DNA of 64,000 bases, from NCBI GenBank assembly GCA_963820525.1, contig CAWGAA010000001.1, positions 1,504,001 through 1,568,000 of the forward strand, given 5' to 3'. The first letter of the stretch is position 1. Each line of letters starts with the position of its first letter. The notes beneath the pieces are model-generated. The model was not told the origin of the DNA. It saw only the letters and a list, made by a program, of their open reading frames with translations, and made no database searches. The stretch comes from an uncultured Spirochaetota bacterium (GTDB lineage: Bacteria > Spirochaetota > Spirochaetia > SZUA-6 > Fen-1364). This document shows, piece after piece, positions 1 through 64,000 of the stretch. The position numbers and the translations under genes were made by a program.

Positions 1-127
1 ATGAGGTCTTTCGGGTGCTAAGATATAATGTTCCAGGGAATTCATTCGGAGAAATGCGCTTTAGCTCGGGAGAGAGCCGCGGGACACGTTACCGGCGGCG
101 ACAGGGAAAAAAGGAGGCCAGGTGATT

Positions 128-982
128 ATGGGCGCAAGAAGTGTTCGGTTTTTAAGCATCATGTGTTTTTTCACTTTGGGAATATTCTTCGAGGCGGCCG
201 CTGAAGCCGAACTCAAAGATACTCCTTACTTCTCTGGAATGCCGAATTTCAGAATTACTGAATCCTCGGATCAAGAGTTTTCGGATTATCGTTTTTTTAA
301 CGGAAAAGACTGCACAACGGTTGAAGGCAAGAAATATTTCCGGGCGTACACTCTCGCGGAGGACGCAAAACAGTCCAGCGAGCTTCAGATTTCGCGAAAC
401 TACGCGAATGCCGTTAAAAACATGGCCGGCACCGTCGTGTTCGAAGGCGAGATTTCGGGAGTGGAATGCGCCGAGAACTCCGGCGGTCGGGCAATGATCG
501 GCAAGGTTATCAAAGGAGACAATGAGCTTTGGATTGAGGTTGCGCCTTTCAATGACGGCAATGATTATTACCTGACCGTTGTGGTGAAGGAAATAATGAA
601 ACAGGCGGTTACCGCGAATGACATGTTTGAGGCATTGAACAGGGACGGCCGTTTTACCCTCAATATTAATTTCGATGCCGGGGTGGCGGTGATCAAGCCC
701 GAATACAAGGCCATTATCTCCCAAATCGCTGAAATGCTGAAAAAGAATCCGGATCTCAAAATAAGCGTGGAGGGTCATACGGACGGGACGGGCGGCGACC
801 GGAATAGCAACTTGGCGCTTTCTGATGCACGGGCGACTGCTGTCATGAAAGCCATTATCGCCGAGGGTATCGATTCGAAACGCCTGAGCGCGATTGGGTA
901 TGGCTCGGATAAGCCCATCGCGGATATTACTACCGAAGAAGGCCGGGCGAAAAACCGAAGAGTCGAGATCATTAAGAAATAA
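128..982 (+). CDS. OmpA-family peptidoglycan-binding protein with signal peptide
   Basis: C-terminal OmpA_C motifs (VEGHTD, NLALSDARA, GYG..KP, NRRVEI); N-terminal signal peptide. Confidence 0.85.
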   Translation: MGARSVRFLSIMCFFTLGIFFEAAAEAELKDTPYFSGMPNFRITESSDQEFSDYRFFNGKDCTTVEGKKYFRAYTLAEDAKQSSELQISRNYANAVKNMAGTVVFEGEISGVECAENSGGRAMIGKVIKGDNELWIEVAPFNDGNDYYLTVVVKEIMKQAVTANDMFEALNRDGRFTLNINFDAGVAVIKPEYKAIISQIAEMLKKNPDLKISVEGHTDGTGGDRNSNLALSDARATAVMKAIIAEGIDSKRLSAIGYGSDKPIADITTEEGRAKNRRVEIIKK

Positions 983-1048
983 AGCGACAGACAAAGCCGA
1001 CACGAAGGAAACAGGCTGCTCACTTCCGAGGTGAACGGCCGCAGACCT

Positions 1049-1963
1049 CTAAATCCGCACGAACCGATCCGCAACCATCCCGAGGAGGAGCAGGGGAAGA
1101 TAGACGACGCTTGCCCTGAGGAGAAGCCGTGCGCGCGAATCTGAGACGCGCAGGGCGAAAGCGGCGCCGAAACCGACAAATGCAAAACCCAATGCTACGG
1201 CGCAGGCCAGGTAGATCCTGCCGCAAGCGCCGGCGGCGAAAGGCAAGAGGCTTGCGGCGAGGAGCAGCGCACAGTGAAGCGCCGCCTGGAAGCCTGCGCG
1301 GCGGCCGGAAGGATCCGTCACGGTGAGCGGGCGAAACCCCGCGCGGCGGTAGTCTTCCCGGTGCATCCAGGCAATGGACAGGGAGTGGGGGATCTGCCAG
1401 AGGTAGAGCACGAGAAACAGGCTCCAGGCCGCCGGGCTCAAGGCGCCGCTTGCCGCGGCACACCCCATCATCGGCGGGATCGCCCCGGAAACCCCCCCCA
1501 CCCAGGTTGAAAGAGGGCTCACCCTCTTCAGCGGGGTATAGAGAAAGAGGTAGCTCACCATGGTAAGCACGCCAAGCGTCAGGGTGAGAAGGTTGACGAA
1601 TACGGCCAGAAGCGTCACGCCGAAAGCACCGAGAACGACCCCGAAAACCAAAGCGGCCGCCGGGCTCATTCGCGATGAAGGCAGCGGGCGCTCCACCGTG
1701 CGCAGCATGCGGCCATCCGACCCGCGCTCGATGTATTGGTTGAAAACCCCGCTCGCGGCCGCCAGGAGCACGGTGCCGGAAAGGGTTGCGGCCAGGCAGA
1801 GCGGGTCCACGCCGGCCGTCGCCGAAACGAGGTAGCCTGCCGCCGTCGAGGCGAGAGAGAGCCCCATCACCTTGGGCTTGCCCAGGAGCAGATAGTCTTT
1901 CACGGTATCCAGGCGCAGGCGGCGGGCGGCGGCCGACGCGTGCTCTCCGGCGCTCCTCTTCAT
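1049..1963 (-). CDS. ctaB: Heme o synthase (protoheme IX farnesyltransferase)
   Basis: NQYIERGSDGRMLRTVERPLPS, YTPLKR, GAIPP and WQIPH motifs; divergent from the cox operon; start uncertain (1963 or 1996). Confidence 0.9.
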   Translation of the reverse strand: MKRSAGEHASAAARRLRLDTVKDYLLLGKPKVMGLSLASTAAGYLVSATAGVDPLCLAATLSGTVLLAAASGVFNQYIERGSDGRMLRTVERPLPSSRMSPAAALVFGVVLGAFGVTLLAVFVNLLTLTLGVLTMVSYLFLYTPLKRVSPLSTWVGGVSGAIPPMMGCAAASGALSPAAWSLFLVLYLWQIPHSLSIAWMHREDYRRAGFRPLTVTDPSGRRAGFQAALHCALLLAASLLPFAAGACGRIYLACAVALGFAFVGFGAAFALRVSDSRARLLLRASVVYLPLLLLGMVADRFVRI

Positions 1964-2008
1964 ACTGAAAAGTATACTACCCGCGGAACGCCTCACGGAC
2001 CGGAAAGT

Positions 2009-2037
2009 TTGACATTCGGGAACCTCGTTATTACTAT
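2009..2037 (+). promoter_or_regulatory. Putative sigma70 promoter of the cox operon
   Basis: TTGACA-17 bp-TACTAT upstream of ORF 2092. Confidence 0.55.
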
Positions 2038-2091
2038 CTATTAAAACGTGACTCTTTGAGACAATGATGGTGAAGTTGAAGGAGGAAAGTA

Positions 2092-2916
2092 ATGATCAAC
2101 GGCCTGTATCAACTCCTGACAAGATTGGGCTACACGGACCCCTTGCACGCCCCTCTCACTCACTTTCCCATCGGCCTCGTCTTCGGGGCCCTGATCTTCT
2201 TTCTCGTCGCCATCATCTTTAAGCAGTCCCGCCTCGTCCTCACGGCGCGGCACGCCTCCATCCTCGCTTTCGTGATGGTATTCCCCACCATCCTCTTCGG
2301 CGTGATCGATTGGATCCATTTCTTCAATGGCGCGCTGATCGATCCCATCAAGTACAAGATCGGCCTGGCAACCATCGTCCTGATCGTGCTCGCAATCGGA
2401 ATCATCGTGGGAAGCGAGGTGAAGCTCCACACCTGGACCATGACCATCGTCTACGTGGTAGCCTTTCTAGCCGTTGTCGGCCTGGGGTGGTTCGGAGCGG
2501 GGCTCTATCCCCGCACCCTGCGGCGAAACCTGGCGGCAGCACCTGCCGCTCAACCGGCCACCGCAGAGCCGGCGCCCAGTCAGCCCGCCGCCCCGCCCAC
2601 ACCCGGCGCCCAGGCGGCGAAGCCGGCGGCGAAACCCGCCTCAGCGGCTTCCACGCAGGCGGGCCAGAAGATCTTCGCGGACAGCTGTGAGGCATGCCAC
2701 GCCGACGGCGGCAACCTCGTGGTTTCCAACCTCCCGCTGAAGAGCTCAAAACAGCTTGCCAGCCTTTCCACGTTCGCGGCATTCATCAGGGCTCCAAAGA
2801 TGCCGGATGGGTCGGAGGGAGTGATGCCCCCCTTCCCCGCGGACCAGATCAGCGACAGGCAGGCGGCGGATCTCTACGCGTACATAACGGCGATGGTCAA
2901 GACAACCTGGAAATAG
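2092..2916 (+). CDS. Membrane protein (DUF2231-like, HAPLTHFPI) fused through a Pro/Ala linker to a c-type cytochrome
   Basis: Four TM segments, CEACH heme motif and distal Met (VMPPF); strong RBS. Confidence 0.8.
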   Translation: MINGLYQLLTRLGYTDPLHAPLTHFPIGLVFGALIFFLVAIIFKQSRLVLTARHASILAFVMVFPTILFGVIDWIHFFNGALIDPIKYKIGLATIVLIVLAIGIIVGSEVKLHTWTMTIVYVVAFLAVVGLGWFGAGLYPRTLRRNLAAAPAAQPATAEPAPSQPAAPPTPGAQAAKPAAKPASAASTQAGQKIFADSCEACHADGGNLVVSNLPLKSSKQLASLSTFAAFIRAPKMPDGSEGVMPPFPADQISDRQAADLYAYITAMVKTTWK

Positions 2917-2935
2917 GCGCCGAGGAGGCGCGCTG

Positions 2936-3736
2936 ATGAGCGGAAAAATCGCGTGGCTTCTTCCCCTCGCGGTGCTCGCGGCGGCGGGCTGCGGCGCTCC
3001 GCCGAAGCCTCCCTCCAGTGTTTGGGGAGGGGTGGGCATGGACGAGAAGCTGGGCGCCTTGGTGCCTCTGGATGCCCAATTCCGGGACGAAGAGGGCGCG
3101 GCGGTGAGCCTGAAGACGCTGGTAAAGGCCCCTACCATCCTCGCCCTGGTCTACTATCACTGCCCCGACAGCTGCACGGTGCTGACGCAGGGCATGGCCC
3201 AGGCCATTGCCGCCCTCGATGCGGTGCCGGGCGCGGACTTCACCGCCATCACCGTCAGCTTCGATTCCATGGAAACCCCGCGGATGGCCGCTGAGCAGAA
3301 AAGAATCGCGCTTGCCATCGTCGGGGCCCGCTTTCCACCGCGGGAATGGCGGTTTCTCACGGGAGATGCCGCGAGCGTCAATGCCCTGACCGCCGCCGTT
3401 GGATTCCACTACGTGAAGCAGGGCGACGACTATGCCCACCCGCTGGGCCTCATCATCCTTTCACCGCAGGGAAAAATCGTGCGTTACATGAGCGGTACGG
3501 ATTTCCTGCCCCTCGACCTCCGGATGGCGCTGTTGGAAGCGTCGGAGGGGGTCGTCAAGCCAACCATCGCAAAGTTCGTGCGGTTCTGCTTCTCCTACAA
3601 TGCGCAGAGCCACCAGTACGTATTCAATATCCTGAAAGTGACCGCGATTGTCGTGCTGCTGCTCGCCGCATCCTTCGTGACCTACCTCGTGGTCGCGACC
3701 TCCAGAAAGCGGCGCACGGGGGAAGGAGTGAGCTGA
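2936..3736 (+). CDS. SCO family copper chaperone (lipoprotein)
   Basis: YYHCPDSC (CxxxC) and YAHP motifs; within the cox operon. Confidence 0.9.
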   Translation: MSGKIAWLLPLAVLAAAGCGAPPKPPSSVWGGVGMDEKLGALVPLDAQFRDEEGAAVSLKTLVKAPTILALVYYHCPDSCTVLTQGMAQAIAALDAVPGADFTAITVSFDSMETPRMAAEQKRIALAIVGARFPPREWRFLTGDAASVNALTAAVGFHYVKQGDDYAHPLGLIILSPQGKIVRYMSGTDFLPLDLRMALLEASEGVVKPTIAKFVRFCFSYNAQSHQYVFNILKVTAIVVLLLAASFVTYLVVATSRKRRTGEGVS

Positions 3737-5370
3737 TGGATGTGAACGCCGGGGCTGGAAGCTCCAACGGAGCGCTTCCCTATTACGCGGAGAAGAGCAG
3801 GTATCCGGGGATCCTGGGGTGGATCACCTCAACCGACCACAAGCGCATCGGGATCCTCTACCTCGTTCTGATCCTGTGCTTCTTCTTCACCGCTGTGGTG
3901 CTCGGCGTGCTGATGCGGATCCAGATGATGAGGCCGGGAAACCGCTTCCTCACGCCCCAGACCTACAACGCATTTTTCACCCTCCATGGGATCATCCAGA
4001 TATTCCTGGTGGTCATTCCCGCCATCCCGACGATCTTCGGAAACCTTTTTCTCCCCATCCTGATCGGCTACAGAGACATGGCCTTCCCCCGGCTGAACCT
4101 CTTCACCTGGTACCTTTTCCTCCTCGGCGCCGTTCTCGTCTTCGTCTCCGTGTTCGTCGGCGGAGGCGCCGTGGACACGGGATGGACCTTCTACGTTCCC
4201 TTCAGCCTCAAAACCACGGTGGACGTTCCCCTGGCTACCTTCGCCGTGTTCGTCCTGGGGATGTCCTCCATCCTCACGGGGATCAATATCGTGACCACGG
4301 TGCACATGTACCGGGCTCCCGGCATGGGCTTCTTCCGCATGCCCCTCTCGGTGTGGGGCTTCTACGCCACCGCCTGGGTGCAGATCCTCGCCACCCCGGT
4401 CATCGGCATCACGATGGTCCTCATCCTTGTGGAACGGATCTTCGGCATCGGAGTGTTCGATCCCACCAAGGGAGGGGACCCCCTTCTCTACCAACACCTG
4501 TTCTGGATCTACTCCCACCCCGCGGTCTACATCATGATCCTCCCCGCCATGGGGGTCATGTCGGATCTCTTCCCCGTTTTCTCGCGCAAGAACATCTTCG
4601 GCTACAAGCTGATCGCCTTCTCCAGCCTCGCCATCGCGAGCGTCGGCTCCCTGGTGTGGGGACACCATATGTTCGTGAGCGGGCAGAGCGATTTCGCAGA
4701 CATCGTCTTTTCGCTTCTCACCTTCCTCGTCGCGGTGCCCAGCGCCATCAAGGTCTTCAACTGGGTGGCCACCCTGTACAAGGGTTCCATCAAGGTGGAG
4801 CCGCCGTTCCTCTATGCCCTGGCCTTCATCTTCCTGTTCTCCATCGGGGGGCTCACGGGATTGGTGCAGGGAGCCCTCTCCACCAACGTCCAGATCCACG
4901 ACACCTATTTCGTCGTGGGGCACATCCACTACGTGATTTTCGGCGGCATGGGCTTCGGCTGGTTCGCGGCGCTGCACTACTGGTACCCCAAGATCACGGG
5001 AAAGATGTACAACAAGCGCGCCTCGGTCATCGCATGGCTGATCATCTTCATCGGTTTCAACCTCTTCTACTTCCCCATGCTCATCCTGGGGTGGCAGGGA
5101 ATGCCGCGGAGGTACGCCGACTACCTGCCCCGGTTCGCGGACCTGCAGTTCTGGTCCAGCATCGGTGCCTACATCATGGTGGGAGGGCTGGCACTCATGT
5201 TCGCCAACCTCTTCGTGGGCTTGAAGCGCGGAGAGAAGGCCCCGGCCAACCCCTGGGGAGGCGCAACGCTGGAGTGGCAGATCCCCTCTCCCCCGCCCGC
5301 GGAGGACTTCGAGGAAATTCCCGTGATCACCAAGGGGCCGTATGACTTCGGAAAGGGTGGTTCCCCGTGA
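3736..5370 (+). CDS. coxA: Cytochrome c oxidase subunit I (A2 type)
   Basis: TDHKRIG, FWIYSHPAVY, WGHHM, HDTYFVVGHIHY and MPRR; ATG at 3736 overlaps the SCO stop. Confidence 0.97.
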   Translation: MDVNAGAGSSNGALPYYAEKSRYPGILGWITSTDHKRIGILYLVLILCFFFTAVVLGVLMRIQMMRPGNRFLTPQTYNAFFTLHGIIQIFLVVIPAIPTIFGNLFLPILIGYRDMAFPRLNLFTWYLFLLGAVLVFVSVFVGGGAVDTGWTFYVPFSLKTTVDVPLATFAVFVLGMSSILTGINIVTTVHMYRAPGMGFFRMPLSVWGFYATAWVQILATPVIGITMVLILVERIFGIGVFDPTKGGDPLLYQHLFWIYSHPAVYIMILPAMGVMSDLFPVFSRKNIFGYKLIAFSSLAIASVGSLVWGHHMFVSGQSDFADIVFSLLTFLVAVPSAIKVFNWVATLYKGSIKVEPPFLYALAFIFLFSIGGLTGLVQGALSTNVQIHDTYFVVGHIHYVIFGGMGFGWFAALHYWYPKITGKMYNKRASVIAWLIIFIGFNLFYFPMLILGWQGMPRRYADYLPRFADLQFWSSIGAYIMVGGLALMFANLFVGLKRGEKAPANPWGGATLEWQIPSPPPAEDFEEIPVITKGPYDFGKGGSP

Positions 5371-5972
5371 GCGAGGAACACGCGCAGGCAAATTCCACAG
5401 GAGCGCGGATGGGCATCTGGCTTTTCATCTGCACGGAGATACTCCTGTTCGGCGGGCTGTTTCTCCTGTACTCGATGTACCGGTATCGAAACCCCGCGGA
5501 GTTCCACGCCGCCTCCCTTGAGCTGAGCAGGTTCGACGGCACGCTCAACACCTCGATTCTCATCACCTCGAGCCTCACCGTGGCCCTCTCGATCTTCAGC
5601 CTGGAGAAGGGAAACAGGAAGCGGACCCTTCTCTTCCTGGCGGCAACCATCGCCTTCGGCCTTGGGTTCCTTGTGGTCAAGGGCTTCGAGTGGGGGGAGA
5701 AGTTCATCCACGGGCTGTACCCCAACTCTCCCGTGCTCTTGTCCAAGGCCAAGGGAGAGATCCTCTACTTCGGGCTGTACTTCATGATGACGGGCCTGCA
5801 CGCGCTGCACGTTCTTGTGGGGATGGGGCTGCTTGCCGTGGTCTTCATTCTCATCAGGCGGGGGGTCGTGTCAACGGAGCGGCCGGTGATCCTGCAGAAC
5901 TCCGGCCTGTACTGGCACCTGGTGGACATCATCTGGATATTCCTGTTCCCCCTCTTCTATCTCATAACCTGA
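5367..5972 (+). CDS. coxC: Cytochrome c oxidase subunit III
   Basis: GIWLFICTE, TGLHALHV and LYWHLVDIIW. Confidence 0.95.
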   Translation: MSEEHAQANSTGARMGIWLFICTEILLFGGLFLLYSMYRYRNPAEFHAASLELSRFDGTLNTSILITSSLTVALSIFSLEKGNRKRTLLFLAATIAFGLGFLVVKGFEWGEKFIHGLYPNSPVLLSKAKGEILYFGLYFMMTGLHALHVLVGMGLLAVVFILIRRGVVSTERPVILQNSGLYWHLVDIIWIFLFPLFYLIT

Positions 5973-5999
5973 CGGGGGAGCTGAAGGGAGGCGAGGGCC

Positions 6000-6281
6000 A
6001 TGGAAGGACATGCCGCGGCGCGAGCCCGAAGCTATATCTTCGTCTGGATCGGGCTCCTCATCTTCACGGCGCTCACCGTCACAATGGCGAGCCTGGACCT
6101 GGGAGCCATTGCCATCGTGGTTGTCCTGGCCATCGCCGCCTTCAAATCGACCCTGGTGCTCCTCTACTTCATGCACCTGCGCTACGAGAAGCGCCTGCTC
6201 ATCAAGCTGCTGGTTCCCATCGCGATCTGCACGCTGGCCATCTTCATCGGGCTCACCTACACCGACGTGCTGCACCGCTAA
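6000..6281 (+). CDS. coxD: Cytochrome c oxidase subunit IV family
   Basis: Three TM helices, YFMHLRYE motif. Confidence 0.9.
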   Translation: MEGHAAARARSYIFVWIGLLIFTALTVTMASLDLGAIAIVVVLAIAAFKSTLVLLYFMHLRYEKRLLIKLLVPIAICTLAIFIGLTYTDVLHR

Positions 6282-6295
6282 GGAGGAAGTGAGAA

Positions 6296-7210
6296 ATGGC
6301 GGTTTCAACGTTCGTGGTCGACAGCGGCTTCATCTACATCCTCGTGTTCCTCTTCCTGCTGCTCTTCCTCATCGTCTTTCTCATGGTCTATTTCATCGTG
6401 CGCTATCGCCGCTCGCGAAACCCGGTGCCGGCCGACATTTCGGGAAACACCTTCCTGGAGATCCTCTGGGTGGTGATCCCCACCATCATCGTGATGACGA
6501 TGTTCGTCTACGGCCTGCAGGGCTACATTTTCCTTCGCAGCGCGCCGGCGGATTCGATGCACGTGAAGGTGATAAGCCGGCAGTGGTCGTGGCTTTTCCA
6601 GTACGACAACGGCACGTCCAGCTCCCAGCTGGTCGCGCCCCTGGGAAGGAACGTCCGCCTGGAGCTCGTCTCTGAGGACGTGATCCACGGCTTTTTCGTC
6701 CCCGCCTTCCGCATCAAGCAGGACGCGGTGCCCGGCATGACGACCACCGCGTGGTTCAATGCAACCGTGGCGGGAAGCTACGACATCCTGTGCACCCAGT
6801 ACTGCGGGGTGGGACATTCCGCCATGCTCGCCAAGCTGATCGTCGTGCCGCCGGACCAATTCGCGCAGTGGTACGCGGGAGAGAAGACGGCGGCGGGTCT
6901 CGCCCCTCCCTCGGCGACGCCTGTCGGCGAGGAGCTCCTGCGTCAGAAAGGGTGCCTGGCCTGCCACTCCCTGGACGGGAGCAAGATGGTAGGGCCGACC
7001 TTCAAGGGCCTGTACGGGAACGGCGTGCGGGTGCTCACGGCCGGAAAGCCGCGCACCGTCATGGCGGACGACGACTACCTCGAGAGCTCCATCCTGGACC
7101 CCGGCGCGGACGTCGTGGTAGGCTACCCCAACCTCATGCCCTCGGGCCGGGGAAAAGTCACGGACAAGGAAATGGACGATATAATTCAATACTTGCAGAC
7201 TCTGAAGTAA
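6296..7210 (+). CDS. coxB: Cytochrome c oxidase subunit II with C-terminal cytochrome c
   Basis: DVIHG, CuA motif CTQYCGVGHSAM, heme motif CLACH. Confidence 0.95.
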   Translation: MAVSTFVVDSGFIYILVFLFLLLFLIVFLMVYFIVRYRRSRNPVPADISGNTFLEILWVVIPTIIVMTMFVYGLQGYIFLRSAPADSMHVKVISRQWSWLFQYDNGTSSSQLVAPLGRNVRLELVSEDVIHGFFVPAFRIKQDAVPGMTTTAWFNATVAGSYDILCTQYCGVGHSAMLAKLIVVPPDQFAQWYAGEKTAAGLAPPSATPVGEELLRQKGCLACHSLDGSKMVGPTFKGLYGNGVRVLTAGKPRTVMADDDYLESSILDPGADVVVGYPNLMPSGRGKVTDKEMDDIIQYLQTLK

Positions 7211-7228
7211 ATTCTCCTGGGGCATGCC

Positions 7229-8632
7229 ATGAAAAGCGAAGAGGATTCTTTCCGTATCGAAACCGACAGCATGGGAGAAATCAAGGTCCCCGCGTGGGCA
7301 TTCTGGGGGGCGCAGACCCAGCGGGCGGTGGCCAACTTCTCCATCTCGAGCCTCCGAATCCCCACGGCGCTGGTGCGCGCCATGGCAGTGGTGAAGGCCG
7401 CCTCGGCCCTGGTCAACCGGGACCTCGGGCTGGTGGAGCGCCGGCTTGCCGATGCAATCCAGAGCGCTGCCCAGGAGGTTTCCGAGGGGAAGTGGGACGC
7501 GCATTTCCCCATCGACGTGTTCCAGACCGGCTCGGGAACCTCGTGGAACATGAACGCCAACGAGGTGATCGCCAACAGGGCAAATCAGATCCTGGGCGCC
7601 CCTTTGGCGGCCAAGAAGCCCGTTCACCCCAACGACCACGTCAACCGGGGACAGTCGTCCAACGACGTGATCCCCACGGTGATCCACATCGCGGATCGGC
7701 TGGCCGCGGAGAAGCTCGCCGCCGCCCTGGGGCGCCTGGCCGGATCCCTGTCCGCCAAGGCAAAGGAGTTTACCGGGGTGCTCAAGATCGGACGCACCCA
7801 TCTTCAAGATGCGGTTCCCATGACGCTGGGACAGGAGTTCTCCGGCTACGCGCGGCAGATCGAGAAAAATCGCGAGCTTCTCCAACGCTGTTACCCCAGC
7901 CTGGAGGAGCTCGCCATCGGCGGCACGGCGATCGGCACGGGGCTCAACACGCATCCCGAGTTCGCCCTCCGCGTCGTTTCCGAGATATCGGAGCGCACGG
8001 GAGTCCGTTTCCGCGAGGCGGCCAGCCTCTTCGAGGCCGAGGCTTCGCGCGACGCGCAGGTCGAGCTCATGGGGGCGCTGAACTCGATCGCGGTGAGCCT
8101 CACCAAAATCGCCAACGATCTTCGCCTCCTGGCAAGCGGCCCCCGGGCGGGGCTGGGGGAGATCGTCCTCCCCTCCCTCCAGCCCGGAAGCTCCATCATG
8201 CCGGGAAAGGTGAACCCCGTCATCCTGGAGATGACAATCCAGGCGGCGGCCCACGTGATGGGAAAGTGCCTCTCGGTGAGCATCGCGGGGCAGACCGGCC
8301 CGCTTGAGCTCAACATGATGATGCCGCTCATCGCCTACGAAACGGTGAGCGCGCTCGACCTTGTTTCCAACACCTGCGACGCGCTTCGAGAGCGCTGTAT
8401 CGAGGGAATCGCCGCGGACCAGAAACGCTCGGCGCAGTGGATCGAGTGGAGCCTGGCCCTCGTCACGCCGCTCGCCCTTCGCATCGGCTACGACAAAGCC
8501 GCCAAGCTGGCCCAGAAGGCTCTGGCGGAGAACCGCACCATCAGGGATGTCGTGATCGGGGAAGGGGTGCTCAGCCCCGAAGAGGCCGACAAGATCCTGA
8601 ACCCTGCCAACATGCTGGGACCGTCGGCATAG
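7229..8632 (+). CDS. fumC: Class II fumarate hydratase
   Basis: QTGSGTSWNMN, KIGRTHLQDA and GSSIMPGKVNP. Confidence 0.93.
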   Translation: MKSEEDSFRIETDSMGEIKVPAWAFWGAQTQRAVANFSISSLRIPTALVRAMAVVKAASALVNRDLGLVERRLADAIQSAAQEVSEGKWDAHFPIDVFQTGSGTSWNMNANEVIANRANQILGAPLAAKKPVHPNDHVNRGQSSNDVIPTVIHIADRLAAEKLAAALGRLAGSLSAKAKEFTGVLKIGRTHLQDAVPMTLGQEFSGYARQIEKNRELLQRCYPSLEELAIGGTAIGTGLNTHPEFALRVVSEISERTGVRFREAASLFEAEASRDAQVELMGALNSIAVSLTKIANDLRLLASGPRAGLGEIVLPSLQPGSSIMPGKVNPVILEMTIQAAAHVMGKCLSVSIAGQTGPLELNMMMPLIAYETVSALDLVSNTCDALRERCIEGIAADQKRSAQWIEWSLALVTPLALRIGYDKAAKLAQKALAENRTIRDVVIGEGVLSPEEADKILNPANMLGPSA

Positions 8633-8742
8633 CCTCCGCACGGCGCCGGCGCCCCGGCGGGCTGGCCCGCTGGAGCGGTCATGCCCGGCAGCTATGACAC
8701 GCAAGCGGTCCTGCCCAGCCGCGGCAGCACGCGCGGCCGCGC

Positions 8743-9609
8743 TCAGCCCCTTCGCTTCAGAACCTCGCCCACCGCAGAGAAATCGGCGTCACCAAGCCCG
8801 GCCCCTCGAGCCAGGGAGAAAAGCTCCTTGGCGGCATGCGTCGTGGGCAGCGCGATTCCCCGCTCGAAGGCGGTGAGGGAAACCAACTGAAGGTCCTTCA
8901 ACATCAAGGCGAGGGGGAACTCGGCGTCACGGCCGCCGGCTTCCAGCTTGGCGCGCTTTCCCGTAAGAAACGGCGCGGCGACGGCTCCGCCCACAAGAGT
9001 GTCCAGGAGGAGCTTCCGGGGAAGCCCCATGGCCTCCCCCAGGGCAAGCGCTTCGGCGAAGGCCGCCATCGCGTTTCCCAAAAGCAGGTTGTTGACGAGC
9101 TTCATCGAAACGCCCGAGCCCACGGGCCCGAGGTGGACGATGCTCTTTCCCATTGCTTCCAGAAGCGGCCTGCATTCGGCCAGGTCCTCTCCCGCGGCGC
9201 CCACCAGGAATGCCAGCTCCCCCCTTTCGGCGGGGCCGATGCTCCCGGAGACCGGCGCATCGACGAAGCGAATGCCCCTGGACCGGCACTCCTCGGCCAT
9301 GATGCGGGTGAATGAGGGGTTGACGGTGCTCGAGTCGACCCAGAGCCTGCCCCTGGCCAGCGTTTCGAGCAGCCCCCCGGCGCCCAACGCAGCCTCGCGA
9401 ACTGCATCGGGGGTCGCCAGCATCGTGAAGGCGACCTCGGCGTCCCGAGCGGCTTCCGCGGGCGACGTGGCCACGCGGGCTCCTTCGGAAGCCAGCCTCC
9501 CCGCTTTCGAGTGAGTGCGGTTATACACGGAAAGCCGGTGGCCTTTTTTCAGGAGGTTTGCGGCCATGCGGGCTCCCATGAGCCCCAATCCAATGAATGC
9601 GATTTTCAT
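8743..9609 (-). CDS. 3-hydroxyisobutyrate/2-hydroxy-3-oxopropionate reductase family NAD(P)-dependent oxidoreductase
   Basis: IGLGLMG, DAPVSG, MKLVNN and LMLKDL. Confidence 0.9.
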   Translation of the reverse strand: MKIAFIGLGLMGARMAANLLKKGHRLSVYNRTHSKAGRLASEGARVATSPAEAARDAEVAFTMLATPDAVREAALGAGGLLETLARGRLWVDSSTVNPSFTRIMAEECRSRGIRFVDAPVSGSIGPAERGELAFLVGAAGEDLAECRPLLEAMGKSIVHLGPVGSGVSMKLVNNLLLGNAMAAFAEALALGEAMGLPRKLLLDTLVGGAVAAPFLTGKRAKLEAGGRDAEFPLALMLKDLQLVSLTAFERGIALPTTHAAKELFSLARGAGLGDADFSAVGEVLKRRG

Positions 9610-9632
9610 AAGCGCCTCCAGCGCAGCGGCCT

Positions 9633-10334
9633 CTATTTGCTCAGGGACTTCACATACCCGTCCAGCATCCGCCTGAGCTCAGCTGCCGAGGGAGGCACGG
9701 CCACGAGCTTCCCCTGGATGATCTCTTGAGGATTGACGTCGCCGCGGCCATAGTATGCGCTGTTGGCGTCGTCGTCGACGTCGATGGTTGCCCCCGCGAT
9801 CTGGACGCCGGCGAAAAGCCCCCTGGTGCGCGCGTAGGAATAGATCTCGGATTTCATTTCCGCGTCCGTGCTCGCCCCCGCCTGCCGGCCGAGGCCGCCC
9901 GCCGCTATCGAGGCATCCACCCCGAGGGTGAACGAGCCGTCGAGCACACCGTCGAGGCTCCTCTTTGTCCGGAAGAAGAGCAGAAGATCAATGGATTGGA
10001 TCCCCACCTGCCACCCGACGCTTCCCCCCTTGAGCGTGATGAAGACGGGAGCGCTCCATGACCCGCCGGGATTTTTCACGAGGAGCACCCCTTTGCCGTA
10101 CTGACCGCCGATCACGAAGGCGGCCTTCTGGACCTCGGGGACGATGGCCAGCGCGTACGCGTCCGTCATCATTGTATCCGGCACTTCCTTGTCGGGAACC
10201 TCGGTGATCTGCCGAAACACGTCGATGGCGTCTTCAACCTTTCGCACCTCGTTGCGCTGGGCCACAAGCGGCTGTGCGGCGATAAGGACAATGGCGAAAA
10301 AGATGGCGAGCGTCACTGCAAATGGCTTTCTCAT
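9633..10334 (-). CDS. Ysc84/SYLF lipid-binding domain secreted protein
   Basis: Signal peptide; GGQYGKG, GSVGWQVG and YARTRGLFAG motifs. Confidence 0.85.
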   Translation of the reverse strand: MRKPFAVTLAIFFAIVLIAAQPLVAQRNEVRKVEDAIDVFRQITEVPDKEVPDTMMTDAYALAIVPEVQKAAFVIGGQYGKGVLLVKNPGGSWSAPVFITLKGGSVGWQVGIQSIDLLLFFRTKRSLDGVLDGSFTLGVDASIAAGGLGRQAGASTDAEMKSEIYSYARTRGLFAGVQIAGATIDVDDDANSAYYGRGDVNPQEIIQGKLVAVPPSAAELRRMLDGYVKSLSK

Positions 10335-10533
10335 CGGCATCGGCCTCCTGGTATACTTCTTTAAAACCTTTCCAGGCGAATAATATACCACTGCTCGAGC
10401 GGCGGAAAGTCTGGGTGGGCCGCCTGCGACGGATCGATGTCGCGCCCTTGCCGCCCCGGCCGGGCCCCCGCCACCGCGCCCGCGACCGCGTTTCTCTTCT
10501 TATTGGCCGGCCGATGCTGTATGCTGGCCGGGA

Positions 10534-11337
10534 ATGAAAAAGGCAGCCCATACCGTCATCAGGTATCCCCGATCCCGGTTGGCCACGCTCGATCTGGGAA
10601 GGATTGCGCTGGGCAAGCATCACATCTGCGGCCTTCTGGAAGTGGACGTAACCAAGGCCCGCCAGGAGGTGAGGAGGCTCCGGACGGAGGGCAAGAAGGT
10701 TTCCTTTCTCGCGTGGATGATCAAGGCGATCGGCTGCTCGCTCTCGAACAACAGGCAGGCCCATGCCATCGCGGCACGGAGACGGCGGCTCGTGCTCTTC
10801 GACGACGTGGACGTCGCGCTGCCTGTTGAGCGCGAGGTCGAAGGCTCCCGGGTGCCCCTGGCCCTCCTCATCAAGAAAACGAACGAGAAGTCGGTTGAAG
10901 ACATCGATGCGGAGCTGGAACGCGCTATCCGAAAACCGATCTCCACGGAGCGTGACTATATGCTCCACGGGCATGCCCTCTCCCGCCTGGCGCTCACGAT
11001 CTACTACTCGCTTCCCCGCGCGATCAGGGTCGCCCTTTTTCGCCTGGTCCTGTTCAGAAACCCGTTCGTGACGAAAGAGATGCTGGGCACGGTCATTGTC
11101 ACAACGGTCGGCACCGCGGGAAGACTGCCGGGCTGGATCATTCCGAAGGCCATGCACAACCTTTGCATCGCCCTCGGCTCCATCGTGAAAAAGCCGTGGG
11201 TGGTCAGGAACGAGATCGCGATCAGGGACATTCTCCACATGACCGTCGTGCTGGATCATGATGTGATCGACGGGATTCCTGCCCGAAGGTTCGTCGACGA
11301 CCTTGTCAACCGAATCGAGAAAGGCCGCCTCGAATGA
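10534..11337 (+). CDS. Stand-alone 2-oxoacid dehydrogenase E2-like acyltransferase catalytic domain
   Basis: DHDVIDG (HxxxDG) motif; no lipoyl domain. Confidence 0.8.
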   Translation: MKKAAHTVIRYPRSRLATLDLGRIALGKHHICGLLEVDVTKARQEVRRLRTEGKKVSFLAWMIKAIGCSLSNNRQAHAIAARRRRLVLFDDVDVALPVEREVEGSRVPLALLIKKTNEKSVEDIDAELERAIRKPISTERDYMLHGHALSRLALTIYYSLPRAIRVALFRLVLFRNPFVTKEMLGTVIVTTVGTAGRLPGWIIPKAMHNLCIALGSIVKKPWVVRNEIAIRDILHMTVVLDHDVIDGIPARRFVDDLVNRIEKGRLE

Positions 11338-12326
11338 CGATGCAGGGCAGTGAAACACCGGCGCCGACGCGCATCCCGGTATCGGAGGAGCGCGCGGGCC
11401 TCAGGGCGGAGGAGTTCCTGGCCCTGGAGCTTCCCCATCTCTCACGCGCGCGCATCAGGCAGAAGATCATGACGGGCGAGTCGCTTCTCAACGGAGGCCG
11501 CTACGCCACTTCCGCGAGATTAAAAGCTGGGGATGAGATTACGGTTTTCTGGCGGGCAAAACCGAAAGATGTGCCCGCCCCGCCCCTTCCCGTCCTTTTT
11601 GAAGACGAGCATATCCTGGCCGTGGACAAACCGGCTGGGATTTGCGTGCACCCCGCGGGCAGGATCCAGTCCGGCACCCTGATCCAGTTCGTCCGGCAGC
11701 GGCACGCACCGGAAGTGGCCGAAAGCCTGGCCAAAGGAGACTCGCGCTTCTATCCCCGCCTCATCCACCGGCTCGACAGGTTCACGAGCGGCATCGTCCT
11801 GGTTGCCAAGCACACGGAGGCGCTGGAGCGGATGCGCGCCCTTGCCGCCGGGGGCGGAATGAGAAAGAGATACACGGCGGTCGTGGAGGGCACAGTGGAG
11901 CCCAGGGAAGGCAGGCTTGAGATGTCGCTCGCCCGGGCGGAGGGAAGCAAGGTGGAAATCAGGATGGAGGTAAGTGCGGACGGGCTTCCCTGCGTCACGG
12001 AGTACCGCGTCCTTCGCCGGCTCGCCGGCCATACCCTTCTCCATGCCTTTCCCCTCACCGGCCGGCAGCACCAGATCCGCGTCCACTTCGCCGCCCTGGG
12101 GCATCCGGTCTGGGGAGACCTCATCTACAAGGACGAGCGGCTGTTCCTCCGGTACTGGAAGAACGGCTGCGTCCTTGACGATTCGCTTCCCCCGCGTCAC
12201 CTCCTGCACGCCGATTGTGTTTCATTCACTCACCCCTTTGCGGGCAAGGAGGTCGAGATCTCGTCGAACCTGCCGGAAGATTTCACGAGAATCCTCGAAG
12301 GCTTGGAGCAGCAGGCGCCCAACTGA
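11334..12326 (+). CDS. RluA/RluD family pseudouridine synthase
   Basis: S4-like N-terminus, DKPAG, HRLDRFTSG and TGRQHQIRVH. Confidence 0.92.
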   Translation: MTMQGSETPAPTRIPVSEERAGLRAEEFLALELPHLSRARIRQKIMTGESLLNGGRYATSARLKAGDEITVFWRAKPKDVPAPPLPVLFEDEHILAVDKPAGICVHPAGRIQSGTLIQFVRQRHAPEVAESLAKGDSRFYPRLIHRLDRFTSGIVLVAKHTEALERMRALAAGGGMRKRYTAVVEGTVEPREGRLEMSLARAEGSKVEIRMEVSADGLPCVTEYRVLRRLAGHTLLHAFPLTGRQHQIRVHFAALGHPVWGDLIYKDERLFLRYWKNGCVLDDSLPPRHLLHADCVSFTHPFAGKEVEISSNLPEDFTRILEGLEQQAPN

Positions 12327-12347
12327 AGTCTTTTGCCTTTATAGCCA

Positions 12348-12386
12348 TGTAAACAATACTTGACATTATGTAAAGTTTAGTATACT
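12348..12386 (+). promoter_or_regulatory. Promoter and tandem operator-like imperfect palindromes upstream of the XRE regulator
   Basis: TGTAAACAATACTTGACA and TGTAAAGTTTAGTATACT overlap a TTGACA box. Confidence 0.5.
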
Positions 12387-12398
12387 TTGCAACTTGTC

Positions 12399-12635
12399 AT
12401 GAAGAAGCCGCAGAATAGGGAGCTCCGCGTCGCCAACAAGTTACGCGAAATGAGGTTCCACAATGGCGAGATGACCCAGGAAGAGCTGGCTTCCAAACTC
12501 GACGTCTCCAGGCAGACGGTGATCGCAATAGAAAATGGAAGGTTCAACCCGTCGATCATGCTCGCCTTGAAGGCGGCGCGTTTCTTCGGCTGTCGCGTCG
12601 AAGACATTTTCACGCTCGCGGAGGTGGAGAAATGA
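12399..12635 (+). CDS. XRE-family HTH transcriptional regulator
   Basis: TQEELA..VSRQTVIAIENGRFNPS motif. Confidence 0.9.
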   Translation: MKKPQNRELRVANKLREMRFHNGEMTQEELASKLDVSRQTVIAIENGRFNPSIMLALKAARFFGCRVEDIFTLAEVEK

Positions 12636-12994
12636 CTATCCGTTTCATCTACGAAGGAGCCGTTGGAGCGCTCACCCTGATCATGATCGCCGTTTTCGGG
12701 GCTCAAGGCGGGGCGGTCATCGCGCTCTACGCTTTGCTGCCAATCATTATGAAGTTCGTTAAAACGCGGAAACCCGATGAGAGGGAGCTGCAGCTCTTCT
12801 ATATAACGGGCAATTACAGCATGGGCATTACTTTCGTGATTCTTGTTGCCGTATATTTCCTTGCCCGGCTGCCGGCGTTTTCAGCCCTCGTGAGCACGAA
12901 CTGGCTTTCCATCAGCGTGTCGGCAATCCTGCTTGCCCACTCAGTGATCGGGCTTGTCACCTTCAGGAAAGATCAGGCCGAGAGCGAAGCCTGA
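12632..12994 (+). CDS. Small membrane protein co-transcribed with the XRE regulator
   Basis: Four hydrophobic segments, DERE motif; ATGA overlap. Confidence 0.75.
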   Translation: MTIRFIYEGAVGALTLIMIAVFGAQGGAVIALYALLPIIMKFVKTRKPDERELQLFYITGNYSMGITFVILVAVYFLARLPAFSALVSTNWLSISVSAILLAHSVIGLVTFRKDQAESEA

Positions 12995-13138
12995 TCGGGA
13001 TGTGAAGGCGGATCGGGCGAGCGCTGGTTTGGCTCGAGCCGCGCTCGCCGGCTCACCGTATTTCAACTGAATCCCCGCGCTCAGATTGCGCGATCCGGCC
13101 GAGAAGCGCGTCGGTGCCCGCAGCGGGCGGGGCGTGTA

Positions 13139-13694
13139 GTGGAAAGACAGACCCTCGCCATCGACTCGGTGAGCGGGGCAACCGTTTCCAGCAAGGCCAT
13201 CCTCAAGGCAGGCGAGAAAGCGCTGGAAAGCGCGGGAATATGCGGGATGGATCGGGGAAGACCTGTCCGCCCCCGCCCTCGACTTCAAGCAGGCGAAAGC
13301 CGAGGACATCGAGGAGGCGGCGACAATCGTTCTTGGCTCGTCAGTGAAAATGGCCCGGCTCACTCTTTCGCCCTGGATCACGGCGAACTGGAATCTCTTG
13401 ATGAAGAAACGGCTCATCCTTTTCTCAGTGTCGGGCACGCCGCCCCAGGAGGAAAAGGCGCTTCGCGGAATCCTCGCCAACAGCCTTACGCCGGAGAAGC
13501 TCCAGCGCATGGAGTATTTCCCCCTGCACGGGAGGCTCCGAATGTCCTCGCTGCCGTTTTTCATGCGGATCCTTATGAAGGCGATGTCGAAAAAAAGTCA
13601 GAAGCAGGGCACGGAAGATAGGCGCATGGCCGAGTTCGACGGAGTCAAACGGCAAAACATTGAACCCGTGGTGCGGGCGGTGGGAGCTGCTTAA
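13139..13694 (+). pseudogene. Fused remnants: FMN-binding domain C-terminus plus N-terminally truncated, frameshifted flavodoxin domain protein
   Basis: IDSVSGATVSSKAILKA followed directly by YAGWIGEDL...IVLGSSVKM...ILFSV spread over different frames. Confidence 0.6.
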
Positions 13695-13766
13695 GCCGCG
13701 GGAGCGGCAGAGGGGACGGCGGCGCCGAAGTTGTGGCGCCCCACTTTTCACCCCCGCGCCCGCCCC

Positions 13767-14504
13767 TCACTCCTGCTTCATGGGAAGCCCGGCGAGCTTC
13801 TGCAGGGTGCGCATCAGGGCGGTGCGCACCTCTTCGCTTCCCAGGCTCCTGTTGGAGTCGTGGAAGAGCTGAGTGAAGCTGAAAAGATCATTCTCCAATG
13901 CCTTGAGGCTTCCTACCATGATGGGAACCAGGTCAGCGAGGAAGCGGGAAAGCTCCTGCTCGCGAAGAGTCTCGCGAGCCTTGGCAAGCACGTCCAGAAA
14001 ATGCCCGAGGCAGAAACCGCGGGATGCGCGGAAAACGCCCTGGAACTCGGAATCGCCCTTCCAGAGATAAAGGATCGTGAAGATGTAGCGGTCCAGGTCC
14101 GAGGAGAGCATATCGCAGATGTAGCAGCCGGCCAGAAGCTCCCGCAGGGAGCGGGCCAGGGCATCGAGGCGGTCCGAGGCCGGGTCCTTCGGCCGCCCCT
14201 TTTTCGATTCCTCGGGCTTCACGACGCCTTCCAGCTCAGCCTCCAGTCCGGGCAGCTTCTCCCCGAAGTGAGTATGAACGACCAGGCTGAGGCCCAGCTT
14301 GTTTTCTCCCCGGTAGAGCCTCCTGTAATGATCGGGGCAGAAGCCGATCCTGTTTGTCTGAACGCGAACGCTTGGCTCCATCACCCGCGAGCCCTGGAAG
14401 GACAGGAGGTACGTGTGCTCCACACCGTCGATGAGGGTGCACAACGGGCACTCTCCTCCTTCCTTGTAAGCGTCGTGCACCTTGCTGATCTCGAGCTTCG
14501 CCAT
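13767..14504 (-). CDS. DUF6062-like protein with repeated Cys/His metal-binding motifs
   Basis: ECPLC, GFCPDH, CYIC and GFCLGH. Confidence 0.75.
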   Translation of the reverse strand: MAKLEISKVHDAYKEGGECPLCTLIDGVEHTYLLSFQGSRVMEPSVRVQTNRIGFCPDHYRRLYRGENKLGLSLVVHTHFGEKLPGLEAELEGVVKPEESKKGRPKDPASDRLDALARSLRELLAGCYICDMLSSDLDRYIFTILYLWKGDSEFQGVFRASRGFCLGHFLDVLAKARETLREQELSRFLADLVPIMVGSLKALENDLFSFTQLFHDSNRSLGSEEVRTALMRTLQKLAGLPMKQE

Positions 14505-14595
14505 CCGCTGATTCTACTACGGCGTCCCGCCGACGATCTACCTCGCTATCTTCACGTCCTCTGAAGCCGTCTACGCGCGTGTTTTCAGAAAGTTG

Positions 14596-14641
14596 TTGAC
14601 AAGTGATCCGGAGGGTGCTAATATCATACCGACCGGTCGGT
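14596..14641 (+). promoter_or_regulatory. Promoter and TetR operator
   Basis: TTGACA at 14596; perfect 14 bp palindrome ACCGACCGGTCGGT at 14628-14641 just upstream of tetR. Confidence 0.7.
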
Positions 14642-14657
14642 TTTAGGAAATCTCAGG

Positions 14658-15266
14658 GTGGGCAAGACACAACAAGCGAGAAGCGAAGTCACTCGGACCC
14701 GCATACTGGAAAGCGCCCTCACGCTCTTTGCCCAGAACGGCTATGAGCCTACGGGCGTGGCTGAAATCTGCGAAAGCTGCGGGATCAGCAAAGGCGCCTT
14801 CTATCACCACTTCCCCACCAAGCAGGCGGTCTTTATCGAGCTTTTAGAAGCCTGGCTCGCCGATCTGGAAAGGGAGATGACGGAGGCGGCCGCGGGGGCG
14901 TCAAGCGTCCCGGATGCGCTGCGAAAGATGGCAACCCGCATGCAGGGGATATTGCAGCTCGCCGACGGCCGGGTTTCGATTTTTCTCGAGTTCTGGAACC
15001 AGGCGCGGCTGGACCCCGAGATCTGGCAGCGCACCATCAAGCCATTCCGTCATTATAGAAAGATTTTCGAGCATCTCATCCGCAGGGGCGTTGAGGAGGG
15101 GTCTTTCCGCGATGTCGATCCGGCCCTGACTTCCCTCACCCTGGTCTCCCTTGCCGTCGGTCTTCTGCTCCAGGGAGTCGTGGACGTGAAGGGTGAGAAA
15201 TGGGATGAAGTGACGGGCCAGGCAGTTGAGTTGTTCCTGCAGTCGATACTTCGGAGGGATCTATGA
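14658..15266 (+). CDS. TetR/AcrR family regulator
   Basis: GISKGAFYHHFPTK HTH. Confidence 0.92.
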   Translation: MGKTQQARSEVTRTRILESALTLFAQNGYEPTGVAEICESCGISKGAFYHHFPTKQAVFIELLEAWLADLEREMTEAAAGASSVPDALRKMATRMQGILQLADGRVSIFLEFWNQARLDPEIWQRTIKPFRHYRKIFEHLIRRGVEEGSFRDVDPALTSLTLVSLAVGLLLQGVVDVKGEKWDEVTGQAVELFLQSILRRDL

Positions 15267-17122
15267 CGCTTGTGACGGGCGCGACGGGACACATTGGAAG
15301 CGTGCTTGTGAGAGAGCTTCTCTCGCTGGGTGAGCGGGTCAGGGCTCTCATCCTGCCCGGCGAGGACTGCTCGGGCCTGGAAGACCTCGACATCGAGCGG
15401 GTGGAGGGAAACGTTCTGGACCCCGTGTCCCTCGCCTATGCGATGCGCGGCGTGGACACCGTCTATCACCTTGCGGGCATCATCTCCATCATGCCCGGGA
15501 AAAACGAGGTGATGCGCACGGTGAACGTCGACGGCACGGTCAACGTGGCGCGCGCCGCGCGGGAGGCGGGAGTCCGCCGGATGGTCTACACCAGCTCCAT
15601 CCACGCCCTGGGAAGGCCCCCGCACGGGACGCTCATCGACGAAAGCATCGGATTCGATCCCGGCAATCCGGCAGGTGAGTACGACCGAACGAAAGCGGAG
15701 GCCTCCATTGCTCTCCTGAAGGAAGTGGAGAGCGGCCTCGACGCGGTTCTCGTCTGCCCGACGGGGGTCATCGGTCCCTATGATTTCAGGAGGTCCGAGA
15801 TGGGCCACCTGATCCGCTCCTGGATGAAAAACCGGCCCCACGTGTTCGTCGACGGATGGTTCGACTGGGTGGACGCGCGCGATATCGCCCGCGGCCTCAT
15901 TCTCGCCCGTCGAAACGGAAAAAAGGGTGAAGCCTACATCCTGGGCGGACAGCGCGTTCACCTGGCCGAGCTCCTCGGCATGGTGCAGTCGGAGTGCGGC
16001 ATGCGCGCGCCCGCGGCGCGCATCCCCACCGGGCTCGCACTGTTTTTCGCCCCCCTTGCGGCTCTGTTCTCCCGGTTGACGGGATCCAAGCCCCAATTCA
16101 CCACATACTCCCTCGAAACCGTGCGCAGCAACTCGGTGATCAGCTTCGAGAAGGCGCGCCGCGAGCTCGGCTACTCGCCGCGCCCGTTTGCCGAGACCCT
16201 GCGCGACACCGTGATGTGGTGGCGCTGCCACGAGCGCGCGCAGGCCGCAACAGCTCGCGCGCTTTCCCGTCCCGCGGCCGCAGAAGATCCGGTGGGGCCG
16301 AGCGCGCCCGTCTTCCAGGAATTGGTGGCCGTTGTCACGGGCGCGTCAGGCGGCATTGGCGCGGCCACGGCCGTGGAGTTGGCCGCCAAGGGATACACGG
16401 TCGTTCTGGCGGCGCGCCGCCGGGATCGGCTCGAGGCCCTCGCCCGGGAAATCGAACGCTCGGGAGGAAAAGCCGATGTGGTCCAGGTGGATCTCGCCTC
16501 CGACGATGGTCCGCAGGTCCTGCACCGCCACGTCACTGAAAAGCACGGCGGCGCAGACGTCCTGGTCAACAACGCGGGCTTCGGCTGGTACGGATTCGCC
16601 GAGGAGATGCCGGCGCAGGTTGCGCGGGAAATGATCCAGGTGAACAATTCGGCGCTCGTCCAGCTCACCCTGCTGTTCCTCCCCGAGATGAAGCGGCGGA
16701 GGCGGGGCCATATCATCAATGTAAGCTCGGTGGCAGGCAGCATCCCCAGTCAGGGAGTCGCCGTGTACGCCGCCACGAAAAGCTTCGTCGATTCGCTCAC
16801 CACTGCCCTGTACCGGGAGCTTGGCGGGTCGGGAGTGCGCGTGAGCGCGGTCCGCCCGGGTCCTGTCACGACGGGCTTCTTCAGCACGGCCGCTTCCCTG
16901 CCCTTGGGGCGCGCAATTCCCGCCGAACGTTTCGCCGTTCCTCCGCAGGCGGTGGCAAGAAGAATCAGCGCCCTTCTCGGCCGCCCGCGGCGCGTTACCT
17001 ATGTTCCCCGCGGGCTGGGAATCATCCCCTGGATAGAGGCAAGCTTCGGGTGGCTGTTCGACCTTCTGGGGCCGATCCTCCTGAGGCGACAGTCCCTCGC
17101 CGGAGCGCGCATTCCGCGATAA
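15263..17122 (+). CDS. Fusion of an extended SDR (dihydroflavonol reductase/HpnA-like) and a classical SDR
   Basis: TGATGHIG...YDRTK in the N-half; TGASGGIG, NNAG and YAATK in the C-half. Confidence 0.88.
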   Translation: MTLVTGATGHIGSVLVRELLSLGERVRALILPGEDCSGLEDLDIERVEGNVLDPVSLAYAMRGVDTVYHLAGIISIMPGKNEVMRTVNVDGTVNVARAAREAGVRRMVYTSSIHALGRPPHGTLIDESIGFDPGNPAGEYDRTKAEASIALLKEVESGLDAVLVCPTGVIGPYDFRRSEMGHLIRSWMKNRPHVFVDGWFDWVDARDIARGLILARRNGKKGEAYILGGQRVHLAELLGMVQSECGMRAPAARIPTGLALFFAPLAALFSRLTGSKPQFTTYSLETVRSNSVISFEKARRELGYSPRPFAETLRDTVMWWRCHERAQAATARALSRPAAAEDPVGPSAPVFQELVAVVTGASGGIGAATAVELAAKGYTVVLAARRRDRLEALAREIERSGGKADVVQVDLASDDGPQVLHRHVTEKHGGADVLVNNAGFGWYGFAEEMPAQVAREMIQVNNSALVQLTLLFLPEMKRRRRGHIINVSSVAGSIPSQGVAVYAATKSFVDSLTTALYRELGGSGVRVSAVRPGPVTTGFFSTAASLPLGRAIPAERFAVPPQAVARRISALLGRPRRVTYVPRGLGIIPWIEASFGWLFDLLGPILLRRQSLAGARIPR

Positions 17123-17305
17123 TCGGCGCAAAGCCGCGCTATCCCTCCTTAAAAAAAATGGCGACGTACGCTTCCGCGCTCTCGCGCCGGCTGCCTGGCA
17201 GGACGAAACGCTCCATTGCAGGCACGCCTATTACCCCTTGATCCGCGCTCCCTCTTATGGTATAGAATGGCGTTTTTTTTCGCCAAAATCTGGAAGGAGG
17301 AAACG

Positions 17306-18079
17306 ATGAACAGCGGATCTATCGTCTCCAGTGATGGGGCGCGCATCGCCTACGATGTGACGGGCAAAGGGCCGGCATTGATGCTTCTCCACGGCGCAGG
17401 AAAGACAAGGCGGGACTGGCACTCCCTCGGGTATGTCGATCGGCTGAAGGACGACTTCACGGTCATCACGGTGGACATCCGGGGAATGGGAGAAAGCGGC
17501 TTTTTGACTGAAAAGGCGGACTACGAGATCGGCAGGATCTGCGACGACATCTCGGCTGTCGCCGATGCATGCTCGGCAGAGCGCTTCTCGATCTGGGGGT
17601 ACAGCTTCGGCGGCGGAATCGCACGCTATGCTGCTTCATGCCTTGATTGCGTCACCGCGCTTGCGCTGGTCGGCGTGCCGCTGGGCCCTTCCGTGGATCT
17701 GGAGCTGCAAGGGTTCATCGACGGCTTTCTGAAGAAATGGGGGCCTGTCGCGGCGGCGTACAAAGAGGACACGCTCAGCGAGGAAGAGCGCGCGTCGGCC
17801 GCCAGGGGATCCATTCCCGTCTGGGTTGCGTTCTTTCAAGCGATGCGGGATTGGCCGGACATCGGGCCGCGGGATATTCGATGTCCGACGATTCTTGCAG
17901 TCGGGTCGAAAGACCCGGGGCCGCTCGATTGGGTGATGAAGAACCGTACAACCCTTGACGAAACGGGGATTTGCGTGCAAATCATCGAAGGGCTGAGCCA
18001 CCAACAGGAGTTCGAGGAAATGGAGAAGGTTCTTTCCATAATACTCCCATTCTTGAAGGGCAAGGCAGGAGAGAAGTAG
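17306..18079 (+). CDS. Alpha/beta hydrolase
   Basis: LLHG, DIRGMG and GYSFG nucleophile motif; RBS AGGAGG. Confidence 0.88.
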   Translation: MNSGSIVSSDGARIAYDVTGKGPALMLLHGAGKTRRDWHSLGYVDRLKDDFTVITVDIRGMGESGFLTEKADYEIGRICDDISAVADACSAERFSIWGYSFGGGIARYAASCLDCVTALALVGVPLGPSVDLELQGFIDGFLKKWGPVAAAYKEDTLSEEERASAARGSIPVWVAFFQAMRDWPDIGPRDIRCPTILAVGSKDPGPLDWVMKNRTTLDETGICVQIIEGLSHQQEFEEMEKVLSIILPFLKGKAGEK

Positions 18080-18168
18080 CGCCCATGAGCGCGACCGGGG
18101 TCGGACGCGTTTCGGTGTTTGCTGAGGGATGGTTCTGGCAGCCCGCGGCCTGAAAACCTGGAGGCGTC

Positions 18169-18390
18169 ATGGTGACGATAGCAGCGTCGTTTGGATCGAT
18201 CAGGACCTGGGCTCTCTCGGATATCGACTCGCTGGCGAAATATGCGAACAACAGGAAAGTCTCGATCAACCTTCGGGACGGCTTCCCCTACCCCTACACC
18301 GCGGAGGACGCGAGATCTTTCATCACCTTCGCCCTGGCAAAGAACCCCATGGACCAGCTCCTCTATGCGAGGATAGCGACCCTCCCTTGA
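18169..18390 (+). pseudogene. RimJ/RimL GNAT acetyltransferase remnant with internal deletion
   Basis: ANNRKVSINLRDGFPYPYT N-terminus joined directly to a C-terminal-like DQLLYA; only 73 aa. Confidence 0.6.
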
Positions 18391-18415
18391 TGATCCTGTC
18401 CGCGGGAGGCGTGCG

Positions 18416-19390
18416 CTACTTCCGCCTGGCCGCTTTGCCGCCCGCCCGACGCTTCGAGCCTGCCTTCGGCTTTGCTGTTTTTTTTGCGGCGGGCTTCGCC
18501 TTGACGGCTGGCTTTGCCTTCGGCTTCGAGGCCTTTTTCACCGCTGATTTTGCCTTGGCGGGCTTTGCCGTGGGTCGGGCTGTTTTTCTAGAGGCCGGAC
18601 GGGCCGATTTCTTGGCGCTGGGGCGCACGGCTCTCTTCAAGGAAGCGGAGCCTGCCTTCAACGAAGCGGAGCCTGCCTTCAGCGCGGCGCGCACGATCCG
18701 CGGAACCGCCTGAGCGGCTTTCAGCCTGTCAACCTGCTTCTCCAGTGACGTCGCGTAGTCCTCGAGGTACTCCAGGACATGGAAGATGTCTTCCATGGCG
18801 CTGTTGTACAGCGCGCGGGCCTTTGCGGGATCCGTCTTGGAAAAGGCGCGAAGGTCATAGTATGCCACGATGGTGTCGTCCTCGCCCGCCACGATGTCGG
18901 CGAGGCGGCTCTTGTGCCGGAGCAGCGCGGCGCCGCCGAACGTAGAACCCGAACGGTACAGCAGATCGCGGCGCGTGGCGTTATATGCCGATCCCTGGAC
19001 CACCTCGCACACCGTCGTGGCCCTCTCTCCCTTGCGCAGGATCGGCTCCCCTTTTCTGAAACGGCGCGTCGGCGCGGAAGGCAGGGGCCGTGGCTTCGGC
19101 GCGAGATCCGCCTGCGAAACCGAAATCCCCTGGGCCCCAGGTGCGCCCCCCAGCCTGTCGTACTGCCCCGAGATCTTCGAAATGTCGGGGCTGGTCAGGG
19201 GATGAAACCTCCCAAACAGCGAGTCGTGTTTGATGTAGGCCTGGTTCTTGGCGATCTTCCACGCCTCGAGGTCGATGTCGGCTTCGGTCGCCCCCATGAT
19301 GTTTTCCCTCACCGGGAAGTCCGAGGTGAAAGCACACCCCGGCGCCGTGCATCTGATCCGGAAGACCACTTCCTTTAGCTTGAACGACAT
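18416..19390 (-). CDS. Cyclic-nucleotide-binding domain protein with N-terminal Cys/His motif and Lys/Ala/Pro-rich histone H1-like tail
   Basis: FRKGEPILRKGE...GSTFGGAAL...RLADIVA cNMP fold; CTAPGC..H..H; KKAAKP-type tail; RBS GGAGG. Confidence 0.75.
   Translation of the reverse strand: MSFKLKEVVFRIRCTAPGCAFTSDFPVRENIMGATEADIDLEAWKIAKNQAYIKHDSLFGRFHPLTSPDISKISGQYDRLGGAPGAQGISVSQADLAPKPRPLPSAPTRRFRKGEPILRKGERATTVCEVVQGSAYNATRRDLLYRSGSTFGGAALLRHKSRLADIVAGEDDTIVAYYDLRAFSKTDPAKARALYNSAMEDIFHVLEYLEDYATSLEKQVDRLKAAQAVPRIVRAALKAGSASLKAGSASLKRAVRPSAKKSARPASRKTARPTAKPAKAKSAVKKASKPKAKPAVKAKPAAKKTAKPKAGSKRRAGGKAARRK
18635..18681. repeat. 21 bp in-frame tandem duplication (LKAGSAS x2)
   Basis: CTTCAA(G/C)GAAGCGGAGCCTGC repeated twice plus a partial third copy. 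Confidence 0.85.
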
Positions 19391-19528
19391 TCACGCCTCC
19401 TTTTTTTCGCCCCTCTTTGGTCGCGGGAGGACTTTCACCCGATCCCGCTCGCTTTCAGTATAGCATATCAGGCGACCGACGAGGTAGATGATGGCGCCGG
19501 ATCTCGAGCCGCCGACGCCCTGGCCTCG

Positions 19529-20455
19529 TCACCTCAGGGTGCGTTCGAAGAAAGCCACGATTCTCTCGCTCACCTCCCTGCGGGAAGGCACGGGGCACTC
19601 CAGCAGCCCGGAGGGCACCAGGGCATGGCCGGCGTTCCTCACCAGGATGAGCTCCGCTGAAACTCCCGCTTCCCTGAGCTTGGAGTAGAGCAGCTCGGAT
19701 TGCTCCGGCGGGACGAGCTCGTCGTGGTCTCCCTGGATGAGGAGAAAGGGCGGCGCCGATCCCGATACCCGGAGGGCGGGGCTGCCGTGGATAAGGACGG
19801 AAGATCCCGGATCGTCATCGCCGAACACGCACCGGGCCACCCAGCCCAGCCTCCCCCGAAACAGGGCCGGGAGATCGGTCGGCCCGAACATGTCCACGAC
19901 GCCCTTCACGGGAGGGGGCTCGCCCGGGCACCACGAGCGCCAGTCCTCATCGCCCGCCAGGGCGAAAAGGGAGACGATGTGGCCCCCCGCGCTGGTGCCG
20001 AAAAGCCCGATGGACAGGGGGTCCAGGCCCAGGCCTTCCGAGTTCGCGCGAAGGTAGGCGATCGCGGCGCAAAGATCATGGAGGGGCGCGGGGAAACGAT
20101 ACCGGGGGGCCAGTCGATAGTCGATCGATGCGACCACGAATCCGCGCCGGGCCAAAAGATGCAATTCGCCGACTCCCACCCCCCAGGACCTGGCCCCCGC
20201 GAACCAGGCGCCTCCATGCACGTGGATTATGACAGGCGCCGGCCTCGCCGAGACGCCCTCCGCGACTGCTCCCTCACCAGCCCCGGCGGGAGGAAGGTAG
20301 ATGTCCATGAGAAGCGGCCTGCCGTCCTCCCTCGCGTACTCCACTGTCCGCTTTTCGATGCCTTGCCGAGGCACGGTGACGCACCCGAAGGCGGCCAGGA
20401 CGGAGCCGAGGAGCAAAAGCCGCGCCGCGGCGCCGACTGCTCTTGGAAATGCCAT
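19529..20455 (-). CDS. Alpha/beta hydrolase (HSL-like esterase), probable lipoprotein
   Basis: HGGAW, DYRLAP and GTSAGG; lipobox AAFGC. Confidence 0.88.
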   Translation of the reverse strand: MAFPRAVGAAARLLLLGSVLAAFGCVTVPRQGIEKRTVEYAREDGRPLLMDIYLPPAGAGEGAVAEGVSARPAPVIIHVHGGAWFAGARSWGVGVGELHLLARRGFVVASIDYRLAPRYRFPAPLHDLCAAIAYLRANSEGLGLDPLSIGLFGTSAGGHIVSLFALAGDEDWRSWCPGEPPPVKGVVDMFGPTDLPALFRGRLGWVARCVFGDDDPGSSVLIHGSPALRVSGSAPPFLLIQGDHDELVPPEQSELLYSKLREAGVSAELILVRNAGHALVPSGLLECPVPSRREVSERIVAFFERTLR

Positions 20456-20456
20456 C

Positions 20457-21032
20457 TCACTTGTCTCCAATATGGAAATGGTGGAACTGCAGAACATCCA
20501 GCTCACGCACCGAATGAAAGCCGGCCTCCGAGATGGCTGAGCGGACCGTCCGTCCGTCCACGCGCCGCTCAAGCGGCGGCCCATGGATCATGGGCTCCCT
20601 CTTCCAATCCACGACGGCGAGCCTGCCTCCCGGGGCCAGCAGCCTGAAAAGCTCAGACAGCATGAGCGGCGGATCCTCCAGCTCGTGGAAGACGTTGATC
20701 ATGTAGGCGAGATCCGCCGAGGAATCGGTCACAGAGATGGCGTTCTCCTGCACGAGAAGCGGCGTCACCGCGCCGCGAGCCTCGGCCGGGAGGTTCTTCT
20801 CCATCCAATCCACCATTTCAAGGGATACATCGCAGGCGTAGAGCGTGCCGCCGCGCGCCAGCCGGGAGGCGAACCGAACAGAGAAGAAACCGGTCCCCGC
20901 GCCCACGTCGATGACGGTCAGCGGCTGCGTGACGCCGAAACCGGTCCACAGGGCATCGGGATCGAGCACCTTCTCCCTTTCCGGGTCGTTCAGCCGAGCC
21001 AGGTGCGCTGGATCGAACTTGCGCGCCGACAT
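20457..21032 (-). CDS. Class I SAM-dependent methyltransferase
   Basis: DVGAGTG and LAPGG motifs. Confidence 0.88.
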   Translation of the reverse strand: MSARKFDPAHLARLNDPEREKVLDPDALWTGFGVTQPLTVIDVGAGTGFFSVRFASRLARGGTLYACDVSLEMVDWMEKNLPAEARGAVTPLLVQENAISVTDSSADLAYMINVFHELEDPPLMLSELFRLLAPGGRLAVVDWKREPMIHGPPLERRVDGRTVRSAISEAGFHSVRELDVLQFHHFHIGDK

Positions 21033-21059
21033 CTCACTTCCTCCGCACGGGGGACGACC

Positions 21060-21855
21060 TCAATCTCCTGCCGTCTCCCCGAGCTTCTTGTTTATCTCCT
21101 TGAGCTTCGCTTTCAGCCTTTCGATGGTTCTTTCGATGCGCTCGCGCTCCTGCTCAAGTGACCTCGCGCGCGCTGGAAGGCTTCTTCTTTCCGTTGAACT
21201 TCGCCTTGACCATGTCGGGGCTCTTCCCCTCGATGAGCGCCTCCTGAGCCGCCATACGGGCAGCGTCGTCACGAATCCCCGCGAGGCTCCTCATGTTCTC
21301 GAAGCCCACCCTCGGGTCGAGGTCGTAGGAGCGGGCCTTCATGATGGCCTGCGCGCTTACCCGGGGGAGCCCCAGCACCCGGTCGATATAGTCGGTGAAG
21401 CTCGTGTGGTGGCGCGCGCAGAGCTCGTGCGCCGTTATCAGGAGCTTCCCCAGGTCCTTCATCAGGGATCCGCTCACCGCGATGAACTTGTCCTTGATCT
21501 CCCGGGTGAGGGAGCGGAACTCCTCGATTTCCTCGAAGGGATTCTCGTACACTCCCTTCTCCTCCGCCTCGAAGAGCAGGGAATGGAAGAGGTTCCAGAA
21601 GGCCGTGGTGTGGGTGCGCACCGAGATGGGAGCGGCCGCCGTGGTGAACTGGATGTGATGCGCGTACTCGTGGATGGCCGTGTAGAGCAGCTCGTTGTCG
21701 CTTTCGAAGTTCTTGTTGTGGAGGATGATCTCGCGGCTGTTCGGCTTGTACAGGCCGTTCACCTTGTTGCTCTTCTTGCCCGAGAGAATGACGGCAAAGC
21801 TCTCCTCCGTCTTTCTGATCGACAGGAGGGCGCTCTTCACCTGGTCCTGATTCAT
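21060..21855 (-). CDS. SprT-like HExxH protein with coiled-coil tail (apparent 1 bp frameshift near 21160)
   Basis: AIHEYAHH...H motif; the coiled-coil C-terminus continues in another frame to 21060. Confidence 0.7.
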
Positions 21856-21871
21856 CGAATGGCCTCTCCCT

Positions 21872-22183
21872 TCACGGCAGGCCGATGAGAAGCTTGTCCT
21901 CGTGACACGTCAGGCGGACGTGGCGCGGCTTGCCCAGCTCCTTCCATCGGGAGAGATTCATCCGCACCGTGGCGAGGCTGCACTCGTTCTTCAAATGCAC
22001 GGTTCCCTCCATGCAGTTCCCATTGCCCGCGAGGAAATCCTCATCGTCCGTGCCCGCATAGATCCTCATCCTGTTGCTCATGGCAAGAAGCCCCAGATCG
22101 TAGCCGTCATTGGGGTGGAGGACGATCTCATCCCTGCCCAGCGTGAGATCTCCCATGGCTGTAAGATGGTCAGCGGTTTTCAT
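21872..22183 (-). CDS. Hypothetical protein
   Basis: Compact ORF in operon with downstream genes. Confidence 0.65.
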   Translation of the reverse strand: MKTADHLTAMGDLTLGRDEIVLHPNDGYDLGLLAMSNRMRIYAGTDDEDFLAGNGNCMEGTVHLKNECSLATVRMNLSRWKELGKPRHVRLTCHEDKLLIGLP

Positions 22184-22390
22184 CCTGTTCCCCAGCGGCG
22201 ATAATAAGGGAAATCGACAACCGGTTCAATGCTGCGGAGCGACACGGCCAGAGAAGCGCCCCAACGCCGCACTGCGTCGGCTCCCCGAAGGCGCGCCAGC
22301 CCTGAACGCCGCAGATTAAGGAAACTTAACACAAACGCAACGACTTCTGAATCAAATCCTGGTATGATCGGAGCCAGGAGGTACGGACGA

Positions 22391-23902
22391 ATGAGGTTAC
22401 GGTCGCATGCCATCGCACTCGCGGCTTTCCCTGTGCTCCTGGCCGTCGCCGGGCTCGGCTTCGCCCAGCCCAGGGCCGAAAAGACAAGCGGTACGGGACA
22501 ACCGCAGCCGGCGGGCCAGACGCAGAGCCCGCAGCAGATCGCGGAAGCGGCGAAGAACCTGGAGACGATCCAGTACTCGTTCCGGGAGGTGGCCAAGAGA
22601 GTCCTCCCCGTTGTTGTGGAAATAGACGTAGTGGAAGTGGTCAAGCAGCCGGCGCCACAACTGCAGTCTCCCTTCGACTGGTTTTTCAATACGCCGCCGG
22701 AGGGCGGAGGAAAGGGAGGACAGCGGGAGTTCCGAAAGAACGGGCTGGGCTCGGGGATCATCGTACGCCGTTCCGGCAGCCGCTATGACGTGCTCACCAA
22801 CAATCACGTGGTCGGCGACGCTACGCAGATCAGCGTGCAGCTCAACGACCAACGAACGTTCAAGGCCAAGCTGGTCGGCAAGGATCCGCGAAAAGACATC
22901 GCCCTGGTCTCCTTCGAATCGAAGGACGAGCTCCCCGTGGCCGAGCTCGGCGACTCCAACGACCTGCAGGTGGGAGACATCGTGCTCGCCGTGGGGAATC
23001 CCTTCGGATTCGAATCCACCATCACGATGGGAATCGTGAGCGCCCTGGGCAGGCGGGGGCCCCAGTCCCAGGATGTCGCCCAGTACACCGACTACATCCA
23101 GACCGACGCCGCGATCAATCAGGGCAACTCGGGCGGGGCGCTCGTGAACATCCGCGGGCAGGTGGTGGGGATCAACACCTGGATCGCCGCCCCTACCGGC
23201 GGGAGCATCGGCCTGGGCTTCGCGATCCCGATCAACAATGCGACAAAAGACATAGAAGACTTCCTGGCAACAGGCAGGGTGGAGTACGGCTGGCTGGGAG
23301 TCCAGATAACCAGCATCCAGAACGACGCCACGTACGCCGGTTTCGCCAAGGACTTGAACGTCGTCGGGGTGAACGGCGCCTTCGTGCTGAACGTGTACAG
23401 AGGCTCACCTGCCGACAAGGCGGGCATCCTCCCCGGAGACTACATCACAAAGGTCAGCGGCAAGGCGATCAAGGACTCCAGCCAGCTCACCCAGGTGGTG
23501 GGCAGCCTGCTCGCCGGAAGGAGCTACGACTTCGAGCTGATCCGCTTCGGCGAGAAGCAGAAGCTTTCGGTCAAGATCGGGGTTCGCGATGAGAAGGACG
23601 ATGTGGCGCAGTTCAAGAACCTCTGGCCGGGCATGACGGTTGTGGACATAAGCGACGAGGTCCGCCAGCAGGTGGACATTCCCGCGGGAGCAAGCGGCGT
23701 CGTGGTGGGTTACCTGCCCGACAGCGACACCCCGGCATCCATCGCGGGGTTCCGCGTCGGCGATGTCATCTCCGACATCAACGGCAGGCCGGTGAAGTCC
23801 ATGATGGATTTCTACAAGGCGCTCAACGACAAGTCGAAGAAGGAAGTGACCTTCCACCTCACGCGAAAGGGGACCGAGATCAGCATCGGGCTCACGAGGT
23901 GA
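22391..23902 (+). CDS. htrA: HtrA/DegP serine endopeptidase with two PDZ domains
   Basis: GSG, TNNHV and QTDAAINQGNSGG. Confidence 0.95.
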   Translation: MRLRSHAIALAAFPVLLAVAGLGFAQPRAEKTSGTGQPQPAGQTQSPQQIAEAAKNLETIQYSFREVAKRVLPVVVEIDVVEVVKQPAPQLQSPFDWFFNTPPEGGGKGGQREFRKNGLGSGIIVRRSGSRYDVLTNNHVVGDATQISVQLNDQRTFKAKLVGKDPRKDIALVSFESKDELPVAELGDSNDLQVGDIVLAVGNPFGFESTITMGIVSALGRRGPQSQDVAQYTDYIQTDAAINQGNSGGALVNIRGQVVGINTWIAAPTGGSIGLGFAIPINNATKDIEDFLATGRVEYGWLGVQITSIQNDATYAGFAKDLNVVGVNGAFVLNVYRGSPADKAGILPGDYITKVSGKAIKDSSQLTQVVGSLLAGRSYDFELIRFGEKQKLSVKIGVRDEKDDVAQFKNLWPGMTVVDISDEVRQQVDIPAGASGVVVGYLPDSDTPASIAGFRVGDVISDINGRPVKSMMDFYKALNDKSKKEVTFHLTRKGTEISIGLTR

Positions 23903-23937
23903 CAAGAGAGGCGAGCTTCCGGCAAATCTTCATTTTC

Positions 23938-23975
23938 AGAAAACCCGTCGGTTCGGCCGGCGGGTTTTCTCTTTG
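23938..23975. terminator. Bidirectional intrinsic terminator
   Basis: AGAAAACCCGTCGG-TTCG-GCCGGCGGGTTTTCT hairpin with T/A tracts on both sides. Confidence 0.8.
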
Positions 23976-24018
23976 TTGGGAACAGAGACGGCCTTGGCGA
24001 ATCACGCCATGACTATGC

Positions 24019-24041
24019 GCGTCCAGCCCGACTCGAACGGG
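24019..24041 (-). repeat. att site: 23 bp duplicate of the tRNA-Arg 3' end (T-arm plus acceptor strand)
   Basis: GCGTCCAGCCCGACTCGAACGGG is identical to 37676-37698. Confidence 0.9.
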
Positions 24042-24046
24042 ACAGT

Positions 24047-24298
24047 TCACGCTTTCGGGTACTTCGTGCCTGTCGGTCCTTGCATCGGATGGTCAACCCT
24101 ATATTGCAGATCATTGATCGCAGTCTCATGGTTAGCCAGGATTTCAATTGCCTCAGTGAATAGCTCGGCTAACAACTCTCTCGACTTATCGGGAAGATCA
24201 TTCTTCATTTCAGTGAATCTCGCTTGTACCAAGTTGTGAAGCGCCCGAATCGAATCTATATTCTGCAGAGACTTTCCTCCTGGGTAGGATTGTACCAT
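24047..24298 (-). CDS. Hypothetical helical protein downstream of hicA
   Basis: ATG with GAGG RBS; same strand as and adjacent to hicA. Confidence 0.55.
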   Translation of the reverse strand: MVQSYPGGKSLQNIDSIRALHNLVQARFTEMKNDLPDKSRELLAELFTEAIEILANHETAINDLQYRVDHPMQGPTGTKYPKA

Positions 24299-24318
24299 GC
24301 CTCGTCCAGGTGGTGAGG

Positions 24319-24546
24319 TTATCGCATCTTTAAAAAAGCTCTTCGTGAAATCCCGGCTTCACGTAATATCGCGCGAAGGGTTCCTTCAGGGATATTGCCC
24401 GGATGATTCGGTACTGTGGTCATTTTCCCTGTTTTCGAACTCCGCCAGATCTCGTGACTGCCCTTTGCCATGCGATCAAATTCGAATCCGCAAGCTTTCA
24501 GACGTCGAGTGGTTTCTGTATAATTAAAGCCGGAGAGCCGTCCCAT
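24319..24546 (-). CDS. hicA: HicA family mRNA interferase toxin
   Basis: GFEFDRMAKGSHEIW..VPNH..GTLRAILREAG. Confidence 0.92.
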   Translation of the reverse strand: MGRLSGFNYTETTRRLKACGFEFDRMAKGSHEIWRSSKTGKMTTVPNHPGNIPEGTLRAILREAGISRRAFLKMR

Positions 24547-24807
24547 CTAGAGGGCGAAGGCTGTATCAACTTCCAGTTTTCCTCGAATGGGCTTAAGAGC
24601 GGGCGGCATCGGATCTCCATGTTCACAACGAGATAGAATGAGTTTTCGAGCAACATCACGAGCGATATCCATGGCCTCTTCGACAGTACTACCCTGGGCC
24701 ACTAGACCGGGCAGATTTTTTGAGGTCGCAAGATATACACCTTCCGGCAGCTTTTCAATATGCAACCGAAGGGTGAATTCGCTTTCTTGGCAGAGATGCT
24801 TGCTCAT
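24547..24807 (-). CDS. hicB: Short HicB-like antitoxin
   Basis: YLATS..LPGLVAQGSTVEEA motif; upstream of hicA. Confidence 0.88.
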   Translation of the reverse strand: MSKHLCQESEFTLRLHIEKLPEGVYLATSKNLPGLVAQGSTVEEAMDIARDVARKLILSRCEHGDPMPPALKPIRGKLEVDTAFAL

Positions 24808-24944
24808 TGTTTAACTTCTCCCCCTTTTAAGATCGGCAAGCCCATTGCACAACTTGTACTACACAAAATGTAACACATCTGTAGGGGAATACAACCCCAC
24901 CACCCCCTACACCCGAATTCGGGGTACTACACCCCTTTTCGTGA

Positions 24945-25304
24945 GGTCTTGACGGCCCAGGTCTGCCAGCGCTCGAGCTCTATCGGCAGGAGATCCCCGA
25001 CACGGAGCTTGACGGACGGCCTGCGAGCAAAGGGCCAAATAGCGGGGTAAGAGGGGTTTACCGCGGAGCGCCTTCAGCTTGGCGCATTCGCTTCCCGTGC
25101 TCCAGAAGGCTCGAAGGAAATCAAGCAGGAGCGGATTCTCCCGGCTCGGGAAGCGGAAAGACGCTCCTTTGCGCGTCGGCGAGCATCGGCCTCGTCATCG
25201 GTGCCGAGAGAGAAGGTCCGAACGTAGCGCCGGGCCTCGGCGCTCTAATACCTGGCGTACCAGGTCGTACCGCGTCGATATAACTGGAAAGGTTCACGCG
25301 CCAT
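24945..25304 (-). pseudogene. N-terminal remnant of a tyrosine integrase
   Basis: Manual translation MAREPFQLYRRGTTWYARY*...SLGTDDEADA, then in a shifted frame LLDFLRAFWSTGSECAKLKALRGKPL; parallels YLLTFWNPAESDYIKSK of the 36361 integrase. Confidence 0.7.
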
Positions 25305-25447
25305 ACTTCCCCCTAGGTGCGACAGTCGAGGGAGACAGCCTCCACGGTCCGCGCGCGCTTCCCGCCGTCCGTGCGGCGAGGTCTTTTGCGATTCCCCGGG
25401 CCCTCAGCGGCGCGCATCGTCAGGAAATCATGAAAAACCCTTCGATC

Positions 25448-25491
25448 GCGTCCAGCCCGACTCGAACGGGCGACCCACAGCTTAGAAGGCT
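25448..25491 (-). repeat. att site: 44 bp duplicate of the tRNA-Arg 3' half through the anticodon loop
   Basis: GCGTCCAGCCCGACTCGAACGGGCGACCCACAGCTTAGAAGGCT is identical to 37676-37719. Confidence 0.95.
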
Positions 25492-25852
25492 TACAGATAT
25501 TCAAACAGTAGTCGGCAGTCACTTTCACCGTTTTGCACAATATCATGGAAAAGCCCGTATTTACAAGGCTTTTTTATAGTTTTCAACAATAGCTGTCCGT
25601 GCTTCGGCGATTGCTTTTCATGTGTTTGCACAAATCCGACGACGACTTGACGACGACCCGCCAACCACCAAAAGCCCATGAAAAAGATTTTCAAAGAAAA
25701 CTGTTGCAAAATATTTTCTAATATGATTTATTTTCTTTGAGGCCGCCACCCCAACCAGAGGCGTCGAAGGGTAAGGGAAACCACGGTGGCCGGGTTTAAG
25801 GCAGGCAGCTCCCCGTGAATGAGCCCTCCAAGCGTTATTTTGGAGGGACACT

Positions 25853-26089
25853 ATGTTCACCTCTATCCCACCTCGGCGGCTCACAATAGAGGAGGCCGCC
25901 AAACGTCTCCACATATCCCGTTCGCTTCTTCAGAAGCTCACGGCAAATGCAGAAATCAGCTCCATCCGTCTCGGGCGCAGGCGCTTTTACGACATAGAAA
26001 CGCTCAAGCGCGAAATAGAGAACAGGGGCCGCCGCGACCGTGTTGACGATCCATCTCGAAAGCAGAGCCAGACAGGTGGTGCGCGATGA
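25853..26089 (+). CDS. Excisionase/AlpA-like HTH protein
   Basis: LTIEEAAKRLHISRSLL..IRLGRRRFY; RBS GGAGG; overlaps the helicase start. Confidence 0.85.
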   Translation: MFTSIPPRRLTIEEAAKRLHISRSLLQKLTANAEISSIRLGRRRFYDIETLKREIENRGRRDRVDDPSRKQSQTGGAR

Positions 26090-27459
26090 GCGACGCCGCC
26101 GCCGAACTTCAATACCCCGAAACTTTCGAGCTGTTCGACCGTCATCCCGAGCTTACAGATATAGGGAATGCAGAGCGATTCGCCACGGTAAACGGGAAAG
26201 ACTTTCGCTGGTGCCCCGCGTGGGGTAAGTGGCTGCATTGGGACGGTGCGCGATGGTGCCCGGATGAGCGGGAGATCACTCTCGACACTGCAATGAAGTT
26301 TATTCGATACTGCCGCGCCATGGCGGAACAGATCGACGACCGAGGGCGCAGAGATGATGTACTCGAAAGCCTCGCAAAATGTGAGTCGCGCTCGAAGCTC
26401 ACTTCGATGATCGAGCTGGTCAAGGCGAAGTTGCCTATTGTGCCCGATGAGCTCGATGAAGATAAAATGGTTTTCAATTGCGCGAACGGGACGCTCGACC
26501 TTCGCAGCGGCGAGATCAGGCAGCATGACCGCGCGGACGGAATCACGAAAGTGTCTCCCGTTTCGTACTCCCCTCTCGCGGAGTGCCCGAAGTGGTTGAC
26601 GTTTCTCGATGAGATCAGCCTCGGCAGGAAGGAGATCGTCGATTTCCTTCAGGCGTTCGTGGGCTACTGTATGACCGGGGAAACACGCGAGCAAGTCTTT
26701 CTCGTTTGCCATGGGCTCGGCCAAAACGGAAAGACTGTTTTCGTGAATACGGTTCTCAACCTTCTCGGCGACTATGGCCGAGAGATGCCAGCGGATCTCC
26801 TGCTTATCAGGAAAAACGAGGGCATTCCCAACGACCTGGCAACCCTTCGCGGACACCGCTTCATAACGTGCGCTGAATCTGAAAGCGGCGCCCGGCTCGC
26901 GGAATCTCGCGTCAAAGCAATGAGTGGGCAGGATGCGATCACGGCCCGCTTCCTGTTTGGGGAATATTTCAGCTTTACGCCGCAGTTCAAGCTCCTCCTC
27001 CGCACTAATCACCGGCCCCGGATCAGGGGATCGGATCATGCGATCTGGAGACGTATCGCGCTCGTGCCCTTTGAGTACCAAGTGCCCCCGGAGAAGCAGA
27101 ATCCGCGTCTCGAAGAAGAGTTGAGGGAGGAGGCGTCTGGTATCCTTCGCTGGGCAGTCGAGGGGTGTCTACGCTGGCAACGCGAGGGACTTGTCCGGCC
27201 AGAGGTTATCAAGGCGGCGACGGAAAGCTACAGAGAGGCCGAGGACATCCTGGGGGATTTTCTGCGGGAAAGGACGACCGCGGACAAGGGTGGCAAGGTG
27301 CAGTCGTCGGTGCTGTATCGCAGTTATGTGAGCTGGACGCAATCGAACGGAGGGCGTCAGATATCTCAAAAGGCGTTCTCTGAAGCGCTGGAAGAGAGAG
27401 GAATGGAGAAAATGACTACGAGAAACGGCGTTTATTGGTTTGGACTGCTCGAAGTGTGA
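26086..27459 (+). CDS. P4-family/D5-like replication protein (D5_N, SF3 helicase, winged helix)
   Basis: TDIGNAERF, NCANGTLDL, Walker A GLGQNGKT, TNHRP and IWRR. Confidence 0.92.
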   Translation: MSDAAAELQYPETFELFDRHPELTDIGNAERFATVNGKDFRWCPAWGKWLHWDGARWCPDEREITLDTAMKFIRYCRAMAEQIDDRGRRDDVLESLAKCESRSKLTSMIELVKAKLPIVPDELDEDKMVFNCANGTLDLRSGEIRQHDRADGITKVSPVSYSPLAECPKWLTFLDEISLGRKEIVDFLQAFVGYCMTGETREQVFLVCHGLGQNGKTVFVNTVLNLLGDYGREMPADLLLIRKNEGIPNDLATLRGHRFITCAESESGARLAESRVKAMSGQDAITARFLFGEYFSFTPQFKLLLRTNHRPRIRGSDHAIWRRIALVPFEYQVPPEKQNPRLEEELREEASGILRWAVEGCLRWQREGLVRPEVIKAATESYREAEDILGDFLRERTTADKGGKVQSSVLYRSYVSWTQSNGGRQISQKAFSEALEERGMEKMTTRNGVYWFGLLEV

Positions 27460-27563
27460 AGGGTGTGAGGGGTGTGAAGGATTGGGCCATTTCTTTCGCG
27501 TATGCAAGACAAGAGATTGATGATAAATAGGGGAACCCTTCACATCCACCACATCCCTCACAG
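27454..27563. repeat. Putative iteron replication origin
   Basis: 3x GTGTGA(A/G)GG (27454-27480) and 3 inverted copies (27537-27563) flanking a 56 bp AT-richer spacer. Confidence 0.75.
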
Positions 27564-27611
27564 AGGGTGCGTGTGCCCTCGGAAGCGAAGGAGTACGACG
27601 GAGCGGAAGGG

Positions 27612-28055
27612 ATGAACACCTTCAAGGCAAAGTGCCGGACGTGCCTGCTCGATATCTCCATGGATCAGGATCCTGTGACGAAGAAATGGCGGCCGGTGGA
27701 CGTGAAGGGCGGGCAAATGCTCGCTCATCGTTGCATTGATACTTTCACGACGATCTGCAAGTTTTGCGGGGAGTCCATTCGATTACACAAAGAGGGAGAG
27801 AAGTGGCTATCATTCCAGCCGGAAGGAGAGTTTCTTCCTCATCGTTGCCGAGAGAAAGCGGAGAGCAAGGCGAAGGAGGAGCGCGAGCTTGCAAGAGCGA
27901 AAAAGGCGCGTCGTGCAGCCTGGCTCGCAGATCACCCCGAAGAGACAGCAAGAGCAGCGGCGCGGCATCGAGTCAAGGAAGAGGTTTCGGAGTATGATGC
28001 GGCTGTTGTGCGCCAGGTCGAGGCGGACGATGGATTTGAGGACGATATCCCGTAG
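27612..28055 (+). CDS. Protein with two CxxC...HRC zinc-finger repeats, a coiled coil and an acidic DDGFEDDIP tail
   Basis: CRTC..W..HRC and CKFC..W..HRC; RBS GGAAGG. Confidence 0.7.
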   Translation: MNTFKAKCRTCLLDISMDQDPVTKKWRPVDVKGGQMLAHRCIDTFTTICKFCGESIRLHKEGEKWLSFQPEGEFLPHRCREKAESKAKEERELARAKKARRAAWLADHPEETARAAARHRVKEEVSEYDAAVVRQVEADDGFEDDIP

Positions 28056-28415
28056 TGAAGGGGGCGCAATTGTGAGCAAGATAGTTTCTAATCCCGAGCC
28101 GGAAAGGAGCAAGCATCCAGCCGAAGACTCCTGGCGAAAGCTAAGGGGAAAAATGGTTACGCTCTGGGCGCGTATGCCGCAGATGAGCTTCATGTTCGAC
28201 GTCCTGAGGCTGCGGCGGATAAAAGGAAAGCGGTCCTTTTGTGCCCGACAAAATGCATCACGTTGCCAAAAGGAAGGACGAAAGAAAACTACCTATAATA
28301 GGAGATTCTCGAAACAAACAACCAAATGAGTGTACTGAAAAAAAGCCAAAGGGTAGTCACTGATAGCTAACTCCAAGCAGGTAAAAACCAACAGAACCCG
28401 GACAACCGCAAAGCG

Positions 28416-28748
28416 ATGGCTAGCCGCAACATAACCTACGATCTGCCAGCGTTGCCGGCGGATCTTGACGCCGAGCTGGAGCGGTAGGCGGTGCTAAAGG
28501 CAGAGGTGCGCAGGCGTCTCGCGGGCGCGGCTGGGATGAGCCGCCCCCATGGGGCCGCGCTGCCCCCTCCCCTCTGCCAGCCCGCTGATTATCCGGAGAC
28601 ATGCTGGCGGTGCGGGCGAGTACTCGGCTCCGACCAAGCGCCAGAGATCCAGGTTGAGGGGGTCATGGTTAAGGTTCACCCTGGTTGTGTGAAGTGGCCA
28701 ACGTTCTCTCGAAACGACGAGGAAGATTTCGACTATCTGCGGTCATGA
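28416..28748 (+). pseudogene. Small CxxC/HxxC protein interrupted by an in-frame TAG (28485-28487), or a shorter ORF from 28491
   Basis: ATG 28416 is in frame with ORF 28491..28748; CWRC...HPGC. Confidence 0.45.
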
Positions 28749-28901
28749 ACCACGAAAGGAAGGGACATTGCTTGCTTTGGGGGGAGAGCTTAACGGGCAG
28801 CCAGCGGCGGCACCAGAGGCAAAAAGGGAGTGGAAAAAGCAGCATTCGAACCCGGACGGAGGCGACTGACCGACGCGGAGTTGTCCACCGGCGCCATGTT
28901 A

Positions 28902-28930
28902 TTGCAGCGCGGACGTGAGGACATTATAAT
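28902..28930 (+). promoter_or_regulatory. Putative sigma70 promoter of the RM operon
   Basis: TTGCAG-17 bp-TATAAT. Confidence 0.55.
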
Positions 28931-28955
28931 GGCAAGGGATACTAAGGGAGCACGA

Positions 28956-30308
28956 ATGCCTGCACGCAAGTACAACGTCGTTTCGCTCTTCTCCGGGGCC
29001 ATGGGCCTCGACATCGGCCTCCAACAGACGGGCCGCTTCCATGTAGTCGCTTGTGTCGAGATAGAGAGTGCCTTCTGCGAGACCATTCGTGTGAACCTAG
29101 CTTCTGGAAGGCTCCACAAAGACGCCAAAGTTTTCGAGGCGGACATTTCCCAACTGGACCCGGAGAAAGTCCTACGGGCCGTCGGCCTGCGTCCTGGCGC
29201 AGTTGATCTGCTCGTTGGAGGACCACCATGCCAATCCTTCAGCACGGCAGGTCGACGCAGAACGACCCAGGATCCCCGTGGCACACTTTTGTGGCAGTTC
29301 TTGCGATTTGTGGCGGCCATAAGACCGCGCTTCTTCTTGATGGAGAATGTCCGGGGGCTCCTGTCCGCGGCCCTGCGGCATCGCCCCATCGCTATGCGGC
29401 CCGAGAAAGGCGGCCCCCCACTCATGCCTGACGAGATGCCCGGATCTGTTGTCAGGCTTTTCGCGGAAGACCTGCAAAGCATCCCCGAAGCCGCGTATCA
29501 CATGGACTGCTTTGAGGTTAACGCAGTCAACTACGGCGCCCCCCAACTCCGCGAACGCGCCCTGTTCATCGGAAACCGGTATGATGTCGCAGTGGATTTC
29601 CCGAACCCCACCCACGCCAATCCCGAGACAATCGGCGGCCAACAAGCGACCCTCTTTGATGAGGCACGTTCATTGTACCGCTGGGCCACTCTTCGCGACG
29701 CTATCGGCGACCTCGATAACCCTGGGGACGTTCTCATGGACTTCAGTCCTCGCAAAAAGCGCTACCTCGCTAAGGTGCCGCCTGGCTCGAACTGGCGGAG
29801 CCTCTCGTTAGAAGACCAGCGCGAGTCCATGGGGCAGGCTTGGCACGCCAAGGGCGGTCGGTCGGGATGGTGGCGCCGCCTAACTTTCGACCTTCCCTGT
29901 CCTACCCTCGTCACGATGCCGAACCATGCCGGTACCTCGCTGTGCCATCCGTCCGAGATCCGGGCCCTCACACTGAAGGAGTACGCCCGAATCCAAGAAT
30001 TCCCTGACGCCTGGGAGTTTAGCGGGACACCGGCCGAACAGTACGCCCAAGTCGGGAACGCCGTCCCGGTCCGCCTTGGTCGAGTTGCCGGAGAAGTAAT
30101 TGCGAAGGAGCTCGACAACCTTCGCGCTCGCAGGTGGCGCCGCGCCGAACAGAAACCGGACTCCTATCGAGTGATCTATGTCCAATCGCACGTGCGCACC
30201 AGGCAGTGGTATAGGGACGGGCAAACTTTCGTCTGGCAAGACGGCGCCGAAAACGGCCAGGCTAGCTACTCTGCGCCCAAGACGAAGCGCAAAGCTAAGG
30301 CACTTTAG
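28956..30308 (+). CDS. dcm: DNA (cytosine-5)-methyltransferase
   Basis: FSGAMG, GGPPCQ, ENV, PQLRER and GNAVP motifs. Confidence 0.96.
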   Translation: MPARKYNVVSLFSGAMGLDIGLQQTGRFHVVACVEIESAFCETIRVNLASGRLHKDAKVFEADISQLDPEKVLRAVGLRPGAVDLLVGGPPCQSFSTAGRRRTTQDPRGTLLWQFLRFVAAIRPRFFLMENVRGLLSAALRHRPIAMRPEKGGPPLMPDEMPGSVVRLFAEDLQSIPEAAYHMDCFEVNAVNYGAPQLRERALFIGNRYDVAVDFPNPTHANPETIGGQQATLFDEARSLYRWATLRDAIGDLDNPGDVLMDFSPRKKRYLAKVPPGSNWRSLSLEDQRESMGQAWHAKGGRSGWWRRLTFDLPCPTLVTMPNHAGTSLCHPSEIRALTLKEYARIQEFPDAWEFSGTPAEQYAQVGNAVPVRLGRVAGEVIAKELDNLRARRWRRAEQKPDSYRVIYVQSHVRTRQWYRDGQTFVWQDGAENGQASYSAPKTKRKAKAL

Positions 30309-30320
30309 CAGGAGAGAACC

Positions 30321-31409
30321 ATGGCACCGAGAAGGAGGAGTGATCTGTTCGATACCCTCCGTGCGCCCAGCCACCGTTTCGAGCCGTCCGAGATCGTCAG
30401 TCTCTTTGGGCAAGTCAGCCAGCGACGCGTCGACGCCATCACCAGCGAGCTGGCTACCTACATCAGAACGAACCTCCCCCTGGCGATCGACCGGCGCGAC
30501 GGCATCGCCGACTACCGAACGAACCCGTACGTTCTCATGACTTCGGCGAGCGTGTTGAACCTCGACGACCCAGGGCGCTTCGCCGATTTCCTGTTTAACA
30601 GCAAGCTCTATATGAGCTTGGAGACCTCGTTCGGCAAATCCGTTGAGGCGACTGTAGTCGGCCACTATCCGATCGTTGGCGACGACAAATGGAAAGATCC
30701 CCCTGAAAAGCTCGCGGAGCTCGCCCAACTTGACGGCTTGTCCAACGAACAGCGTGCCCGCCGACGCACTGCTTCCGCTTGGCGTGAGATCGACAAGTCT
30801 TGCTTCTCGGGACGTCGGCGCTACCTGACTTCCATCAAGAGTGGGCCGAACACCATCAACGACACTCAGGTCCAAGCCATGACCTCAGCCATCATCGACC
30901 ATCACAAAACTTGGGCTACGGAGACGCGCAATTCCTACCCGGGCGTAACGGATCTCGACGTCGTCATTGGGCTCACCTACGGCACGGAGCGCACTACCAA
31001 CAACAAGGAGAACCAGATCCTCGCTAAACTTCTTGAGCACGATTTCGAAGAGGAAGACCGCGCCAATCGGCCTGGGGTCTTGATAGACGTCGCCACCGGG
31101 TCAACCAGAGTCTACCGATGCATCGGAATGCACTTCTGGGCCTTCATGGGCAACCCGTCCGACCCCTCTGCCGCGTCATTTACGTTCCTCGAAATCCTTC
31201 TTGCGCTTGCGAAGGCGCTGTCAACAGGCATTAGCGAGGCCGACTTGGAGACGAGGATCAATAGGAAGCTACAGGCGCTCTCCACGGCGCTTGCGAGTAT
31301 CAAGTTCCCGCGCGGCAGTCTCCCGTCGTGGGTTCGCGAGGCGTTCTCAGAAGGTGAGCTCTTCTGGTTCGCCACCGCAATGACCGCCTTTTTCGATGAG
31401 GGGATCTAA
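30321..31409 (+). CDS. Putative type II restriction endonuclease (PD-(D/E)XK-like, PmeII-like motif)
   Basis: Lies between the MTase and vsr; SLETSFG, EID...SIKSGPNTIN. Confidence 0.7.
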   Translation: MAPRRRSDLFDTLRAPSHRFEPSEIVSLFGQVSQRRVDAITSELATYIRTNLPLAIDRRDGIADYRTNPYVLMTSASVLNLDDPGRFADFLFNSKLYMSLETSFGKSVEATVVGHYPIVGDDKWKDPPEKLAELAQLDGLSNEQRARRRTASAWREIDKSCFSGRRRYLTSIKSGPNTINDTQVQAMTSAIIDHHKTWATETRNSYPGVTDLDVVIGLTYGTERTTNNKENQILAKLLEHDFEEEDRANRPGVLIDVATGSTRVYRCIGMHFWAFMGNPSDPSAASFTFLEILLALAKALSTGISEADLETRINRKLQALSTALASIKFPRGSLPSWVREAFSEGELFWFATAMTAFFDEGI

Positions 31410-31412
31410 GCG

Positions 31413-31869
31413 TTGGAGAAAAGATTGCGGAGGCTTATTCCTGGCGGCTTCAAAGGCCTCTCCCCGCAGCGATCACGTACAATGGCTGCGGTGCGCGGGC
31501 GAAATAATAGGACGACCGAACGGAGACTTCGATACGCTCTCGTGCGTGCCGGTGTCTCAGGCTGGAAACTCCACCCGCCAGACCTCCAAGGCCGACCCGA
31601 CTTCTACTTCCCCGAGAACAGTGTTGCGGTTTTCGTTGACGGCTGCTTCTGGCATGGCTGCCCGCGGTGCGGCCACTACCCGAAGCACAACCAGGAATTC
31701 TGGAGGACCAAGATTGCCCGAAACAAGACCCGTGATCGCGAGACGACCGCCCGCCTACGGGAAGCTCGGCGTAGCTGTTCTGCGGTTCTGGGAACACGAG
31801 CTCTGTGACGACCTCCCGCGTTGCGTGCATAGCGTGCAGAATGCCTTGCACCGGGAGGCGTTGCAATGA
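31413..31869 (+). CDS. vsr: Very short patch repair endonuclease Vsr (apparent +1 frameshift at GGG 31759-31761)
   Basis: RSRTMAAVR, GRPD, FVDGCFWHGC; the C-terminal VLRFWEHEL is in another frame. Confidence 0.9.
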
Positions 31870-32056
31870 CTGTTCCGGGCCTTAGCACGTCCGTCCCGGT
31901 TTTTTAAACCGCGCGGGAGACTGCAGCGGCGGGGGGCGAAGGGGTTCTTATAAAATAATACGGCCGAGACCCGCAGAGCCTCGCCACGGCCCGCCAAGCG
32001 CGCCTGGGGGCCAAAGGTTTGGCGATATTATCCCCTCTCGATTCTCTTTTTTCCGC

Positions 32057-32086
32057 TTGACATTTTACCGACAACCTTATATTGTC
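32057..32086 (+). promoter_or_regulatory. Recombinase promoter overlapped by the inverted repeat GACAA-N7-TTGTC
   Basis: TTGACA at 32057, TATTGT 17 bp downstream; palindrome at 32070-32086. Confidence 0.45.
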
Positions 32087-32134
32087 AGAGCCATGAGAAA
32101 CGGTTCCAGGAGCGGGACCGGGAAGGGGGCTCTC

Positions 32135-33112
32135 ATGACGGGGATACTGATTGACCGGGCGAAGGCGGAGAGGGAGCAGCGGGTCAAGGTTGTGGTGGCG
32201 AAGATCGCGCACGAGGTGCCCGAGCTGGCCGACCTGGACCCCGAAACTCTGGAGAAGGTCGCCCGGGTGGCGATGCTCGATGAAGTGAAAGGCAAGCTGA
32301 GGAAGGCGGCCGAGCTGGAGCGTATCGACTACCAGGGAGAGCGGGAGCGGTTAATTGCCAGGGCGAGCCGCACGGGATCGAAGCGGACGCGGAAGCTGTA
32401 CGCTGCGGCCCTCGACCGGCTGGAGGCGTGGTGCGATCGGCAGGGTATCTCCCCGCTGCAGCTGACCCCGGCCCGGGCTGACGACTGGATTGAGGCGGAG
32501 AAGGCAGAAGGAAGGGCTCCGGCGACAGTGCGCCTGGCCGTGAGCGGTGCCTCCGCGTTCTGGACTTGGATGGAGAGGCGCCACTATGAGCTGCGCAATC
32601 CGTTTCGAGGTACCAGGGCACGGCCGATGAGCAGGCCCGCGCGGAAGCTGGCGCTCCCCTCGGACGTGGAGATCCACGAGCTGGAGGCCTCGGCGAAGCC
32701 AGAGCTACGGGCGGCCATCGTCATAATGTCGCAGGCGGGCCTACGTGTTGGAGGCCTCCCCGGTCTGTCGATCACCGGCTCACGCTGGACCACGACAAGC
32801 AAGGGCAAAGAGCAGAGCGGCAAGGTTCCCGAGGAAGCACGGGCGGCGATCACAAGAGCGGGGCTGTCCCTGCGATTGCCGTTCAAGGCCTTCACGCCGG
32901 AGCAGATAGCGCAGGCCTTCAAGTACCTGGCCGGGAAGCTGCACGCGGCCGGAAAGCTCCAGGCCCGCTACTCCGTCCACGACCTGCGCCACGCCTTCGC
33001 GGTGCGGCTTTATGAAGCAACGCACGATGTCTACCAGGTGGAGAAGGCCCTTGGGCATGCGAACGTGGCCGTCACCGAGGCTTACCTGCGGTCAATCGGC
33101 ATGGAGGGCTGA
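32135..33112 (+). CDS. Xer-like tyrosine recombinase (second recombinase of the element)
   Basis: GLR, SKG, HDLRH, LGH and TEAY catalytic residues; SAM-like core-binding region. Confidence 0.9.
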   Translation: MTGILIDRAKAEREQRVKVVVAKIAHEVPELADLDPETLEKVARVAMLDEVKGKLRKAAELERIDYQGERERLIARASRTGSKRTRKLYAAALDRLEAWCDRQGISPLQLTPARADDWIEAEKAEGRAPATVRLAVSGASAFWTWMERRHYELRNPFRGTRARPMSRPARKLALPSDVEIHELEASAKPELRAAIVIMSQAGLRVGGLPGLSITGSRWTTTSKGKEQSGKVPEEARAAITRAGLSLRLPFKAFTPEQIAQAFKYLAGKLHAAGKLQARYSVHDLRHAFAVRLYEATHDVYQVEKALGHANVAVTEAYLRSIGMEG

Positions 33113-33843
33113 GGCCCAGCCCTCGCGCTGCTCATGAAGAAGAACAAGGTCCGACCGTTCGCTACTGCGCTGCACTCCATCATCCTCATGCTGTCGATGG
33201 AGAGCTGACACTCATCCTCACCACCACCACGCGCACCAACACTCCATCGACGCACAACTATCCGGTACCAGGAGCCAGCCGGTAGTAGCAGCACCATCAC
33301 TCCCTCATCAACTGTGAGCAGGAAGACAAGACGGCACACTCACCACCACCAGATTCCAGCCTCCAGGCCAGCCACCAGCCGCCGGCACAGCAGGGGACAG
33401 CCCCCCTCCCTCGCCCCCCAGGGAGCACGGGGACACCGGGAGGCGCCACCCCCCCTTGGGCCAAGACTGCCCCGGCGAAAATCACTTCATCACCTACACC
33501 ACACCGCGGACCGAAAATTCGGTGTGCAGCACTCAAATGTGCAGCATATTGGTATTGCACGCCCCAGACGCGCGTAGAGGGGTCTAGATTGCATTTTCCT
33601 CCGGGGGTGTGTCCCCATATTCGGCTACAGAGCTGAAGGCAGGGGCGCGCCGCATCCCCCGCGGCCTGCGGGCGGATTCGCCCTGGGGCTCGGCTTTCAC
33701 CGCGGGGCGAAAACACTTACGGCCAATCTGAACGTGGGACACAATACGGTCATGGAGATCCCGTCTGCGGTCCCTGGGGCTTGCAGGGTGACGCCAAAAA
33801 TGAACACAATGAAACGGATTGAAGTAAAGGAGGACAGAAGAAT

Positions 33844-34128
33844 ATGAAAATGTCACTGACGATTGAACAGGGGAAAATACAGATAGAAGCCTTGCTGCGC
33901 AAAGTCGCTGAGGAGCAGGGAGTCAAGGTGGCGGGTGTTCGGTGGCGGCAGGAAACGAGTGACCCGCCGCTGTACTACCTAGAGGCCACCAGCGACACTG
34001 GTAGAACAGACGACATGAAGTTTTCGCCCAAGCATCTGGCTGGCTGCGAGTCGGACAACCAGATGAAGTCTCAAGTACGCATGAAGATTGAGGGCCTCGT
34101 GATAAGGCTGAAAAAGCCTATGCGCTGA
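33844..34128 (+). CDS. Hypothetical protein (cargo 1)
   Basis: ATG with GAGG RBS; 94 aa. Confidence 0.65.
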   Translation: MKMSLTIEQGKIQIEALLRKVAEEQGVKVAGVRWRQETSDPPLYYLEATSDTGRTDDMKFSPKHLAGCESDNQMKSQVRMKIEGLVIRLKKPMR

Positions 34129-34192
34129 AACCGGGATGGCAAAACCATACGGCAAGCCCTCCGCGGATCGCACCACGACCCGCATCTAGCGT

Positions 34193-34369
34193 ATGGTACG
34201 CATTGTCGCAGGGCTGCGGGCGCGCTACTCTGTCCATGATCTGCGCCACGCCTTCGCAGTCAAGCTGTATCAGGAAGGCCGGGATATCTACGCCGTGAGC
34301 AAGGCGCTCGGCCATGCTGGGGTTGCCGTTACGGAGCGCTACTTGCGGTCTCTAAACTTGCTCGATTAG
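34193..34369 (+). pseudogene. Second copy of the recombinase 3' end (58 aa mini-ORF)
   Basis: MVRIVAGLRARYSVHDLRHAFAVKLYQEGRDIYAVSKALGHAGVAVTERYLRSLNLLD*, paralogous to the C-terminus of 32135..33112. Confidence 0.85.
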
Positions 34370-34408
34370 AGGGGAACATGTATAGTCAGTCTGGAAAGGG
34401 GAAAAATC

Positions 34409-34645
34409 ATGAAAGTAAAGGAACTTATAGAACGGCTTCAGAAACTTGATCCAGAGTCAGAGGTGGTTTGCTATTCAGAAGATCCCGCCCTTTTGCCAGA
34501 CGGTTGCGGTTTCGTGCTCTTGGAGATTGAAGACGTGGACGAAAGAGAAGCGAAGCCGATAAGGATCAAAGATAATATCCCATACTTGGATTTTGAATAT
34601 GGCGCTCCTAAGCAGGCCTTAATCAGCGTCACGTCTGATTTTTAA
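34409..34645 (+). CDS. Hypothetical phage-like small protein (cargo 2)
   Basis: MKVKELIERLQKLDPESEV start; RBS. Confidence 0.7.
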   Translation: MKVKELIERLQKLDPESEVVCYSEDPALLPDGCGFVLLEIEDVDEREAKPIRIKDNIPYLDFEYGAPKQALISVTSDF

Positions 34646-34677
34646 GACAGCCTAAGACCTGTAACCGATTAGACACC

Positions 34678-34740
34678 CTTATCAGGAAAGGCCAAGATAA
34701 CGCGGCAGTCACCGAGCGCTATCTGCGGAGCCTGAGGCTG
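34678..34740 (+). pseudogene. Third, internally deleted copy of the recombinase 3' end
   Basis: TATCAGGAAAGGCC matches copy 2; then encodes AVTERYLRSL. Confidence 0.7.
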
Positions 34741-34881
34741 AAATACGCGGGCATCCTACGCTCTACCAGCAAAAAGCAGCGCGGCAGGTGGGGGTGTCGG
34801 ATTATTCATTGACAGGTTATTCGACAAGGGCTATAATTCAATCAGGAAAAAAGATAAATTGTTCACGAGGAGATCAAAGCT

Positions 34882-35190
34882 ATGGCAGAAAACCCTCCCC
34901 AGCCGTCGCAGGCAGCTCCTGTTCCCATGCCGGCTCAACGACTCTTCGAACAAGGCCCAGACGCTGTATCCTTCTACTCGGATCTGGTCCAGGTGCTCAA
35001 CACGGGGTCTGAGGTAGTGTTCCAGTTTTACGAAACCATACCGGGCCCACCGACGAGTCCTGCCGGGCAAATCACTCATGTTAGGACGCGATTACGAGCT
35101 ACCATACAGCTCAGCCCTGGACACGCGCTCAACATCGCCAATAACATCCTCGGACAAATGAGGGTGGCGGCAAACAAACCCGGAGCGTAG
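34882..35190 (+). CDS. DUF3467-like protein
   Basis: FYSDLVQV..T..EVVFQF...ATIQLSPGHA pattern; RBS GAGGAG. Confidence 0.7.
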   Translation: MAENPPQPSQAAPVPMPAQRLFEQGPDAVSFYSDLVQVLNTGSEVVFQFYETIPGPPTSPAGQITHVRTRLRATIQLSPGHALNIANNILGQMRVAANKPGA

Positions 35191-35192
35191 AG

Positions 35193-35663
35193 ATGAAGAT
35201 TACCTTGACGGAATCCTCGATGGCGACAAAATCGGTTATGCTGCAAAAGATTCTCAAGTCGGCTCTTACGAGCGCATCCTCTCCGGCGGAGGTCTTGAAG
35301 CAACTCAGTTCCTACGGCATTGAATGGTATCTGACAGAAAAGGGCACTCTTGCGATCAAATATTGGCAGATCGGTGCTGAGGATTTTGTACGACCAGAGC
35401 AAGTAGCGGCGCTACGTGAGGGTTCAAGCGAGCCGCCCGAAGCAGATGCTCTCGAATGGGTGAGCAAGAACCTTCCCGATCTTAGAAATCAGTATCCAGG
35501 GAAATGGGTAGCTGTCGTTGACAATTGGGTCGCCTGTTCCGCAGACGACCTTCCGTCACTTATGAGGCAACTCAGTGAAGAAGGGGTTGAACGACCCTTC
35601 ATCACGCAGATCCCGACTCACGAGATTGTCTGGACAACCACCTATGCCTACAAAGGACTTTGA
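35193..35663 (+). CDS. DUF5678-like protein with N-terminal extension
   Basis: LRNQYPGKWVAVVD..V..DDL..L...G..P.I..IP pattern. Confidence 0.75.
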   Translation: MKITLTESSMATKSVMLQKILKSALTSASSPAEVLKQLSSYGIEWYLTEKGTLAIKYWQIGAEDFVRPEQVAALREGSSEPPEADALEWVSKNLPDLRNQYPGKWVAVVDNWVACSADDLPSLMRQLSEEGVERPFITQIPTHEIVWTTTYAYKGL

Positions 35664-36087
35664 ACGAACGGTTCAATTCTACTCATTCACTGATCCAAAT
35701 GGGAAAACCATTTCTTTCCCCCTCGTCGTAGTCAATCTGATTCAAACGGGGGGAACCAGGGTATCACTGTCTCTTCTGTTCGACACCGGCGCGAGCGTAA
35801 CTTCTCTTCGTCGGGACTTGTATCCGTTGCTTGGACTAACTTCGTGGGATGCTGGAGCGCTCCAGCAATCTCAGACTGCCGGATGCGATGCGCCAGTAGA
35901 TGGTTACCGGTATGAAGGAATTGCACTGGAAGTTTTCGGGAAAGTGATAACCTGTCCCGTTCACCTAATCAAAATGCCGCAGAATCCGTTATTTGTTGGT
36001 CTGCTTGGCAGAGACACTGTGTTTCAGGAGTTCGGCTTTGGCTTTTGGGAAGGGACCAGGGAACTGCATGTAACATGCACGCCATAA
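35644..36087 (+). CDS. Retropepsin-like (clan AA) aspartic protease
   Basis: LFDTGAS catalytic motif and GLLGRD motif; overlaps the DUF5678 stop. Confidence 0.85.
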   Translation: MPTKDFERTVQFYSFTDPNGKTISFPLVVVNLIQTGGTRVSLSLLFDTGASVTSLRRDLYPLLGLTSWDAGALQQSQTAGCDAPVDGYRYEGIALEVFGKVITCPVHLIKMPQNPLFVGLLGRDTVFQEFGFGFWEGTRELHVTCTP

Positions 36088-36120
36088 ATGTGCCTGCGCT
36101 TGTTTCGTCGAACGTCTGAA

Positions 36121-36253
36121 TTACTCTCCCGAGCCTTCTGGAAGTCGATTTCCTTCCCCGCGTCGTAAAGGTCCGTCATTTTCGCAGTGCGATGGCCGGT
36201 GAAGCGCCGGAGAACCGCTTCGGGGGATAGAGCCCCGGGAGTTGAGTGTTATA
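36121..36253 (-). pseudogene. C-terminal remnant of another tyrosine integrase
   Basis: Manual translation YNTQL/PEAVLRRFTGHRTAKMTDLYD (GH...Y box) with frameshifts. Confidence 0.65.
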
Positions 36254-36360
36254 CTAGTAGCGAAGGCTGTGGAATATGATAGCGCTTTAAATAGCCTATC
36301 AGGCTGATCTCCCCTGTTGTCCCGTAAACATTTAGCCTCTGTCCGTCGGCGAGAACGTCG

Positions 36361-37557
36361 TCACTGCGCCTTCTTGAACGGCAGTATCTTCGCCTGGACC
36401 TTCCGCAGCGCCGCGCGGTCTGCGTTCGTGACGTGCTGGTATCCTTCCGTCGTTTCAAGGTTCGTATGGCCGATGAAGTCCTTCAGGGCGGCTGCACTAA
36501 GTCCCGTCGAATGAGAAACGAGACTGTGGCGGAAACTGTGGAACGTCCGACCGCCTGGGAGCTTCGCCGCCTTCATCGCACGCTTGAACGCCTTTTCAAG
36601 CCCCGTCCGCCCGATAGGGATTGAAGGATCATCCGTGTTGAAGAATACGAAATCATCCGGGCGAGCTCCCCACCGGTGGATCGCCAACACTTCTCGGATC
36701 GCATCCGCCACAGTATCGGGGAGCTCGATCCCGAGCCGTTCGCTGCCCCACTTCGGCGGCTTTGATCCTTCCACGTCTTGCCAGCTTGTCACCACGTCGA
36801 GATAGCTTTTCTTCTTGGCAAGGTGGATGTTCTTGACAAGGAGCCCGCGGACTTCCCCCATCCTCATGCCGGTGGTAGCTGAGAGAAGGCAAGCGGTTTT
36901 ATAGCGGATATCCGGCCAGTCAACGGCCCAAAGCCTCGCGTATTCGTCGAGCTGGAATATCTGCCGCTTCTCTGGAGTCTCATGGACAGACTTCACTCCC
37001 TGCCCCGGATGGTACGGGAGAAGCCCCACGTCTACAGCATGTCGGAGCGGAACGAAAAGGGCTTGGCGCGCCATGTTCAAGGTCCGAGGGGAAATCTTTC
37101 CCGGAGTGACATAGGTTTCGTATGTCTCGACGCGCCAGGAGAGAAGGATCTTCCGGTTGAGATCCGCAAGCTGTACGATCCCGCGCGCCTTAAGCCAGGG
37201 GAGAACGTAGGTTTCAAGAAGCCGTAGGTTATTTGCGCAGTATGCCACAGAGATAGAACGACCTTCCTGGACCTTGCTTTTTATGTAGTCTGACTCTGCG
37301 GGATTCCAGAACGTGAGAAGATAGTCGCGGATCCCGCTCTTGCTGGCGAAGACTTCCCCCTTCTCGATCATCTGGTTGGCAACTTTACGCGCGAGCGCAA
37401 TATTCCCGGTGTCCGTCGAACGGACCGCCCGATAGCGGCGCCTCCCGTTTTTGCCTACCAAGTCAGAGAGAAACCCGACGTAGTAGATGGGCTTTCCTTT
37501 CTTGCTCTTGCGCTTGAGTAGGTGAAACTCTACGTCGCCGAAACTATAGTTTTGCAT
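36361..37557 (-). CDS. int: Tyrosine integrase of the element
   Basis: TGMRMGEV, PK, FHSFRH, IGH and TEGY; adjacent to att/tRNA. Confidence 0.95.
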   Translation of the reverse strand: MQNYSFGDVEFHLLKRKSKKGKPIYYVGFLSDLVGKNGRRRYRAVRSTDTGNIALARKVANQMIEKGEVFASKSGIRDYLLTFWNPAESDYIKSKVQEGRSISVAYCANNLRLLETYVLPWLKARGIVQLADLNRKILLSWRVETYETYVTPGKISPRTLNMARQALFVPLRHAVDVGLLPYHPGQGVKSVHETPEKRQIFQLDEYARLWAVDWPDIRYKTACLLSATTGMRMGEVRGLLVKNIHLAKKKSYLDVVTSWQDVEGSKPPKWGSERLGIELPDTVADAIREVLAIHRWGARPDDFVFFNTDDPSIPIGRTGLEKAFKRAMKAAKLPGGRTFHSFRHSLVSHSTGLSAAALKDFIGHTNLETTEGYQHVTNADRAALRKVQAKILPFKKAQ

Positions 37558-37674
37558 AGCTCTCTCCTTCCGGTGAAAGCGTGACGACTACCTGACGACT
37601 AAAAGCTATTTTGGCCTCTTCTGTAGGAAAGTCACTATATTTGCAAGTATTTGCAAAGAAAGGAAATAACCTTT

Positions 37675-37748
37675 TGCGTCCAGCCCGACTCGAACGGGCG
37701 ACCCACAGCTTAGAAGGCTGTTGCTCTATCCAGCTGAGCTATGGACGC
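37675..37748 (-). tRNA. tRNA-Arg(TCT)
   Basis: Reverse complement GCGTCCATAGCTCAGCTGGATAGAGCAACAGCCTTCTAAGCTGTGGGTCGCCCGTTCGAGTCGGGCTGGACGCA forms a cloverleaf. Confidence 0.97.
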
Positions 37749-37751
37749 ATG

Positions 37752-37824
37752 TCGGGATGAGTGGATTCGAACCACCGCTCTCCTGCTCCCAAAGCAGGCG
37801 CCTTAGCCGCTAGGCTACATCCCG
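37752..37824 (-). tRNA. tRNA-Pro(TGG)
   Basis: Reverse complement CGGGATGTAGCCTAGCGGCTAAGGCGCCTGCTTTGGGAGCAGGAGAGCGGTGGTTCGAATCCACTCATCCCGA. Confidence 0.96.
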
Positions 37825-37906
37825 AAGGCGAGCGCAAGCGATCGGCGGCGAAAGAGCCGCCCAAGGCCGCCGCTTTCCACGGACTCCAGCGCTTTCCCGA
37901 ACACGA

Positions 37907-37935
37907 AATGTACGGCTTTTGGGGGAGGCGGTCAA
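37907..37935 (-). promoter_or_regulatory. Putative promoter of the tRNA-Pro/tRNA-Arg operon
   Basis: TTGACC-17 bp-TACATT on the minus strand. Confidence 0.55.
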
Positions 37936-38047
37936 TCGTCGGCGGCTCGGCGCGGCTGTCCTGCGGCTCGGCGCCGAGCCGTCGTGGGGCGGCGCTTCAG
38001 GGATTGGCATCGCGCCAGCACGAGCGAAACGCTGGGCGCTTTCCCCC

Positions 38048-38500
38048 TTACTCGTCGCCGGAGATGGCCCGCAGGAACCGGCCGCGATCGGCTCCTTCCT
38101 TGAGCACCACGAGCAGGGTATCGTCTCCGCCCACGGTCCCGATCACTTCGGGGATGTTCAAAAGATCGATTGCGTAGGCGATCCCGGGAGCGTGGCCCAT
38201 CTTTGTCTTCACGACGGCCAGATTCCCGGAAAAATGGATGCCCGTGATCTCCCTGTGCAGATCGTCGCGGATGAAGGGGTCCTGTGTCGGCTCTTTTGGA
38301 GGGTCAACGGTATAGAGGTACTCGCCGTTGGTGTCCGGCACCCGGGCGACGCTCAAGAACTTCAGATCCCGGGAGAGAGTCGCCTGCGTCACGTCGACTC
38401 CCTCCTGCTCCAGGCGCTTGAGCAGTTCCTCCTGGCTGTGGATCCGCTCCGCATGGAGGATGTTATGGATCAGACGCCGTCTCGATTCCTGGCTTTTCAG
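38048..38500 (-). CDS. argR: Arginine repressor (probable CTG start)
   Basis: SQEELL, TQATLSRDL and GTVGGDDT; GGAGG 7 nt before CTG; in-frame TAA just upstream. Confidence 0.92.
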   Translation of the reverse strand: MKSQESRRRLIHNILHAERIHSQEELLKRLEQEGVDVTQATLSRDLKFLSVARVPDTNGEYLYTVDPPKEPTQDPFIRDDLHREITGIHFSGNLAVVKTKMGHAPGIAYAIDLLNIPEVIGTVGGDDTLLVVLKEGADRGRFLRAISGDE

Positions 38501-38532
38501 ATCCGTGCCTCCTTACCGGAAAATTAAGAATA

Positions 38533-38586
38533 GGGAATAATTATAAGGGGAGGTCATAATTATGCAAGTGCCGGCTCTCTGTCAAG
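38533..38586 (-). promoter_or_regulatory. argR promoter with two ARG-box-like palindromes
   Basis: TTGACA on the minus strand; GAATAATTATA and CATAATTATGCA elements. Confidence 0.5.
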
Positions 38587-38701
38587 CACCCTGGCAGAGA
38601 TGGGCCGAGAGGCTCGGCCCCAGCGGCCTTCGGGCTTGAACCCTAAGTTTTGACAATTCACAGGGCGGGCATTAGACTACACTGGAACGGAGAAATCCAG
38701 A

Positions 38702-40435
38702 ATGGATAACAGCGAGATCGCCGCCATTCTCCATGAAATCTCGGTGTTCAGCGATCTTTCCGGAGAAAACCCCTTCAAGTCCCGCGCTTTCGACGCCGCG
38801 TCCCGCGCCATTGATCAACATCCCGAGCCCGTGTCCGAGCTTGCCGCCCAGGGGCGTCTTCGGGAAGTCAAGGGCATCGGAAAGAGCATCGAGGAGACCA
38901 TCCTCGACATCGTGGCCCACGGCAGCTCCAAGCTCCTCTTCGAGATGAAGAACAAGTTCCCCCCGCAGATCACGGATCTGCTCTCCCTCTCGGGCATGGG
39001 ACCCAAAAGGGTCAAGGCCGTCTACGAGAAGCTCGGCGTCTCCACCATCGGAGAGCTGGAATACGCATGCCGGGAGAACCGCCTGGCCGTCCTGGAAGGC
39101 TTTGGCGAGAAGTCCCAGGCAAACATCCTTCGCGCCATCGAGTTCCAAAAGACCACCCAGGAGAGCCGCCTTTTCTCGGAGGCGCTCGCCATCGGGGAAG
39201 AGCTTGCGCGCCTGGCCGCCGAGTCCTCGCTTTTCCAGAGCGTCGACATTGCCGGAAGCCTTCGCAGGGGAAAGGCGGTTTTCAAGGACATCGACCTCCT
39301 GCTCGTGCCGAAGAAGGGAAAGACGATCGAGCAGGTGCAGAAGCTCCTCCTCTCATTCGCGGACACCGAACCGGCGGGGTCCGGAGTGATCGGCGCCGGA
39401 GAGACGAAGGTCTCCATCAGGAGGCAGGGGCTCCAGGTCGATTTTCGCATCGTGCCCGCCGCCTCGTATCCCGCCGCGCTCCAGCACTTCACGGGCTCCA
39501 AGGAGCACAATACCCACCTCCGCTCCCGCGCCAAGCTCATGGGGATGAAGATGAGCGAGTGGGGGGTCTACAAGGGCGAGAAAGCTCTGGATGTGAAGGA
39601 CGAGCGCGCCGTATACGAGGCGGTGGGCCTTTCATGGATCCCCCCCGAGATCCGCGAGGCAGACGGCGAGATCGAGGCCGCGGAGAGCGGGAAGCTTCCC
39701 GTCCTCGTGGAGGCGAAGGACTTGCGGGGCATGATCCACGTCCATTCCCGCGCATCGGACGGGGTCCGCTCGATCGGGGAGCTGGCCTTGGAATGCAGAA
39801 AGCGGGGATACTCCTACCTCTGCCTCTCGGATCACTCGCGGACGGCGGCGTACGCCGGCGGACTTTCCATCGAGCGGCTTCGCGAGCAGATATCAGAGGT
39901 GAAGAAGCTCAACAAGGAGCTCTCGCCCTTCCGCATATTCTGCGGCATCGAGAGCGACATCCTCTCCGACGGGAGTCTCGACTACCCGGATGAGGTGCTC
40001 TCCCAGCTCGATTTCGTGATCGGCTCCATCCACTTCAAGCTCTCCATGGACAGGGAGACCGCCACCGAACGGCTTTTGGCGGCGATCGTAAACCCCCGCC
40101 TCACGATACTGGGGCATGTAAGCGGCAGGCTGCTTCTCTCGCGCGAGGGCTACCCCTACGACGAGGAGAAGCTCCTCGACGCGATGGCGGCCAAAGGTGT
40201 GGTTCTCGAGCACAACTCGAACCCGCACCGCCTCGATCCTGACTGGGGAATGCTGAAAAGGGCGGCGCGGAAGGGGGTTCGGATCTCGATAAACCCCGAC
40301 GCGCACGACCTGGATGGATTCGACGACATGAGCTACGGCATCATCATGGCCAGGAAAGCGTGGCTGACGAAGAAAGACGTCCTGAACTGCATGAGCGTGG
40401 AGGAGATCGATGAGTTCTTCCGGAAAAGACGATAA
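38702..40435 (+). CDS. polX: DNA polymerase X / PHP exonuclease
   Basis: HhH GIG, AGSLRR, DID, FTGSKEHN; PHP motifs HVHS, SDH and DAH. Confidence 0.93.
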   Translation: MDNSEIAAILHEISVFSDLSGENPFKSRAFDAASRAIDQHPEPVSELAAQGRLREVKGIGKSIEETILDIVAHGSSKLLFEMKNKFPPQITDLLSLSGMGPKRVKAVYEKLGVSTIGELEYACRENRLAVLEGFGEKSQANILRAIEFQKTTQESRLFSEALAIGEELARLAAESSLFQSVDIAGSLRRGKAVFKDIDLLLVPKKGKTIEQVQKLLLSFADTEPAGSGVIGAGETKVSIRRQGLQVDFRIVPAASYPAALQHFTGSKEHNTHLRSRAKLMGMKMSEWGVYKGEKALDVKDERAVYEAVGLSWIPPEIREADGEIEAAESGKLPVLVEAKDLRGMIHVHSRASDGVRSIGELALECRKRGYSYLCLSDHSRTAAYAGGLSIERLREQISEVKKLNKELSPFRIFCGIESDILSDGSLDYPDEVLSQLDFVIGSIHFKLSMDRETATERLLAAIVNPRLTILGHVSGRLLLSREGYPYDEEKLLDAMAAKGVVLEHNSNPHRLDPDWGMLKRAARKGVRISINPDAHDLDGFDDMSYGIIMARKAWLTKKDVLNCMSVEEIDEFFRKRR

Positions 40436-41192
40436 GAAAAAGATCCAGGCGGGCGGCCCACGGCGGCAGGGCAAGAAGGCTTCGGCGGCCCAAAAGCGCC
40501 CGGCAGCCTCCACGGCGGCCCCGGCGGGGTTTGCGGACATCCGGGAGGCGCCGGCGGAGCGCGCCAGGCGGGCGCGGGAGATCGCGCGGATTCTCGCCGC
40601 CCAGTATCCCGATGCCCGCTGCATGCTCGACTACCAGAACCCCTACCAGCTTCTCATCGCGACGATTCTCGCCGCGCAGTGCACCGATGAACGCGTCAAT
40701 ATGGTGACTCCAGCTCTGTTCCGGCGCTACCCCGACCCCGAAAAGATGGCCGGCGCTTCGATCGAGGAGCTGGAAGCCCTGGTGCGGTCGACGGGATTCT
40801 TCCACAGCAAGGCGAAGAGCATCCAGGGCGCATCCGAGGCCATTGCCCGGCGTTTCAAAGGGGAGCTGCCCCGCACCATGGAGGGGTTTCTCGAGCTTCC
40901 CGGCGTGGGAAGGAAGACGGCGAACGTCGTTCTGGGAAACTGCTACGGGGTTCCCTCGATTGTCGTGGACACCCACGTGCGCCGCGTCGTTCAGAGGCTG
41001 GGATTGGCAGACACCGACAACCCTGACGCGATCGAAGAGCAGCTTCAGCCCCTCATTCAGCGAGATGAGTGGACGGCGTTCTCGCATGCCGTCACCTTCC
41101 ACGGCAGACGATGCTGCATGGCGAAAAAGCCGAACTGCCCCGGCTGCCCAGTGGAACGCCTCTGCCCCTGGACGCTCAAGACGGTCCGGTGA
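40410..41192 (+). CDS. nth: Endonuclease III
   Basis: LPGVGRKTAN, VDTHV and 4Fe-4S motif CMAKKPNCPGCPVERLC; start uncertain. Confidence 0.93.
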   Translation: MSSSGKDDKKKIQAGGPRRQGKKASAAQKRPAASTAAPAGFADIREAPAERARRAREIARILAAQYPDARCMLDYQNPYQLLIATILAAQCTDERVNMVTPALFRRYPDPEKMAGASIEELEALVRSTGFFHSKAKSIQGASEAIARRFKGELPRTMEGFLELPGVGRKTANVVLGNCYGVPSIVVDTHVRRVVQRLGLADTDNPDAIEEQLQPLIQRDEWTAFSHAVTFHGRRCCMAKKPNCPGCPVERLCPWTLKTVR

Positions 41193-41201
41193 GAGGGCCG
41201 G

Positions 41202-41507
41202 ATGCCGAATATTCTGATCCGCGGAAGCGGGGAAGTCATCGAGACGGGCCTTCTCACCTCGCTGCTCAATGCCCTGCTTTCAAAGGGCTTTCCCATAGAA
41301 ACCCTCTGCGGCGGGAAGGCCGAGTGCGGCAAGTGCTTGATCAGGGTCCATTCCGGGGCGGGGTTCTTGAGCCCTCTTCGTGACAGGGAGAAGCGGAGAC
41401 TGGAAACCCTGGGCGCGGGCGCCGACATGCGTCTGGCCTGCCAGTGTTATACGAGGGGCGACATCGAGATCGAGGTGATCAACCGCCGCAAACGGGCTGA
41501 AACATAG
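41202..41507 (+). CDS. 2Fe-2S ferredoxin-like protein
   Basis: CGGKAECGKC...RLACQ. Confidence 0.9.
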   Translation: MPNILIRGSGEVIETGLLTSLLNALLSKGFPIETLCGGKAECGKCLIRVHSGAGFLSPLRDREKRRLETLGAGADMRLACQCYTRGDIEIEVINRRKRAET

Positions 41508-41577
41508 GCCCGCGGAACGCCGCGGGGAGCCTTCCCATGCTTTGATTTCCCCCCCTCCTGTGATATACTTGGCTTGG

Positions 41578-43419
41578 ATGACTCGAAAGGTTGCCTGGGC
41601 CAGCGCCATAGGATTATTCATTATCCTCCTCTTCGCCTGCGGCAATGACTCGTTTCTCCTGCCGTTGAGCAAGGAGGCAACGGACCTCGAGATTCGAAGC
41701 CTCACCGACGGCCAGATCCTCTTCCCCGGAGACGGCGTGCCCGTGGAAATAGCGGCTGCCAACAACCAGAAGGCCAAGGATCTGGAGTTGGAAGCCGTGG
41801 TCTATTCTCCGGCCGGAGAAAAGGTGTGGTCCTCCGAGCGGCTTTCCGTCCCGACGCTCAATGAGCCCCTGACGCCGCTCCAGCTTCCGGATCTGGCAAC
41901 GGGCCAATACAAGCTGGAATTGACTCTCTTCTCCTCGGGAGACGAGGTCCAGAAGAAGACGGTCACTTTCTTCAATTCGAAGGCACGGCTGCGCATCGCG
42001 GGGATCAAATCGTTCCCTGCCGTCATAACAACGGCATCGCCGGTGCTCCTCAGGGCCGAGCTCGACGCCCCGGCAGACTCGGATCCCTATCTCCGCTGGT
42101 CCTGGAAGGGGAAGGCCATCGCCAATGGAACAGCCGGCAAGGGATACGGGGAAGTGCTCTGGACGGCTCCGGCGGAAGAGGGGGTCTATACCATCACCCT
42201 GGAGGTGTTCCCGGCGGCGCCGGCAGCGCAGGACAAGCCGTTGAGCTCTTCGCTCACCATGTCCACGGACATCTACGTATCCGCCGTGAAGAAGGCGGCC
42301 CCCACCGAGCTGGGCCCGGAGAGCTCGTACTTCGCCCTGTACCACTTTCAGGCGAACCTCAAGGATTCCGCCACCACGGGCGCCGGCGCGGACGCCACCC
42401 TCATTGGGACTCCGCACATCGTACCCACGGAAGACGGCTTCGGCTACTCGTTATCAGCCGGAGATGGAATCCTGATTCCGCGGCTCGTCCTGCCCGCCGA
42501 ATCGGGCACCCCGAAGCCGTTCACCGTGAACATGGTCATGCGCCTCGAATCGGCTCCCCCGCCGCAGTCGCGCCTCCTTTCGATAAGGTCCGGGGACGGG
42601 GGATTCGCGTTCGACATCTCCATTTCCGGAGACTCGCTCTCGCCGGAGCTCACCCTCTCCACGAAAGGCTCGCAGGATTTCAGGGTGCCCTCGAATGCCC
42701 ACATGCAGAAGGACCAGAGGCATCTTCTCTCCATCTCCCTGATACCGCGGGAGGGCGGCAGCTTCACCGTCCAATGGTTCCTCGATGGCGAGCAGACCAA
42801 TTCCGTCGAGTCCCCTTCTCCGCTCGCCACGCTCAGCCCGGGAAAAACGGTCATTGGCGGCGAGAACGGTTTCGCGGGCATCATCGACGAGTTCGGCGTC
42901 TTCTATCGCGACGAGAACGGGGCCCCCTCCACGGATCCCGGCCTCTTCAACCGCGCGGCCCTCGAGAAGTACAAGGACGCCCTGGTGCTCGCAGAAGGTT
43001 TCGACGGCCTTTCGCTTCCGTCGGGCTTCACGATGAGCGGGACGGGTTCCCTCGACCTGGGGCTGGTGAGCCTGCCCAAAGAGGCCGCTCTGAAGCTTCC
43101 GCCGATTCCTCTCGGGGATGAGGGCGTGGACACCCGTTTCGAGCTTACCCCGGGCTCCTCCCAGGCGGCGGTCTTGAGCCTGTCGTGGGAGGGGCAGGAG
43201 GCGCCATTCCTGAGCGCTGCCATCGCGGCGAAGGCCGGCGTATTGCAGTTTTCCCTCACGGGGGAGAAAGTCACCTTCGCCGGCCCCGACGGCCTGAAAA
43301 CGGCGAAGGCAGGCGCGCACGCCAAGGATGCGAAGCTGGCAGTCCTCATTTCGGCGCCCGCAGATGCCAGGTCTGCCGTGATCGTGGACAGCGTCCTGAT
43401 TATCCAGAAGAAAGAGTAG
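41578..43419 (+). CDS. Large lipoprotein with Ig-like and LamG-like jelly-roll domains
   Basis: Lipobox LFAC; WFLDGE...FAGIIDEF LamG-like pattern. Confidence 0.7.
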   Translation: MTRKVAWASAIGLFIILLFACGNDSFLLPLSKEATDLEIRSLTDGQILFPGDGVPVEIAAANNQKAKDLELEAVVYSPAGEKVWSSERLSVPTLNEPLTPLQLPDLATGQYKLELTLFSSGDEVQKKTVTFFNSKARLRIAGIKSFPAVITTASPVLLRAELDAPADSDPYLRWSWKGKAIANGTAGKGYGEVLWTAPAEEGVYTITLEVFPAAPAAQDKPLSSSLTMSTDIYVSAVKKAAPTELGPESSYFALYHFQANLKDSATTGAGADATLIGTPHIVPTEDGFGYSLSAGDGILIPRLVLPAESGTPKPFTVNMVMRLESAPPPQSRLLSIRSGDGGFAFDISISGDSLSPELTLSTKGSQDFRVPSNAHMQKDQRHLLSISLIPREGGSFTVQWFLDGEQTNSVESPSPLATLSPGKTVIGGENGFAGIIDEFGVFYRDENGAPSTDPGLFNRAALEKYKDALVLAEGFDGLSLPSGFTMSGTGSLDLGLVSLPKEAALKLPPIPLGDEGVDTRFELTPGSSQAAVLSLSWEGQEAPFLSAAIAAKAGVLQFSLTGEKVTFAGPDGLKTAKAGAHAKDAKLAVLISAPADARSAVIVDSVLIIQKKE

Positions 43420-43463
43420 CCTAAAAAGAAGCGGGCCCGAACGCCCGGTCCCCCCTGAAGCGA

Positions 43464-44339
43464 TCAGTGGATGAGCCTTCGAAGAAGGGCGTCCTTCTTG
43501 CGCCAGTCCTTGTCCACCTTTACACGGATATCCAGGCGCACGGTGTAGGGGAAAAGCTCCGCGAGCTCCGCCTCGGATTCCCGCACGATCCGCTTGATCT
43601 TCTCCCCCCCCTTGCCCACGAGGATGCCCTTCTGGGATTCCCGCTCAACCAGGATGAATCCCCGGGCCCAGAGGCTCCTGCCCTCGTCGCGCATCTCCAG
43701 GTCCTCCAGCTTCACGTAGAGGGCGTGAGGCACCTCGTCGCGGGTGAGGTTGATCGCCTTCTCCCGGATGATCTCCGAGATCCTGAAATCGGGGGGCTGG
43801 TCCGTGTAGTATTCCTCGGGATAGAGAAGCTCGCCTTCCGGCGCCAAGGAGAGGAGCTTCTCGATCAATGCCTCCACCCCGTCGCCCTTGAGGCCGGAGA
43901 TCTCCAGGAGCGCGGCGCCGGGCAGTCCCTTTTCCAGCATCCGCCGCTGCTCTTCCCAGGAAGCACCCGCGGAATCCTTCTTGTTGAGCGCGACGACGGC
44001 GGGCTTGGAAAGCGGAGCCAGCTTGTCGATCAGCGCCTGCTCCTCCTCCCCGAAGCTTCTCGTGCCGTCAACCACGGAAAGAAGGATGTCCGCTTCCGAG
44101 GCAGCGGAGGAGACGAGGTCCATGAGGTAGCGATTCAGCTTCTTTTCGGAGAGGTGGAAGCCGGGGGTATCGATGAAGACCAGCTGCCCGGCCGGCCGGG
44201 TCACTATGGCGCGCACGCGGTTGCGCGTTGTCTGGGGTGTGGCCGAGACGATGGACACCTTGGCGCCGCACATCGAGTTGAGGAGCGTCGACTTGCCGGA
44301 GGAAGGCCGCCCGAGAACGGCCACGGTGGCGACTTTCAT
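43464..44339 (-). CDS. era: GTPase Era
   Basis: GRPSSGKS, QTTR, DTPG, NKKD and KH domain VGKGG. Confidence 0.95.
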   Translation of the reverse strand: MKVATVAVLGRPSSGKSTLLNSMCGAKVSIVSATPQTTRNRVRAIVTRPAGQLVFIDTPGFHLSEKKLNRYLMDLVSSAASEADILLSVVDGTRSFGEEEQALIDKLAPLSKPAVVALNKKDSAGASWEEQRRMLEKGLPGAALLEISGLKGDGVEALIEKLLSLAPEGELLYPEEYYTDQPPDFRISEIIREKAINLTRDEVPHALYVKLEDLEMRDEGRSLWARGFILVERESQKGILVGKGGEKIKRIVRESEAELAELFPYTVRLDIRVKVDKDWRKKDALLRRLIH

Positions 44340-44341
44340 CG

Positions 44342-45892
44342 CTATCCGGGAAAGACCCTTCGAATCCCGTCGAACTCGTCGGCTACGGACTCGAAAATAT
44401 CGAGGAGAATGGGATCGAATTGCGCCGTTGAGTTGCGCAGGATCTCCTCCACCGCCTTCTCGTGCCCCCAGGCCTCTTTGTAGGGCCGCTTGGTCGTGAG
44501 GGCATCGTAGACGTCGGCGAGGGCGGAAATCCGCGCGCTCAGGGGAATCCTCTCACCCTCCAGCCCCGAGGGATACCCCGATCCGTCATAGCGCTCGTGA
44601 TGGGACAGGGCGATTGTCGATGCGAGCGTGAGAAACGATTGCTCTCCCAGCTCCTTGTCGGCCCGATGGAGGATGTCCCACCCCGCCGTGGTGTGCCGCT
44701 TCATGATCTCCCACTCCACCCCGTCGAGCCTTCCCGGCTTCAGGAGGATGCTGTCAGGGATGCTCACCTTGCCGATGTCGTGAAGCATGCTGGACAGTGA
44801 GATGTCCGTGGGATACGTGGCGGTCAGGTGGAAGGAGTAGGGCTTGTTCTCATAGACCTGCTGCGCGATGATCCGCGTATACTCGCACATCCTCTGCAGG
44901 TGGAAGCCCGTCTCCTGGTCGCGATATTCGGCAAGGCGGGCCAGCGCCCGGATGGAGGTGACCTGGGTCCGCTGGAGGGTCTGGGAAGCCGCGATGATCC
45001 TGTCGTTGAGGAGCTCCTGGATCTCCAGGGCGTCCTTCAGCTCCTTGTTTGCGGCGAGGAACCCCGTGACGTCGAAGAAGATCCCGAAAACGAATGCCCC
45101 CACCGTCACGGCGGAGTCCTGGATCTCCAGCCTCCGGCCGTTGCCCGAGCGCACGCCGAGGGCAAAGGAGCTCACCTTGCCGTGGATCTTCAGGAGGTTG
45201 AGCTCCGCGGCCCTGCTCTGAGGCTCCAGGAAGAAATCGGGCCTCAGGCGAAGCTCGTTCACCGAGCCGTACCCCACCAGGCGAAGGAATGCGGGACTGG
45301 CGTAGATGAGCGTGCCGCTGGAGTTGCTCATATAGAGGGGGAGATCGAGGCCTTCGGTGATCAGGTCGAAGCCGGGGTTCACGGCGCCGGTTCCCGAGCT
45401 GATCTTTCTGTCCACCAGGAGGCTGATGAAAGCCCGCTCCCGCTCCAACTGCTCCTGCAGGGATGATCTTTCAAGGATGCATCTGAGGAACATCGCCCCC
45501 AGAGAGATCTCCAGCTCATGGGAAGCCGCTGCCCCGGCCGCATCGTCCCCCCGGAGCAGCATTGCGCTGACGGGCATCCCCTTCTCGATCCAAACGGGAT
45601 GGAAATATGCATGCTCGGCCGCCCCGCCATCGGGCCGGGAAACGGTCAGGGAGGAGGGACAGGCGAGGGCCTGAGGCGGAGCATCGAGATGCACGAATCC
45701 GGCTTCAGCCAGGGCTGCGAATGTCCCAAACCCCGCGAGAACGCCGGGTTTCTCAGTGCCGGGTCTCAAATCGATGAACGCTGCGCCGTCGACGTTCAGG
45801 CGGGAGGCGATCCAGCGCAGCACGGAGGCAATCCTCGAGGGACGGTCTCCGTCACCATCAACGACTTTCACGAGTTGAATGAGTTCTTCCAA
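44342..45892 (-). CDS. HD-GYP phosphodiesterase with N-terminal sensory (PAS-like) region
   Basis: LHDIGK, HHERYDGSGYP and DVYDAL. Confidence 0.9.
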   Translation of the reverse strand: MEELIQLVKVVDGDGDRPSRIASVLRWIASRLNVDGAAFIDLRPGTEKPGVLAGFGTFAALAEAGFVHLDAPPQALACPSSLTVSRPDGGAAEHAYFHPVWIEKGMPVSAMLLRGDDAAGAAASHELEISLGAMFLRCILERSSLQEQLERERAFISLLVDRKISSGTGAVNPGFDLITEGLDLPLYMSNSSGTLIYASPAFLRLVGYGSVNELRLRPDFFLEPQSRAAELNLLKIHGKVSSFALGVRSGNGRRLEIQDSAVTVGAFVFGIFFDVTGFLAANKELKDALEIQELLNDRIIAASQTLQRTQVTSIRALARLAEYRDQETGFHLQRMCEYTRIIAQQVYENKPYSFHLTATYPTDISLSSMLHDIGKVSIPDSILLKPGRLDGVEWEIMKRHTTAGWDILHRADKELGEQSFLTLASTIALSHHERYDGSGYPSGLEGERIPLSARISALADVYDALTTKRPYKEAWGHEKAVEEILRNSTAQFDPILLDIFESVADEFDGIRRVFPG

Positions 45893-45995
45893 CGGCCCCG
45901 CCTTTATCCCTTAATATGCCAGCAAAAAAGAGAAATTTCCAGCTTTGGAGAAAAAACCATTCGATAATACCATCCGATACAGGCTGGGCCGATGG

Positions 45996-46859
45996 TCAGG
46001 TCTTCCAATACTTGCCGTAGAATATAGCCAGCTTTCTTTTTAAATCGTAAGGAACATACGAGCTGTCCGTCATGAAAGCGTTTGCGGCCGCATGCCGGCA
46101 TCCGCAGTCGTCTCTGCCCTTCAAGGCCGAGACCAAGTCGGGGAGCAGCCTCTGGATTGCCGCCGTATTGCCGCGCATCGTCGCCATTATCATGTCCACG
46201 GAAACGCTCTCCTCGCTTTCCCTCCAGCAATCGTAGTCTGTGACCATGGCCACGGTGGCATAGCACATCTCGGCTTCCCTGGCAAGCTTCGCTTCGGGAA
46301 GCGCCGTCATGCCGATGAGCTGGGCATTCCATGCGCGGTGAAGCTCGGATTCAGCCCGAGTGGAAAAAAGCGGCCCCTCCATGCATACGTACGTTCCCGA
46401 GCCATGAAAAGGGTGCCTGTGGCGAGCGAAGACACCCCCCATTGCCTCCCGCATTCTCGAACAGAACGGCTCGGCAAACGGCACATGCCCCACGAGGCCG
46501 GAGCCGAAGAAGCTCATTGCCCGCCTGCACGTCCTGTCCACGAGTTGGTCGCAGAGCACGAAGTCCCCCGGCTTTATTTCCTCTGTGAGCGATCCGACGG
46601 CGCTCACCGAGATGATCTGCTCCACCCCCAACGACTTCAAGGCCCAGATGTTCGCGGCCGAGGGGACCTCGGCCGGGAGGTAGCGGTGCCCTTTGCCGTG
46701 TCGGGGCAGGAAAGCGACGCGCTCGCCCGAGATCTCGGCAACCGCGATCACGTCCGAGGTCAAGCCGAAGGGCGTGGGCACTTCGATTTCCTCCAGAATC
46801 CTCATTCCTTCGATGGCGTACAACCCGCTGCCGCCGATCACCGCGATCGGTGTCTTCAT
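45996..46859 (-). CDS. mtnP: S-methyl-5'-thioadenosine phosphorylase
   Basis: IGGSG, PRHG, EGPLFSTRAES, GMT and TDYDCW. Confidence 0.93.
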   Translation of the reverse strand: MKTPIAVIGGSGLYAIEGMRILEEIEVPTPFGLTSDVIAVAEISGERVAFLPRHGKGHRYLPAEVPSAANIWALKSLGVEQIISVSAVGSLTEEIKPGDFVLCDQLVDRTCRRAMSFFGSGLVGHVPFAEPFCSRMREAMGGVFARHRHPFHGSGTYVCMEGPLFSTRAESELHRAWNAQLIGMTALPEAKLAREAEMCYATVAMVTDYDCWRESEESVSVDMIMATMRGNTAAIQRLLPDLVSALKGRDDCGCRHAAANAFMTDSSYVPYDLKRKLAIFYGKYWKT

Positions 46860-47000
46860 CCGCGTCCTCCCCTGGCTCAAAAGGTCTCTCCATTGTTTCC
46901 CTTTTTCCCACCTCGCGCAAGTGAGCCGGAGGGACTATACAAGCGATCCCCCTTCCGCGGTTTTTTTTTCACTCCGGCGGCCGTGAAAAAGAGTTTTCCA

Positions 47001-47129
47001 TTGACAACAGGGGAAAGGGATGTATAATCAACAAGCTTTTTGGGAGTCTTCCGCCCCACAACCTCCAGCACCAAATGGAGGACGGAAGGTTGACGGGTGG
47101 CCGGGGTAGAGATACCCCGGCCTTTTTTT
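47001..47129 (+). ncRNA. Candidate ~95 nt small RNA or attenuator leader with its own promoter and terminator
   Basis: TTGACA-16 bp-TATAAT (47001-47028); hairpin CTTCCG/CCTCCA..TGGAGG/CGGAAG; terminator GGCCGGGGTA-GAGA-TACCCCGGCC-T7. Confidence 0.55.
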
Positions 47130-47188
47130 CCAGCGCCCCGCCGCACTCATTGCCAAGCGGCGTGAAATTCTTTACTGTAGTGACTAGT

Positions 47189-47782
47189 ATGAACATGCAG
47201 GAAAAGCCGGCCGAACAGGAAATGATCCCCAGGATGGATGAGAGCGTTTTCTTCCAGAGAATGCTCAAATCGCGCAACGTCCTGCTTTCGGGAGATATCA
47301 ACAAGCCCCTGGCTGAAAGGGTCATCCGTCAGCTCATCCTCCTGGAAGAGGAGAGCTCTGATCCCATCCGGGTATTCATCGACTCTCCCGGCGGGGACGC
47401 GGACGCGGGCTACGCAATCTTCGACATGATGCGCTTCGTCAAACCGCCCATCTCCGTCATCGGAATGGGGTTGGTGGCGAGCGCCGCCGCCATAATCCTC
47501 CTTGCGGCTCCCAAGGACAAGCGTGTCGGCCTTCCCAACTCCCACTACCTCATCCATCAGCCCATGAGCGGGACGCGGGGCGTAGCCACGGAGATCGAGA
47601 TCCACGCCAAGGAGCTTGAAAAGCTTCGCCAGAAGATCAATCACCTCATCGCAGACGAGACGGGACAACCCATCGAAAAGGTTGAAAAAGACACGGACAG
47701 GGACTACTGGATGAACGCGGAGGAAGCCGTTTCCTACGGCCTTCTGGCCAGAATCATAAAGAAGAGGGACGAGCTCAAATAG
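47189..47782 (+). CDS. clpP: ATP-dependent Clp protease proteolytic subunit
   Basis: DSPGG, ASAA, IHQP and DRDYW. Confidence 0.93.
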   Translation: MNMQEKPAEQEMIPRMDESVFFQRMLKSRNVLLSGDINKPLAERVIRQLILLEEESSDPIRVFIDSPGGDADAGYAIFDMMRFVKPPISVIGMGLVASAAAIILLAAPKDKRVGLPNSHYLIHQPMSGTRGVATEIEIHAKELEKLRQKINHLIADETGQPIEKVEKDTDRDYWMNAEEAVSYGLLARIIKKRDELK

Positions 47783-48759
47783 TGGACAAAGGAGAACTTT
47801 TCTCCCTTATCCCGAAGAGCCTTCGAGAGATCTCGATTCCCGCCGCGGGCGTTGGCCTCTATCGAGGAAAGGTCCGGGACGTCGTGGATCTGGGCGATGA
47901 GCTTCTCATCGTCACCACGGACAGGATATCGGCGTTCGACAGGGTCCTGACAACCGTCCCCTGCAAGGGCGAGGTCCTCAACACCATCTCTTTGTTCTGG
48001 TTCGACAAGACCGCGGACATCGCCGCCAATCATATAATCGAGCAGGTCTCCGCAAGGTCCGTGCGAGCGCGCAAATGCTCAGTGGTTCCCATAGAGGTGG
48101 TCGTCCGCGGCTATCTCACCGGCTCCGCCTGGCGCGACTACAAGAAGGGAGGCGAGGTCTCGGGGATCCGCCTTCCCGCGGGCATGAAGGCGAACCAGAG
48201 ATTCGACACCCCCCTTCTCACCCCCTCCACCAAGGAGGAGAAAGGCCTGCACGACAGGCCCATCTCCCGCTCCGAGATCCTTTCATCCGGCATCCTCCCC
48301 GCCGGGACGTGGCAGCGCATCGAAGAGGCCTCCCTTGCCCTGTTTCAACGCGGATCCGAGATCGCGATGGCCAACGGCTTGATCCTGGTGGACACGAAGT
48401 ACGAGTTCGGCGAGCGCGATGGGAAGCTGTATCTCGTGGACGAAGTCCATACCCCGGACTCCAGCAGGTACTGGTACGCGGACACCTACCAGGAGCTGTT
48501 TCGGCGCCAAGAGAAACAGAGGGAGCTGGACAAGGAGTACCTCCGCCAGTGGCTTCTTGCTCGGGACTGGAAGGGAGACGGCAAGGCCCCGGAGATTCCC
48601 GATGAGGTGCGGGTGGAGACGGCGTGGAAGTACATCACGGCCTGGCAGACCATCACGGGCCGGGTATTCTCGCCCCAGGCGCTCGGAGAGAGGGAGGAAT
48701 CCTCTCTGATAGAGAGAATCTTCGCCTCGCGCCGGGGGGGCGGGCAGCCGAAGCCCTGA
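47782..48759 (+). CDS. purC: SAICAR synthetase
   Basis: GKVRD, TDRISAFD, DTKYEFG and DEVHTPDSSR. Confidence 0.95.
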   Translation: MDKGELFSLIPKSLREISIPAAGVGLYRGKVRDVVDLGDELLIVTTDRISAFDRVLTTVPCKGEVLNTISLFWFDKTADIAANHIIEQVSARSVRARKCSVVPIEVVVRGYLTGSAWRDYKKGGEVSGIRLPAGMKANQRFDTPLLTPSTKEEKGLHDRPISRSEILSSGILPAGTWQRIEEASLALFQRGSEIAMANGLILVDTKYEFGERDGKLYLVDEVHTPDSSRYWYADTYQELFRRQEKQRELDKEYLRQWLLARDWKGDGKAPEIPDEVRVETAWKYITAWQTITGRVFSPQALGEREESSLIERIFASRRGGGQPKP

Positions 48760-48767
48760 GCTGTCCC

Positions 48768-49814
48768 GTGCCTATCGCCAGGCGTCTCCTCCCCCTGATT
48801 TTCCTCCTTGTTTGCTCGCTCGCAGAAGCCGCCGGCGTCACTCTCATGGTCTACAACGTCGAAAATCTGTTCGACGACAAGCGCGATGGAAGCGAGTTCC
48901 CTGAATTCGATCCCGGCCGGGGCTCCTGGAACACGGAGTCCTATCGCCTTCGTCTGCGCACGATAGCGGAGGTCGTCAGAAGGGCGTTCGCCGGCGGGCC
49001 CGATATCCTCGTGCTCCAGGAAGTCGAGAACGAAAACGCCCTGCGCGCTCTCGCGGACAGCGGGCTCAAAGACATGGGCTACTCGCGGGCCGTCATGGTG
49101 CCCAAGAAAGGTCTCGCCACCAACATTGGGGTTCTCACCCGCCTGCCCGTATCGAGGGTGCACGCGTACCACGTGGGCCGCTGGAATCGCACTACGGTGC
49201 GCGACGTGGTCGAGGTGGAGATCGAGAAGGGCGGCCACACCCTCCATCTCTTCGACAACCACTGGAAATCGAAGACGGGAGGGGCAAGAGAGACGGAGAG
49301 CTCGCGCCTGGCCTCCGCTCGAATCGTGATCGGGAGGGTGCGGGAGATCCTGGCTGAAGACCCTGCGGCGGACATCGTCGTGGCGGGGGACATGAACGAG
49401 AACAGCGACGAGTTCATCCGCTCGGGCCGCCGCTACCAGACAGCGCTCATCCCCGCGGACGCCGGGGCTTCCCCCGCGTACTCGGCGGCCAGCATTTTTC
49501 TCACCGGCACCGGAAGCGAGGCGGGGATCCGGGCAGATCGTCTGGTGCTCTACGACCCCTGGTTCGAGCTTCCCGAAGGCGCGCGCGGCTCCTATCGCTA
49601 CGGAAGGACCTGGGAGACATTCGACCACATCCTGCTTTCCCCAGGGCTGTTCGACGGCAAGGGATTCTCCTACCGCCCGGGAAGCTTCAGCGTGCAGCGA
49701 GACTCTTTCCTCCTGACCGAAAAGGGAACTCCGCGAAAGTGGGAGGGCTTCAAGAGCCGGGGGGGATACTCGGACCATCTGCCCCTTCGCATGAAGCTCG
49801 ATTTCAGGAACTGA
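48768..49814 (+). CDS. Secreted endonuclease/exonuclease/phosphatase family protein
   Basis: YNVENLFD, LQEVE, HWKSK, GDMN and SDHLP. Confidence 0.88.
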   Translation: MPIARRLLPLIFLLVCSLAEAAGVTLMVYNVENLFDDKRDGSEFPEFDPGRGSWNTESYRLRLRTIAEVVRRAFAGGPDILVLQEVENENALRALADSGLKDMGYSRAVMVPKKGLATNIGVLTRLPVSRVHAYHVGRWNRTTVRDVVEVEIEKGGHTLHLFDNHWKSKTGGARETESSRLASARIVIGRVREILAEDPAADIVVAGDMNENSDEFIRSGRRYQTALIPADAGASPAYSAASIFLTGTGSEAGIRADRLVLYDPWFELPEGARGSYRYGRTWETFDHILLSPGLFDGKGFSYRPGSFSVQRDSFLLTEKGTPRKWEGFKSRGGYSDHLPLRMKLDFRN

Positions 49815-49887
49815 AAGCAGCACGGCTGCTTTCCTGACCGGGCAGTCTCTCTTGCATCCCCCCGCGCCTTGAGTTTATAAGGAAGCA

Positions 49888-51169
49888 ATGGAATCGTTTC
49901 ACTCGGAATCGGAATACATCAAGGTCCTGGAAGCCCGCTCGGCGCTCCCCGAAGGCTTCCGCGCCTCCACGGTGGGCCTGAGATTCTTCCCGGAGGAGCG
50001 GAGCGTCGGAGAGCCTCTCCCGATGAACCTCTCCCTCATCGAATTGTCCGAGGAGACTCGCGACTTCGCGGCTTTATTCACGAAAAACCGCTTCCCCGGC
50101 GCCCCCGTGCTCATCGGCAGGGAAAGGCTCGCCCGGCCGGCTGTCAGGGGAGTCCTGATCAACAACAAGATCTCCAACGTCTGCGCTCCGGGGGGAAGGG
50201 AAGACGCCGAGAGGCTCCTCTCTACCCTGGGCGGGCTTCTGGGCGCCTCCGGGCAGGATTTCTTCACGGCATCCACGGGAATCATCGGCTGGAGGCTCCC
50301 CATCGGCGAGATGGAGGAGTGTCTCCCCGGCCTCGTGAGGAATCTCGACTCCGGCTCCATCCTTCCCGTTGCGCGCGGCATCATGACCACGGACTCCTTC
50401 CCCAAGGTGCGCAGGGCGGCGGTCGGGCGGGGAAGCATCGTGGCGATCGCCAAGGGCGCCGGGATGATCGAGCCGAACATGGCAACCCTCCTCTGCTTCA
50501 TCTGCACGGATGTCGCCGTGGATCGCGACAGGCTGCGCGAGGACACTCGCATTCTGCGTGGAGAGGAGCCTCAACCGCATATCGATCGACTCGGACCAGA
50601 GCACCAGCGACATGACCCTTCTCTTCGCTTCCGGCAGGAAGGGGAAGGCGGATCCCCAGGAGTTCCGCCAGTCACTGCTCTCCGTTCTCTCGGCACTGGC
50701 CGAGGATATCGTGCGAAATGCCGAGGGCGGCGCTCACGTGATCAGCGTGGAGGTTTCGGGGGCCAGGGACTCCCGGACCGCCGTTGGAGCGGGAAAGGCC
50801 ATCGTCAACTCCCCCCTGGTGAAGACCGCCATCTTCGGAAACGATCCCAATGTCGGAAGGATCGTCTCGGCCCTGGGAGACTACCTGGGCAGCGAGGGCA
50901 TCCCGGCGGATACCGGGAAAGTCACGGTCAGGATGGGAGGGATGGAGATATTCTCCGGCGGCGCGTTCCGCCTGGACGGCTCCAAGGAAGAGAAGCTCTC
51001 GGCATACCTGAAGCGCGCCGGTTTCGACCCGAAGATCAAGGGCTTTCCCCAGCATGATAGGAGGGTGGAAATCGAAGTACTGATGGAAGGATCGGCGCCG
51101 CCGGAGCGGGTGCTGGGCACGGACCTGTCATACGAGTATGTCCGTGAGAACGCCGACTACAGATCGTAG
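49888..51169 (+). CDS. argJ: Ornithine acetyltransferase ArgJ (apparent +1 frameshift near 50543)
   Basis: STGIIG, KGAGMIEPNMAT; after the frame change, SPLVKTA, GNDPNVGR and NADYRS. Confidence 0.9.
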
Positions 51170-51180
51170 TTGGGAAGTGC

Positions 51181-51399
51181 TTATTTCTCTCTATAGATGA
51201 TTCTCCCCCGGGTAAGGTCGTAGGGGGAGAGCGCGACCTTCACCTTGTCGCCGGGCACGATGCGGATGTAGTGCTTCCGCATCTTGCCGGACAGGTGCGC
51301 GAGAATAAGGTGTCCGTTTTCAAGCTCCACGCGGAACATTGTGTTGGGAAGGGATTCCTTGACCCTTCCGTCGACTTCAATCGCCTCTTCTTTCGCCAA
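51181..51399 (-). CDS. infA: Translation initiation factor IF-1
   Basis: Canonical IF-1 sequence ([19 protein letters not shown]). Confidence 0.97.
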
Positions 51400-51590
51400 T
51401 CAGGCCTCCTTGACAGCAAAATGTAGCCTCTGCCGGTCTTCGTGTCAATGACCGGACCGCCTGCTTTTTCACTAAACGGCAAAACGGCGGGTCGGAACCC
51501 CGGAATTCACGCAAAGATCGAGCTTGACAAGAGCGTATCTTTATGTGCATATTCCTTTGCCTAAAGCAAACCAAGACAAGGATACCGAAC

Positions 51591-51947
51591 ATGGATGAAG
51601 CTTTCCTTCGTAGGATGAGAACCTCTCTCGTGGAGCTGAAGAAGGAGATCCTCAGGAACCTTGCGGCAGAAAGCGAAGATTTCCGGACCATCATCGAAGA
51701 CATGGACCCGAAGGACCTTGCCGACATTGCGGCTGACGATATCGATAGGAAAACTCTCGAAGCGCTCGGAACCCAGGACCTGAACAGGCTCCAGCTCATC
51801 GAATCGGCCCTTTCGCGCATCGAGAACAAGAAGTACGGCGTCTGCATGCGCTGCTCCAAGAAGATTCCCAAGGAGCGGTTGGAAGCAATCCCCTATGCTC
51901 TTCTGTGCATAGACTGCAAGGCTTCCGAGGAGCGAAGAAACAGATAG
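51591..51947 (+). CDS. dksA: DksA/TraR C4 zinc-finger protein
   Basis: DLADIA coiled-coil tip; CMRC..RLEAIP..CIDC. Confidence 0.9.
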   Translation: MDEAFLRRMRTSLVELKKEILRNLAAESEDFRTIIEDMDPKDLADIAADDIDRKTLEALGTQDLNRLQLIESALSRIENKKYGVCMRCSKKIPKERLEAIPYALLCIDCKASEERRNR

Positions 51948-52034
51948 CCGGGCGGGGGCCGGATTCGGCCACCGCATGCGCAACTCACCATCATCAGAGC
52001 TTACCCCGGGATCGAAAATGGCCGAAACTCTCTA

Positions 52035-52424
52035 GTGAGGAGATTGGTCATGGTCGAGGCGATTTCTCCCTATCCGTCCATCGGGATCCCGACGCTCATG
52101 ATCTCCTCGCTTCCCCGCGTGGGAAGCGGGAAGGTGACGATGCCGGTCCGTCCGGCATATACCTATCTGGCCACCTTCAAGCACATTCAGGTCGTGCCGG
52201 ATCGCAACGGCATCCCCCTGTACAAGCTCAACGCGCTGGACGCCCTCATCGAAAGGCTGACCCGCGCCGGTTCCCCCTCCGTCGAGAAACTCCGGCGCCT
52301 CGATTCCAGCACGATAGACGACGCGGTGAAGGGACTGTCGCTGGAGCTCGCTTCCCGGGCAGCCGGCCGCTTCACGGGCGGCAACCAGATCGAGACGGGG
52401 CTCGTGGTGGACCTGGCGGCCTGA
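52035..52424 (+). CDS. Conserved hypothetical protein of spirochaete type
   Basis: VRP..Y..FKHI..VP..G..LYKL..LD.LI pattern recalled from spirochaete proteins. Confidence 0.6.
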   Translation: MRRLVMVEAISPYPSIGIPTLMISSLPRVGSGKVTMPVRPAYTYLATFKHIQVVPDRNGIPLYKLNALDALIERLTRAGSPSVEKLRRLDSSTIDDAVKGLSLELASRAAGRFTGGNQIETGLVVDLAA

Positions 52425-52429
52425 CGCCC

Positions 52430-53089
52430 TCATTCCCTGAAATACGGATTTCCCTTCTTCTCCCTCTCTATCGTTGTGAATGGGCCATGCCCGGGGAAAA
52501 CACGCGTTTCCGGCGGCAGGATCATGATCTTTTTCTGGATGCTCTCCCGAAGCTTCTTTTCATTGCCTCCGTGAAGGTCCGTTCTCCCCACTCCTTCGAA
52601 AAACAGCGTATCTCCGGAGAAAAGGATTCCTTCCCTCTCGCTGTAGAAGCAGACGCTCCCGGAAGTGTGCCCCGGAGTCTCGATCACGACGAGGTCCGTG
52701 TCCAGGACGCTCTCGCCGTCCTTCAGCTTCACGTCGGGCTTGGGCAGCTGAGGGAAGTCTCCAAAGAGGGACCCTTCGCCTTCCTCGAGGTACTCCTCGT
52801 GGGCCTCTTCCGCCTTGGGGCCCAGGAATTTCCTGTCCGACGTGTGGACCGCCACCCGAAAGTCGTACCCCCTCTGCTTGTACAGGCCCTTGAGCCTGCC
52901 GAGCGCCGCGACATGGTCGAGATGGCCGTGCGTGAGAGCGACTCCCGCGGGGACCATGTTGAGCACGTCCACGCGCGTTGAGATCTCGCACTCGTCCCAA
53001 CCCGGGTCGATGATAATGCACTCTTTCTTGCTGCTGGAGTAGATGTAACAATTGGTCTTTACGGGACCTACGACAACTCTTTCTATCAT
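52430..53089 (-). CDS. MBL-fold metallo-hydrolase (YcbL/GloC-like)
   Basis: THGHLDH, TPGHT, GDTLF and PGHG. Confidence 0.92.
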   Translation of the reverse strand: MIERVVVGPVKTNCYIYSSSKKECIIIDPGWDECEISTRVDVLNMVPAGVALTHGHLDHVAALGRLKGLYKQRGYDFRVAVHTSDRKFLGPKAEEAHEEYLEEGEGSLFGDFPQLPKPDVKLKDGESVLDTDLVVIETPGHTSGSVCFYSEREGILFSGDTLFFEGVGRTDLHGGNEKKLRESIQKKIMILPPETRVFPGHGPFTTIEREKKGNPYFRE

Positions 53090-53137
53090 GGTATAATGGA
53101 GACTAAAGAATTCGACAACCTTGTTCAAGAGAACGGC

Positions 53138-54373
53138 ATGCTCTGGTACCTGGCTCTGATCCTCGCCATCGCGATCCTCTTCTACCTTGCCATTCCCGGC
53201 ATCGGGGCCTTCCTCGTGCGCGAGCAGTGGAGGCTCTTCAGAAAACGGATCACCGAGGTCTCGCGATACCCCATGCTCAACCCGCGCGCCCCCGGGAGGG
53301 AGAGGAACGCCTTCATCGGGTACTTCCGCTTTTTCGGCACCCTGGAGGCGATCCAGGGCGATGACCGCATCTGGATAACCAACGGAGCCTTCTCCGTGGC
53401 CGCTGACCTCCACCATGGAAGCCTCACCATGCTCCCCGCCGCCTCCCCCGGCCAGAGCGACGAGGATTCCGAGCTGCGGGTTGTGCCATGGAGCAGGGTC
53501 TTCTCCCTCCCCGAGGGCACCCCCATCCTCGTGGGCGGGGCGCTTTTCAGCGAGGACGGCAGGGGGGTATTCGGCTCGCGGGGAAAGGTGAAGCCCCTGG
53601 TCGTGATCCACGATTGCAAGCGCGAGCATATTGTGCAGCGCGCCATCTGGAGCGGCCGGCAGAGAAACGAGTACTGGAACCAGTTCACGATCCCCTCCAT
53701 CATCGCCGGCTCGTTCATCCTCTTCCTCCTGGCGTACAGCTCCCTGGTCAACCCGGACCTCCGGGTTCCTGCTATCGTGGCGCTCGCCATGTGCCTTGCC
53801 CCCGTGTCTCCCTTCCTCCCGCCGGCCTTTCCCCTCTACTTCCTCTACCGCAGCTTCTGGAAGAAGGCGCGCCTCATGCGGGCCCAGCGTGACGTGGTGA
53901 TGCTCCCCATGCGCTACTTCCCTCCCGCGCGGCCGCGGGACGCCCCCCCGCGGGAGCGTCGCGAGCAGCGGGCGACGCTGCTGCCGGACCTGGAGCCGTA
54001 CGTCATGCTGCGGGGCCGCGAGCAGGAGGGAGATCCGGGCGCCATCGTCTGCGCGGGGGAGACGGTGCAGCTGCCAGCGGAAACCAGGCGGATCGCCCTC
54101 ACGCTGCCCCGTGCCGGCGCGAGGAGAATGCGCGGGGGAGGTGAATCATTCGCGTTCGGAGCCTACAGCGATGAGGGGGACGGGATCCTGCTCCGGCGCC
54201 CCGAGGACCCGATGGCGGAGCTCATCGTGGTGCCCGGAGACCCGGAGGATATCTCGGAGGGATGCGGGAGGGCGGCGCGGCTCTACGAGATCGTGTCGGC
54301 GGTATTCATCGGGCTCAATGTTGCGCTGAACATGGCGGGGATACTCATCCTTCTCACGCTGCTCATTGGATGA
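53138..54373 (+). CDS. Hypothetical membrane protein
   Basis: Long ORF with typical codon usage and several TM segments; start at 53096 or 53138. Confidence 0.7.
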   Translation: MLWYLALILAIAILFYLAIPGIGAFLVREQWRLFRKRITEVSRYPMLNPRAPGRERNAFIGYFRFFGTLEAIQGDDRIWITNGAFSVAADLHHGSLTMLPAASPGQSDEDSELRVVPWSRVFSLPEGTPILVGGALFSEDGRGVFGSRGKVKPLVVIHDCKREHIVQRAIWSGRQRNEYWNQFTIPSIIAGSFILFLLAYSSLVNPDLRVPAIVALAMCLAPVSPFLPPAFPLYFLYRSFWKKARLMRAQRDVVMLPMRYFPPARPRDAPPRERREQRATLLPDLEPYVMLRGREQEGDPGAIVCAGETVQLPAETRRIALTLPRAGARRMRGGGESFAFGAYSDEGDGILLRRPEDPMAELIVVPGDPEDISEGCGRAARLYEIVSAVFIGLNVALNMAGILILLTLLIG

Positions 54374-54941
54374 AGGCGCCCCCCGGAGTCTCCCCTGTCT
54401 TGACGGCCGTGATGAGATGGATCGCCCTGCCGGCATCGGCGAGCTTCCTGCTGTAGATCGAGATGAAGGCCTCCTCCGGGTGGGGATCCTCGGCGAGGGT
54501 GAACCCTCCGCCGAGGAGAAGCAGAACCTTCGTCTGAACGTAATAGTCGAGAAAATCGGTGCTGAAGAAGAGCCGGCCCCCGCACTTCAGGCAGGAGGCG
54601 AGCACCCCCAGGTTCTCCCGGGAGAGGAAGCGGCGCTTCCTGTGACGCGTCTTCGGCCATGGATCGGGGAAGTAGATATGGAATGCGTCCACCGAGGAGG
54701 CGGGGATGTCCCGGATGAAGCCTTCGGCGCCGGCCTTCACGATCGCCACATTGACCAGGCCGCGCTTTCGGGCCTTCTCCTCCGCCCTGGCACAGCGTCT
54801 GCTCTTCAGCTCCAGCCCGATGAGAAAGATTTCCGGGTTTCGCTCGGCGTAGTCGGCGAGGAAGTGCCCGTTTCCGCAGCCGATCTCGATCTCAACGGCC
54901 TTGAAAACCCGGAAACGGTCGCGGAGCTCAAGGAAGGTCAC
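54363..54941 (-). CDS. trmB: tRNA (guanine-N7)-methyltransferase
   Basis: EIGCGNG and FPDPWPKTRHRKRR. Confidence 0.93.
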   Translation of the reverse strand: MTFLELRDRFRVFKAVEIEIGCGNGHFLADYAERNPEIFLIGLELKSRRCARAEEKARKRGLVNVAIVKAGAEGFIRDIPASSVDAFHIYFPDPWPKTRHRKRRFLSRENLGVLASCLKCGGRLFFSTDFLDYYVQTKVLLLLGGGFTLAEDPHPEEAFISIYSRKLADAGRAIHLITAVKTGETPGGAFIQ

Positions 54942-56581
54942 GAGCTCTCTTTCTCTTCCTTCTTCTTGGCGAAGTTGACCGTGATGGTCTTGCCCTTGAA
55001 ATCGCTTCCGGAGAGACGGGAAATCGCCTCCTCGGCGCGCGCCCGCGCAATCTCGACGAACGAGTACTTGTCGAAGACCCGGACGCTGCCGATTTCATCT
55101 GCGCGGAGCTTGAGTTTTTCCAGGAAGAGCCCGCTCAAGTCGCGGGGGAACACGCGCCGATTCCTGCCGATGCTCACGAAGAGCTGGATCAGCTTTCCCT
55201 CTCCTGCGCCGCCCTTGTCGGCCGCGCCGCGATCCGCCCCCCGCCCCGCGGCCCGCTCAGCCGCCCTTTCGGGCTTCTGTCTGCCCCTGGGCTCCGCCCT
55301 CTGCCTCTCCTTCTGCTCCGGAGGGGCGGCCGCCGCCTCGGCCCCCATGCGCGGAAGCTGCGACTTCAACAGGTAGGCCGTGACATAGGACCGCATGAGC
55401 AGGGGGACCTGCTTGCGGATGAGGGAGCGAAGCCTCGCCAGATCCTCGAGGTTCTCTTCTTCCCTGATCCTGCGCATGATCCTCTCGAGGGAGCCGCGAA
55501 TCGTTTCAGCGCCGCCGGGTAGGCTTTCGTTTCTCATGATGACTCCGTGTATTTCCTGGATTTTGGCGAGCTCCCGCGCCTGACTGCGATCCACCATCGC
55601 CATGATGCTGCCATGAAAACCGGGCAGTCGCGGCGCGGCCGGAGCCGTCCCGCGGAGTGGAAGATCGTAGTACAGGATGCAGCGCGCCCGAAGGATTTCG
55701 CTTTCCACGGGCAGGGGGTGCGGCAGGCATAGGACTTCAAGCTCCCCACGGGCGAAGGATGTGAAGAGCTTCTTGCGCCCCGTCGCGCCCGCGCCGTGAT
55801 CGGGGGCGGCCGCCGGGATCAGGCATTCGTTCAAGCGGCGGGCAAGGTCTCCGCCGCGGGTCCGCGGGGAGTGGAGCACGACCGCGGAGGAGACCCGCCG
55901 CGCAAGAAAAATCCTTGCGAGAAGCTCGGGTTTCTCGGCATCCCCCACCTCGAAGGAGAGATGCTCCACGGGACCGGCGGGCTCGCCGGAAGACAGGACC
56001 GCGGGACGGCGCAGGAGAGGCAGCAGGCCCTCCTCCTCGGAGGGCGCGATGGGACCGGGGGTGAAGAGCACGGTCTGGCGCCGGGAGGGCAGCTTGGCGA
56101 ATATGAACTGGACGTCCTTGACGAAATCCTCGGCAAGATCGCCTTCGGGCTGCTGGACGACCACGACGGAAAGCTTGTCGAGCTGGAGAGTACCGCGGCG
56201 GATATGGTCTATCACGCGGCCCGCGGTAGCCGCGATGAGGGAGGGGGCCCTCTCCAGGCGGCGCTCTTCCCGCCGGGTGTCATCCGTGTCCCCGAGGGTG
56301 AGAAGCGGCGGCGGGTCTCTCATGAGACGGGAAAAACGCAGGTGCTCCTGGGCGATCCTCCGCACGCGATCCGCGTCCGCCGCGATGATGGCGGTCCGGA
56401 CGCCCGGCTCGCTTCGGCTTTCCATCATCAAGGGCAGGAGAAAGGCCGCGGTTTTTCCCGCTCCGGGCTCGGCTTGGACCACGACGTCTCTTCCCGAGAT
56501 GATGAGAGGAATCAGCTTTTTCTGCAAAGGCGTAAGGACGGCATAGCCGGCCGTTCGAAACAGCCGGAGTACCTCGCTCAT
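54938..56581 (-). CDS. Degenerate DEAD-box helicase-like protein with C-terminal DbpA RNA-binding domain
   Basis: Q motif, GAGKT and GRVIDH are present; the DEAD motif reads QQPE; C-terminal LFVSIGR..YSFVE. Confidence 0.8.
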   Translation of the reverse strand: MSEVLRLFRTAGYAVLTPLQKKLIPLIISGRDVVVQAEPGAGKTAAFLLPLMMESRSEPGVRTAIIAADADRVRRIAQEHLRFSRLMRDPPPLLTLGDTDDTRREERRLERAPSLIAATAGRVIDHIRRGTLQLDKLSVVVVQQPEGDLAEDFVKDVQFIFAKLPSRRQTVLFTPGPIAPSEEEGLLPLLRRPAVLSSGEPAGPVEHLSFEVGDAEKPELLARIFLARRVSSAVVLHSPRTRGGDLARRLNECLIPAAAPDHGAGATGRKKLFTSFARGELEVLCLPHPLPVESEILRARCILYYDLPLRGTAPAAPRLPGFHGSIMAMVDRSQARELAKIQEIHGVIMRNESLPGGAETIRGSLERIMRRIREEENLEDLARLRSLIRKQVPLLMRSYVTAYLLKSQLPRMGAEAAAAPPEQKERQRAEPRGRQKPERAAERAAGRGADRGAADKGGAGEGKLIQLFVSIGRNRRVFPRDLSGLFLEKLKLRADEIGSVRVFDKYSFVEIARARAEEAISRLSGSDFKGKTITVNFAKKKEEKESS

Positions 56582-56726
56582 AGATGGTCTTCTTTGCGAG
56601 CGCATCGATTTTTCTCGAGGATAGTGGAATGAGGCGGAGGTGTCAAGGAATCCTGATCGGATTCGTTATACCGCCGCCGCCGAAAAAGTGCTACACTTTC
56701 AAATGCGGCGTGTTGAAAGGGGTCAT

Positions 56727-57935
56727 ATGCTCGGCAGGTTGCTCATCATCGCTCTCACGCTTGGCTTGAGCGCGGCGCCTTCGTTTTCGGAGATCTTCCG
56801 TTTCGCGTACACCAAAGGGGAGATGTACAGGCTCCTCTCCACGGTGAACGAGACGGTCACGGTCAACGGCCGATTCAACAGCAGAAACGATATCCTCAAT
56901 AAAATAGCCGTCGAGGTGACGGATACCAAAGGGGATTCGGGATACCACGTGGCGACGTTCCAATCTTCGACGCGCCTGCAGGGCTCCGTCGGCAGCTATG
57001 CCCTGAGCGAGGACTACGAATCCGAGTTCTGGCGTGATGGACGCGGCGCCTACACCATCGACGACAAATACTTCATGCCCGTTGTGCGCGACGTACCCCT
57101 CTTCCCCGAGGGCGATATCCAAATCGGTCAGACGTGGACGGCAAAGGGCAGCGAGGTGCACGATTTCCGCCAGGATTTCGGCGTGGAGAATCCTTTCCAC
57201 TTCCCCATCACGGCAAGCTATGCGTACCTTCGAAACGAAAAGCGCGACGGCATCGATTGCGCCGTGATCTCCGCTGCGTACACGATCTTTTACAAAATAA
57301 CCACTCCTCCCACCACTACGAACACCTATCCCGTGCGGATCACGGGCACCTCCCAGCAGACCTTCTGGTGGGATCTCAAGCTGAAGAGGTATCACTACGC
57401 CGAGGAGCAGTTCGACTTCATCTTCACTCTCGAGGACGGGCGCGAGGTTGAGTTCGCCGGCACGGACCATGGCGAGCTCATCGAGACCCGGCCTCTCGAC
57501 CGGGCCAAGGTGACCCAGGACATCCAGAACGACATAAAGAAGGGCGCGATACCCGATGCCTCGGTGCGCTCCGACGACAAGGGCGTCACCATCACCATCG
57601 AGAACGTGAACTTCCCTCCCAACTCCGACACCCTCCTGCCCGCGGAGCAGGACAAGGTGCGGCGGATCGCGCAGATCCTCAAGAAGTACCCTGACCGCGA
57701 CATTATGATCACCGGCCACACGGCGGGGGTTGGCGGATACACGGCGGAGGAGCACCAGCAGTTGTCTGAACAGCGGGCCGCGGCGGTGGGCAACTTCCTT
57801 CTTTCCCTGGGAGCCAGGGCGGCGACGCAGATGACCTTCCGAGGCATGGGCGCCCGGGTTCCCATCGGCGATAACGCCACCGAAGAGGGCAGGAAGAAGA
57901 ACAGGCGCGTGGAGATCACGATCCTGGAGAACTAG
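56727..57935 (+). CDS. OmpA family protein (spirochaete type)
   Basis: Signal peptide; MPVVRDVP, ITGHTA, LSEQRA and NRRVEITILEN. Confidence 0.88.
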   Translation: MLGRLLIIALTLGLSAAPSFSEIFRFAYTKGEMYRLLSTVNETVTVNGRFNSRNDILNKIAVEVTDTKGDSGYHVATFQSSTRLQGSVGSYALSEDYESEFWRDGRGAYTIDDKYFMPVVRDVPLFPEGDIQIGQTWTAKGSEVHDFRQDFGVENPFHFPITASYAYLRNEKRDGIDCAVISAAYTIFYKITTPPTTTNTYPVRITGTSQQTFWWDLKLKRYHYAEEQFDFIFTLEDGREVEFAGTDHGELIETRPLDRAKVTQDIQNDIKKGAIPDASVRSDDKGVTITIENVNFPPNSDTLLPAEQDKVRRIAQILKKYPDRDIMITGHTAGVGGYTAEEHQQLSEQRAAAVGNFLLSLGARAATQMTFRGMGARVPIGDNATEEGRKKNRRVEITILEN

Positions 57936-58006
57936 TCCTTGAGAACTTGGCGGCCGCCGCCCAGTTCCCGATCCGCCAGGACGCGATTTCTGCGGCAGCG
58001 CCGCCG

Positions 58007-58882
58007 TCAGGCCACGATGTCCCAGAACGCCTTCACAACGGGGGAGGCGAGCCTCCGACGGTGGGCGCACAGGCCGATTGTATAAGGCTCCAGGGGCGGC
58101 GCCACATCCAGCATCCGCACCTCCCCTTTCTGGGAGAACCTCTCCACGACTATGCGGGGGACCACCCCGACGCCGCAGCCCAGCCGGACCATGGAGACGA
58201 TGGCCTCGTGGCCGGAAACCTCCGCGTAGACGTTCGGCCGTATTCGCGAGGCGCGGAACCACGCGTCTGCCCGCTTTCGCGAAAGGCCGGCCTCGGAGAG
58301 CACCATGGGAACCCGGCCCCAGGGGATCGGAGGCTTCGACGTGAGGGCCTGCGCCTCGCAGCGGATCGCCGGAGCGATGAACTCGAGAGGTGTCACCGTC
58401 ACGGCCTTGAAAACGAGGCTCCGGGCAAGAGAGTCGGGACGCGCAGCCACCGTGATGTCCGCGGCGCCGCTTTGCACCCGTTCGATGGCGTTGGCCGGAT
58501 CTCCGGTCTCCAGCCGGATATGGATTGCCGGGTGCTTGACGCGGAAGATGGGCAGGAGCGCCGAGAGCACGGTATAGGAGGCGGCCACGGAGGAGTACAG
58601 GACGATCTCTCCCGTGAGCTCCTCCTGCCCGCTTGCAAGCGAGTTCTTGAGCTTCTTCCAGCCGTCGAGCGCCTCCAGGGCGTAGCTCCGGAAGCGGAGG
58701 CCCGCCGGCGTAAGCTCAACGCTCCGGTTGTCGCGGACGAAGAGTCTCTGGCCCAGCTCCTCCTCCAGCCGCAGGATGGTGCGGCTGAGGGCGGATGGGC
58801 TCAAGTTGCACTCGCGGCTGGCCCTGCCGAAGTGGAGGGTGGCGGCGAGGCTGAGGAACACGGTAAGGGAATTGAAGTCCAT
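58007..58882 (-). CDS. ilvY: LysR regulator IlvY
   Basis: LHFGRAS..SPSALSR, YAEVSGHEAIVSMV.LGCG; divergent from ilvC. Confidence 0.88.
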   Translation of the reverse strand: MDFNSLTVFLSLAATLHFGRASRECNLSPSALSRTILRLEEELGQRLFVRDNRSVELTPAGLRFRSYALEALDGWKKLKNSLASGQEELTGEIVLYSSVAASYTVLSALLPIFRVKHPAIHIRLETGDPANAIERVQSGAADITVAARPDSLARSLVFKAVTVTPLEFIAPAIRCEAQALTSKPPIPWGRVPMVLSEAGLSRKRADAWFRASRIRPNVYAEVSGHEAIVSMVRLGCGVGVVPRIVVERFSQKGEVRMLDVAPPLEPYTIGLCAHRRRLASPVVKAFWDIVA

Positions 58883-58893
58883 GGCCTCCCCTT

Positions 58894-58943
58894 GTTGCGT
58901 AAATCGCAACATTATATGGTAAAAATATCACTTTCATCAATAT
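58894..58943. promoter_or_regulatory. IlvY operator pair (O1/O2-like)
   Basis: GTTGCGTAAATCGCAAC palindrome and an adjacent ATATCACTTTCATCAATAT element between ilvY and ilvC. Confidence 0.65.
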
Positions 58944-58985
58944 TCGGAATCGTGCATAATTGCGGCAAACGGAAGGAGAAAAACT

Positions 58986-60053
58986 GTGGCAAAGATCAAT
59001 TTCGGCGGCGTCTGGGAAGAGGTGGTCACGCGGGACGAGTTTCCGCTGAAGAAGGCCAAGGAAGCCCTCAAGAACGAGACGATCGCCGTCATCGGCTACG
59101 GCGTGCAGGGGCCGGCGCAGTCGCTGAACATGCGGGACAACGGCTTCAAGGTCATCATCGGCCAGGCCCCCCAGTTCAAGCGGGAATGGGACAAGGCGAT
59201 CAAGGACGGCTGGGTCCCGGGAAAGACGCTGTTCCCCATCGAGGAGGCGGCAAAGAAGGCCACCGTGATCCAGTACCTGGTGTCCGACGCGGGCCAGAAG
59301 GTCGTGTGGCCCGCCCTCAAGGAATGCCTGAAGCCGGGAGATGCGTTATATTTTTCACACGGGTTTTCCATCGTGTACAAGGAACAGACCGGCGTCATCC
59401 CGCCCAAGGACGTCGACGTCATTCTCGTGGCACCCAAGGGGTCGGGAGCGAGCGTGCGGGCCAACTTCCTGGCCAAGAGCGGCATCAACTCCAGCTACGC
59501 AGTCTTTCAGGATGCCACGGGCCGCGCCACCGAGCGGACCCTCGCCCTCGGCATCGCAATCGGCTCGGGCTACCTCTTCCCCACCACCTTCGAGAACGAG
59601 GTGTACAGCGATCTCACCGGAGAGCGCGGCGTGCTGATGGGCGCCCTGGCCGGGATCATGGAGGCGCAGTACGACGTGCTGCGCGTGCACGGGCACTCCC
59701 CCAGCGAGGCGTTCAACGAGACAGTGGAGGAGCTCACCCAGAGCCTCATCCGGCTGGTGGCGGAAAATGGGATGGACTGGATGTACTCGAACTGCAGCAC
59801 CACGGCCCAGCGGGGAGCCCTGGATTGGAAGCCCCGTTTCAAGGCCGCCGTGGCGCCGGTGTTCAAGCAGCTCTACGATTCGGTGAAGACGGGCAAGGAG
59901 ACCGAGATCGTGATCCGGGTGAACAGCGCGCCCGACTACCGCGAGAAGCTGGAAGCGGAGCTCAAGCTGATCCACGACTCGGAGATGTGGCAGGCGGGAG
60001 CCGCGGTTCGCTCGCTGCGCCCCGAGAACTGGCACTCAAAGAAAGGGAAGTGA
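58986..60053 (+). CDS. ilvC: Ketol-acid reductoisomerase
   Basis: IGYGVQG, SHGF, APKG and SDLTGERG. Confidence 0.95.
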   Translation: MAKINFGGVWEEVVTRDEFPLKKAKEALKNETIAVIGYGVQGPAQSLNMRDNGFKVIIGQAPQFKREWDKAIKDGWVPGKTLFPIEEAAKKATVIQYLVSDAGQKVVWPALKECLKPGDALYFSHGFSIVYKEQTGVIPPKDVDVILVAPKGSGASVRANFLAKSGINSSYAVFQDATGRATERTLALGIAIGSGYLFPTTFENEVYSDLTGERGVLMGALAGIMEAQYDVLRVHGHSPSEAFNETVEELTQSLIRLVAENGMDWMYSNCSTTAQRGALDWKPRFKAAVAPVFKQLYDSVKTGKETEIVIRVNSAPDYREKLEAELKLIHDSEMWQAGAAVRSLRPENWHSKKGK

Positions 60054-60128
60054 TCTCGCGGCCACATCTCTTGCAGCATGCGGGAGCGGCAGCGCGGGCT
60101 TCACGATGGAAGCCGTAAGGAGATTTCA

Positions 60129-61958
60129 ATGGCGATACCCTTGAGAAGCGCGACGACACTCGTCGGGCGGCGGATGGCGGGGGCGAGGAGCCTCTGGCGG
60201 GCAACCGGCATGCGGGACGAGCACATGGGCAGGCCCGTCATCGCAGTGGTCAATTCATTCACGCAGTTCGTTCCGGGACACACCCACCTGCACGAGATCG
60301 GGCAGCGCGTGAAGGCCCTGATCGAGGCCCAGGGGTGCTTTGCCGCGGAGTTCGACACCATCGCCATCGATGACGGAATCGCGATGGGCCACAATGGGAT
60401 GCTCTACTCCCTGCCCTCCCGCGAGCTGATCGCAGACAGCGTCGAGTACATGGTCAATGCCCATACGGCGGACGCCATGGTGTGCATTTCAAACTGCGAC
60501 AAGATAACGCCGGGGATGCTCATGGCCGCAATGAGGCTGAACATCCCCACCATCTTCGTCTCCGGCGGGCCCATGGAGGCCGGGGTCCGGGGAAACAAGC
60601 GCTACGACCTGGTGGATGCCATGGTGCAGTCCGCTGACCCATCGGTCTCGGACGAAGAGGTGGCGGCCATCGAGAACATCGCCTGCCCTACGTGTGGAAG
60701 CTGCTCCGGGATGTTCACGGCAAACTCGATGAACTGCCTCAACGAGGCACTGGGAATGGCCCTTGCGGGAAACGGCACGGTTGTGGCCACTCATGCAAAC
60801 CGCCTGCGCCTCTTCGAGAAGGCTGCCAAGAGGATCGTCGAGATGGCGGACGCCTGGTATTTCAACGAAGACGCCTCCGTGCTCCCCCGCTCGATCGCCA
60901 CCAAGGCCGCATTCAAGAACGCGATGGCCCTGGACATTGCAATGGGCGGCTCCACCAACACGGTTCTGCACCTCCTGGCGATCGCCCGGGAAGCCGGGGT
61001 CGACTTCACCATGACGGACATCGACGCTCTCTCCCGCAAGATCCCCTGCCTCTGCAAGGTCGCGCCCAGCTCCTCCTACCACGTGGAAGACGTCAACAGG
61101 GCCGGCGGGATCCTCGGCATCCTGGCAGAGCTCGACCGGGGAGGCCTGCTGGACACCTCGGTCCCGCGCGCGGACGGGCTGATCTTGAAGAAGGCCCTCC
61201 AGAGCTGCGACGTTCGCTCTTCTTCTGTCACCAAGGAGGCGATAGAGACGTACAGGAGCGCCCCGGGGGGAAGGCGCAGCCTCACGATGGGCTCCCAGTC
61301 GGTGGCCTTCGCAGAGCTTGATACGGATCGCGAGAAGGGCTGCATTCGCGATATCGCCCACTGCTACTACCCCGATGGCGGCCTGGCCGTTCTGTACGGC
61401 AATATCGCCGAGCGTGGATCCATCGTGAAGACGGCCGGTGTCGATCCCTCGATCTTCACCTTCAAGGGACCGGCCCGCGTGTTCTCCTCCCAGGAAGAGG
61501 CCAGCGATGGAATCCTCGGCGGACGGGTGAAGGCGGGAGACGTGGTCGTGATCCGTTACGAAGGCCCCAAGGGAGGGCCCGGCATGCAGGAGATGCTCTA
61601 CCCCACATCCTACATCAAGGCCATGCACCTGGGAGACAAGTGCGCCCTAGTCACGGACGGAAGGTTCTCAGGAGGAACATCGGGATTGTCGATCGGCCAT
61701 GTCTCTCCCGAGGCGGCCGAGGGCGGCGCGCTCGCGCTTCTGCGCGACGACGACGTCATAGCGATCGACATCGCGAAGCGCTCCATCAACGTGGAGCTTT
61801 CAAAGAAGGATCTCGAGCACAGGCGCGCCGAAGAGAAAGCGCTGGGCAAGGACGCCTTCACTCCGCGCGGCCGCGAGCGCGAGGTCTCCCTTGCGCTCAA
61901 GGTGTACGCCCTGCTCGCCTCATCGGCGGACACCGGCGCGGTGAGGAAGCTGCCCTAG
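60129..61958 (+). CDS. ilvD: Dihydroxy-acid dehydratase
   Basis: [28 protein letters not shown] and TDGRFSG. Confidence 0.96.
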
Positions 61959-62135
61959 CCCCGCGGCGGTATTCCGCCGCGCAGAGGGCGGAGGTCGGCC
62001 GAGGCATGGATGCCGGAAGGCCGACCCCTAGCCCCGCGGCGGTATTCCGCCGCGCTGAGGGCGGGGGGGCGCGAAGCCAGAGAAGGCGGCAGCGCCCCCT
62101 AGCCCCGCGGCGGTATTCCGCCGCGCAGAGGGCGG
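61953..62135. repeat. Three 39 bp palindromic repeats with hairpin spacers (REP/BIME-like)
   Basis: CCCTAGCCCCGCGGCGGTATTCCGCCGCGC(A/T)GAGGGCGG at 61953, 62026 and 62097. Confidence 0.85.
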
Positions 62136-62150
62136 AGGTCCGCTCCGACT

Positions 62151-62813
62151 TCACGTATCAGCCGCCGGCCGGTCCGCCCAGAACCCTTTCTTCACGGAGA
62201 GCTTCTCGCCGTCCCATTGAACGGTTCCCTCCTCGCGCAGCTTCACAAGGAGGCGTGAAAGGGTCTCGGGAAGCGCGTCGATGGCCGCGGCCACGTCGCG
62301 CTTGGAAAGATCGATCTCGTACTCCTCCCGCTCCCCGTAGTGGTCCTGCAGGAAGTGAAAGAAACGCTGCTCGACATCGAAGGCCGAGAGGCGGAAGATC
62401 TGGTCGGCAAGGTAACGCTGCTTGGTCAGGAGCATGGAGATGAAATCGCTGCGGAAGCCCTCATCCTCCAGCAGGCAGTGGAATTGCCGGCGGGGAAGCG
62501 CGAATGATTCGGCGGGGGTGAGGGTGCACGCGCTCACGGGATAGTCCTCCCGCTCGAAGAGAATCGCTTCCCCAAAGATCTCCCCGGGCTTGATGAGCTT
62601 GATGACCACTTCCTTTCCGTCCCGGGAGGTCTTGAAGAGCTGCACCGTGCCCTGCGCCTGCAGGTACATCGAGTGGCCTCTCTCGCCTTCCAGAAAGAGC
62701 ATCTCGCGCTTCTTGAAAACCATGGGGATGCAGATCGCGGCCACCGCTTTCCTGTTGCCCGCGGAAATACTCTTGAAAAAATCCGATCTCTCGAGGAGCC
62801 TGTTGATGTCCAT
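62151..62813 (-). CDS. Crp/Fnr family regulator (HcpR-like)
   Basis: cNMP domain (GEIFGE) and HTH PETLSR. Confidence 0.9.
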   Translation of the reverse strand: MDINRLLERSDFFKSISAGNRKAVAAICIPMVFKKREMLFLEGERGHSMYLQAQGTVQLFKTSRDGKEVVIKLIKPGEIFGEAILFEREDYPVSACTLTPAESFALPRRQFHCLLEDEGFRSDFISMLLTKQRYLADQIFRLSAFDVEQRFFHFLQDHYGEREEYEIDLSKRDVAAAIDALPETLSRLLVKLREEGTVQWDGEKLSVKKGFWADRPAADT

Positions 62814-62931
62814 AGCGCGGGTACCACCTCAAGTATACCAAAGCCAGGCACGACGCGAAAACTCACGGCGCGACCGCGGCTTGTTTCGCTCCCGATGCTG
62901 CGCCCGGCCCCGGCAGGGATTCTCGTCCGCC

Positions 62932-62945
62932 TTGACTCAGATCAA
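62932..62945. promoter_or_regulatory. FNR/HcpR-type box
   Basis: TTGACTCAGATCAA (TTGAT-N4-ATCAA-like) between the regulator and the Fe-S gene. Confidence 0.7.
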
Positions 62946-63008
62946 GGCACCCGTGATCTCGATCCGCTATTCTCTTCAATGGATTTCAAAGATACGGGAG
63001 GCTGGATC

Positions 63009-63965
63009 GTGAGCGTAAGGAAAATCATCATAATCGACGAGGAAAAATGCAATGGCTGCGGCCTGTGCATCCCCAACTGCCCCGAGGGAGCGCTGCAGGT
63101 TATCGATGGAAAAGGCCGCCTTGCGAGCGATCTTTTCTGCGACGGCCTGGGCGCATGCATCGGCTACTGCCCGGAAGGGGCCATCGCGATCGAGGATCGG
63201 GAGGCGGAGCCGTACGACGAGAGGAAGGTGATGGTCAACATCTCGTCGCAAGGCGCCAACACCATCCGGGCGCATTTGGAACATCTCAGGTCCCACGGAG
63301 AAGGGAAACTTCTCGCCGAGGCCCTTCGCTACCTGGCGGATGAGGGCATCGAGCTTCCGGCCGGCTTCAGCGCAAAAGAGGAGCCCGAACATCATTCCGG
63401 GTGTCCCGGCGCCCGGGCCATGGAGATTGCACACGCGGGGACGGAAGACCCTGCGCCCCACGCAGGCTCCGAGCTCTCCAATTGGCCCGTGCAGCTCCAC
63501 CTCATCCCGCCGACTTCTCCTCTTTTCGCGGGCAAGGACGTCATTGTGGCTGCGGACTGCGTTGCCTACGCCTGCGGCTCCTTCCATCAGAGCTGGCTTC
63601 GGGGAAAGACCCTTGCGATCGCCTGCCCGAAGCTCGACGATGGAATGGACGTGTACCGGGAAAAGATCACCGCATTGATCGACCATGCAAAGATCAACAC
63701 CCTCACCGTCATGATGATGGAGGTCCCCTGCTGCCGAGGCCTCTTCGCCATCGCGGAGCAAGCGCTGCAAAAGGCTCACAGGAAAATCCCGCTCAAGGCG
63801 GTTGTCATCGGCATAAAAGGGGGAGAGGTCCTCTCCGAGAGGTGGGTGAGATACGGCCCGGCGCGGCGGCCCACCCGCTATTCAGTATCCTCGGCGCCTG
63901 ACGCTGGTGCGGCGGCGTCAGAGTGCGGCGGCGCACTTGACGGATCCGTGATGGGAAGCTCATAA
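63009..63965 (+). CDS. 4Fe-4S dicluster protein (FrdX-like)
   Basis: CNGCGLCIPNCP, CDGLGACIGYCP, WPVQL, ACPKLD and MEVPCC; the 3' end may be over-extended. Confidence 0.88.
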   Translation: MSVRKIIIIDEEKCNGCGLCIPNCPEGALQVIDGKGRLASDLFCDGLGACIGYCPEGAIAIEDREAEPYDERKVMVNISSQGANTIRAHLEHLRSHGEGKLLAEALRYLADEGIELPAGFSAKEEPEHHSGCPGARAMEIAHAGTEDPAPHAGSELSNWPVQLHLIPPTSPLFAGKDVIVAADCVAYACGSFHQSWLRGKTLAIACPKLDDGMDVYREKITALIDHAKINTLTVMMMEVPCCRGLFAIAEQALQKAHRKIPLKAVVIGIKGGEVLSERWVRYGPARRPTRYSVSSAPDAGAAASECGGALDGSVMGSS

Positions 63966-64000
63966 TGCGCCTGCGCGCCTTCTGGGCGCGCCGCCGAGGA

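Follow-up and report, generated by a model that had tools for sequence, protein, structure and literature searches.

Tandem accretion and decay at tRNA genes yields genomic islands, stacks of ICEs and IMEs, and cis-mobilizable remnants (CIMEs). Integrons combine the integrase IntI, an attI site and attC cassettes, and Treponema has same-orientation chromosomal integrons. Some phages integrate at a host gene's 3′ end and supply a replacement for it, as known for icd with e14 and phage 21. PMC5704250 and PMC7563491 are papers in the field of such accretion. For archaea, PMC7253208 describes "suicidal" integrases of the SSV type, whose integration disrupts the integrase gene itself.

The window analysed here is a stretch of 64,000 nt from an uncultured spirochaete of freshwater sediment. 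It contains one intact gene for an Xer-like recombinase (rec) and, behind it on the same strand, three remnants of the 3′ ends of such genes, not two as reported in the initial annotation. We consider that the array is probably what deletions have left of several integrative elements that came in serially.

The locus resembles accretion at tRNA genes in its tRNA 3′ repeat of two lengths, tRNA-adjacent integrase, modules of differing GC, integrase pieces and passengers, but its stacking is marked by Xer-like 3′ tails, not by att repeats between modules, and its modules are all very small (0.3–1.4 kb). With integrons it shares a spirochaete host and a tyrosine recombinase gene that has small ORFs of unrelated function behind it, co-oriented and promoterless. 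However, rec lies outside the integron-integrase family (29 bits vs a cutoff of 265), none of 42 further rec loci has such an array and the final module carries a consensus promoter of its own. As in icd, most differences between a displaced 3′ fragment and the working copy are synonymous; unlike icd, the gene hit would be a recombinase gene carried by a different mobile element, the bodies are without integrase and chimerism is undetectable. Integrase fragments at element borders and a preferred break inside the ORF recall the SSV-type integrases, whereas rec is usually intact when integrated, N/C pairs were not found among the loci surveyed and the host is bacterial.

The island at tRNA-Arg

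The array is situated in a 12.2-kb genomic island at tRNA-Arg, flanked by 44-nt direct repeats (Table 1). A tyrosine integrase adjoins the tRNA gene, with 117 nt between the tRNA and the start of the integrase (both on the minus strand), and the far end carries a repeat of the tRNA 3′ part; this is a tRNA-integrated island with a P4-type integrase. The tRNA-derived direct repeats measure 44 nt and 23 nt, so tRNA-Arg has been the target of integration no fewer than two times, and the 23-nt copy is an older island boundary. The stacked modules of the island differ in GC. The stretch 33113–36360 lies between two convergent intact recombinase genes. Three runs of one study gave contigs co-linear with the window, with joints absent, at a depth of 2–6, which carries no information on excision or integration.

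Table 1. Features of the rec array and the surrounding island (positions in the window).
Feature	Position	Strand	Evidence or remark
Partial copy (23 nt) of the tRNA-Arg 3′ part	24019..24041	.	exact k-mer matches to 37676-37698
Exact direct repeat (44 nt) of the tRNA-Arg 3′ half, far island end	25448..25491	.	100% identical to 37676-37719
D5_N / DUF5906 / Pox_D5 primase-helicase-like island gene	26086..27459	+	Pfam D5_N 3.8e-32
Restriction-modification block: C5 cytosine methylase, EcoO109I-like endonuclease, Vsr	28830..31808	+	Pfam 1.6e-53, 2.9e-7, 2.2e-15
Promoter-like site of rec	32057-32085		10/12 consensus matches
rec, intact 325-aa Xer-like tyrosine recombinase	32135..33112	+	Pfam Phage_integrase 1.1e-12
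C-rich spacer without intact gene	33113..33748	.	DNA search of the order's 91 other genomes gave no match
rec 3′ remnant, codons ~313 to stop, one indel	33749..33793	+	local alignment to L040 3′ end
94-aa ORF	33844..34128	+	homologue in G024 (91% nt)
X motif unit (core 34149-34183)	34143..34200	+	abuts 5′ break of the 34213 remnant
rec 3′ remnant, residues ~272-325 and stop, frame intact, 157 nt	34213..34369	+	nhmmer E 1.1e-35; Pfam Phage_integrase 6.3e-11
78-aa ORF	34409..34645	+	54% aa homologue in G014
rec 3′ remnant, codons ~310-324, 47 nt	34698..34744	+	nhmmer E 9.6e-7 in 4.5 kb, 1.2e-4 in 580,694 nt
Sigma-70 promoter TTGACA-17-TATAAT ahead of the operon	34809..34837	+	12/12 consensus matches
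Three-gene operon: DUF3467-like (weak), DUF5678, retropepsin-like aspartyl protease (35644-36087)	34882..36087	+	Pfam
3′ tail of a second P4-like integrase family, ~aa 221-270 of 288	36129..36280	-	75-81% nt identity
Intact 398-aa P4-type integrase of the island	36361..37557	-	Pfam Phage_integrase 6.3e-19
tRNA-Arg(TCT), island integration site	37674..37749	-	ARAGORN; Rfam 67.7 bits
tRNA-Pro, next after tRNA-Arg	37751-37824		

The intact recombinase

The frame of rec opens at 32057/32135, its homologues start at the ATG of 32135, and the C-terminal end reads ...HDLRHAF...LGHANVAVTEAYLRSIGMEG before the stop codon. With R, K, H-x-x-R, H and Y all present, rec belongs to the tyrosine recombinase superfamily (Phage_integrase). 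It holds all 36 invariant columns of a 26-sequence alignment in which rec itself is the first row; the catalytic residues R204, K223, R285, H286, H308 and Y317 are invariant there and H282 nearly so. Scores were far below cutoff for the integron-integrase models TIGR02249 (29.2 bits, cutoff 265) and NF011946 (19.1, cutoff 435). The assignment of rec as an XerC/XerD equivalog was rejected (64.4 bits with a cutoff of 335, and 53.3 bits with a cutoff of 330). The label "XerD" on rec homologues in public records is automatic annotation only.

The host genome holds no other close copy of rec: there were two strong matches, and the remaining five were at most 38% identical. In 30 genes, synonymous-site constraint was absent at the rec 3′ end, where relative entropy is about the gene mean of 0.71, and the windows of lowest synonymous entropy were codons 29–79. 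Chimerism of the intact gene is not evident, with 78% vs 79% identity to the nearest relative on either side of residues 272–278.

Three remnants of rec 3′ ends

Behind rec come a 45-nt frameshifted piece, a 157-nt in-frame piece and a 47-nt piece, with gaps of 52, 39 and 137 nt to the next co-oriented gene. Remnants were searched with a DNA profile built from 21 family 3′ ends. By this profile alone the first piece had an E of 0.087; its alignment score of 43 compares with 25.3 ± 2.4 (maximum 33) for shuffles, none of 200 reaching 43. It includes the stop codon and lies upstream of the 94-aa ORF.

The second piece is 71% identical to the intact rec over 138 nt. Their 49 aligned codons comprise 18 identical, 17 that differ only synonymously and 14 with non-synonymous differences (dN 0.25, dS 1.21, dN/dS 0.21), and the piece keeps all 11 invariant residues of its segment. 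The diverged same-strand copies recognised in the initial annotation are thus real, with one more added, and its view that they are no recent local duplication is borne out by the dS. The remnants derive from three or more additional rec genes, which belonged to different lineages and were functional up to their truncation.

Distinct lineages (dS 1.21, dN/dS 0.21) support the stacking of material from related elements, and this part of the earlier proposal stands. The other part, an integron-like junction at the recombinase 3′ end, is not supported. A shared crossover point had been named as a check; the remnants start at three different codons (~272, 310 and 313), so there is no single junction. 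A general repeat search found no inverted repeats with both arms at or between the junctions in 33113–34900, and judged by eye no motif is shared by the junctions. Decay was also said to rise with distance from the intact gene, which is not so once the 45-nt piece is counted (45, 157 and 47 nt). None of the three tails has a 5′ partner anywhere in the host genome.

Genes and other scars between the remnants

The initial annotation also described separate cargo genes between the copies, and this was confirmed: the 94-aa ORF has a homologue with 87% aa identity in G024 (dN/dS 0.45) and the 78-aa ORF one with 54% in G014 (dN/dS 0.36). Both are genuine genes with counterparts elsewhere, and neither had a Pfam, NCBIfam or PADLOC match. 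Rec tails are absent in front of the homologues in G024 and G014. Homology of the 94-aa ORF region to G024 begins at 33820, i.e. after the rec tail, and the G014 homologue of the 78-aa ORF sits downstream of two P4-like integrases.

The spacer behind rec may contain a decayed signal-peptide ORF from 33135. The three-gene operon has a GC of ~0.51, and a search of the order's 91 other genomes gave no match to its DUF5678 protein.

The same stretch bears the scars of two further recombinase families. One is the P4-like tail, for which full-length genes with a similar 3′ end exist in L069, L074 and L075 (75–81% nt identity); tblastn gave a match of 84% over 32 aa. The other is the X motif, which occurs once in the host genome and in six places in 5 of 25 family genomes; in six of 11 loci it is placed after the stop of another integrase family.

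rec in related loci

Repeated 3′ fragments in homologous loci, which the initial annotation had set as its own test, are lacking. We compared 43 distinct full-length rec genes that have 1 kb or more of sequence behind them, and the gene of the window alone is followed by a strong same-strand tail; a search of related loci (580,694 nt) revealed no short tails outside the window. Altogether we saw 62 distinct full-length rec genes, many of them on long chromosomal contigs. In one pair of homologous elements (L037 and L038, 98.7% identical over 2,578 nt) homology stops 58–64 nt past the rec stop, and rec is the terminal gene of its element there. Between lineages at 70–76% nt identity, homology is limited to the rec ORF itself, which leaves the rec-carrying "element" undefined.

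Copies with frameshifts or internal deletions also occur in relatives. In L045 a rec fragment from residue 149 begins 12 nt after tRNA-Arg, and the related L039 has a tRNA, an integrase and a full rec; the L045 fragment is plain deletion debris. Isolated rec tails followed by co-oriented genes were seen before ankyrin genes (L050, L052) and a kinase gene (L046). L050 and L052 have related ankyrin genes and may represent one event. In L046 the rec tail, which starts at about residue 273, lies 22 nt behind the end of another integrase gene, and in L048 a 5′ fragment ends at residue 278. No surveyed locus has 3′ and 5′ rec pieces flanking one body.

Among 94 distinct chains, 14 internal fragments of rec were 5′-truncated and three 3′-truncated; a whole-genome search, which is less biased, gave a ratio of 3′ to 5′ pieces of about 2 to 1 by reading of rows. 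Residues 272–278 contain the starts of four fragments and the end of one (4/16 starts, P 0.046; 5/18 breakpoints, P 0.006). The edge of a conserved block may draw alignment starts to this place. The clustering suggests that some breaks come from a site-preferring process, e.g. another element inserting into rec. Of the non-random breakpoints proposed in the initial annotation, the cluster across fragments is thus retained and a single junction within the array is not.

Origin of the array

In the probable course of accretion and deletion, rec-bearing elements, or parts of them, would have been set side by side, and later deletions would have removed the promoters and 5′ parts of the rec copies. 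The promoterless 3′ tails would be inert and persist, and 5′ fragments still expressed as DNA-binding stubs would be lost or counter-selected. The small ORFs and the operon with its own promoter would be surviving passengers. No att core or direct repeats were found for rec-type elements, a point against their tandem placement. Also counting against accretion, all three remnants keep the rec 3′ end and a co-oriented gene lies within 40–140 nt of each; purely random deletions are not expected to give such retention three times. Survivorship or selection against 5′ stubs may be the cause. If this is right, a tidy series of tail plus gene can arise without a dedicated capture system, and the locus would be an unremarkable outcome of accretion and decay in an island, adding one well-resolved example.

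An unlikely alternative is that other elements insert in the conserved 3′ part of rec, restore the gene and displace the old tail downstream, so that their bodies lie upstream of the tails. The same logic, with a tRNA as target, is visible in the 44-nt and 23-nt repeats of tRNA-Arg, and the break near residues 272–278 fits in several places: the integrase of L046 ends just before such a tail (~residue 273), the X motif, found elsewhere behind that integrase family, abuts the window tail (~272) and the L048 5′ fragment ends at 278. However, the intact rec shows no clear chimerism across the hot spot, the left partners of two junctions differ and a common element arm was not seen. The bodies between the tails measure 0.3–0.6 kb and have no integrase; arrays are absent from the 42 other loci, and no matching 5′ halves exist in the host genome.

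There is likewise a small chance that the tails are docking arms of recombinase-less cargo units moved in trans by the intact rec, with a crossover at 272–278, and are rare or short-lived in most genomes. If true, such units would form a gene-capture platform attached through the recombinase gene's own 3′ end, integron-like but differently built.

We find it improbable that rec recombines at its own 3′ end with circles of tail plus cargo, entry being beside the gene and without attC. Same-strand remnants that all reach the gene end, each with a co-oriented gene close behind, tails that differ mostly at synonymous sites, the recurrence of isolated tails before ankyrin and kinase genes and the breakpoint cluster would all fit such capture. 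The survey had already weakened it, with a tail behind only one of the 43 genes, and the two ankyrin loci may count once. Three tail starts in a single array, decay ungraded with distance, cargo homologues without tails (the 91%-identical homology of the 94-aa ORF begins past the tail), the unconstrained synonymous sites of the rec 3′ end, the low integron-integrase score, the scars of two other recombinase families and the ordinary tRNA-Arg island setting also argue against it.

An attachment site inside the rec ORF, such that integration splits the gene to the element ends as in archaeal SSV-type integrases that disrupt their own gene (PMC7253208), would agree with the starting 3′ pieces and one ending 5′ piece at 272–278, but it is highly improbable and close to refuted, given the 62 full-length genes, the L037/L038 homology that ends ~60 nt after the stop and hence outside the gene, and the absence of a 5′ partner of the window tails from the whole genome and of any 3′/5′ pair flanking one body.

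The excess of 3′ ends and the clustering at 272–278 stay unexplained by accretion and deletion. If either is site-specific, it bears on the transfer of small passenger genes between mobile elements, and a wider survey of a recombinase family broken repeatedly within a 7-codon stretch may be worthwhile. The same may be said of the 3′ bias, as in two unrelated integrase families here 3′ tails remain far more frequently than 5′ fragments. The arrangement of a full gene with a 3′ tail behind it on the same strand, a further point for accretion and decay, recurs in an unrelated family, the P4-like integrases: the window has one case (Table 1), L074 has a full gene of that family with a tail ~1 kb downstream, and contig 2 of the host genome carries two more 5′-truncated copies.

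Recombinase remnants behind the intact gene

The Xer-like tyrosine recombinase gene (rec) is intact. An alignment of 26 sequences places its start at the ATG of 32135, as in homologues, and shows R204, K223, R285, H286, H308 and Y317 to be invariant and H282 nearly so. The initial annotation described serial 3′ ends of same-family recombinases behind this gene, and profile matches and codon comparison confirmed them. For the profile search we used a DNA profile made from 21 family 3′ ends. The second and third copies were borne out, but a piece at 33749-33793 had been overlooked. Its alignment to the homologue gene scored 43, compared to 25.3 ± 2.4 (maximum 33) in 200 shuffles. Because the profile by itself gives just E 0.087, we regard it only as a probable fourth piece of rec. 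In DNA order, the first piece runs from about residue 313 and the second from about residue 272, both to the stop; the third covers residues about 310-324.

The second copy, a 157-nt piece, could be compared with rec over 49 codons, of which 18 were identical, 17 differed only synonymously and 14 changed the residue (dN 0.25, dS 1.21). The piece keeps 11/11 invariant residues of its segment. These, together with the many synonymous changes, indicate that it comes from another rec gene, which was under selection until it was cut. A genome-wide search found no further close copy of rec in this genome. Decay was supposed to rise with distance from the intact gene. It does not once the fourth piece is counted: the intact gene is followed by 45 nt carrying an indel, then by 157 nt still in frame, then by 47 nt.

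Coordinates of the features in the window (handles with L denote compared loci from other genomes, metagenomes or other contigs)
Feature	Position	Strand	Remarks
23-nt repeat of part of tRNA-Arg	24019-24041		
Exact repeat of the 3′ 44 nt of tRNA-Arg	25448-25491		
Promoter-like site of rec	32057-32085		matches 10 of 12
rec, 325-aa tyrosine recombinase	32135-33112	+	intact
Breakpoint hot spot, rec residues 272-278	32948-32968		just upstream of the YSVHDLRH box; L044, L046, L047, L048
Probable fourth rec piece	33749-33793	+	aligned to the last 45 nt of the homologue gene, stop codon included
X motif, 35 nt	core 34149-34183 (unit 34143-34200)		borders the 157-nt rec piece at its 5′ break
Second rec copy	34213-34370	+	DNA profile E 1.1e-35
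Third rec copy	34698-34744	+	DNA profile E 9.6e-7 in 4.5 kb; 1.2e-4 in 580,694 nt (window and related loci)
Sigma-70 consensus promoter, TTGACA-17-TATAAT	34809-34837	+	perfect; the DUF3467-like / DUF5678 / aspartyl-protease operon follows after 45 nt
3′ tail of a different P4-like integrase	36129-36280	-	just downstream of the island integrase, same strand
P4-type integrase, 398 aa	36361-37557	-	adjoins tRNA-Arg
tRNA-Arg(TCT)	37674-37749	-	

The island and tails of other integrases

The array lies in a 12.2-kb island with an older boundary outside it, and the two lengths of the tRNA-Arg repeats imply at least two integrations at tRNA-Arg. The island carries a D5-type primase-helicase, a block of C5-methylase, EcoO109I-like endonuclease and Vsr, rec, the array and the integrase. 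The GC content is about 0.66 in rec and drops to about 0.50 across 34200-36200. Rfam recovered only two tRNAs above threshold in 23500-38500. Contigs from three DNA runs of one study, which probably derive from the source sample of the window, are co-linear over 33778-34762 without joints, at a depth of only 2-6. Within the older 1.4-kb island remnant (24041-25448), the stretch 24526-24771 is 66% identical to positions 7974-8221 of L073, on contig 2 of this genome, where it adjoins a P4-like integrase tail. Behind rec, the C-rich spacer 33135-33580 begins with MKKNKVRPFATALHSIILMLSMES, followed by a stop and a Ser/Thr/Pro/His-rich frame, and may be a decayed gene for a secreted protein or lipoprotein.

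Between the two intact recombinase genes, which converge, there are thus tails of both the rec and the P4-like kind. The integrase from which the tail at 36129-36280 derives has full-length relatives at three loci (L069, L074 and L075), and 3′ tails of this 288-aa P4-like family are recurrent (L074 13102-13194, L072 7459-7947 and L073 7335-7457, besides the one in the window). In L074, from another genome, the tail lies 1 kb beyond the full copy on the same strand, and contig 2 of this genome contains two more 5′-truncated copies.

A short motif, X, consists of two boxes, ACGGCA ... ACGGCCCGCCACG, over about 35 nt. It occurs once in this genome, and in 5 of the 25 genomes of the taxonomic family at six places. 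In 6 of 11 loci examined it lies 4-6 nt past the stop of a third, 277-aa Xer-like integrase family (intY), which has at least nine diverged copies in genome G016; X is also found solitary, before promoter-like DNA and lipoprotein or ankyrin genes. The loci with X were window 34143-34200, L108/L079, L109, L110, L113, L114, L135, L076, L078, L081, L058, L009 and L148. X is probably part of the attachment site of an undescribed element family. Folding of X as a hairpin or attC-like structure was rejected (RNAalifold: three invariant pairs, no covariation, -1.25 kcal/mol). A simple crossover between the 3′ box of X and the rec hot spot is ruled out for the window, where both are present 27 nt apart.

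Origin of the array

We read the array as stacked scars. Several elements with different rec genes, and others with other integrases, would have landed in or recombined into the island, and deletions would then have cut down these stacked integrative elements. A plain example of such decay is seen in relatives: L039 3225-9705 has a tRNA, an integrase and a full rec, the last after about 4 kb of cargo, whereas at L045 8669-9254 a rec fragment starting at residue 149 lies 12 nt after tRNA-Arg(CCG). The L039-type site and the island in the window are flanked by the same HtrA-like protease gene.

Two features of the remnants point to more than random debris. Among 94 distinct chains, 14 internal truncated rec copies lacked the 5′ part versus 3 that lacked the 3′ part, and 8 and 6 further copies, respectively, were cut by contig ends; in a less biased whole-genome search, with rows read by hand, the ratio was nearer 2 to 1. 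The unrelated P4-like integrase shows the same pattern: in L074 and in the window, a full gene is accompanied by a tail on its own strand. The best explanation for why 3′ tails persist is, we infer, their inertness together with selection against 5′ stubs. Deletion of the promoter and the 5′ part would kill rec cleanly and leave an inert tail, and a 5′ stub would still be expressed as a DNA-binding fragment and hence be selected against.

The second feature is the clustering of breakpoints. The 157-nt piece, L046, L044 and the rejoined 3′ side of L047 share a start at about residues 272-273, and L048 has a 5′ fragment whose end is at residue 278. The breakpoint list mixes HMM coordinates with manual reading. 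On it, 4 of 16 starts lie in this 7-codon stretch (P 0.046 in a scan-statistic simulation), as do 5 of 18 breakpoints (P 0.006). The hot spot coincides with the start of the conserved block ARYSVHDLRH, to which alignment edges could be drawn. The breaks in the window and L046 are nevertheless real, since their upstream DNA can be recognized as something else: X for the window, and for L046 another integrase, whose stop lies 22 nt ahead of the break. A second small cluster at 248-250 (L050, L052 and L043) may partly be one event, as related ankyrin genes downstream are common to L050 and L052. The hot spot suggests that some breaks come from a site-preferring event, perhaps intY elements inserting into rec. 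We do not name the mechanism, because the left partners differ between the two junctions that are informative.

Insertion at the 3′ end of a gene that brings a substitute 3′ end is known from icd with e14 and phage 21. That rec served in this way as a target gene, the tails being displaced or substitute 3′ ends, is unlikely, since the intact rec shows no detectable chimerism: its identity to the nearest relative is 78% versus 79% on either side of the hot spot.

We consider very unlikely the integron-like cassette capture with the rec 3′ end as junction, which the initial annotation proposed. We gathered 20 + 8 loci from related genomes, 26 from the species-genome collection and 80 from metagenomes, scanned them in six frames with the family HMM and removed duplicates. 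This gave 62 distinct full-length rec genes, and for 43 the downstream sequence reached 1 kb or more. The repeated 3′ fragments expected at homologous loci did not appear: a same-strand tail that is strong (87 bits) and lies within 6 kb is present in the window alone (1/43). Matches of 16-24 bits at two other loci represent the conserved box of other integrase families. A further locus, L148, with only 636 nt downstream of rec, contains a third-family integrase remnant, an X-like motif, a small ORF and yet another integrase piece, and is another junkyard rather than a rec array.

The cargo does not travel with the rec tails. The 94-aa ORF has a homologue with 91% nt identity in genome G024, where homology starts from 33820, i.e. 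beyond the tail, with an X-like motif upstream. In genome G014, a homologue of the 78-aa ORF with 54% aa identity lies behind two P4-like integrases. Neither locus has a rec tail. The DUF5678 protein of the operon had no match in the other 91 genomes of the order, and PADLOC and NCBIfam gave no match for the cargo ORFs. With its own perfect promoter, the operon is independent of an upstream platform. Synonymous sites in the 3′ end of rec are as free as in the remainder of the gene (30 genes), the tightest windows being codons 29-79, so there is no sign of a conserved DNA site within the tail.

The many intact integrated rec copies, and the lack of 5′ partners for the window tails in this genome, all but exclude a split-integrase model of the SSV kind (PMC7253208).

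The rec family and its neighbourhoods

The family is large and unstudied, with 194 proteins at E up to 1e-5 (8,000 candidates scored), automatically named XerD or integrase. Their sources are MAGs of Spirochaetia, Spirochaetaceae and Treponema, recovered from peat, fen, sediment and termite gut. Of the 25 genomes in the taxonomic family, 20 have a member, this one included. Rec falls below the NCBIfam cutoffs for both XerC/D and integron integrase.

Among the relatives, which were MAGs or short metagenome contigs throughout, the surroundings of rec are not conserved. Between lineages at 70-76% nt identity, homology extends from the ATG to just before the stop of rec. For the cargo and restriction genes of the window other than the aspartyl protease, 20 related loci yielded nothing at E 1e-3. 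Two copies in one genome are 98.7% identical over 2,578 nt; the shared DNA ends 58-64 nt past the rec stop, beside a chromosomal deformylase gene, so rec is the last gene of its element there. We found no convincing direct repeats as att sites for rec elements (window, L037 and L038) and no common motif downstream of four rec stop regions.

Some neighbourhoods deserve mention. A restriction-modification system directly adjoins rec at two loci, type I (HsdS/HsdM) at L040 5498-10112 of genome G002 and type II with Vsr at 28830-33112 of the window. In L038 (2659-12901), two genes of the rec family on one strand, with 58% and 38% identity to rec of the window, enclose 9 kb that encode ParA, an HTH_36 replication-type protein and a BrnT toxin; we read this as a tandem pair or a plasmid-like integrative element. 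Genes with ankyrin repeats, in some cases also with signal peptides, are repeatedly located downstream of rec, rec tails or the intY-X unit (L050 1-1094, L052 3605-4935, L036 8615-12679 and L079 1497-2995).
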